64,000 bases of DNA, from contig JAQGDQ010000179.1 of assembly GCA_030141605.1 (NCBI GenBank), forward strand, positions 124,001-188,000, in the 5' to 3' direction. The notes beneath the pieces are model-generated. The model saw only the letters and a program-made list of their open reading frames with translations, had not been told where the DNA came from and did not search any database. Positions within the stretch are counted from its first letter, which is position 1. Every line of letters begins with the position of its first letter. This stretch comes from Tubiluchus corallicola. Lineage: Eukaryota > Animalia > Priapulida. The position numbers and the translations under genes were made by a program. Positions 1 to 64,000 of this stretch are shown here, piece after piece.

Positions 1-1211
1 AACATAGCTTCTTGCATGAGAAAAACCGCTACTTGGCCCTTCGTCCTTCACATCATCCAACTCTCAGAGATTGCTCTCTGCTTCGCTTGGGCCATAAACC
101 TTCCTTTCAAAGAAATCCACTCTTCGCTATTTCTTAATAATTGTAGGCAACTCTGCATAACATTACATTAGGCTTTTATCTAACTTTACGCAAAGTTATA
201 AAAACAAGCTTCGCTTCTCCAAACTGAACACCTGCGACAAGCTCTTACGCTTTCTTAAATGAACACCTGTTCTACTTCTAGTAAACACAAACACCTCTGT
301 GAAGATAATTTGTTTCGCATTAAATATCGTCCTTTAACCAGCTAAGTGAGTTCCCATAATCTATCAATAAATTTATCTAATCAAATCGAGGAGGAATCCG
401 CCTTATCAACATAATCTAATAAAGTTGATAATTCCATTAATTAATTGCTAAATTAATGATTCCGAAATTTATTCATAACAATCCGGATGCCAGCTAAACA
501 AGTAATGGACAATTAACAGTAATACACAAGCGCAGACCGTTCACTGTTATCGTGTCATTAGAAGTACATCGGACACTAATCAACCAATATGTGCATACTG
601 TGATTCGTTTGACTTTTTGTACTTAGTTTTCGAGCTGAGCACAATTTTAATTCAGCGTGATCCGACTGATAAGATTGCCAACTCTGGAAATAACAGGACT
701 CTACGGCTTCATACGTAACTTTGACAAATCGTCTTGTCTAAAAGTTTTACATTTTTGCTAATTACCTTGTTTTCGTCGTACGTCAGACTGGTTATCACTA
801 AGCAATATTGAAAATGCAGTATTGCAGTGACCTACAAGAGCCCATGAACTATGCACACTGTAATTTATAGACAAGATAAAAAATTTTTAAAAAAATTCGC
901 GTATTTACCCTTTTAGCCGTATAACATACTGTTATCGATTGTTTACCCTACCCGGGCTATATTAGAAATTCGTTAAAGTGTTGTGTTGATGCACTGCAAA
1001 GTTCGTCACAGTTTGTGATAATATAAATGCGTTTTAGCTTAAGTATTTAAGTAAGTAGGCAATTTTTGTCATTATATTACAGTACATATAATGATTTATT
1101 GTGTGGTTTTACGTACTACAACAAAGGGAAATTAACACAAAAAATCAAATTAGTTGTCTAATGAACTATATACAGTGATATTGAGAATAACGCAAATTTA
1201 CCTAAATTTAT

Positions 1212-1332
1212 TGTTGATAGCGCGAACTGCAAACAGGATAGAAAGAAAACCTTGTGGTTTTTGCCAATTAATGAAATTTACTGTTGATAGCGCGAACTGC
1301 AACAGCACAGGAAGAAGACCTTGTGGTTTTAG
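1212..1332. repeat. Short direct duplication (~50 bp, period ~71 bp) upstream of the SLCO start
   Basis: tgttgatagcgcgaactgcaa...agaa(a/g)accttgtggttttt occurs at ~1212 and ~1283. Confidence 0.75.
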
Positions 1333-1454
1333 TGTTAATTGCACGCATCTACGGCTAGAGTGGAGCATTTCAGAAAAGCTATTGCATGGATGATATTCGT
1401 CATTAATGATAGTTAGTGCACTCTTTGTGACCCTCATTTTGCACGAGTTTAATT

Positions 1455-4400
1455 ATGGCTTCTAACATCATTAATGAAGACAAAATGCCCACTGCAAAGA
1501 ATGTTTCAGCAGTGGAATCCGATCCAAAAACTGATGATCTGGTAATACATAATCATTCGTTTGGATACTTTTCTTATAAACCGCTTTGTCTGCAACGCTT
1601 CTGTCGTCCCAGATGGTTTCTATTTTGGATTTCTTTGAGCGTCGGCCTGCAGAGTCTGATTGAGGGTGGACTTCTTCCTGTAATCATTTCGACACTTGAA
1701 CAACGGTTTTCTCTTAGTAGCTCAGAGTCAGGATTTATCGCTAGTTGCTACGAAATTGCAACACTCATATGTTGCTTACCAGTAAGCTACATAGGTGCAA
1801 CGAGGCATAAACCACGTATTCTCGGCTTAGGGATGGTATTAGCAGGAATTGGTGCATTTGTGTTTAGCTTACCGCACTTTGCGACAGATTATTACTCTCC
1901 TACATTTTCTAATGATTCGGAATATTTGTGTGGTAATACGAGCCTACATAATCTCTGTGCAGAGACACAGGATTCAAGCCTTGCAAGTTACAAGTATGTC
2001 TTTTACCTCGGATTTTTGCTGATTGGTGCTGGATCAGTTAGTTTGTTCACTCTTGGACTTGCTTTTCTGGACGATAATGTGCGACCAAAAGTAGTTTCTG
2101 TCTATTTAGGTGAGGAGAAATTAAAAATAACGATTATTTAGTCATTATATCAAAGTATTTCACAAATGTATTTTCGATAGCTACTATAAATAAGCGTACG
2201 TTTTTTATAAAGGATTTTTCTGAGTAATACACTGTAAGATATTTGTCTTTCGAAACTTTATAACCTAGAAAATGCGAAAACAGTACTCACTTGAACAAAG
2301 TATTTTACTTTGGTACCAGCTTTTGCTGGATATTTATTTTCAATAAGTATGTATTTAAAATATAGCCAGTAGTTTGTTTTACAGTTAAATTTAAATTTCT
2401 GTTTGTGAAGTTTGGCTTAAAGCATTTAATAAATGTAAGATATCACATCATTTCAGCAAGACCTGTGGTATACAAGTGTCCTGGTATCTGTAATCTGTAC
2501 TTGGCAAAATTGCAGCATGCCAGGTGTCAATACATATTTATCTCGTCACTCCAGGTATATTGTTAATTGGTTTAACAATTGATTTCGAAACTCTAACTAT
2601 TTTGCGCTAGAACTACAAATTAGATATTGCAATAACACCAGGCACTTTGCCTGATAACTAGGCACCTTGCGAGTTTATCACTCGCAGACTTGTGCACTTC
2701 AGGCTTTCAGAAATAAACTTTCCAATTTTTGTGGTTTATTTTGCTTTCGATGTTGCAGGAATTTTCTACATGATGGTTATTTTAGGACACGCTCTTGGAT
2801 TCGTGTTCGGCGGGTGGTTATTGTTACTTTATGTTGACGCTCCAGGAAAAGATCCAGAAGAGTAAGCAAGATTGACTTAGAAATTCATTTTTTTGAAAAT
2901 TGTTTATCTATTTCTTGCTAAAATAGTGTATGAGTTAAAAATGCTTAAAGTGATGTTTTAACTGTGATTAGCCAGCATTAGTAATACTTACAGATTACAT
3001 AAAAGTGCAATTGACGTACGGCAAATTTTTGCGGAAAGGTTATGTAGAAAAATTGTGTATGCAGCTCTTTGAATGAGTTCTTTTTTATTAACGTAGCACA
3101 CATAATGACTGACTACATCTCGCTGAATACTTTCTTTGTGATATGAAGAGCTTACGTTGAACATTTCACGTCAGTAATTTTTTCTTAGGTTTAACTTGAC
3201 ACCATCCAGCAGTGCTTGGATTGGGGCATGGTGGATAGGATTTTTCGCAGGATCGTTTCTGTGTTGGATTCTTTCACTTCCATTGTTTGGCATGCCGTTT
3301 GATTTACCAGGTAAATCCGCTCACAGTTCATTGCCTGGGTAAGTTAGTCAATGGGCTAATAGTTGGAACCCCGCACAAATTGCTACTCATCTTAATGTGG
3401 TTCTTGATGTTCTTGTGCCTGATAAAAGTCCGTTAAATTACTTGTTAAACTTTCCTGTGTTTCGATGCAATAAAGCTAAACATTGTATTTTGTACAAACA
3501 AGTTTGTGACTGGGAAACCAAACCTTGGAAATAAGAAAAGAAATCACCAGCACCCACTTATATAGCAACATGATTTATTTCAACAATCGACGATTCAATA
3601 TTAAAACAAGATAAGAAGGTGAAGAATATACTTACAGTACAGAATAATAATAGCATTTAAATTGATGAATTTTCCAACAGTTGTGAAATTGAAAATGAAA
3701 CAAATAAATAGTCACCGTAGTGCTAGAGCGTAAGAACTGCCAAGAAAAAACAAGGAACTGAGAACTAAACAGAAAAACGTAACTAAGTAACCAGTATTTT
3801 AATTCATTTTTCTAGGCTAAAAAATGACGAAAACCAATTTGACGTGATTCACCTAATCAGAGGCCCCAATTTTGTTCCACGTGCGTGGTCAAACTTTTGT
3901 TTGTCTTCAATCAGGAAAGCCCAACAGTTAATATTGACATCATCATTCACCACAGAAATCCAACACAGAAATGATACCATGAAAAATTCTATCCACCACA
4001 CCCCAATCCAAACCCTGCTAGATGTCAAGTTAAACTCACGCACGCGTCGGAGATGCTAGAATGATAACCAAGAATGACAACTTCATTCAGGCAGTCCCGA
4101 CGGTTTGAACATGACTTTATCAAGATTGCAGTCTGGTCGACTCTGCAATTTTGACGCTCGTCAGAAAGGGTTTTTAGTTTGAAAAACTATGTATAATTTT
4201 TTCGAAAATGCCGCCTATAATAGCTATTTTGACCAGTCGTTGGTATAGTATAACTAGTGGGCTAGCTCAATCAAATGTTTACTTAATTAGGCTAATTTAT
4301 TTTCCTTAACTTGTTTTGGAAGGCGCCGAAGAGGCAAGAGCAGAAAGAATCAATGAGGTGCATAAAAAAGGCGACGATGCAGAAGTCACCAGACCTGGAT

Positions 4401-7400
4401 TTGGAAAGTCGTACAAAGATGTTCCGAAGGCATTTAAAAATTTGATGTCAAATCCGACTTTCATGTTTTTAAATCTTGCTGGAGCAACCGAAGGTAAAAT
4501 GAATCGGGTACTGATTTTCAGAAAAAAATCGTTGTAGCGGAGATATCTGTACAATTATCAATGATCGATAATTATAATGGTTTCTGTTATAACTTATTTT
4601 GATTTTGACATAAAGCTTTGTTTCCAATTAAGTCCATAGTTACAGTTGATTGTTTAGTTTCTGTCGTCTATCTGGATGATAGTACTGACAGTCTTTTGTT
4701 CCCTTGGTCTGTGGTTATTAAAAAAAGAATTGTATCAATTTGCGAATTTGTTTTTTAAATAGTTTTGCAAACGTCGTTGTGTATCTATAGTGCCGTGCAG
4801 CTCGCACACTTAACTGCAAAAATGTTATCTATAGATAGCATTGCATACGCATCAGTAGGCGTACTTGGAAGTGGTTCCGCATTGCATAAGTATCACCAGG
4901 CCTACTTGGAAGTGATTTCGCATTGCATAAGTATCACAAGGTCTACTTGGAAATGGTTTCGCATTGCATAACTATTAGTAGCCCTACTCGGAAGTGGTTT
5001 CGCACATTCATAGTAATTGCCCCTCTCCCTCACCCCCTGTCTCTACACTCCACTCTCCCTCTTCCTTTTCCCTTCTCTCTCTCTCTCTCTTCTTCACTCA
5101 CTAACACACACGCTGGATTTGTCGATGGATCTCCACTCTGATTATCAATTATTTGACTTATTTTATGCCTAATACGTTGAAGGAAAAAATACGAAATTAT
5201 TTCGAAATTAATAAATTGGCATTGTGTGTTTCAGGTATGCTGATTGGTGGATTTACACTATTTTGGGCTAAATACATTGAAGTGCAGTTCATGCTGACTG
5301 CTGGTGTTGCAGCAATGATAATTGGTATGATTTTTGGTTTGCTACATTTGTCTACATAGAAACCCTGGCTACATTTTAAGTTTTTTATTCATATCATGAA
5401 ATGAAATTAATGTAATTTTGTTAATGGTAGCTTCTATGACGAGGTTGGCATACATTGGAGAAAAAACAAGTCACGATTGATCACATAGACGACGGTAAAC
5501 GTATACTGACCGTTTGAATCAGTCATTCAATCTGAGTTGCTGACATTTTGCAGTTCAATGTCTACTTACCCCTTGAATCTGAAGAAAATTTAGATAACCT
5601 TTTGCTTTGCCTGGGAAAAGTTAGTGCAATCATTGCTAGTACTTAAACCTGCTATGCACTTGTTATTGAAGATTTAAATGCCGGTTTTAGGAACAGTTTT
5701 TCTGCCTCAATCTTCATAATAAATCATCTTTGCAGCGATTATCTTCGCTGCTTAATGTAGTATGTAAAGAACTAGTCTGTGCTATGTGCCTATACCTGTA
5801 TGTACTTGAAGATATAAGTAACTCTGACTATCAACCTCTGTTTCTGTATAGCTTACTGACATCCTAGTTTTTGATTGAAAAAATGTGAATATCTCTGACA
5901 ATGCACGTCAAATACATTCAATAAATGAATTGTACTCGCTATCTGTGATTCTACCATTAACTAGTCTATGCCTAAGATGATGACGTCGTTAACTGTGTTG
6001 CTGCTTCTATGAATCCTCTTCTGGCTAGGTTACATATACTTCAAGATCCCTTGTTTTGCAGAAGCCCTGTTTGCACTAATTGTGTGGAGCACCTTTCTAA
6101 CTTGTATAAATCAGTCATAGGTTGCATACGTCAGGCTGAATTCAAAATCATGTTAAATTTTTCAGAACATTGTTAAAAAAGAGGAACTACCACGCTTTGT
6201 AGCCTGTCTCTTATATTTCTGGTATTCTATAAGGATTTATCTTAATCATAGTATTAATATCTTTAATGGTGTAAAACAAAGCGTTATCTATGCATTATTT
6301 CTTCAATATCTATGTGAATGAACTGTCTATTGTCTTAATTAGATTCAGTAGGCCTGTTAGTGTTGGAATCTTAAATAATCTTGTTTGCGCAGGTGATTTT
6401 TGGTTGTGTTTGCGGTTATTAAACGTTTACTAGAGCTTATTAAATGTTTTTGCGGGGATTTTGCCAATCAAAATGTATTTTCTAATTCTATGAAAACAAA
6501 TGTATGCACAATGTTCCTCAAAATCATGTTACCCTATATCTCCCACTGACACTTTGAATGATATCGATGTTATTCATGAATCATATCTGGAACATTTTTG
6601 ACTAAGCTTTTGAGTGATAAAAACACAATAAATCATTAGAGAAAAAGTGCACAGGCAAATTGTCTAATAAGAGAATTTAAATAAAAACAGGTCAGATAAT
6701 GGGGGAACTCATTTTCGTACGCAATTTTACTTTAATAGCCGATGATACATTCATGATAGGACTATAATGGATAAAATGCGTGTCACTTACAATAATGAGA
6801 TGTACATTTATTATAGTCTGCCTAGTTTTCAATTTTTACGCATAAAAGCTGTGTATAGTCTTGGAAATAGGCTTTTCTCTTATGATAATGCACTTTTGAG
6901 AAAAAATTATTTATTTTAAATAAAAAATGTCTTAGTGAGGCGTGATCTACTTTGAGATATTGTGATTGTATATATTATTTTTATTATTTTAAATTTTTTT
7001 AGTTTTTAGTTTGACCTAAAATAAAACAAATATATAAATATTATCAATGCGTGCCATTTTTAGGTCTTCTTGTTGTCCCCGCTGGTGGTGGAAGTAGCTT
7101 CTTGAGTGGCTGGTTAGTCAAGAGATTCAAAATGTCTTGCCAAGACACCATAAAGTTCTGTTGGGCCGTCAGTTTCTCTGCTATATTTTTTTGTTTGGCA
7201 TTTTTATTAGAATGTAAACAGGGACCTGTTGCTGGCTTCACAGATATTGATAGGTAAACGTTTTGTCAGTAGTAAAAATCGTGACCTTTGGTTAATGTAT
7301 TGATAAACAAATTATACGTATCAGCTAGCTGAAGATCATGTTTTATTTTCTTGTCTTTGTTCAGCAGCTATCTAATTACACACTCGCATTACAGAGCTCA

Positions 7401-10400
7401 CACCGATAATTACTTCAAAAATTTGAAAATACTGACAATGCCCAACGTAGTCAATACGCAAACTAACGTGTTTATGTACAAATATGTTAATTATCTTTTC
7501 CTTAATACGCATCACCGTTTTTTTCAATTATAATAGTCGTGTGTACCCGTACCAACCTCGGCAACACAACAAATTCCAAATCCCTAAGTGCAGAACCATT
7601 GTTATGAAACATTCTGTAATGTATAATGGTTCTGTAATGTCGAATAATTTAACTAGTAAAATAAAACAAGCCGGTAATATGTAAATGTAAGAAAAAAATT
7701 TACTGGAAAGGGTGTGATCTGATAAATGGTGCGAGATTTAATTTTTTTACAGTAATTATACAATTTTACCGTACTAATCAAGTTTTCATCTTTTTACATG
7801 CACTTTTTTTATTTGCACATATTTGTGTGTTTGCATTGTACTAACCATTACCATGCATTCATTGCTTTTAACCGTAATTTTGTTCTCTATACATTGTCGA
7901 TATTTTTTGCGATGTTTTTAATGGACATACAAGTCTCTTGACTTCTGTTCATAGATGTAATATAATTGTTAATTTTTTGGCTTTGTATTTGGCCATGTTT
8001 TTGACAAAATTTAACTCATTGTTGTAATGAATTACGATTGGTAAACTCATGAATAGGAACTAGTATAATATTAATGGACGCGAAGTATTTTTCTTTATTA
8101 ATTTGTTACATGCATGTCTCCTTCCTGTAACCAAAAATTGCGTAAACGGAACCGTCAAAACGCAGCCATGCAAGGAAGGCCATGTTTAAATTCTCACTAC
8201 ATACATCAAATAATTATTGCATTTTCAGTAATACTGAAATGAACTTGACCAGACCTTGTAATATGGACTGTATGTGTACCGAGGCTAATTACAATCCAGT
8301 TTGTGGCAATGATGCTGTCAACTATTATTCTCCTTGCCATGCAGGATGCAAAGTTCGGTTCTTGGATGATGAGAGTGACTTAAAGGTAACAGATAAAAGT
8401 ATGTGGTGTGTAGTCTAGAGGTATGAAATGGAACGAGAGATAAGATAAGATACGAGGTAAGGCTATAAGTGGTAAAGATAGTCTTACGGCGCTTTTAGAC
8501 TAGAGAATTTTCTCTCGTAAGTTCTTTCGCAATTTCTCTCGCAAATTATTGCAGACGAGTATTATTCATTGCGAGAACTCTTAGGGAGAACTTGCGAGAG
8601 AAGACTCTCTTGTCTGAATGCTCCGTTACTGCTATGGGTGAGCTACATGTGAGATAAAGCTAGTGCTAGTGGCTATGAAGTGCTGATATAGACGTTCGAT
8701 ACAGGCGGAAGGTATGAACTAGAAGTATGAGGTATGACATTATGAGCTGGTAGTTGGGGATTGAAGCATGAGATAGAAAGGTGAGACATAAGAAAAGGGA
8801 CAGGCAGTTGAGCTAAAAGTATAGAAATGACTACATTGAACATGTATGTACAAGCTGGAGGACTAAGCTAGAGAAAATCCTCGGGTGTCTGCGTGCAGTT
8901 TGCCATATACTTTAAAGTTCACTCTAAAATTCACTACGTACAGGTGTAGATTATCGACTTGTAGATTATATTGAATATAATTCAGTTTTTTCTTCAATTA
9001 ATGCTGTAATTTATGTTCGTATAGATGTACGGTCATTGTGCATGTATTGAAGCCAATACAACGTATATTAGTGGATTTCCAGCCGATGCAGTGGATAATT
9101 TCTGTGCTACGCATTGCGAATGGAAACTGGTTGTGTTTCTGGCTCTTTTATTTATTGTATTCGCACAAACGTTTGGATGCATAATGCCCGCGTTGTCTGC
9201 TACTATAAGGTAGCGTACTGCAGCTTTTATAGTACTTCAGACGTTATAACACTTTCGCTGAAAAATATAGACACGTAATAGTGTGAGTGCGTGACGAGAT
9301 TAGAGATTGTCATTTTCACATCACGGTCACCACGAGTTTTAACTATAATAGCTTGAAAGTAATCACACAGCAACTGCATCTCTTGTCACCAATTTCATGA
9401 AGCCGATTTGTGCAGTTTCCGAGTTTTCAATTTTTGCGCTAAACGAAATACTGTGAATATTGTCCTTAGAAAAATCCATCTACAGGAAAGAAATTATATA
9501 AAGCAACCAAGAGAAAAGATGGGTGCCATTTAGAGTAATTTTTAGACCTAAGAATATAGCATTCCCAACGTTGCTCAATAATTTTAAGCGTCACAAATAA
9601 ACAGTTACTTTGGTGTTCACTATTACAGAAATGGCATTTAATTTCTCAAGAGTCTCCAAGACAAAATACCGTAGAGCAATTATCAAACAAATTCTTCTAG
9701 CAACTTAGTGTAACACGATGAACACCAACTCAAAACTAGTCAGTATGATTTTAGAGAAACCTTTTATTAAATATGTAATAACGTGGGCAAGATGAGTATA
9801 AAGTGTACTTACAAACAGACTAGAATTCACTAATGAAGTGCGCTCGTCGACGCCAGGAACCGTACTGATGTTTCGGCTTACGGTGCGGTACGAGGCTGAT
9901 TATCACAATGTGAATAAACGCCATTGTTATGAGAATCTAATGATCGTTACGAAAAAACGCAATGGTGTCCTTTTCATTAACTAAAGCTACGTTTTACTTG
10001 AATGATATCCCTATGTGTTCACTTTGTTCTCTGACTCTGAAACTGGTTCCAGCCAGCAATTTTAATACGTGTCCATTACCCAGAAGTTACCAAACCATTT
10101 GCTGACCACACTTGTTGCTTAACTTCGTTCATAAAGGAAAGGTTCCAAAGGGCTGCGACTTTTTTGCGACAATCGAAAACTTTGAGTCCAACTCTCGCCA
10201 AAATATTTTCGCGACTGTCTTTGTCGCAAATCATTCCTCCGAAGTTCGTGCGACGTTCGCGCGAACTTCGCCAATTTTTTGCGAATTTGTGGTGCGAAGT
10301 TGTCGCGGATTCTGAAATTGTTAGCGAACGTCCAGCCCAGAAATTTCCCAAATCATTTTTTTGCAAATAGTGGGCAGATTAACCCTCAAAATCAGCTACT

Positions 10401-11799
10401 AGTCATACCTACACCAACAATTGAACTTTGAAGTCATTCCTGCTGGTACGTGCAAATTTTATATTCTTTTATATACGCGCTCTATAATTTCATATAAAAA
10501 AACTTATAGAAAGAAATCTCGATAAGAACATTATACTAGATAAGATTTACGACAGTATTTTACGCCCACTATAATACCGTAAATTTTGTTTCTTTAACTT
10601 TTTAGAGCCGTTGCACCAAAGCAAAGGTCTTTCGCACTCGGAAACCAGTCCATATATATCAGATTGTTAGGTAAATGCATTATAACATGCTTTAGGTTTT
10701 AGTTTTGGGGGAAACTAGTACGAATTAAAAAAAAGATCATCTTATTCTACAAGTTTACAGAATTTCCATGGAACATTTCGAGTACCCATGCACTCATCAT
10801 CAGCCAAGTAAAATAAACCAAATAAGTCTGATACACATTCTATGTGTCCTTTTTAGTTTGTTTTAGTTGATTGGTGATGAGTGCATGGATACTCGAAACG
10901 TTTCACGAAAGTTTTGGAAATTTGATGAATAAAGTTGATTTTCACAATTATTACCGCTGACTTTAATGCTTTAATCTTGCCTAATTATTTTCTATTTCTT
11001 ATCTGACAACCTTACCGCTTGTGCAGGTTGTCAAGATCGAAACGGGCGTTTGGTAACGAAATCACGTTGACGAAGTAACGTTTTGTTACCTCGTTTCCTA
11101 GGCAATGTTTAAGACGCTAAAATACGCCTATAACATGCACAAAAGGAATGATTTTAAAATGGGAAGAACAATAAATTGCGTGAACTTGTTTTCCGGTTTT
11201 GTTATTGCCAAAATTTTCTTAATTTTTAGTTCTTATCATTTTATAGTTTATAGTATAGCGCCAATCCAAATATTAACAGCAGTAATATCAGTATCAATAA
11301 CAACAATATCAATAGCAAAGTTTATAACAGTGAAAATTTTAAAGGAACATTGCAAAGGCGCCTAAACAACATATAAACACAAAATTTAACCGCTAGTACA
11401 ATACAGGTGTTTAAATAAAATTCTGATTTAACCTTCTGTTTTTCAGGATCAGTACCAGCTCCATTACTGTTTGGAAAGTTTATTGATTTGTCCTGCCAAC
11501 AATGGTCACATTCTTGCACTGAGAACTCTAAAGGATCCTGTCATTTTTACAACAACCACAAGATGGCGATAAGCATGTTGGCGCTTGGCGTTTCATTGAA
11601 AACTTTGTCTGCAATCTTCTTCTTCTTCGCTTGGTGGCTCTATAAGCCGCCGGTTGATCATAGTAAATCAGAAGACATGCCAGAAAGCGATTCAACTCAA
11701 AACAATGATAATAAAAATATCAATTCTGTAAGTGTAGGTGCTTCAGAATATATGGCAGATTCAGGTGCAGTTTCAGCAGACTACGTTACAAGACTTTGA
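1455..11799 (+). CDS. Organic anion transporting polypeptide (OATP/SLCO family, most like OATP4A1/4C1), 10 coding exons, ~696 aa
   Basis: Exons read with GT-AG boundaries and consistent phases: 1455-2109, 2759-2861, 3189-3310, 4323-4493, 5235-5324, 7064-7253, 8229-8385, 9025-9209, 10606-10670, 11447-11799 (2091 nt, in frame). OATP motifs: STLEQRFSLSSSESGFIASCYEI, RHKPRILG, SLPHF, FLDDNV, signature-like WIGAWWIGF, Kazal-like loop (CNMDCMCTEANYNPVCGNDAVNYYSPCHAGC), KQRSFALG, GSVPAPLLFG..IDLSC. The C-terminus DYVTRL fits a class I PDZ-binding motif. Confidence 0.93.
3957..4035 (-). pseudogene. Inverted, degenerate copy of SLCO exon 3 inside intron 3
   Basis: The reverse complement translates EFNLTSSRVWIGVWWIEFFMVSFLCWI versus exon 3 EFNLTPSSSAWIGAWWIGFFAGSFLCWI; the nucleotide match is visible over ~80 bp. 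Confidence 0.85.
4855..5005. repeat. ~41-bp tandem repeat, about 4 copies
   Basis: Unit similar to tacttggaagtggtttcgcattgcataagtatcaccaggcc repeated with variants. Confidence 0.75.
7370..7720 (+). mobile_element. 3' fragment of a CR1/L2-group LINE ORF2 (degenerate)
   Basis: Frameshifted peptides ITHSHYRAHTDNYFKNLKILT...FMYKYVN and YPYQPRQHNKFQIPKCRT..KHSVMYNG resemble the C-terminal tail of CR1/L2-type reverse transcriptases (recognised by eye). Confidence 0.6.
8487..8625. mobile_element. Palindromic MITE with TTA target-site duplication (PIF/Harbinger-Tourist-like)
   Basis: Left arm cggcgcttttagactagagaattttctctcgtaagttct is an imperfect reverse complement of right arm agaacttgcgagagaagactctcttgtctgaatgctccg; TTA flanks both sides. 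Confidence 0.7.
10741..10934. repeat. Long inverted repeat (~80-bp arms), each arm with a degenerate hammerhead-like core; Penelope-like terminus remnant
   Basis: tttcgagtacccatgcactcatcatcagccaagtaaaataaac versus gtttgttttagttgattggtgatgagtgcatggatactcgaaa; (G)TGATGA-g...ctc-GAAA core followed by AATAAA on the right arm. Confidence 0.6.
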
Positions 11800-12015
11800 G
11801 TGCTCGTGCAGTCTTTTCGAGTGCAGCTTCTACTATATCAGAGATCTTGTAACAACAGAACGTTTAGGTTAATTTAGGTCCTCTCCTAAGCAAAGTAGTT
11901 ATATTCCCTTAAAACTGTTTTCTAACTCTTGTGTATACTTGTATAACTAAGGTTCATTCGCCCTCACTTCGCCTACATAGCAACTAAAATGAATTATAAT
12001 GTTATAACGTTCAAT

Positions 12016-12021
12016 AATAAA
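12016..12021 (+). terminator. Candidate polyadenylation signal of the SLCO gene
   Basis: AATAAA ~220 nt after the stop at 11799; AT-rich context makes this weak. Confidence 0.3.
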
Positions 12022-13141
12022 GTTGCATTTGACAATTGAAATGCCATATAAAATATTAAATAAACGGCACTAGAAAAGCAAAATTATATTGTCAGTTTTT
12101 TACACAAATGTTTGTAGTTTTATTAAACATTCGTTGTTATTTTACATTTTATTTTAATTCGTTACAGTTATATTTTACTAATACCCAACTAATCAATTAA
12201 AAGCAATGTAACGAAGAGAGGATGGTGCTGATAAACTGATTGTCGCATAGTTGAGAAGAAAACGTAAAACAGTAGTAATACAGTAAAATTACTGAGTTAA
12301 GTAACACGTCAGACGTGTACCCCATCGTGCTCCATGCCGGTTGTCATTGCGGAACAGGTGCTGAGATGGAAGACGCACCTGCCCGTCAGCCCACTGAACC
12401 GACGAGGCCATTCCATACCAGCTACTTATAGCTGCTATGCAACGGTGACATGTAATGGCTTCGTAATGGATGAAACCATCACAATGTAGAGTGGGGGTCG
12501 AAAATCAAGGGCATTTCGCCTTCGTAACACTGCCCTCCTCTACAGAAAATGGTTCGTCCTCGAACCAGAATGAAGCACGCAGGAGAAGAAATATGTTTTA
12601 TTGAAAAAATTTACAGGTTTTACAGGAGTACAAAATGTCTGTTCTACAATGCCCAAAAAGTTTTTGCCATTTTAAGAGCATAACGCTTACGAAAAATGAA
12701 AAGAATGAATCCGGCCCGGACAGAGCCAGCTCTCCGAGCCTTAACTGCAGTCATTTCTTAATTCTTTTGTGCAAAAGTGCAAAAAATTCTTTTCATCTGT
12801 TTTTATCTGTAATCAAATCTTACACTAGTCATTACTTAGGAAATAGTTTTATTTATATCCACAGTATAACTGCAGACAAGCAAACAAGTCACAACTGTGT
12901 AACATACGGTGTCAGATAAATGCGAAACAATTTGAAACTACATTTTGAGACACGACATTAATCAGAATAGGACGTTAGTGGCAGTGATTGATAGAGTTAG
13001 TATCAGCAAGTGCGAAAGAACTATGTGTATACTAGATAAAGCTCACGAATTATATTCTTACGAGTCAAAATTTTTGTATTCTTGCGTTTCTTTCTTTTGA
13101 AAATTTAGAAATAATTATTTCACTTTAAATTTTTGTCAGCA

Positions 13142-16100
13142 ATGAGAAACGCCGTAACAGTAGTGTTTGCGTGTTTGTTCTTGTTTTGTTTTGCTGATGA
13201 TTTAGACCTAGTGAGGGTCGAGATAAACCAAGGAATACTTGAAGGGTACAACATGGTAGTGTCTGATAATAGTAGTGTTAGTGTGTTTAAGTTTGTGCCT
13301 TTTGGGAAAGAACCAAGACGATGGATGGTAAGTATTTTGGTTGTTTTATATTTCGGCGCTTAAAGTTAATATACATGAGGTTTGAGTTAAAAAGCAATAA
13401 AAGGGGTGTCGAGAAACTATTCCTCCATCTTGCGGAAGATTTTGATGTGAAATGATTTTAGGCGAAATGACCGTGTTAAAAAGCATTTATTTTTGAGTGT
13501 CTAGTTCATTTATTTCAGTGTCTAGTTTTGCCGTTATTTACAGCTCTGTGGACATAAATAGACAGCTAAGGGAGCAATTCATGTCGGTTTCTGAATCGGA
13601 ATGGTGTCGCGATTCATTTCTTTAAGAACTGCGTTTATTTTTGATATCTGACAACAAGAAGTGGAAAGAATTTTAAAAAAAGATTTGATAATAAATATAG
13701 CTGGCCTATCATATCCGAATATCTTGTACCTTTTTAGTTAACTTGCAGGGATGACTGCAGTGACACTACAGTTTGTGACTTTTGTAGAGAGAAATATTAC
13801 TATTATAATCACTTTCACATGGTAAATCATTCTAACACGTAGATTGTTCATATTTTATTTAAATATAAGTTTGTTTCGCACATTGCAAAAGTACACTTAA
13901 AGCAAATAAATGTTTGCAAATTAACTATAAATTGCTTATTTTAATTCATATGGCAAGTCACAGAAATGAGGGAACACCTTGGATCTCTGGGAGGGGGGGG
14001 GGGGCGTCAACATGAAATACTTATTGAATTTATTTGACATTACAAAGTTAAAACACCGCCAGCAAAATTTCTTACAGCGTTGAATGTAACCTTGAAAACA
14101 TTAAGATTTTATTACGTTTTGAATTAGCAAAAAATGTTTACTGTCTGTATTTACATTCGTTGTAGGATTTGAATTTTATGTAACAACTTTTACACTTTTT
14201 CTTGTGCTTTTTTGAAAACCCGCAAAAAGACACCTGATTCTTACCTCTTACTATTTCAGAAGTGTTTCTTCTGACTTAGCGTACAAAATTTTGAATCGAG
14301 CGCAGACAATGTAAATCGCAGTGATTTGAATAAAAATTAAATGAGTAGAACAGAATTACAAAAATCAAAGATATAACTATTCTTACTGAAAATCGTGGAA
14401 CATGAGGCACCAGTGTTTGTGAACATGTGAGTCGTTGTGATTGTATTTCAGCCTCCGGAGCCCGCAGATGGTTGGGATGGAGTTCGAGATGCAACTAAGA
14501 CTGGACCAGCTTGTTATCAACGAAGTGGTGGAAATAATTCGTTAATAGGAATATACTGGCAAAGCGACGATTGTTTAAATGCAAATATCTATGCACCAGA
14601 TGTAAGAGTTCCCTCTCCCTTTGATTTTAGTGTAAACGCTAAGGAAAATGATTTAATATTCAGTCTTTAACAAAAGCTAAAGAGCACCTCGCTTCACAAA
14701 TATTTAAAAAAATTTAGTGTTTAAGACCATGAATGTTGAAAACAATAATTCAGAACCCTGACAAGTATTGTAGCATCCATTATACATGTAGTATTTGGAT
14801 GGGACAACCTACTGTTTTTGCATGTGTGCAAAAGGGTTTAGGTTTATACAAAAGATTCGACACAAAAGGTTTAGGTTTCAAATTCTAAAAAAAATTTGCA
14901 TAGTGATTTTAAACTTGTGATATGATTGCACAGTAGTACTATTGTTATTATATTATTAACTATGAGTTAACCTAATTTTCATAATAACGTGTAGGTAATC
15001 AGCAATAAAGGAGAAAAGTTTCCTGTTATGATATATTTCCATGGAGGTGGTTACAGAACAGATTGGGGTGGTAATCCCTTCTATGAAGGAGATGAACTTT
15101 CCAGATATGGCGTTGTCTACGTGGCTGGAAATTACAGACTTGGCCGTTTTGGTACAAGATTATAACATTAATTTTTTTAGTCTTTAGCAAAAAGAATATT
15201 TTTACCTTTGTCTTTTTTATATTCTTATTTACCTTCTCATGGAATTGGAGCAGTTTATTTACAGTATTCAGTTTTTTTAATGTATAAATACTGTGTCGTC
15301 CCGAAAAAACTTTCCTCCAAACATGCTTGCAGTTCTTCATTCTGGTAGAGACATTTGTAAAAAGAGACAGGCATCGTCGTGCTGTCGGGCTTTTTCTTCT
15401 TCCCAAAAGCTACAAATTTCCCTCCAAGACTCCCATTCCTCGCCGCTGAGATGTTGAAAAAACGTTCTAATGGCTCTCTTTGGTGGTCTTGAAAGAAAAT
15501 GTATAGTTCTTTGGAATAAAAAATGCACGAGAAATATGTATAATATTGTGTATGTTCCAGGAGAATCCGGACTACATGATGATTTTTTTTTAAAAAACCT
15601 TGTAGCAAGCTGAAAGGTTAATTTCTTTGGCGGGGTAATTAGACTCTAGATTAAAGATATGATTCAGGGAAAACAGCAAAATTAACAAAAGAAACTCCAA
15701 ATTTTTTAATAAACGATGAAAGTTAAGCTAAAGCAACAATAAGTACCATTGAAATTGAAGTTTTTATATTGGTTATGACTTATCTTTTCTAGGATTCTTG
15801 GGGACTGAGGATGAAGCAGCTCCAGGCAACTATGGCATGTTAGATCAGGTTCTACTGATGACATGGGTGCAGGAAAATATCGAATATTTCAATGGTGATC
15901 CAACTCGAGTGACCATATTTGGCGAAAGCGCAGGTGGCGCCTCTGTATCCACGCATATGCTGTCACCAAAAGCGTCAGGTGCTACTAGCTTACATAAATT
16001 TGCATTTCAATGTGAAACAAATTAAAGGTGGAGAACGTCACCATTAATGCCACCTGCATACCAGTACCTACGATTGTACAGAAAAAACAAAAGGAATAAA

Positions 16101-19100
16101 TAAAAACCTGCGAAAAAAAGATTTGATTTGGGTACAGAAAACTAATCATAATATCTGTGAGGCAGCTCTGACGCTCAGACAAGTAGTCGACGGGGGGGGG
16201 GAGGGAGCAATGGGCTCTCCCTTTTCATCGAATTTAAAAAAATACGCACATTTTATATCATTCCTAGCTGATAGCCACAATTTGCATACAGTGAGAGCAA
16301 ATGTGGTCTATTTGTAAAATGTTTGTTTTGTCAAGTTGAAAGCATTACTCCTAGAAGAAGCATCACCTACCACAATAGCGCCCAGTGGATCGATTATACG
16401 ATCAATTCTCTGTCCAATGATGTGCCACACAGCAGCTACTACCACTGGGCTGCCACGCTACGCCCGTTTTTCAGGACCCATGTCGGTACCATACTTATAC
16501 TTATATAGCAGGTATCGACATGGTTTCCTTTAAACGCTCTCTGAACGGAAGCCATATCGTTGGATTTGCAATGATACGTAGAATCTGATGCACTGCGTCA
16601 AAGTCGCGAGCCGTTTCGCCACAATACTGCAAAAAATAGAATGTCCGGTCGGGATCCATGTCAGGATCAGCTGTTATGTTCAGTCTACGTTGTTTATAGT
16701 TTCCGAGATATGCAGCTTTTTAGAATAACTCAAAAACTAGACAGTGCTACTTGACCAAATTTGGTGTACTTGTAGCTAGGGTAGAGGGAAGCCTTAGCTT
16801 TTAATTTTGGGTCGTAACCCGTTGACTTGCCTGAGTTATATGACCCGAAAACTCTCAAAATATGTCACTTTCTGATAAACCATCACTCCTTCAAGAAGCA
16901 CCACCTATCCAAACGAAAAAAGTACTATGCTTTCCTATAGAAACCCCGCTAACGTAATTCTGTTACATAATTACTCTCCTGTTACATAATTACTCTTATG
17001 TTACATAATTATTCTTTTGTTACATAATAATATAATACCACGTAGAAATGATCAGAACCTGCAGCATTACTTTGATAACAACTTTGTTGTTTTATTTATT
17101 TTGTTTCTATTTAGGGTTTTTTCACCGAGCTATAGAGCAAAGCGGAAGTGCAGCCTCCGTATGGGGAGTTCAGCCCAATCCTCGCAAGTATGCCCTGCGT
17201 TTGGCAGAAGCCCTTGGATGCCCTTCCGCCCCCAACAATCTTCAAGAGACGCACGAAATGATGGACTGCATGAAGGCAAAACCCACTATGGAAGTGCTCA
17301 GAGCGAGCATTTATGTACGTTTTTCCTTTAAGAGTCTAGTTTTTAGATATTAAACGGCGATGAACTCGAATTAATAAACTTAATGGTTTATAATGGTTAA
17401 CCTAATTATGAAAAATTATGATCCAATCAGGATTCGAACCCAAAATGTAGTGGTATCGCACCACACGCTCTACCATTAGAACTGTCAACTCACATAGCAG
17501 ATATAACTGATCTAGTAGCACACAGTTCAAGCAGAGCCACCTATTCTCATTAAGGTGCAACTATCTAATTTATTCAAATTAATTGGTTTTTTGTTTTTTC
17601 TGACTTCAGATCTGCTCTATTGTGTGAGCTGACGGCTCCAATGGTTTGCCATTAGGTTAAATTGTTCATTAAACATCAGGTAAAACCGTTAGATTTATCG
17701 GTGCTGACTTATTACGATTCAATAACTAAAAATCTGATATTGTGTTAAAGCCTGCTAATTTGATCACACTGCATGGTTAATCTCAAATTTTTCTAAACTG
17801 CTTCATCCGCTGTGAGTTTGAATTTCTGCACTCAGCGTTATGGCTTAAATTTCACGGTCATTAAAGCACAAGAAAATCGTATGCCTACATAAAGCTTACA
17901 TAAAAAATTCGTCTCGAAATTTTATACCACTTACGTACTACCTTTTCGTATGCATGGCTTGCATCGGCCGTAACGCTGTATGAAACGTGTAAATTTAAAC
18001 TCCCGCGATGACCGTTAGGCGCAGCCATTTTTATGGTAGGTCGTTTGAAACAAGTTTTGATAACATTAAGTAAAGTTTGAAAAAATAATCGGAGCATTCG
18101 TAGCATACATGTTGCTAATTAAGTAAAATTTAAAATTACTGTATCTTGTCAATAAGATTGGCGCACCCTGGAGGATGAGTCTGCGACATTTCACCAATTG
18201 GCACAAACATTTTAAATTATTAGTCCAGTTACATAAGTCTTTCCAGCAGATAAGTGAAATGCTAACTAATATAGATTTGCACGGAAAATCTTTTGGGTCA
18301 TAATTTAACAGGGGTCTTTTCTTCCCCTGATTTACGCAGCTTAGTGACGTCATGTAATGGCGCCGTCGGAACAGTATAGCGGGGATTTAAAACGAAAATT
18401 CCTTTCAACGCTAATACGATATGTGCATAAAATTGCTGTAAAGTAGTATAATTTTTAAGGCGATTTTTCTGAAACCTACTTCAGGTGTCCCTTTTCTTGT
18501 CTTTTAAAAAATTGGCAATTCTAGTTCTTCGTCCAAGCACGTAGACTCAGCATTCAACTAATGATAAGTACATATAAATAGTTTGTTATCCTGAGTCAGC
18601 AATACAAGCTCAGAGTTTAAGAGGAGTCGAAAAGATCGACATTTAGACAGAAAAATCACTTAGTTCTTTCATTATTTTAAGACCTTCAGGCATTCGTGTC
18701 ATGTTCAGAAAATGTTAACGAAAAACAAAATATCAACAGAAATTGTTGTAAAATACAGTTAAAAGATATTACAAAATGCCAAACTATTTTACACAACAAA
18801 GTTAGAAATTAATTTTAATACTAAATTATGTTATTTCTGCATTTGCCTTTGCTGTTAATCAATTAATCAATTTATTGTAACATACCTATTGTAAGAAGAA
18901 ATGTGAGCGTTAAGCCTTGAGTATTTATACCGTGTCTAGTCTGAAGACTCATTATTACAGTTGAAAAGGGCACCCAAAATGATTTATATTAGACAGGTGA
19001 TGCAGCAGAAGCATTTGCACCGTGTGTCGATGGTTTCATGGGAGAAGACAGTTACTTACCTGACTATCCTCGAAATCTTTACAATTCTGGACAATACAAT

Positions 19101-22100
19101 CACGTGCCGTTTATTGGAGGAGTCAACAAAGATGAAGGAGCAAATCTGTTGGGTTTGTGTAAAAATTACTTTTATGTACTTCACCTTCACATCAGTTAAG
19201 CCTACACACAGTGATGCGAAATAGCACTATAACAGCACAGAAAAGCTTTTGCAGTTTCATTTAAGTAAATAAAACTGTTTCTAGACTGACTACAAAACTT
19301 ATTACTGATTTTTTTTCATTATTCGGCACTTTCTTATCGTTATTGTAAAAAAATATGACAAGCAAACAAAGTAAAAAAATTCCATAAGCTTGACAATAGC
19401 GCAGGTAGTTGTCTTCTGTAACGCATGGACATGCCCGCCTTTAAATATCTAATATTTTTAATCCTTAATCGGTCAGAGAATCAATCAGAATCGCAACAAA
19501 GTCCGCATTTGTGATTCTGGTTGCCTCCCTGATCAGTTAATGATTAAAAATGATTCATGACAGAAAATATTTCGGAGCACATCAATAAGTTATGAACCAG
19601 CTTCAATTATGAAATAGGTCAGCATTTCTTCACGAGTGTTTAACAAATCGTGACTTTCTTACATAGGTGTACTGAAACCCAAAATATCGTTCTCAGGACT
19701 TCTGGTTTTCGGTTCATAAGCGCCTATAGTTTGCTCTTGTTTTTTGTTACGATTCTTAGAGGAGCTGATTAAAAAACCAGTTTCTCATTTTGGATTCATT
19801 CTTTCTTTCCTTCCGGTCTTTTCCTTATATCTGTGGAATTATGAGTCTCTGCCACAACAACAGAGAAAGTTGTTTCCCTGAAAAGTACAACGTCGACGTA
19901 TTCAAGAAGAATATCAATATATACCTTCTATCATTAATGAATTAATTATATGAATTCTGTTTCTCTGAAGTTTGAACATGTATTCGTCACTTCACCTTTT
20001 TCATGTAGCCTTTTACCTTGTGGCGCTTTATATAAAAAATTGGGTCAGAAAAAATAAAAAGTGCAACAACCGACTGTTCAGCATTTTCCTCTTGTACTTC
20101 AGTAGTATACTATCAGTGTTTAGTTCGTATTGCAGAAGTCTGCAATGGCATATTTGAAAAACCTGTTACGCGGGCTGTCAATAGAATATACATGGTTTTG
20201 CTAACATGATTGATAATTATGTTTTCCCAGAGACCACATGAACAAAACGTGTTAAGTTATACATTTGCAGCACAAAGAGAACTAATAATAGCCTGTCTGT
20301 ATTGTCATGATACACGCCATTTAATATTATTAAGTAACTTGTTTGATGTTGCTGGAAACGATGTTTATATAAAGTCAACTGGAATTATCGATTAGATTGC
20401 CATACTGGCCTGGTGAAGAAATCAGCAAACAAGAAAAAGTATAAGGGATCCACAACCGTAACTTTATCATCACAAACAAAGTATCCAGAGAAAAAGTCAT
20501 ATAAAATGGCAAAAACATTGATATCGTTCATGTTCCTCATTAAGTATCATGCTCTAGTAAAGGCTGAGATGAACATCTACAACATCTGTAACACTAGTGT
20601 AGAAAAGAAACATGGTGATGTTGAAAATAAAGGAATCGAAAGCGCACTAAACCAGTCATATGTTGTATACAGCGCTGGACTTAAAGCTGGTGACATTTTA
20701 CTCAATGGTGAGAACCTAAATGTTGGTTTATATGAAGGTCTTGATGGACCACAGGTACTTTTACCGATCCTTGATTCGCTGAGTGTCGCATTAAACTTTA
20801 CGTACACAAGAAGATATCTTAAATTTAATGAAACATCGTTTAATGAGGCATTGAGCAATGGGGAGATAGATCTATTGCTGGAACTACTTTTGGTAGTTAG
20901 AGGAAGAACAGAGTATATGACATTCTTGCAACCGATCTTTTACTCGCCTCAAGTTTTTGTGATACCGAGAAAAGGTTACGAAGGTTTTAGTTTAGCAGAT
21001 ACTTTTACCTGGGTTATTTGGTTACTTTTGGTAATTTACAGTATAGTAATCGTACTAGTCTTATGGGTTCTATATTTCAAAAAGACATCAGGGAACGATT
21101 CAGAGGATACTAAATATGGACTCACTAATTTCGTGCTACACGCACTATCGTCATTTCTGGCGCAAGGGTGGACTTACCAACCCCGCAGAACACCTTCAAG
21201 AATCATAATTGCATTTTGGTGGCTGTTCACTATTATCGTGGCAACCATGTTCACGGGGACTTTGGTTAGCAAACTGTTTGTGAGCAACGTCAACTATCCT
21301 TTTAAATCACTACAAGAATTAGTAGACAGTGACATAACCCCAGTTACAATTGGTAATTTTGTTGATACGCAAATGCTGAAGCGGAGTGACCCAGATTCAT
21401 ATTACGGAAAACTTTGGAAGAAAATGGAAGCCGATGAAAATGTCCCAGCCGAATCTTCTGCAGTGGCAATGGAATTAACACTTACTGGGAAGTACACGTA
21501 TTTCCGTTCACAATACGAGGCAATGTTAAACGTGGCGCAAGATTACAAGAAACATGGAAGATGCAGATTTGCATTTGCGCCTATCACATCTGTACCACGC
21601 CCGATAGCAATGGCCGTTCCAAAGAAAAGCAGGTATGAAGATGTACTGAATTATGGGTTGGATCTATTGTTTCAAGCTCATGAAATAGACAGAGTAACGC
21701 ATTTAATGATAAATCCAGCAAAAAAGTGCTTTGAGACACCTTCGCAAATTGTGGGAGCCTCTGCAATCACTATCGATCAATTGAACACAGTCTTTTTACC
21801 ACTTTTCTTGGGATTTGGTGTTGGCATTATTACTGTACTAGTTGAGATTATTCATAATAAGGTCAAATGTTGAGCATGTAACCTAGACGTAGGCAAAAAT
21901 TGAAAGTTTCTGCGAAAATGTTAAAAAAACCGTTAAAATTGCAATTAAAGATTCAATATTCCAAATTTTGTTGTAGAGATTGCAAAAAGATACGTCAGCT
22001 CTTTCGAAGTAACAGTTTTTGTTTGTTTGTTTTCTTTCTAGTCAAAGCGCGACCCAAATCGCAACTCGTCTAACTGTTGTTCTTGTTCTTGTTGCTAGTA

Positions 22101-25100
22101 TCACTTTTTTTTGAAAAAAGCTCAAAACTCTTTAAATTTGCAATGGATCGTCAACAAAACTTTACAGGAAAATACTACAATGAATTTCGGATCCCCTGAC
22201 AGAGCCAGATTTCCTATCTGCCATTTTGAATTCAATATAGCGGCGATAACATTCTATTCGAAAAACCTACAGGAATGTATTAGAAATAATGCAATATAAT
22301 ACAATATAATACAATATATAAATAATATATATATATATATATTAGAACCAATTTGCGATACGTTATTTCGAATTCAAGATGGCTTCAATTTCGAGAAAAG
22401 ATTAGGACTTCGGGAATTCGCAACGAATCGTCACGAAACTCTACAGGAGTATGCTAGAACGAGTTCTGAATCGACTGACAGAGTCCGATTTTCGATCTGC
22501 CGTTTTAAACACAAGATGGTGATGATACATTTCCGGAAAAAGCCCAAGGATCTGCAAATGAGCTGTCACGAAACTTCGCAAGAATGTACTAGAATTCCGC
22601 ATCGCTTGGCAGGTCTTTAATCCGCTGTTTTCAATTCAAGACGGCGGTGATAACATTATTTTCGTAAAAATTCTTAAGCTTTCCCAATTTGTTATGGATT
22701 GTTATGAAACTTCACAGTTTCTATGAAAAGTATTCTAAGAAAAATACACTAGACAAATTCTTCATCCACTGTCGAAGTCGCATTTTTGATTTGCGTCTTG
22801 AATTAAAGATGACGGCGATACTTCGTTTTCGAAAAAAGCTTAAGGCTGTACCAGTTCGCAAAGGATCGTCATGAAACTTTACAGGAATTTACTAGGTCAA
22901 TTTTCGCGCTGACTTTCCGAGTCGGTGTTTCGATTTGACATTTTGAATTCAAGATGGCAGCGATGACCATTTTCGTAAAAAAGTCTAAGGCTCTGTCAAT
23001 TTGCAATGGATCGTCATGAAACTTTATAGAAACATATTAGAACGATGGAGTCAAATTTGAGATCCGTTATTTCAAATTCAAGATGGCTTCAATTATAAAA
23101 AAAGAATAGGACTTCGAGAATTCGCAACGAATCGTCACGAAACTCTACAGGAGTATGCTAGAATGAGTTCTAAATCGACTGACAGAGTCCGATTTTCGAT
23201 CTGCCATTTTCAACACAAGATGGTGAAACTTTATAGAAACATATTAGAACGATGGAGTCAAATTTGACATCCGTTATTTCAAATTCAAGATGGCTTCAAT
23301 TTCAAAAAAGAATAGGGCTTCGAGATTTCTAATCCAGCAGTTCAGCGAGTCCCTCGGCCAACAGTTCGGGCCGAATTGTTAAGCCCAGACATATGTTTAT
23401 AAGCAAGTATTCTAAAACAAATTAAAAACAACACTCGCTATAATCAACAAGCGTCCTAATTCGGATTCTGCGCCACTATAGATTAAACATTTATATCAAA
23501 ATCAACAATTCAGTAAAATTTAATATCAAATTTCCACCGCACGAGTAAGACACAGTTATAAACCAATTTATAATATCGCGTACCTTATATAAATATACAA
23601 AAGAAAAACAAAATTATTATTATTTACAAGGATAATAAAAATTTAGTATAGCGCACGAAGCAAGGGCATGTTAGCAAATCGAGGTTTGCTTTTTTAATTC
23701 TAGTAAATAGGTTGTTTAAGTAAGATTTAGCTTTAATTGTCTTTTTTCTTTGTGCCCCATTGTTATCGCAGCTGCCTTACTGTGCAATCTTCAATCCTCA
23801 ATCGTTAATTCGATAAGGTCAACAGACATCTAAACTGAAATGGTGCGTGACGTCAAAGTGCGCTGTGCATCAACCAACAATGTCCATTCGATATCACAAA
23901 GGAACAAGGTGCTAGGTGCACTGACACATTTGCCTTCAGCGGTTTATGTTTTTTTTTATTAATAAACGCTGATTGATTATCTCTGTAAATTTATTTTCAC
24001 ATATTGTCGGTGGTTTTGTGGTAAATAAATATTAAGTTTTCTTACATTATATTATGTATTTCGAACAAGACTTGTAGAATATACAGATTATAGATTAATA
24101 TCAATATCAAAAGTTTTTTCAAATGTTCGAAATTGCAAACGAGTGAGTGAGTGATTAGTGATGAACGATATTCGTTTATTGACTAGGTGATGTCCTGTCG
24201 GTCCGTTCTTCTTAGAACAAAGTTCTTATACGGTTCGGTAGCACATTACAATGTAGTGTAGTGAACAGCTGCAGATAATCAAATGGATGTGGCAAGACCG
24301 AACCTATCTGGTTATCAACAATAATTATCTAACACGAAACACAAAATCGACAGAGTTTCCAGCTCTAGCGTAGACAGAGTATGCACACATTTTGACTGAA
24401 AGCCATTTGAAACAAGTTTAGATAACATTGCGTAGAGTTTAAAAAATAATCACAGCACTCGTAGAGCACACACACTTCACTCATTTAGCAAAAGTATAAA
24501 TTACTGTATTTTGTTAATAAGATTAAAAATACGTTTTTAGTGAATCAGTGATGCATAATGGGAAGCTGGGTCTGGGGCCTTTTTACTAGAGTATACATCT
24601 TTCATTATATGTCGTCGAAGGAGATGTTTTATAACGTCTTTCAATGATAATTTTAATCAGTCCTAAAAACTACATAAAGGTGGAAAAAATAATGGCACGT
24701 CGCATAACTATTGATCACTACATGCAGTTGCGTGTCTGATAATTGATATATTTCAATGCGATATACATTACTGTTTCAATAAGCCTTTAGCTGCTGTCAT
24801 TTTAGTCAATTCGCATTGTTTGTATACTGTCAGAACTATATACTCGTAAGTTAATGGTACACAAGATATCAATGTTTTGGTATTGTGATACGAATATAAC
24901 AAATGTGTACCGATACGAATATAATGATATAGTATCTAGCATTGACAGACACCAAAATAACAAGGCAATCATTTCACTATTTTTGTGGATAAGATGTTCT
25001 AGCAATGAACTGCTTTCCAGATCTAGAAGGAAAATAGAACCAGGTTTTCTTTGCGCCTTTTCTCATTCGCCATATTACCCAGCTGTTTTCTTTTCGTTTT

Positions 25101-28100
25101 AAAAATGTGGAACTTTCTCATCTTATTGCTTGTTGTGCAGATACTGTCAAATGTTCAAACTACTAGTTGCCACATTTGTCAAAGCAGAGATCTCCAAAAG
25201 GTTAACAAAATTTCGACGATGGGGCATAATCGGACGTTTGCTTTGTACAATAAGTTTGAACGGCATTCGCATTCGATGGAAGGAGCTCATCTTAGAGTAG
25301 CTGCATGGGAAGACGGAAGGAGCAATCCGTTTCTCTTTGAGCTGATCAGGCTGCTTAGTGATTTTCTGAATTTTACATTCACATTTGAGTACTTTGACGC
25401 ACCACCAGAGGAAATATTAAGCAGTGGAAAAATAGACCTAATGCTTGGCATTGTGACTGTCGTAAAAGAGAGAATGAAGTACATGGACTTCCTGCAGCCT
25501 ATTATTTATTCCTCACAAACATTCGTTATTCCTAAGCTAGAGTATCAAGGTTTTCATTTGATTGGTCCTTTTACTACAGCTGTTTGGCTTCTGCTGCTAG
25601 TTTATAGTATAATAGCAGCAATTGCTTTAAAATTTGTAAACTCTTACAGTATCAGAACGAGCCATGATTCACAAACACATTTATCAATAGAAAATGGACA
25701 GGAAGAGCTAAATAATCAGGACACTTCTTATTTTGTGCGACACACGTTGTCTTCATTTCTCTTGCAAGGAGGAACGTATGGACCTCAAAAAGTGTCCCCC
25801 AGAATGGCCCTTGCCATGTGGTGGCTATTTGCAATTATTATAACTGCAATGTATAACGGAAAGTTAGTAAGCGAACTTTTTGTAAGTAATCCAAGTTATC
25901 CATTTGACACATTGCAAGACTTAATAGAGAGTGACATAACCCCTGTTACTAAAGGAAATTTTGTCAGCACGTTAATGTTAAAGAATAGCCCACCTGATTC
26001 GCACTACGGCAAGCTTTGGAAAAAAATGGAACTCGATCTCGATGTGCCAGCTGATAATGATAGAATTGCATTAGAAATGACAGTTACCGGAAAGTATACG
26101 TATTTTCGGTCGGAATTTGATGCAATAATGGATATAATTCACGATTACAAAGTTTACAGGAAATGCAGATTTTCTTTCTCCCCAATTAAAGCTATCGCAC
26201 AAACAAATTCGTTGGCTGTGCCTAAAGGAAGTAAATATGAAGAAGCTTTGAACTTTGGTATAGCAACGCTTGTGCAAACAGATCAGGTGGACAGGCTGCT
26301 AAAATCTGCCTTGAGACCAGCAAAACTATGCGTAGATATTCCCTCCCAAAGTGTTGAAGCAACTGCAATCACCGTGCAACAACTTGACATAGTTTTCTGG
26401 GTTCTATTGGCTGGAATTGGGATCGGAATTGTTGTGCTAGTTTTTGAACAAGTTGTTGTTTATCATAGGTCAAGACGACGAGAAATTTAGTAAGCAAGGT
26501 TTACTAAGGAAGAACTAAGGAAGAAGTCGGTTGCAATTCTCGGTTCTTTATTGGCAACCAACATGTCAAAACGTACTCGTGTCATGGATTTAAATTACGA
26601 TTAAACAGTTGTAGTGTTCAAGCATCTGCTAACCATTATTTTTGTTAGTTTTTCTGGTTGTATTGTAATTGTATTTAACAGAGTTCCCAGCAAGTGACAA
26701 GTTTGTTAAACTATAGTAACGTTTTTATTCAATCAGTAATGTGAAGAGACCCAGCCTTGCGGTTCAATGTTTGAGTATAACAAATTTTTGTTATTAATTT
26801 TGAACTGTTAAGCTAATTTCTAAGTTTGTGAGAGGTCACCATGTAACTACTTATAATTTTATGATAAACTAGATTGCTTAAATGAATTCAAAACCATTAT
26901 AGTTTACAGGCTGGAGACAAATTTCTTTTTGTGTTTTGGAATCTGTTAGTCTGCAGTATGCGTTGATAAATATACGTAAACAGCTGCCTGATTTGCTCCC
27001 GAATTAAATCTCTATTGTTTCGATTCTTATTGTTATTGTTATTGATATTGTTATTGTTATTGTTATTGTCATTGTTATTGTTATTGTTATTGTTATCGTT
27101 ATCGTTATCGTTATCGTTATCGTTATCGTTATCGTTATCGTTATCGTTATCGTTATCGTTATCGCTATCGCTATCGTTATCGTTATCGTTATCGTTATTG
27201 TTGTTGTTATTATTATTGTTACTGGTATTGTTATTATTGTCGTCGTTATTGTTATCACTGTTTTTGGTTCAGCGCAGTTATTCCTGAAAACAAAACAAGA
27301 AAAACTACATGCTTTAGGAGCAGTTAGCAGAAATCTCACTCCCTCTTGCAGGAATGTATGCCGGCGTTCCAGCAACGGAAGTTACAATGGAAAGCTTCCG
27401 GGAGGTAGTGATTCCAACGATGATACGCAAAGGTGGATTTGTCGATCCATCTGGAGCTATTTACGATCTAGGACTAATGGAATACACCCAATGGACGGAT
27501 CCTAGTCGACGACTGGGTGCCGTGGATTCAGCCGTGAGGGTATGGAGTGGGAGTTTAATAATGCTTATTTGTGTGGCCGCTTGAGTCTATACAAACAGAA
27601 ATATGGCTTAAAATTATGTCTACGAGCCGAAATAAAGAACAAAATAAAGTAAGAATTGCTGGCAACCCGTACTGAGTCGCAGATAAAGTTCATATTTTTT
27701 TTATCAAATATCCACCAATTAAGTGCTTATTCCCGCAAAGTAATACATTCGCTGCCATGATTATTCGGCAACGACATTAAGTGGCGTTTAGCTGGCATCC
27801 GGAACGCCTTATGCGTTATCCACCTGCGGAATTGCTGCGTATAGAATATGGATGCCAGATAGTAGCAGTGATGGTGGTTTATTGACCTAAAACATAAAGT
27901 GGCGATAAGTGCCACTTTACTCGATGTTATACCGTGAACAACGACTCGGTTATCTCGGTCCTACGCTAATTAATTCGTTTTGACGAAATAATTGTCAAGC
28001 TGTTTACTTGTTAAGATCGAAAGATATTTATACCGATTAATATATCGTTAGGAAAAATAAAGTAAACAAATAATAAAAACTTTAAATAACTAGTGGACGT

Positions 28101-29085
28101 TTTTGACTGTGTCAAAAACTGTGGTAAGATTCTGCTTCTGTGACAGGAGATGCTTTAAAAGGCAGTTTTTTTTATTCACGAATAAAAATTGTTTTCAAAA
28201 TAATTAACAACATTGTGTGTTGTTAACTGTACGTAACTACGGTTGTGTCTGACTCGAGTAACAGTTTCAATGAAATCAGAGCTTGTCACTTTTTGGCCGG
28301 TGACCAGGGACTCAAGGTTCAACCAAATACGAGTCAAGATATACCATTCAATTCGTTTCATCAAGACTTTTCATTTGATATATTACACGACACCGTTACT
28401 CGAAACTGGAAGCACTGGTGCCCCGACACCCTCGATTTTGTTTTTCTGCCACTGGCGGAAAATTTTCCCCTATGCAAATGGCTCATTTCATGACACTACC
28501 TAGCCACATACCAAAAATTGTAGCCCTAGCTCAAAAACTATAGGAGGATCTAGCCTAATGAAAAAAAAAACAAGAATCCCTATCCGCTCTGTGACTTTTG
28601 ACCCGGGGGTGACGTGTCACATATTAACAAAAATCCCCTTGCCAGGTGAGTGCGCCCTGTGAGTTTCGTGAAGCTAGCGCTATGCGTGTGTGAGTTATTA
28701 CAGAAACAAAACGTCACAAATAATAAAAATAAAAACCGGGGGAAAATCAAGAAGATTCTGCTTATATAATAATAAGAAACAATAAAAAAATTCCACATAC
28801 GTTCTAGGACAACCTGTACGTTGATCATTCAACCTCTTTTTAGATGTTAAGCGATGCAGGACACAAAGCAGCCGTAGAAATGGAATGCAGGGGTCACGTC
28901 AGAAACGGAATTCCAACATGGCTGTACCATCTTAACTTTGCCAATGACAACTCTCCTCTTGGCAACCGTATGCTTCCTATTACTACTTTGCTGACATAAT
29001 TTCATAAGGCTGAATTAAAAATTTTAAGAACTAATCATTGAAAAAAGTTCTAGGTACAAATACCATTGTTTTAGTATTGCAAGAA

Positions 29086-29172
<87 letters not shown>

Positions 29173-30561
29173 ATAGTAGTAGTAAAAGAAGAAGAAGAAG
29201 AAGAAACAGATGGTTCAGTCGAGATCGATGAACTTGGTTCTACAAGCTTAAGACTTGTGCGACCACAGTAAATTTTCTTATAATGCGGTATTATTGCTCA
29301 AATTTAGAGCACATAGCCGCCTTATTATCGTCCTAGTTTTTTCTGCTAGAACTACTTTGTCTTGACTAACTTATTTCAAACTTATTGGCACTGTAAAAGT
29401 TGTATCTCGTCTACAGCTAACTTGAACTATTACAGTTGTCATACACATGGCTGAACTACTGTACATCTTTAACTTACCGTACAAGGAAGATTTTCAAGTT
29501 TGTCCAAACGACGACTTGTGTCTGACACCAGGCTGGTGGTTTTTCAACGACAGAGACAGAATATTTTCCACGTTCATTTCTACACTATGGACAAATTTCG
29601 CAAAATTTGGGTATGATAGCATAAGCTTAAAAAAGTTCACTCTCTTTGGATTCTGTTGATTTTTATTGGATTTTATTCTGCACCACACATCAACGACAAC
29701 CACAACTACAGCCACAATCACAACAGCAGCAACAGTAACAGCAGCAGCAACACAGCACAACAACAGCAGCGACGACGACGACGACAACAACAACAACAAC
29801 AACAACGGAAACGACAACAACAATATCAACAATTAGATCAATATCAGCGGTTTTGTTAATATAACGTCTTCACTTTCAAAATATTAGTATATGTTTTAAT
29901 TTCTTCAACGTAGTTCGCTTGCATGCCACCATAAACAGGTTCGCTACAAACTGTTAAATTATTTTCTCAGAGATCCAACTCCAGGTGAGGGCGTAATGAT
30001 GCCAAATGGTCAGAAATTCAAATGGCAAAGAGTTACCGAGGATGACGTTTATTACGCTGCTTTAGATGAAGTGTCCGAATCGCTGACACCTTTCATGCCA
30101 AGGCAAGCTAAATTCTGGAACTGCCACATCTTTGAGTAAGTCCAATTAATTTTTAAACGTGAATGGTAAATGGTAATTCTTAATGAGAACGGCTTTGCAA
30201 TTATTTTGTTGCATGTTCTAGGTTGGACGAGAAAGCCAACTGGCCTCTTTTGGATTCCATACCTGCCAATTCCTTGCCTCTTGGAAACCATTGGCGCGAA
30301 GACTGTCGTCACATGTACACTCCAAGTCCGGACAAAATTATCAGCGCTGTTAGCAAGAAAAAACCAAAAGTTAAGAGACATGTGAAGACAGGAGATGTTT
30401 ATCAGACCGACAACATCACAAAATTGAAGATTGATGCTGAATCAAACTCGCGCTGGCCTGCTTTGCTGTTAAGCGTTTGCTGTGCCGTTACACTCATCCT
30501 ATGCGTATCATCAATACTCATATTGAAAATGAAAAAGCGACAATTGAAACAACAAATTTAA
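13142..30561 (+). CDS. Type-B carboxylesterase/cholinesterase-family enzyme CES-A; signal peptide plus C-terminal TM anchor; 11 exons, ~676 aa
   Basis: Exons: 13142-13327, 14452-14601, 14995-15151, 15793-15978, 17115-17314, 18993-19152, 27352-27539, 28844-28967, 29436-29610, 29971-30135, 30222-30561 (2031 nt, phases consistent). Motifs: [69 protein letters not shown] (Ser), GVNKDEG (Glu), VIHMAEL (His), WTNFAKFGDP. Hydrophobic WPALLLSVCCAVTLILCVSSILIL followed by KMKKR. Confidence 0.92.
20506..21873 (+). CDS. Intronless ionotropic-receptor-like channel IR-1 (iGluR family, no ATD), 455 aa, nested in CES-A intron 6
   Basis: Uninterrupted ORF (track 20413-21873; first ATG 20506, followed by a hydrophobic signal-like segment). 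S1 IDLLL..VVRGRTEYMTFLQP; M1 FTWVIWLLLVIYSIVIVLVLW; M2 pore HALSSFLAQG; M3 RIIIAFWWLFTIIVATMFTGTLVSKL; S2 PFKSLQEL..GKYTYF..C..AMAVPKKS..LNYGL..C; M4 VFLPLFLGFGVGIITVLVE. Confidence 0.9.
   Translation: MAKTLISFMFLIKYHALVKAEMNIYNICNTSVEKKHGDVENKGIESALNQSYVVYSAGLKAGDILLNGENLNVGLYEGLDGPQVLLPILDSLSVALNFTYTRRYLKFNETSFNEALSNGEIDLLLELLLVVRGRTEYMTFLQPIFYSPQVFVIPRKGYEGFSLADTFTWVIWLLLVIYSIVIVLVLWVLYFKKTSGNDSEDTKYGLTNFVLHALSSFLAQGWTYQPRRTPSRIIIAFWWLFTIIVATMFTGTLVSKLFVSNVNYPFKSLQELVDSDITPVTIGNFVDTQMLKRSDPDSYYGKLWKKMEADENVPAESSAVAMELTLTGKYTYFRSQYEAMLNVAQDYKKHGRCRFAFAPITSVPRPIAMAVPKKSRYEDVLNYGLDLLFQAHEIDRVTHLMINPAKKCFETPSQIVGASAITIDQLNTVFLPLFLGFGVGIITVLVEIIHNKVKC
22045..23378 (+). mobile_element. Non-autonomous element with internal ~120-bp tandem subrepeats (HINE/Helentron-associated-like), copy 1
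   Basis: Repeated motifs tcgtcatgaaactttacagg / gaattcaagatggc; 5' gacccaaatcgcaactc plus a TG-rich microsatellite; 3' hairpin tcggcc...ggccga. Homologous to 31235-32002. Confidence 0.6.
25105..26490 (+). CDS. Intronless ionotropic-receptor-like channel IR-2, paralog of IR-1, 461 aa, nested in CES-A intron 6
   Basis: Uninterrupted ORF (track 25051-26490; ATG 25105, signal peptide MWNFLILLLVVQILSNVQT). S1 IDLMLGIVTVVKERMKYMDFLQP; M1 PFTTAVWLLLLVY; pore SSFLLQG; M3 RMALAMWWLFAIIITAMYNGKLVSEL; S2 PFDTLQDL..GKYTYF..LAVPKGS; M4 VFWVLLAGIGIGIVVLVFE. Confidence 0.9.
   Translation: MWNFLILLLVVQILSNVQTTSCHICQSRDLQKVNKISTMGHNRTFALYNKFERHSHSMEGAHLRVAAWEDGRSNPFLFELIRLLSDFLNFTFTFEYFDAPPEEILSSGKIDLMLGIVTVVKERMKYMDFLQPIIYSSQTFVIPKLEYQGFHLIGPFTTAVWLLLLVYSIIAAIALKFVNSYSIRTSHDSQTHLSIENGQEELNNQDTSYFVRHTLSSFLLQGGTYGPQKVSPRMALAMWWLFAIIITAMYNGKLVSELFVSNPSYPFDTLQDLIESDITPVTKGNFVSTLMLKNSPPDSHYGKLWKKMELDLDVPADNDRIALEMTVTGKYTYFRSEFDAIMDIIHDYKVYRKCRFSFSPIKAIAQTNSLAVPKGSKYEEALNFGIATLVQTDQVDRLLKSALRPAKLCVDIPSQSVEATAITVQQLDIVFWVLLAGIGIGIVVLVFEQVVVYHRSRRREI
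27025..27255. repeat. Compound hexamer microsatellite (TTGTTA)n/(TCGTTA)n
   Basis: Directly visible; explains the spurious poly-IT and poly-LS ORFs. Confidence 0.95.
29080..29206. repeat. (GTA)n then (GAA)n microsatellite
   Basis: Directly visible. Confidence 0.95.
29690..29832. repeat. Low-complexity CAA/CAG/CGA trinucleotide tract
   Basis: Directly visible; intronic. Confidence 0.85.
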
Positions 30562-31234
30562 CGAACAGTAATGACAATATTATTATTAACAAACGTAATT
30601 GTTATTGAAAACTTGAAAACATAATCAGTAGCATGGACTAGTCCTGTTATGAGCTTCCTCAGCTAGTTATATTTCATGCTAATGGGCCCACAATCGTGTA
30701 TGTTACTGATCATTTGTTTTAAGTTTTTAATATTAAATAGTTTTGTTCTTAGCGAAATGATCATATGATTCAAATGTCAATAATTAGAAAAAAGTTTTTC
30801 AGTAAATGTGTACCAAATACTCCAAGATCTCTGGAATATAATTTTCGACGCTATTTTAACAGTGTTGACATTTCTGTATGAATACTAAATATCTTGAAAT
30901 CTAATAATCTGTTTTTATAAATTTGTAAGGTAGATTATTTAATGCTTAAAACAGATTAGTTTTACTGGAAAATTAGCAAATAAATCAATCGTATTTCACG
31001 TTTGTACAGATGTGATGCATCCGTTTGTTAGAATGGCAATTATGATAATTAATAGCACAGAGTAACCCAGAGCAAGATAAATTTGAAAAAAACAATTGCT
31101 TCGAATCTTAGTGGTGTATGAATACTGAAGAAAGAAGACAATTTTTACTAACCAATCAGGTAGTAGCAACTGAATAAAGAAAGAAGAGACTAATCAGGTA
31201 AATGCAGAATGAAGTAGAAAATAACTAAATTTTT

Positions 31235-32002
31235 GTTCGGCTCGACCCAGATCGCTACTCATTTGGATGTTGTTGTTGTTGTTCTGGTTGTCAAGTTAAA
31301 AAAGCCTAATCCTCCGTGAATTTGCGATCTGTCACAAAACTTTACACGAATATGGTATAACGAATTTTGCATTGGCTAATGGGGTCAGATTTTCGATTTG
31401 CCATTTTCGACAATAACATCATTTTCGAAAAAACTTAAGGCTCTGTCATTTCACAATGTATCGTCATGAAGTATACAACTTTGCAGAAATGGCCTAAAAC
31501 GAGCTCAGCATTCATCAGGCAGATCTTCCATCTGCCATTTTATATTCAAGTTGGCGGCGATAACATAATTTTCTTAAAAAAGCCGAAGGTTCCGCCAATT
31601 CGTAATAGATTGACAAGAAATTTTACAGGAATATACTTGAATGAACTCCACATCGGCTGATAGAGCTCGATGTTTGAACGGATTTCGAATTCAAGAAGGC
31701 ACCAATAACATTATTTTAAAAAGCCTAAAGCTTCACCACTTCAGAATTGATCGTCATGAAACTTTACAGGAACGTACTAAAATGAATTTCGCATCGACTG
31801 ACACAGTCCGAGTCGGATTTTTAATCTGCGTCATGAATTCAAGATGGCAGCCATGACGTCGTTCTCCGAAAAACGTAAAAACCTAAACGTAAATCTAAAC
31901 ACGCGAACGAATATACTAGAATAAATTTCACATCAGCTGGCAAACCCAGACTTTTGATGCACAATCTCGAGTTTAACGAGTCCTCGACCATTCGAGTCGA
32001 AC
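31235..32002 (+). mobile_element. HINE/Helentron-associated-like element, copy 2
   Basis: End inverted repeat gttcggctcga / tcgagtcgaac, (TTG)n near the 5' end, the same ~120-bp subrepeats as copy 1, T-rich flanks. Confidence 0.6.
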
Positions 32003-34167
32003 TTTATGCCACTAAAAAAGTAGAGAGTCTCAGTCTACATTTATCTGATTGGCCTGAATTTGAATTTATTTATTTCACAGTGAAATAATACATATACAGT
32101 GAAATAATACATAATCGCAAACAACATTACGTCACATTACAAGTGATACGAGTCACTGTGAGGAAGAGGAAGGAGCATTAGGCTATCGAATCCTCCTCCA
32201 AACAGTACAGCAATTGACAAATGACGTTACATAATATCACTTATTATTCGTACTAAGTTAAAAAATAATATGTATCTCATTAGTATGCCGTTATATTTAC
32301 TTATCACTGCTAGCCGTATTCTGCGGATAGCTAGGTCTGCTTGCACCTTTCACTTACGTACATTTTGTCAAATCTGTTTGATTGATGAGTTTCGTATCTG
32401 CTCTGGATATTTTCGACTCATCAATAATAATTCAGACACTGTAAGTTCTGCAACAAATCGACAGGCTAACTCAAAACAGGTTGCTTAACTAAAACAAATG
32501 AGTTGATCGCTGCAAATATGACGCACCATTAAACAATTTACAAAATTTCAGCTATTATGTTTTGTTGCTACTAATTTTGTTGCTATTATGTTAGCCAGCG
32601 ACATTTGGCCAAGAATAAACTAAAAAACAATATTTCTCATGGATGCATTATTACAACTTACATCTCTCTTGAACTTTCCTTTCTCTTCTCTTTTTCTCCA
32701 TCTTTACTCTATTACTTTATCTTTACTATTCTATGTTTTCTCTATAATTCTTTCTCTTGTAATTTAAACATTTTTCCACTTTTCATGGTGGTTTCACAAG
32801 CTTTGCTTCACAGTTACCATGCAGCAACTATTTCTGGTCGATGTAGTTTAGTGACTATATTAATTTAGTTCTGTTACCATTATTGCATTTGATTTTTCCT
32901 ACTTATAATTCATAATAGTTATAAGATAGTAACGCAAATTGTAATGAAAAATTATTTGCTGAAGTGGATAATAAATTGCAAAGCATGTTCGTTTGAGTAA
33001 CTGAGACTTCTTAACGTTCCGCACAGTTGTAAAACTATCGTATTTCTACGAAGACGCGAAACTAATATTAAATTGGAAAGTCTGTGAAATTTTGCATCTC
33101 AACCGGAACTCTAACTCAAGACCCTCAGCTGTCCGGCGGGTTATCCTAACCATTACACCTCAGAGGCACCTGATTTTTGTAACATTGTAACAACTACACA
33201 TACTTTTTGCATTTTGTTCGAAGTTTTAGCAGGTATATCGTGGGCTAAATATGCTGTTTCTTAATTAGTATAAGTTTAATGTGAAGCTTATTATTAATAA
33301 TGGTACATACACACACTTAATTGAATTTTGACGCCAAACTTAAAAACAGAAATGTGAAAAAGTTGCAGTCGAGCCTGGATTAGACCAGGGACCAGACTGA
33401 AATTTGTACCCACAGAATTTTCAGACTCAGAATTACTGAAAGTAAAAATAAAACAATCACTCTAGTGAGAACAATCTAATGTTACAAATTCTGAAATTGG
33501 TTTATCGGGCTGTGTGGTATGAACCTTGTACAGCTTTGATCACGGGAGATACAGTGGTCTATAGGTCCACGGATTAAGATTAAGGTTAAAATTAAGATTT
33601 CTTTTATTTCGTCTCATGCCACACATTTATAACATAGCAAAATATGCAGTGTACACTTTAATACAGCTATATTGAGACGGGGTGACGTGAGACCGTATAT
33701 GGTCACCTTTTAGCCAGCCCTATGGAGAGACTGCAATGTAAAGAGAAGTTCTCTGGCTCAAATCTTTGCTGCATTCCAATTTGTTCACATTTCCTGTTTC
33801 TCGATTTTGGTGTCAACATTTAATTAATTGTGGGTTTGCAGCGTAATTACACAGCTACACCAAAAAATACAAAGGAATATAATTTGGAAAGACAGACACA
33901 CTCTTTCCTGTGATAACTAAAAATTGTTTAAATAAGACAAGAAGACTGCTTGGTCTACATTTTGGTAGACATTTTGGTCTATATCACTAAAAGATTGGTC
34001 TACATTTTGCAAGTCTATTTGCTTAGATTTTGGCAGTGCTGATAATAATAATCTAACAAGGATCAAACACAGTTGTCTATAAGTGTAAGCTGTGAGCACT
34101 TCAACTCAATAAACAGAGCCGCTGCATAAACCACTTATTATTTTGTGACACATTTCTATTAGGAAAA

Positions 34168-37100
34168 ATGAAATATTATATCAGTATTTTGGCGCTTATA
34201 TTTTACATTTCTTGGTGCTACTCAGCAGAGGAACTTGAGCTTATTCAGGTGGAGATTCCGCAGGGAATTTTGGAAGGTTTTAACGCTATAGTATCAGACG
34301 GTAGTAAAGTTAGCGTGTTCAGGAACGTTCCGTTTGGAAATGAGCCAAAAAGATGGATGGTAATTTTTTGTTTTCTACTCAGTTTCATAGTATATGAGCA
34401 TATTTATTCAGTAAAGTTCATACAAATAAACCACTCACCACTCATTTTAATTAATCACTAGATGAGTAAACCATTTTTCTCAGTTTGGGAGTGAATATGT
34501 TCAAAATAATATTTATTACAAAGCGAAGTGCTAGCATCTCTTTTTATATGGGCAATGATATTATTTTAAGCGTTTAAGCACCACAAATGTCTAGCACAAC
34601 ATTAACTTAATAAATGTTTCACAGGCGGTAACATAAGAGAATCAATATGGTCACATAGTATGAGCTATTATTTGTTACTTTTGCAGCCACCAGAGATGGC
34701 AGACGGTTGGGATGGTGTCCGAAACGCCACTGTCCACGGTCCAGCTTGTTACCAAAACAGAGGCAGCAATAGTTCGTTTGCTCAAGTGTATTGGCAGAGT
34801 GATGACTGTCTTAACGCTAATATCTATGCTCCCGAGGTGAGACTTTTTATTACTGAAACGTGTGACACTCAATGAGTAACAAAACAAAAATTAAGACAGA
34901 GACCAACACGTCTTGTTATCTTCAAATTTTTATTTGTTTTGTTGAAGGTTCAACGCTCAAAATGATTATTTTCACACAAAATAGGAATGAATGCAAATCA
35001 ATTTATTACAATCTACATACATATAGGCTACTTGCAGAGATTAATTTTTTAATCACCCTCTTTTCCATAAATTCCCGTTAAATGTAATTTCAGTTAAGTT
35101 ATCTTGAAAATAAATTTTGCTATTCTGAGACTTACCATAGTCGTAATCGTAAAGAAGACAAACTGAAGTCTCAAAAAGTTTTATTTTTCACAGGAGCTTT
35201 CATCCTTCAGGACTTCATCAGCTGAAATGTACTAGTATGGCCTAGATCTTGAAAGACATAGATCTTGAAGGTCTCTCAGGTTAGCAGCGCAGTCTTTTCA
35301 GCTGATGATGCTCGCTAGGGGGATCATTGAGACTGTTAAGGGCATTACGTTTTTTATTTAGATAGTTGTGTTAACTTTCACGTGAATTAATGTTAAGTTT
35401 ATGAAAACGAAACAAATACGTTGGCCTTCTGAGTAAAAGAAAAGTATTTTTTACTATGTGCAGGTAGAGAGCAATAAAGGGGAGCGTTTTCCCGTCATGA
35501 TATTTTATCATGGAGGTGGTTACAAGGACGACTGGGGAGGAAACCCCTTTTATCACGGAGATGAACTGCCCCGGTATGGGGTGGTTTACGTGGCAGGAAA
35601 CTATAGGCTTGGAAGACTAGGTATGCGCAAAGATTTAAGTTATTTTATTGTATAGAGCTGTATATGTTTGAACGTATGGAATGTTTTTGAGCCAAATTGC
35701 ACGAAGAAAGTAAAGTGCCTCAAACGCCACCAAAACAAAAAGACCAAAAAATGCGTATGTGGACACAAACGGGACCAAAAAATTGTTGCGGCTCAAACAT
35801 GGAGATCTAAATCCATTTATGGCTAAGTAAGCCACAAAGGTTACAAAAACAACGTATCATAGTGTACATAAAGTAGTAACACTGTACTAACTCAGCTTTA
35901 CGTCATTAATGAATCAAATGCATCTGTAATGATAAATGCGTCATGACTACATTTAGTTACTGCCATAATTATTTCTATATCATCTATGCTATTCATAAAA
36001 ACAGACTGATCCGTTTGGTATATGTCGAAAAATGAAGGATACATGTCCAAAATCTCAGAAAATAATTGTTTTCTAGGCAAATTAGATGCAGTACATCTCA
36101 TACTAATATGAAATTATTTCTCTATCTCGTTAGTATCAATGTTTGTTTGCATAGTCTCATGTTAGCTTGTATTTTGGCTAACATATCGTCTAATTTCAGT
36201 TTGTAGCTTGTGTGCTTTAATTCTAAATTTATTATATGGAGGTCTTCCATTTTAGAAATATTCAACATTATAAGTTAATTCTAAATTCTATAGTTACTTT
36301 TAAAGACCGTAACTTGTTCATGCCATTATTTGGCCTTCATCATTATATACAGATATACATATACAAATTATATATAGATTTTATTGTTCATATAAAATCT
36401 AAACACAATTGCATGAAGAGTTATTAATGTAACATTGTTGTGATAATAGTTATTTTTAATACTTGTGTGAGTTAATTGTTATTTGTTTTGTGCCACGATA
36501 TTCCCTTATACGGGGATTTGTCTCTAGTAAACGTTTATTTCACTATTTATTAAATCTACATTATTTATTTTTTTGTAATGTAATGTATGTAATGGTGGTT
36601 CAATAAAGAAGCATATATACAGAACTGAAAAAATACTGCTCAGTGCTTGTAGAAATATTGCAGCTTTTCTGTAGTTGATTTTAATAGTTCGTTAACGTTA
36701 AATGTTCCTTCATTGTTTCAAATATTCTGAAGCCCCAACCTATAAAAGTTTCATAATACATGTGGCACAGGCATATTTACTTTCAGAGCTTCAACACAAT
36801 TAATATGCACTTCTAAGGTATAAAATCGATCCCTAAATATTTATATCTCTGACAATTCTCCAACGTGTTTATAATAGAAATTTCTGTGCTTTAAAAGTTT
36901 ACCTTTATTAAAAAAAATCACAGTTTTAGTTTTAGATAAATTAACATTCAGAACCCAAATTTCACAAAAAGCTAGGTAATTTATTTAAACAGCCTGCAAG
37001 CCTGTTTGAATTTTACAGATTAAAATTACATCGTCTTCTAGGTGCATATTGGGCCAACATATTCGTTGAGCTTTTAGCATGCTACGACGTGAAGAAAACA

Positions 37101-40100
37101 TTTTTTCTTAAAATAGGTTGATCTATACGTTTCAGTGGATTCATGTGGACATAAATTTTCCAGAAATAGTCAAATTTCCATTTTGCGGCCACTTCCCAAA
37201 TGGTTCTTTCAAAAACTTTGCAAAGTTATAATTGCCAAAAACTTTTTAAAGAAAAATGCATGTCTTACTGCACTGCAGGTTTTCGTTTCTTTTTAGGCTT
37301 CATGTCAACTGCAGATGAAGCAGCTCCAGGCAACTATGGGATGTTGGACCAGGTCTTACTGATGAGATGGGTGCAGGAAAATATCGAATATTTCAATGGT
37401 GATCCGACTCGGGTGACCATATTTGGAGAAAGCGCAGGTGGTGCCTCGGTTTCTACGCACATGCTGTCGCCAAAAGCTTCAGGTGAAATTTTTATAGCAT
37501 AACCCTTTATAATAATATGACATCGTTTATTGAGCTAAATCACAGCTAAAAACAATCATCGATTTTGAAAATCTAAGAAAAGAGGATTCACTTACAGCCG
37601 GGATGGCTCAAACGTGTGTACAAAACAGATACGAAAACATTCATCTAACCTTTTTTCATATTATTTGTTTAAAGTCACAAGTCGTAGCTGACAAAAATCA
37701 TTTAGTGAAAATATAGCTCTCATTTCAGTGTAAATTAAATTCGCTCATATTGAAAAATGAAGATTTTGATAAGCGTATGTTTGAGGCATGCTATGGCTTT
37801 TGCTGTAACTGCTGTGCTACCTGGTTGTTTAGGTCCGCCTAGCAAACTGGTCTCATTAAGCTACAGGGAGGCAACATCTGAATATGCAATTGTTTTTTAC
37901 ATAAATGAAATGTTTTCCCTGCCGCGTGGTTAATTTCACTTGAACAGGTCTTATACATTTTCATTCTTCATGATTACCTTGAAATTTATCTACTTGCGAT
38001 ATTATGTACTTGACTGACGCTTAGCTGTCATCCCTAATGCATATGCGTTATGGAGGTGCGATTTAAAATCGACTGAATTGGTTTATATTGTTTTCAATGC
38101 ACCCGTTTATCTGATCTCCTTTATCCACGTAGAACAATTTATGCTAATGGAGCTACATTGTTCATAATAAATATCGTAATGTTATCATAATCATGACAAT
38201 AACAAAAAATATAGCTGTAACGTGGTTAATTAAAAAAGTCCTTAGTCGTTCAATATACATTTATACAATCAATTTTAATAGTTTAGTAAGAAACAAGTTT
38301 TCAGCCATTTATTAAACAATCATTTTGAAGACGATCGGAACTGTGTTGAAATTTTTTACCTGTGCACATAATAAATTTCCCTCGTCACTAATGTCATTAT
38401 TATCATCAAAAAGGTTAGAAGGAAATGTCCCAAATGTCTGACAATATTTCGCATCACTAAAAATTTCAATATTTCTGTTAAAATCCTCTCAGGTTTATTC
38501 CATCGAGCTATAGGAGAGAGCGGAAGCGCCGTTTCTGTGTGGGGAGTTCAAACTGATCCTCGTAAATATGCTCTTCGTCTGGCTGAAGGTCTTGGGTGTC
38601 CTTCCAAGCCAAGCAATCTTGAAGAGACAATCGCCATGGTAGACTGTATGAAGAGTAAGCCAACGATGGAAGTTTTAAGAGCTAGTATGCATGTAGGTAT
38701 TAGATTATTTTAAATTTTGCATATTCATGTACAAAAAGTGCACATACGTCGTATTGTGCATCCCAGTTAAAATGCTTCGTTATTTTTCCTTTCAAACTGT
38801 GACTTAAACACTCCCTAACTGCAAATTGTTTTTCATTCAAATAAAAATATTTTAAAGAAAATTTGGTCGCCAGCCTGATCGTTTTGCTTTTGCAGTCTAC
38901 AAATTTAATTGCATTATAGTCTATACCATGGTACTAATAGTCTACGCAAAATGTGACAATCAGAATATTGGCGTGATGACGTGTGTAAATAATTCGAGTG
39001 AACGTAAAACAAAAAAAAACAACATAGCATATAAGCGGAATTTGCTAACAAAAAGATAATAAAATAAATTTTTTTTGCAAGAAAAGATGCGCTGAATGCA
39101 GTGGCAGTGTCTAGTGTTGAATGCAGTGTCAGTGTCTAGTGTTGAATGCAGTGGCAGTGTCTAGTGTTGAATGCAGTGGCAGTGTCTCGTGTTGAATGCA
39201 GTGGCAGTGTCTAGTGTTGAATGCAGTGGCAGTGTCTAGTGTTGAATGCAGTGGCAGTGTCTAGTGTTGAATGCAGTGGCAGTGTCTAGTGTTGAATGCA
39301 GTGGCAGTGTCTAGTGTTGAATGCAGTGGCAGTGTCCAGTGTTGAATGCAGTGGCAGTGTCCAGTGTTGAATGCAGTGGCAGTGTCTAGTGTTGAAAGCC
39401 GTTGCAGTGTCTAGTGTTGAATGCAGTGGCAGTGTCTAGTGTTGAATGCAGTGGCAGTGTCTAGTGTTGAATGCAGTGGCAGTGTCTAGTGTTGAATGCA
39501 GTGGCAGTGTCTAGTGTTGAATGCAGTGGCAGTGTCTAGTGTTGAATGCAGTGGCAGTGTCTAGTGTTGAATGCAGTGGCAGTGTCTAGTGTTGAATGCA
39601 GTGGCAGTGTTTAGTGTTGAATGCAGTGGCAGTGTCTAGTGTTGAATGCAGTTGCAGTGTCTAGTGTTGAATGCAGTGGCAGTGTCTAGTGTTGAATGCA
39701 GTGGTAGTATCTAGTGTTGAATGCAGTGGCAGTGTCTAGTGTTGAATGCAATGGCAGTGTCTAGTGTTGAATGCAGTGGCAGAGTCTAGTGTTGAATGCA
39801 GTGGCAGTGTCTAGTGTTGAATGCAGTGGCAGTGTCTAGTGTTGAATGCAATGGCAGTGTCTAGTGTTGAATGCAATGGCAGTGTCTAGTGTTGAATGCA
39901 ATGGCAGTGTCTAGTGTTGAATGCAATGGCAGTGTCTAGTGTTGAATGCAGTGGTAGTATCTAGTGTTGAATGCAATGGCAGTGTCTAGTGTTGAATGCA
40001 GTGGCAGTGTCTAGTGTTGAATGCAGTGGCAGTGTCTAGTGTTGAATGCAATGGCAGTGTCTAGTGTTGAATGCAGTGGTAGTATCTAGTGTTGAATGCA

Positions 40101-43100
40101 ATGGCAGTGTCTAGTGTTGAATGCAGTGGCAGAGTCTAGTGTTGAATGCAGTGGCAGTGTCTAGTGTTGAATGCAGTGGCAGTGTCTAGTGTTGAATGCA
40201 GTGGCAGAGTCTAGTGTTGAATGCAGTGGCAGAGTCTAGTGTTGAATGCAGTGTCTAGTGTTGAATGCAGTGGCAGTGTCCAGTGTTGAATGCAGTGGTA
40301 GTATCTAGTGTTGAATGCAGTGGCAGAGTCTAGTGTTGAATGAGGTGGCAGTGTCTAGTGTTGAATGCAGTGGCAGTGTCCAGTGTTGAATGCAGTGGCA
40401 GTGTCCAGTGTTGAATGCAGTGGCAGTGTCCAGTGTTGAATGCAGTGGCAGTGTCTAGTGTTGAATGCAGTGCGTGTCTAGTGTTGAATGCAGTGGCAGT
40501 GTTGTGTTGAATGCAGTGGCAGTGTCTAGTGTTGAATGCAGTATCTAGTGTTGAATGCAGTGGCAGTGTCAGTGTTGAATGCAGTGCAGTGTCGGCAGTG
40601 TTAGTGTTGAATGCAGTGGCAGTGTCTAGTGTTGAATGCAGTGGCAGTGTCTAGTGTTGAATGCAGTGGCAGTGTCTAGTGTTGAATGCAGTGGCAGTGT
40701 CTAGTGTTGAATGCAGTGGCAGTGTCTAGTGTTGAATGCAGTGGCAGTGTCTAGTGTTGAATGCAGTGGCAGTGTCTAGTGTTGAATGCAGTGGCAGTGT
40801 CTAGTGTTGAATGTGCAGTGGCAGTGTCTAGTGTTGAAGCGTTGTGTTGGTCAGTGTTATGCAGTGGCAGTGTCTAGTGTTGAAGCAGTGGCAGTGTCTA
40901 GTGTTGAATGCAGTGGCAGAGTCTAGTGTTGAATGCAGTGGCAGTGTCTAGTGTTGAAGCAGTGGCAGTGTCTAGTGTTGAATGGTGGCAGTGTTAGTGT
41001 TGAATGCAGTGGCAGTGTCTAGTGTTGAATGCAGTGGCAGAGTCTAGTGTTGAATGCAGTGGCAGTGTCTAGTGTTGAATGCAGTGGCAGTGTCTCGTGT
41101 TGAATGCAGTGGCAGTGTCTAGTGTTGAATGCAGTGTCTAGTGTTGAATGCAGTTGCAGTGTCCAGTGTTGAATGCAGTGGCAGTGTCTAGTGTTGAATG
41201 CAGTGGCAGTGACTAGTGTTGAATGCAGTGGCAGTGTCTCGTGTTGAATGCAGTGGCAGTGTCTAGTGTTGAATGCAGTGGCAGTGTCTAGTGTTGAATG
41301 CAGTGGCAGTGTCCAGTGTTGAATGCAGTTGCAGTGTCCAGTGTTGAATGCAGTGGCAGTGTTTAGTGTTGAATGCAGTGGCAGTGTCTAGTGTTGAATG
41401 CAGTGGCAGTGTCTAGTGTTGAATGCAGTGGCAGTGTCTAGTGTTGAATGCAGTGGCAGTGTCTAGTGTTGAATGCAGTGGCAGTGTCTAGTGTTGAATG
41501 CAGTGGCAGTGTCTAGTGTTGAATGCAGTTGCAGTGTCCAGTGTTGAATGCAGTGGCAGTGTCTAGTGTTGAATGCAGTGGCAGTGACTAGTGTTGAATG
41601 CAGTGGCAGTGTCTCGTGTTGAATGCAGTGGCAGTGTCTAGTGTTGAATGCAGTGGCAGTGTCTAGTGTTGAATGCAGTGGCAGTGTCTAGTGTTGAATG
41701 CAGTGGCAGTGTCTAGTGTTGAATGCAGTGGCAGTGTTTAGTGTTTGCTGGATTAACTGCTGTCTACCTGTATTGACAGCAGATTTCTTTAAATTAGAAT
41801 CTTTCATGTTAAATGTCGCAACAAACTTATTGGGCTTTCGGTGATGATGACGATGATGACAACGACGACAATGATGATGATGATGATGATGATGATGATA
41901 ATGATGATGATGATGATAATGATCTTTATTTAAAGTCGGTTTTTAGGGTGAACAATTAACGAAAGTTTCAAAGAGCTTTTGGGCCGACTGTAAATAACAA
42001 TATACTACTACATAATAGAGACTATTATTACCCCACTTTTACCCTAAATACCACGCGCCAGGTAGGGCAACAGCAGGTGCTATTTTTGAAGTCTTTGGTA
42101 TGACCCGGTCGCTGTATTAAACTCACGACCTCCCAGACGGAGAGCGGACGTGTTACCACTAGACTAAATCGTCTGGTCATCACATGATTATGATGATGAT
42201 GATGATGTGATGTAATCAAATTACCTAACAGTAAATCAAGTATGGATTTTTAGTTATTGAACTGCTACATCGAATTCTGGTTGGCCAGTAATTTTTCAAC
42301 ACCCTCCTCTTTCAATTAATCAGCCTTTAGATTATTTCATGATTTCATTTAAACCGTTATGTTTATTAATTCTGGCTTCAGTGTCTAAAAGTCTAAGATT
42401 AAAATTGGCTTTGTTTCATTTATTTCTATAACTACCACATATAGTCTACATACACAGACGATGCGTGTTTGCAAATATTTTATTAGAGTTTTCTGCATAC
42501 CTTTCTTCTCAGACTGGCGACTCTGCTGAAGCCTTCACTCCCTGCCTCGATGGCTTCCTAGGAGAGGACAGCTACTTGCCAGATTTCCCGAGAAACCTAT
42601 ACAATTCAGGAGAATATAATCACGTGCCCTACATAGTCGGTGTGAACAAAGACGAGGGCTCTTTCTTAATGAGTAAGTTTGCGTCGTGTTAATTGTTGCG
42701 AGATTCAAGTGTAAAAGTTAAAGAAACTGTAGTCAGAAAAAAATTAATAAGCTAACCGAGGCGATAAAAAACGTCTTGCTTATATTCCCATGTGAATCTG
42801 ATCTTCATTTTCATCATATCTCCTTCCTTGCCCTTTCTGTCACCATAGTATTTCATTCTCCTTATTTATTTTATTTCACACATTCTACATCTTATCTTTC
42901 CATTCTGCCTTCTGCTTACGCCTATACAAGCTTATCTTGTAAAATTTTGAATTTTGTCTTGTTTGTTATAAGAAAAATGTATATTGTAACGTATGTAACA
43001 AGATACATACAGGTATGCATTTGGGTGCTATTAATGACCAATAATGAGAAATAATGAGTAGTGGCCAAACTAAGTCACCGGTACCTATCTTATCAATTAT

Positions 43101-46100
43101 TTGTTTGCGGCAAGATGCTGATGATACGTTATAGCCCCGTATCGCCGTTCATGGGACACGCACTCAGACGGGATGAAATTTACCTAGTATAGATAATTAA
43201 CACACTTTGGATGAATATAGATGACAAATATAACAAAACATTAAGATTATCCAAATTTGGTGCATGTGACAGGGGTGCAGATGACGTCATCACTGCTCTT
43301 GGTATGCAACTTAGACCCAAACTTTTTGTAGTAAATGGCTGATTTCCTATTACCACATTATACATTTTGTCACATCATATGGCTTCCCTTGCAAGTTATG
43401 TACAAATAATTAATTTTGTGAAATGGATTAAAAGGAAAGTGATGACGTAATTTGGCCACTTCGTGTGTTCCATAGTCATTAATCACATATCCAAATGCAA
43501 GCCAACGTAATACTTCATATTGGTCCCTAAGAGTGCCTAAGTGTCTATCCGTGAAAGTTTTGGAGTTATAAGCCTTCAAAGTGCAGGCAGGACCATTTAT
43601 TGACCTTTTAGTGTCTCGGGACAGAGGGCCAACATGCAATTTTTTTTTAAAAATGTCAAAAACGTTGTTATGGTGATATAAAGAATTATCCCCAAAAGTT
43701 TGGCAGCTGCATCCACTCAGTCCCCCTTTATTCGGCTAACAGACCATACTATAATAAATCCTTTGATACGTCTGTTTTCTTACACAAAAGTTTTTTGCTT
43801 AGTTAGGAAGTTGCCTGTTGCTAATTTAATTTTTAATTTTGTTGGAAGCACTTGTTTTAAACTACTAAGCCGGCAGATATAGAAAAAAGTAAAGTCTTGG
43901 TGCTGGTGCTGGAAAACCCTGTATACGTTTTCCAAAGCATACGTGCATAAATTCTGAACTAAAGTTGCAGAATTAAGGCAGTTTGTATTTTATTTAAGTC
44001 AGGGCTATAGTGTAAGGTAACCTTAAAACACCATATGCCTTATGATGAAAAAGTACCACTGTCAGACAAGTTTTCTTCTCGGGACCTCATTAGTGAGGTA
44101 TACAAATCTCACTAATTGTGTTAAGCAAGTTTGCAATTTCTGACTTAAAATTCATATAAAACAAACGTATGAGCTAAATAAAATATATATAAAACATTAA
44201 GACTACACATTAAAACATAAGACTAAAATTAATGTAATTACAATAAAACAGTGCAACCAACTACAAAGAAATACACGTGCAAGAGAACGCGCTATTTACA
44301 TTATTATATACAAAAAAACAATGCACACGAAATCAATTCACTAAAATAATAGCTATTTACTATAATAAAAACGCAGTGAAACCATTCAGTTAATTATGTT
44401 AATTTAAAAAAAATGCGATTTATAAAACCTGTTACAAACAATATAGTATTTTGAATCAGGGCCGGAACTAGATGTGGCAAGCAGGGGGGGCGCAAAAATT
44501 TTCAGTGGGCGAGGTATCCGAAGTGGTTAAATAATGGTTAAGCCAATTTTAACCCCTTTTATACTGCATGCAGGCCTATAATTAGCGTGTGTAGGACGGC
44601 GTAGCGGACAAAGCAATAATGAGAAAATTAACTCTCAGTTAACATAACGTTACTAATGTGCCTCTAACTAAATTGTTATTTACAGAAATTTATCACACAC
44701 AAGTTTTAAGAAAATAATACACTGAAGCTACCAAACATTCTAATTAACTAATTCTACCTAATTCTAATTCATATTGAAAATTATTACATGCGAACTGCAA
44801 TTTTCACTGCAAAAAATTATTTGTCCCATTTTGCAGGGGGGGGCGCAAATTTTGACAAGGGGCCCCCCTCGCTCCCCCCTAGTTCCGCCCCTGTTTTGAA
44901 TGTCAGACAATAATCGGTGCCCGATACTACTTGCTGCTAGAGTTAGTTGCTGCTAGAGACATCTGAGCACATGAGACGTTGGAATTTCATTTGGCAGGTA
45001 AACTACATCTCTTTACCTGTAGGTGCGTACGCAGGAATAAGCACTGGCGACATAACTTGGGAAACTTTTCGAGATACTGTTATTCCCACTATGATACGGA
45101 AGGGTGGATTTGAGGATCCCTCTGGCGCCCTCTATGATATGATGTTAATGGAATACACCCACTGGAAGGACCCCTACCGTCGAATAGGAGCTTTTGATTC
45201 TGCCAACAGAGTAAGAATCGTTAATCAATGTAAATTATTATAATTTAATATTCAAGAGTATGGAAAACAACGGTCTAAGAGAGACCTCTGCAGTTAGCTC
45301 ATTCTACCTCCTAAGCAACCATTTTTGCTAAACGAGACGCCTTGTATTTTCACCTTTTTGTTACTAATATTCGCATTGTCCAATGATCTGACGAGGTGCT
45401 ATTGTGCAGCTGCAATAAGAATTTCTGAAAAAATTGTTATGATGTCCACAAATACCCAGTGAAGTCCACACATTTATTATTAATTATTTAAATACTAAGT
45501 GATGGTTTATATTTTATTGTCTAGATGCTAAGTGACACAGTTGTTTTATAGTCTACATGCTAAGTGACACGGTTGTTTTATAGTCCAGATGCTAAGTGAC
45601 ACAGTTGTCTTCTAGTCCAGATGCTAAGTGACACAGTTATTTTATAGTCTAGATGCTAAGTGATACACTTGTCTTATTGTCTAGATGTTAAGAGATGCTT
45701 TTTAATTAACTGTTTATGTGCTAAGTAATGCTTGCTATTTTATTGCGCAGATGCTAAGTGATACTTGTTGTTTCGTTGTTTAGATTCTAAGTGATGCTTC
45801 TTATCTTATTGTTTACATGCTAAGTAAAAACATTGTTTTATTGCTTAGATGCTAAGTGATGCTGGTCACAAAGCAGCAGCAGAATTAGAAGGGAGAAGTC
45901 ACGCGAAGAATGGAATCCCTTCATGGATCTACCACCTTAACTTTGCCACAGAACGTTCGCCTGTAGGACCACGTAAGAACTTATGAGTAATGTTTTAATT
46001 GCAATTTAAAAAAGTGTGAATCTACTGTGCATATAATGATATTAAACATGATCATAGAAAGTCTATAACAGACAACTATTATGAATGTGTAGCACTTACT

Positions 46101-48828
46101 TGTTTCTGTAGCTTGCTTGTGTTCCTTAATCATAACTTTGTGTGACGTGTCAGTGTGGTGCCCAAATTCTGTGTAGAAGCTTTATGTGTCTCGCACAGGC
46201 TGCAGCTTTATAGGGTATTATGGGAAAACTATTTGAATGGTTCACTGTTGAATTTGTTTTGCAAAACTCACAAGCTTTTGTTTTTAAAACCGATCAACGG
46301 TGTGTTCTTCATTCTTTCTTCACAAATAGTTCTACAGCGGGGATGAGATCCAGGGATTTTCAAGCCACTCAGTTCGACCGGCTCGGATCAATCGATCATA
46401 CCACTCAAATTTGCAGTTTATTGAAGACCCGCGAAGTTTTCACACCAAAAATCGAGAGCATAATAGATCCTGTATTATTACAGCACTACTTTAATATAGT
46501 AATTTATTCTGCTGTAATACCCGGTATTTTTGTATCCCCAGCAAAAGGTTACATACCATCTTGGTTATTACAGGCCTACTATAGTTTTACTTCTATAATT
46601 CTATGGGAGTATTTATTACATACAAGAAAAGATAAAATTATAATGACACTACGTCTTATTGTTTCAGTGGTAATACATGGAGCAGAGCTCCTCTACATTT
46701 TTAACATACCTTACAAACCCGAGTTCAGAGTGTGCATAAATGAAGACCTGTGCATCGCTCCTGGCTGGTGGCTTTTCAACGAGAGGGACAGAGAATTCTC
46801 TACGTTCATGGCGACACTATGGACAAACTTTGCCAAATACGGGTAAATGTTATTTTCAAGGGCTGTGCCGTTAACCCTAGCAGTGGGTAGCATTTTACAA
46901 CCTTTTGTAAGACTATGTGAGTGTTTTGAAAGTTTTTAATAGCAGTTGAAAGAACTGAATGCTGTTTAAACATTTAATTAAACTACAAGAAACGGGGGAT
47001 TTATAACTGAGTTGTCACGGTGCGTGTTGTGCCACAATATGTAAATATGTAAATGAACGGACTCAAAAATTGGTTCTGGAGCTTGTGTGTGCAGAGTGGA
47101 AGCTGGAACACTGCACTGTCTATTGTTAGAAGATTAAATTTGATAATTAGACCTTTATCAATTGACTAATTTTAAACTTTGCCCTTCAGTGTTAGATTCT
47201 GGCTTGCAATGCGCCGAAATGTAGAAAAAAAGTAATAATGGCAGTTTCGTACACAGTGCTTTCCATGTGGAAACCACCAATTTTTTCTGGTTTGTCACTG
47301 CTTATTTTGTGACGAGCAATTAATGCAACTATTACACATGTAGGGACCCAACTCCCGGTGATGGTGTGCTCATGGCAAATGGCGAGAAGTTCAAATGGGA
47401 GCAAGTCACAGAAGAAGACGTCTATTTTGCTGCCTTGGATGAAGTGTCCACATCTGAAAAACCATTCATGCAGCGAGCAGCAAAGTTCTGGAACTGCCAA
47501 ATTTTTGCGTAAGCTAAATGCCAATTCATATACGTACAAAGTGATGTTTACTGGCATCCGGAACGCGTTATACGTTATAGGGGTGCGGAATAGATACAGT
47601 GGGTTTATATTGTTTTCAATGCATCCGTTTATCAGACCTGCGTTATGCGTTATTTTTTTCTGCAGCTATTTCCTATTGATTTTTGTACGCAGATATTCCG
47701 TTAGTGGATAACGCTCAACGCGTTCCGGTTGCCACGTAATTGCCACTTAATTCATTACGTTGCATTAATTAGTTGCATTACGCAATAAAGCAAAGTTAAC
47801 AAACAGGAACTATAGATAACGAGTTAGTTATTCGTAATGCTCATCATGTCAAGATTAATATTAATGGCAATGGTACAAACTCATAATTTGTTTCTTTAAT
47901 GCGAGCCATCTAGCTATGGAACTGCTTAATTTGGCTGGCCAGTTATAATGGATGAACTTTGGAACGGGAAACACTTAGGTTAATCACTAATACGGCGACT
48001 TAGTGGTCTGAGCTTCTAAAGAGTCTTCTTTGCAAGCAAAAGGTCGCGGCTGCATTCGAACTTTCTCACATTTCCTGTCTTTCAAAGTTTCGTATAAGAG
48101 TTTAATTAATTGTGAGTTTGTACCATCGTACATTACCGAAAGAAATGCATTTTGTTTATATTTTATTACTTCCTTTGGATAAATTACCAATTACCAAAGA
48201 TTGCTAAAACTGGACAAGTTTTAAGATAAAAATTCGAATTATAAATTTTGTCGAACGTGTGCAGTACGTCACAAACGAACAGCTTTGAATTTGAACTGAG
48301 AGGTACAGCACCTGTTTTTTGCGTCACGTTTCCTAAGTGCAGGCGCTAGTACCCGTTTAACTAGCGAATGGCGTCATGAATGTATTACATGTAATAGTGA
48401 AGAACAAGTGGCGCGATCGCGAAATTGCGTTTGTGTGATAATAATTCTTTTACGTAATTGACTCTTGTAAAACTAATATGTTCCCTTTCATTATTTTAAA
48501 ACAGTACATTGTTTTAACTTACAGTTAAAATTTAAGTCCGTTTTCCTTTAAAAAAATATATTTTTATTGCCGTAGGATGGACGAGAAAACAAACTGGCCA
48601 CTTCTTGAGGAGAAACCATCAAATTCTTTGCCTCTTGGTGACAACTGGCCGGAAGATTGCCAGTACAATCCAAACGAAAATCGTCATACCAAATCATCAG
48701 CCTCTTCCAAAGGCCATCAAAACAAAGAATTCGAGAGCAGAGAACTTGAAAAAATTATTTACGAAAGGACATATGAGAATTTGGCTGCTAGGAAGATATT
48801 GTCATACAAAGACAATGATAACAAATAA
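34168..48828 (+). CDS. Type-B carboxylesterase CES-B, tandem paralog of CES-A; signal peptide, no C-terminal TM; 11 exons, ~649 aa
   Basis: Exons: 34168-34359, 34687-34836, 35464-35620, 37297-37482, 38493-38692, 42513-42672, 45023-45210, 45849-45972, 46668-46842, 47344-47508, 48576-48828 (1950 nt). Internal exon sizes 150/157/186/200/160/188/124/175/165 are identical to CES-A. HGGG, GESAG, GVNKDEG and VIHGAEL are all present. Confidence 0.92.
35186..35227 (-). ncRNA. Minimal type-I hammerhead ribozyme motif (Penelope-like element type)
   Basis: Minus strand reads TTTCAG-CTGATGA-A-GTCC-TGAA-GGAT-GAAA-GCT-C-CTGTGAAA then AATAAA: catalytic core, stem II, palindromic AGCT in place of helix III, and stem I CAG/CTG. 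Confidence 0.6.
39094..41745. repeat. 25-bp minisatellite (GTTGAATGCAGTGGCAGTGTCTAGT), ~105 copies, in CES-B intron 5
   Basis: Period 25 read directly (unit starts at 39241, 39266, 39291); no unique spacers. Confidence 0.97.
41840..41922. repeat. (GAT)n microsatellite
   Basis: Directly visible. Confidence 0.9.
42030..42180 (-). mobile_element. tRNA-derived SINE
   Basis: Minus strand: A-box-like tagtctagtggtaa, degenerate B-box gagtttaatac, then core gggtcataccaaagacttcaaaaatagcacctgctg resembling a widespread metazoan SINE core domain. Confidence 0.65.
44457..44893. mobile_element. Non-autonomous hAT-type MITE
   Basis: TIRs CAGGGGCCGGAACTAG-like / CTAGTTCCGCCCCTG; perfect 8-bp TSD ttttgaat (44449-44456 and 44894-44901). 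Confidence 0.85.
45494..45860 (+). repeat. ~32-bp tandem array derived from the CES-B intron 7/exon 8 junction (~11 copies)
   Basis: Unit similar to ttttattgtctAG|ATGCTAAGTGAcacagttg; the last copy is the true acceptor at 45848/45849. Confidence 0.85.
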
Positions 48829-50574
48829 GACCAGAAACAATGTTCGCTTGTTTTTATTGATACTGCAATCGGCAGTGAATAAGAGTATAATGTCAAATTG
48901 TGCTATTAAGAGCCAAAAACAGCTTTCGCATTGAGTTCAATTTCTTATCTGAATTTTAATTTGATTTGATTAAATTTAAGCCTGAGCCAAGAAAGATAAA
49001 GCTGTTTCAGTAGCATACTTTTAAATTAAAAAGTGTGAATAGACCCATCGTAACAGGCTGACATTTTTATTTCTTTTTCTAAGATTTCATAACAAACAAT
49101 TAATTATTATAATCTTAGTGACAAAGTTATTATTAATGACAGCACAAATCCACGATTGTTTAAATTTCGATACCAAACCTGAAAGACAGAAAATGTGAAA
49201 AAGCTCGGCTACAACCTGGATTTGCACAAGGCGACTTCGACTTCGGCTTACAAGGCAGACTTCTTAGACCACTAGGCCACCATATTCCAGAATCTTTCTA
49301 CCAAGTAAAAGTTCTAATTTTTGCTTTATTTACCGAGTTCTTCATTTTTAAATTTACTTAAAATATCCCAGCTCTGTCCCATCGCTAATGTACAAAGCAA
49401 GACATAGTTGATACTGCGTTGATTTGTTGACAATTCTACACACACTCTGTCTAATTTATGCGCATTCACAATAATTTTATCATAATCCCACGACAGGCTA
49501 ATAAAATTAGTCCACTTGTCTAATTTATGCTCATTCCCAATAATTTGATCACAGTCCCACGGTAGGTAATAAAATTAGTCTGTGAGCGGATGGATCTCTA
49601 GAGCTCTACCATAATAAAATTACGTAATAAACAACGAAATTTTCAGTCAATCAGCTCAGTTAGTCAGATGATTAAATATTTGTGTCAGGGTTCGGTAGAT
49701 GGCAGTCCTGTTGAACTGTACCAGTACTCTAAATTGCAGTACATGGTTGCAGTCTATTCAGGTTCAAGCGCACTCCTCTTACACATTGCATTGAAGCCAA
49801 AGAGGGTGGCTTCTTTCGATACTGTTACCACGTGCCTCTCCGTGAGATCCTGTTTTCATCCTGCTTTTTTTTGAAAAGGATCTTCGTGTACAAAAAACAT
49901 GTTTTACTGTTATTGTGAACTTTGTGCTAATTTGTAGTCTCCCAGTATTAGCTTCACGGACATATTTTACTAGGTTATCGTGGGATTGTGATAGTCTGCA
50001 ACCGATAAAGCGAAGCATGTGGTTTTAGTGGCAAATGTAAAGTGTTAGAAAACAACAGAAAGAACATTTGCTTAAATGCTGTGAAGTGCAACAACGGGTT
50101 AGCTCGTTAATAAAGGCATAAGTGGATTATTTATGAGACTGTTTCAAATAAAACAATTATTATACTTGTTTGATTCAACCAATGGCCGGACATCAGAACT
50201 CTAAAAACGCGAGATTCTTAGATGTTTGCGAGGATGATCAAAACATCTAATATCCTCATCTGTTTCGTTGCTGTTCGCTGTTTATATCCAACGTTAACGT
50301 CATGAGATAATAAGTTCTATGTTCATAAAATTTTTGTTTTTTACTGTTTAACATTTTAAAAATTGAATGAAAATTTACATCAGCTAAGCTGTCATTCGCA
50401 TTTGTTTACTTCAAAAGAACTCGGTTAAATGTAGTAGTACATCAGGGCTTTACAAACGCATTTTATCAAATAAGTACCTTCAAAATTGCTAAAATTAGGA
50501 AATTTATTTTGGTATACGCTTAAACGGTCGTCGTACACCTTGTGCTTCTTTGCCAAAAAGAACCAGTGTTGCAT

Positions 50575-62366
<11,792 letters not shown>

Positions 62367-64000
62367 TCAGAAGCGGCATAAGGCTATCATTTAGTAGTTC
62401 AAGTACTATTGACACAGTAAATGATGAATTGAGCAGATCTCATCTGACTTCATATAAAGCTTCTTTGGAATTGAAAAAGAGAACCTATCGTCTAAAAGAA
62501 GTCAGTGACATTTCAGAGATCATTCATTGTTCTTATAGTAAGTTTGTCCTTATAGTAACTTTGTTCTTACAGTTCTTATACTACACTCTTCTTATAGTAC
62601 AGTAGTTTAAAATGACGCAAGTCTAGTAACAGAACAAAATTAACCAAATTATGATGTCACACAAAATTTCTTTCAATGTTTTAAAATTTGGTAGAAAACT
62701 TAGTATATTCTAAGACCGAGTTATTTCCTAAGCTCTTCTAGAGCCTCTCCAAGGGGCACAGACCATTTGGGCGCCAGACACTTGGACGCGAGACATTTGG
62801 CTTCCAGCGTCCACGCACGCTGCCTAATGTTGCTATGTGTGTACCGAGACTCGAATCATACAGGCATACATTATAAACTTATTTCTGCGCAAAGCTGTAA
62901 ATTGCTCAGTCTAGCAGGTTAAAATTATTAGAATCCTCGTCTCCCATATTTGACAGCCAATTTTTAAAGCATTTAAAGTTTTCTTAGGAAAAAAACAATT
63001 ATGTTCGCGAGTCCGTTCGTACAATTGAAGCTGGAAACAACTAACTAATATAGTCTGTGCAGCAAAATGGCTGCCGCTGAACATGTAATTATCAAGAACT
63101 TAGCAAGAGATATGCAAAAAAAGTTTGCAACAATTAGTTTTAATCTTAATATTGAAAATTGCACGGAGAAAAACAGTAATTTGGCTCGTTAATTGATCTG
63201 ATTGTTTTCGAGTTGGCGTCTAGTACGTAAACAACTACCCAACACATTTTATGTTTGTTTCTTCTTAAGCACACCACAATTCAATGCGTGGAGTACTATG
63301 ATATAATGCTAACTGAATTTCTGCATTAGTTGTACGGACGCTAAAATTTGATGTGAACTTTTGTGACTCACGTTTTTGTTATTTGTTGTTCCTGTGATCC
63401 ACTCGATATTTTTGAAATGAAATTTTGAAATAAAATGGTATCATATTTTCTTAATAAAATGTTAGTCTAAACTGGCGGCGTAATGTCTTCTCTGCTTCGC
63501 TCAATTTGAAAACTTCACGTAATACAAAAAGTGGAAAACCAAATCATGCACACTCGTTTGACTGGTTTTTTGATAATTTGTACTATATATTATAACTTTA
63601 TAGGACTTTAATAAGTTTAATTTAGTGAAGCGATCTTAAAAAATATTGTGAGCATCAGGAAAACAGTGAATCACTAAAAATTTACTAAACAAAAGTAAAA
63701 AATATGTAAAACATTAAGTTTTATTGGTGCCGAAATAACTCTGTAAAGCCCGAACCGCCTAAAGAGTTCGTCTGTCGATCTGTCCCAAGAGGAGGTTTGA
63801 AAAACTTTAGAACTATCAGGCACGGATAACGGTGGTCAAAATATGGTTCTAACCATGATTTCTGGGAGCTTAATAGCAAACTCAAGATTACGGCAAGATA
63901 TTGCCGCGGATCGACGGAGAAGAAGTCTTTCGTGATTTCCGTTTACATGCGGAAATCAATTGTAATGCTGCAGAGCAATCAGAGAACGCATTGGAAAGCA

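What the first reader, a model, noticed from the sequence alone, without database searches (positions are those of the whole stretch)
19153..27351. Two intronless IR-like ion-channel genes nested, same strand, inside an intron of a membrane-anchored carboxylesterase
Seen: CES-A exon 6 ends at 19152 and exon 7 starts at 27352, and both exons match CES-B in size (160 and 188 nt). The 8.2-kb intron between them holds two complete iGluR-family ORFs (20506-21873 and 25105-26490). The orthologous CES-B intron (42673-45022) is 2.35 kb and has none. Established: insect divergent Ionotropic Receptors are typically intronless chemosensory iGluR derivatives; carboxylesterases act as odorant/tastant-degrading enzymes; nested genes are more often antisense to their host. 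Inference: the receptors arrived by retroposition plus tandem duplication and may be co-regulated with an ecto-esterase that makes or clears their ligand, i.e. a physically linked receptor + ligand-processing module.
Basis: partly seen in the sequence, partly recalled or inferred. Interest (0 to 1): 0.85.

Follow-up and report, generated by a model that had tools for sequence, protein, structure and literature searches.

The report
Two receptor genes inside esterase intron
Two intact, intron-free genes for divergent glutamate-receptor-type ion channels, likely taste or smell receptors, lie on the same strand inside one intron of an esterase gene in what is likely a priapulid worm; the nesting is real but likely an ordinary gene-inside-a-gene arrangement, and nothing found ties the receptors to the enzyme.

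Summary
CES-A is an 11-exon carboxylesterase; exons 2-10 match CES-B in size and phase. Its 8,199-nt intron 6 holds two stop-free ORFs of 455 and 461 aa with the Lig_chan domain. CES-B's intron has no trace of one. The two ORFs are 44% identical and sister to each other (99/99; other pairings rejected), which supports local duplication. They belong to a clade of short iGluR-type proteins without an amino-terminal domain, whose 8 named members are Priapulus caudatus proteins on 8 different contigs. Retroposition into this intron is not shown. The receptor-plus-esterase module has one soft support: an invariant carboxylate-binding arginine (20 of 20), which dispersed relatives share. In Drosophila, 71.5% of same-strand nested genes are intronless and nested pairs diverge more in expression (PMC5174743). 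The scan found similar nested receptors before on other DNA, in unrelated hosts (TRPA, CRIM1). Expression and conserved nesting could not be tested. Verdict: real, ordinary nesting of IR-like receptors; low interest.

The parts
13142..30561 (+). CES-A, host carboxylesterase, 11 coding exons (13142-13327, 14452-14601, 14995-15151, 15793-15978, 17115-17314, 18993-19152, 27352-27539, 28844-28967, 29436-29610, 29971-30135, 30222-30561), 676 aa; predicted signal peptide, catalytic Ser210/Glu341/His454, predicted C-terminal membrane anchor 646-664
   Evidence: PF00135 on single exons (exons 6 and 9 below the curated cut-off); the exon 6 KDEG motif aligns to acetylcholinesterase at E 0.0014
19153..27351 (+). 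CES-A intron 6, 8,199 nt, GT-AG, phase 1; the host intron
   Evidence: junction inferred from CES-B, not seen in RNA
20506..21873 (+). IR-like receptor 1, single-exon ORF, 455 aa; keeps the S1 Arg (R134) and the S2 Thr, lacks the S2 Asp/Glu
25105..26490 (+). IR-like receptor 2, single-exon ORF, 461 aa; hydrophobic N-terminus 4-22, ligand-binding lobes and three membrane helices plus pore loop; R123, T289, S336
22045..23330 (.). Degenerate repeat array between the two receptor genes, also present at about 31240-31880
24388..24565 (.). Short high-copy interspersed repeat, also at about 18026-18159
   Evidence: summed contig depth about 7,500 against under 20 on the ORFs
27016..27255 (.). Simple 6/12-nt repeat shortly before the exon 7 acceptor
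34168..48828 (+). CES-B, tandem paralogue, 11 coding exons, 649 aa, no predicted membrane anchor; its intron 6 (42673-45022) has no receptor gene or remnant

Best explanation
Two intact single-exon ion-channel genes of a short, IR-like glutamate-receptor family sit in intron 6 of CES-A, likely as independent passenger genes: one family member likely landed in the intron and was duplicated in place long ago, and each copy would be transcribed on its own while CES-A splices over both. Shown: the gene structures, the family and the sister relationship. Inferred: each is a tuning subunit that needs a co-receptor such as IR25a and senses a small carboxylate-bearing molecule other than glutamate; having no introns of their own, they add no strong splice sites to the host intron, which is why the same-strand position is tolerated. 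No functional link to the esterase is needed.
For: Intact ORFs far beyond chance. dN 0.47 against saturated dS of about 2.5 between the copies, so long purifying selection. Sisters at 100/98 and 99/99; four alternative pairings with the two nearest database proteins rejected, p-AU 0.0016-0.0037. Clade of 20 database proteins; the 8 named ones are P. caudatus models on contigs of 8 different lengths, 12 are unnamed Logan records. Each ORF has its own ATG, and IR2 a hydrophobic N-terminus; acceptors in frame with the exon 6 donor score at most 4.1 against 11.3 for the true acceptor. About 72% of the local DNA is intron. Drosophila: nearly 10% of genes nested, 461 of 833 pairs in complex nests, 71.5% of same-strand internal genes intronless, nested pairs more divergent in expression (PMC5174743, passages). 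Divergent IRs are mostly single-exon, in tandem arrays and scattered (PMC2924276, passages).
Against: Both receptors have stayed intact in the intron for a time long enough to saturate synonymous sites, if they were duplicated in place, which fits retention by selection on position as well as neutrality. Both keep the carboxylate-binding Arg, and an esterase releases carboxylic acids. In mammals, conserved host/nested pairs can be co-expressed in a tissue-specific way (PMC11694760, passages). No transcript was seen for any of the three genes. The 11 listed differences in run X1 within the ORFs include 6 amino-acid changes, 4 of them clustered in codons 69-72 of IR2, so they give no sign of current purifying selection (29 further rows of the table were not shown).
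Confidence: 0.78

Rival explanations
1. Receptor plus ligand-processing module: the surface esterase CES-A and the two receptors are expressed in the same sensory cells, and the esterase hydrolyses esters to the carboxylic acids that the receptors detect, or clears the stimulus.
For: CES-A has an intact triad and a predicted membrane anchor that CES-B lacks. The S1 Arg is invariant in 20 of 20 aligned family members and the amino-group-binding Asp/Glu is absent from both window proteins; the Arg is conserved in acid-sensing Drosophila IRs (PMC7882480, passage). Same strand allows shared enhancers.
Against: The Arg is family-wide, including P. caudatus members on 8 different contigs, so it says nothing about this locus. 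Nested pairs in Drosophila are less alike in expression than other pairs (PMC5174743). No conserved upstream DNA between the two receptors (best E 0.54). Two earlier notes report similar receptors nested in unrelated hosts in other genomes (not checked by me).
Confidence: 0.08
2. The receptor ORFs are alternative terminal exons or read-through cistrons that use the CES-A promoter or an unseen non-coding first exon, so their expression is tied to host transcription, with or without a shared function.
For: Same strand. Candidate acceptors lie upstream of the ATGs (20271, score 8.5; 25021 and 25083, scores 4.3 and 3.0, within the range of true acceptors). AATAAA/ATTAAA hexamers follow both ORFs (21944; 26600) and could end a host transcript.
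Against: No strong in-frame acceptor for a CES-receptor fusion. Such scores and hexamers are common in this AT-rich intron (17 hexamers in 8.2 kb). No RNA evidence.
Confidence: 0.1
3. CES-A is a split or dead gene, or the intron is an assembly artefact, so the receptors are not really nested.
For: No read or contig spans the whole intron; the only run holding this DNA is in short contigs.
Against: Eleven exons in order with canonical sites, open frame, intact triad, dN 0.20 against dS about 2.1 relative to CES-B. No N in the window.
Confidence: 0.04

Closest known systems
Divergent (tuning) ionotropic receptors of protostomes (Croset et al. 2010, PMC2924276; Ni 2021, PMC7882480; passages read)
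   Same: iGluR ligand-binding and channel domains without the amino-terminal domain, single exon, low identity between paralogues, tandem pairs plus scattered copies, partial loss of the glutamate-binding residues.
   Different: Only about 60 residues precede S1, against about 200 in Drosophila tuning IRs. The S1 Arg is invariant here but kept in only 19 Drosophila IRs. No orthologue among named IR subfamilies; the clade's sister group is unresolved.
Priapulus caudatus gene models annotated 'glutamate receptor-like' (XP_014665330.1, XP_014671009.1, XP_014673014.1, XP_014675980.1, XP_014679180.1, XP_014671502.1, XP_014677000.1, XP_014677578.1)
   Same: Same clade (FastTree 1.0; 100/99 for the subset), same short length (384-487 aa).
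   Different: Only 25-32% identical; none is a one-to-one orthologue. Their exon structure and surroundings could not be read.
Same-strand intronless nested genes of Drosophila (Assis 2016, PMC5174743; passages read)
   Same: Short intronless duplicates in an enlarged intron, same strand, more than one internal gene per host.
   Different: Different phylum; expression is not known here.
AMPA, kainate and delta iGluRs (GluA2, GluK2, GluD1)
   Same: Best solved relatives by sequence (E 2e-18; profile E 7e-54) and fold (Foldseek E 5e-22).
   Different: 16-18% identity in the fold matches, no amino-terminal domain, SYTANLAAF replaced (AMYNGKLVSEL, TMFTGTLVSKL), amino-group-binding Glu replaced by Ser, single exon.

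Membership tests
iGluR/IR superfamily | Ligand-gated ion channel domain PF00060 with S1-M1-pore-M3-S2-M4 order | tested here: met
   PF00060 above the curated cut-off in both; model pLDDT 79.5 with the expected elements; fold matches are all AMPA/kainate chains among those listed. PF10613 was not hit at E 0.01.
Divergent ionotropic receptors (IR) | No amino-terminal domain (PF01094) | tested here: met
   About 60 residues before the first S1 strand; no PF01094 hit.
Divergent ionotropic receptors (IR) | Phylogenetic placement with IRs, outside AMPA/kainate/delta receptors | tested here: inconclusive
   The clade lies on the same side of a 97/98 branch as a named IR93a and short decapod proteins, away from 12 rows that I labelled classical by tree position and length (only one of them named). 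The backbone is unresolved, no named IR25a/IR8a or NMDA row was in the tree, and LG+G4 without mixture is prone to long-branch attraction (43 of 151 rows used).
Divergent ionotropic receptors (IR) | Loss of one or more of the three glutamate-binding residues (R, T, D/E) | tested here: met
   Both keep R and T and have Ser for D/E (alignment to GluA2; columns).
Divergent ionotropic receptors (IR) | Mostly single-exon coding sequence | tested here: met
   Full-length ORFs in genomic DNA. Introns in untranslated regions not testable.
Divergent ionotropic receptors (IR) | Expression in peripheral sensory cells and dependence on a co-receptor (IR25a/IR8a/IR76b) | not testable with these tools
   No RNA holder listed. 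An IR25a gene in this genome is reported by an earlier unreviewed note, not checked by me.
Retrogene | Intron-bearing parent, poly(A) remnant, target-site duplication | tested here: inconclusive
   No poly(A) tract right after either stop; no parent gene found; too old for the hallmarks to survive.
Catalytic type-B carboxylesterase (PF00135) | Ser-Glu-His triad, GxSxG motif and oxyanion-hole glycines | tested here: met
   GESAG at 208, KDEG at 339, VIHMAEL at 452, HGGGY at 128; the His assignment rests on exon 9 matching profile positions 430-470 at E 0.013 and on recalled motif knowledge.
Odorant-degrading esterase | Expression in sensory organs and activity on odorant or tastant esters | not testable with these tools
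   No expression or activity data.

The most novel reading that the evidence does not exclude
A priapulid chemosensory cassette: a membrane-anchored ecto-esterase carries in its own intron two minimal, acid-tuned ionotropic receptors expressed in the same cells, so that esters are sensed by converting them at the cell surface into the carboxylic acids that gate the channels.
Probability: 0.07. Interest if true: 0.75.

Novelty: new member of a known kind. Interest (0 to 1): 0.24.

Why it matters
As it stands, the locus adds two members to a little-described family of very short IR-like receptors in priapulid worms. My searches found no paper that pairs priapulids with IRs; one phylogeny notes Priapulus iGluR genes very distant from all others (PMC5225553, passage). 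That is useful for the history of ecdysozoan chemosensation. The nesting itself is a common genome feature. If the receptors and the esterase were co-expressed and chemically coupled, it would be a rare case of a receptor and its ligand-processing enzyme built into one locus, with an immediate ligand hypothesis for orphan receptors.

Tried and rejected
No genome is held for this window, so family size and placement in this genome could not be counted. No RNA holder listed; run X2 (RNA by guess) laid only 7 short repeat-like pieces and none on the exons or ORFs: no evidence either way. Word-index protein searches found nothing for IR2 or CES-A exon 9 and only 1 protein with the 20-row alignment; the HMMER search was the useful one. 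The search for P. caudatus esterase orthologues, meant to test conserved nesting, failed. Metagenome scans: no receptor relative among 245 pattern matches; 1 of 148 matches for exon 7 was L001, a 60.5% GC gene-dense bacterial-type contig with a 15-residue match, rejected as chance. In-frame CES-receptor fusion: rejected on weak acceptors. Receptor remnant in CES-B intron 6: none. Order of events from synonymous distance: four-fold sites differ at 58 of 77 (receptors) and 94 of 146 (esterase exons 2-10 without exon 4), p = 0.10, both near saturation, so undecided. The first IQ-TREE run timed out. Look-ups of earlier findings by sequence (IR2, P0002) and by place in this window were empty. A paper search for carboxylesterase + odorant-degrading enzyme + ionotropic receptor + nested + intron gave 0; PMC5850775 has no passage on priapulids or nested genes. 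No supplements were read. No complex prediction was run.
Full report
Observation. The window (35.9% GC, no N) carries on the + strand an OATP transporter gene, two tandem carboxylesterases and exons of a further gene. I placed all exons by hand. CES-A has 11 coding exons from 13142 to 30561 and CES-B 11 from 34168 to 48828. Exons 2-10 are identical in size and phase, all 20 introns are GT-AG, and the models give 676 and 649 aa, 70% identical over 625 aa. CES-A intron 6 is 19153-27351 (8,199 nt); the CES-B intron is 2,350 nt. The two nested ORFs (20506-21873, 25105-26490) are stop-free and carry PF00060. Shuffled intron DNA gave at most 215 stop-free codons in 200 trials. A clade profile finds no third copy or remnant in the window. 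The junction 19152-27352 is inferred, not read from RNA.

The host. CES-A has the GESAG serine motif, the KDEG glutamate, a histidine in VIHMAEL and the HGGGY oxyanion motif, a hydrophobic N-terminus, and a hydrophobic segment at 646-664 followed by a short basic tail. It is a predicted active, type I membrane esterase. The CES-B model has the same motifs and no anchor; the hydrophobic frames further downstream are mostly simple repeats and none was modelled as an exon. dN 0.20 against dS about 2.1 shows that both were kept under selection. Nothing here shows a sensory role; carboxylesterases of this family act in many tissues (own knowledge).

The receptors. They are 44% identical over 428 aa, with dN 0.47 and saturated synonymous sites (pS 0.72). 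An AlphaFold2 model of IR2 (mean pLDDT 79.5, pTM 0.63) has the two ligand-binding lobes and the membrane helices of an iGluR, and its listed fold matches are AMPA and kainate receptor chains. Only about 60 residues precede S1, so there is no amino-terminal domain. Against GluA2 IR2 keeps the S1 arginine (R123) and the S2 threonine (T289) but has serine (S336) in place of the acidic residue that binds the amino group; IR1 has the same pattern. In the 20-row family alignment the arginine is invariant (20 of 20), the threonine is present in 5 of 20 and an acidic residue at the third site in 5 of 20. A review states that this arginine is kept in acid-sensing Drosophila IRs and lost in amine-sensing ones (PMC7882480, passages). 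A carboxylate-bearing ligand other than glutamate is therefore a reasonable prediction; it is untested.

Relatives. HMMER against 1.84 billion representatives gave 16 proteins at E up to 1e-30. In a FastTree of 151 rows (2 dropped for short cover) the window proteins fall in a clade, support 1.0, with 20 database proteins. Eight are P. caudatus models on contigs of eight different lengths; twelve are unnamed Logan records whose organism and molecule type I do not know. The best P. caudatus identity is about 31%, so the window is likely from a priapulid relative rather than that species (inference; earlier notes on this genome say the same). IQ-TREE on 43 of the 151 rows recovers the clade at 100/99 and IR1+IR2 at 100/98. 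On 14 rows with a mixture model IR1+IR2 has 99/99, and four alternative pairings with P0001 or P0002 are rejected (p-AU 0.0016-0.0037). Duplication of one gene, most simply in place, is thus supported. The clade lies outside the classical iGluR rows and on the side of a named IR93a (97/98), but the backbone is open, most outgroup rows are unnamed and no named IR25a was included, so IR membership by phylogeny is likely, not proven. Language-model look-alikes are 405-538 aa clusters, mostly arthropod Lig_chan proteins, so short receptors of this build are not unique to priapulids.

How it most likely works. Divergent IRs are mostly single-exon genes that spread by tandem duplication and translocation after one or a few early retropositions (PMC2924276, passages). 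A compact intronless gene can land in an intron without adding splice sites. Here about 72% of the DNA between the OATP start and the CES-B stop is intron, leaving intron 6 aside and assuming 2.1 kb of OATP coding sequence. In D. melanogaster nearly 10% of genes are nested, 71.3% on the opposite strand, 71.5% of same-strand internal genes are intronless, 461 of 833 pairs belong to complex nests, and nested pairs differ more in expression than any other class (PMC5174743, passages). In mammals orientation is only slightly biased and most pairs show no direct correlation, though tissue-specific co-expression occurs (PMC11694760, passages). The layout here is the expected kind of same-strand nest. 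Each ORF has its own start, acceptors in frame with the exon 6 donor are weak (at most 4.1 against 11.3), and the upstream regions of the two receptors share no alignable DNA. Retroposition into this intron is possible but not needed and not shown. Whether the receptors arrived after the esterase duplication or were lost from CES-B cannot be told, because both pairs are near saturation (p = 0.10).

Against my reading. If duplicated in place, the pair has stayed there a long time. But the arginine is shared by all dispersed relatives, and one host out of two paralogues is a coin toss. Contigs of run X1 (type not on record, 0.42 of the words) show 11 listed differences in the ORFs, none a stop, 6 changing an amino acid; none of the 12 listed indels (of 16) falls in an ORF. 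This neither supports nor refutes current selection. The decisive tests, expression and conserved nesting, could not be run.

Earlier notes and literature. The scan has two unreviewed notes of single intronless IR-like genes nested in a TRPA gene and in CRIM1 in other genomes, both judged ordinary, and one of another same-strand intronless nested gene in this genome. I did not check them; they are leads that fit unrelated hosts. Searches for priapulid IRs and for an esterase-hosted IR returned no paper; the library lacks most subscription journals, and I read passages only, no supplements. GluA2 residue roles and the esterase motifs are partly recalled.

Verdict. The feature is real. It is best read as two old tandem IR-like receptor genes that ride in an esterase intron (0.78). 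The functional module remains possible at about 0.07-0.08 and would be of high interest if shown. Novelty: new member of a known kind. Interest 0.24, mostly for the short priapulid receptor family rather than for the nesting.

Noticed in passing
window 15793-15978 and 37297-37482: Exon 4 of CES-A and CES-B is 88% identical in DNA against 63-74% for the other internal exons; four-fold sites differ at 12 of 30 against 94 of 146 (p = 0.023, uncorrected, one of nine exons). Possible gene conversion over the catalytic-serine exon. Run X1 also shows seven differences in this exon, three matching CES-B.
   Followed up: partly
window 30222-30561 and 48576-48828: The two esterase paralogues differ at the C-terminus: CES-A has a predicted membrane anchor, CES-B ends in a polar tail, which suggests an anchored and a secreted form.
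   Followed up: partly
P0001-P0020, P0151 (database proteins): A family of at least 20 further short iGluR-type proteins (304-533 aa), with an invariant S1 arginine in the 18 of them that were aligned; 8 are P. caudatus models under misleading automatic names. Not found described in my searches.
   Followed up: partly
window 1455-11799: OATP/SLCO organic anion transporter gene on the + strand, ending 1.3 kb before CES-A.
   Followed up: no
window 39093-41745: A 2.6-kb tandem array of about 25/50-nt units inside CES-B intron 5.
   Followed up: no
window 60442-60693 and 61929-62363: Frames on the + strand that look like exons of a small Ras-family GTPase (RERG/RASL-like, recalled resemblance).
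   Followed up: no
window 57267-57771: Short broken frames that resemble the tail of a LINE-type reverse transcriptase (recalled resemblance).
   Followed up: no
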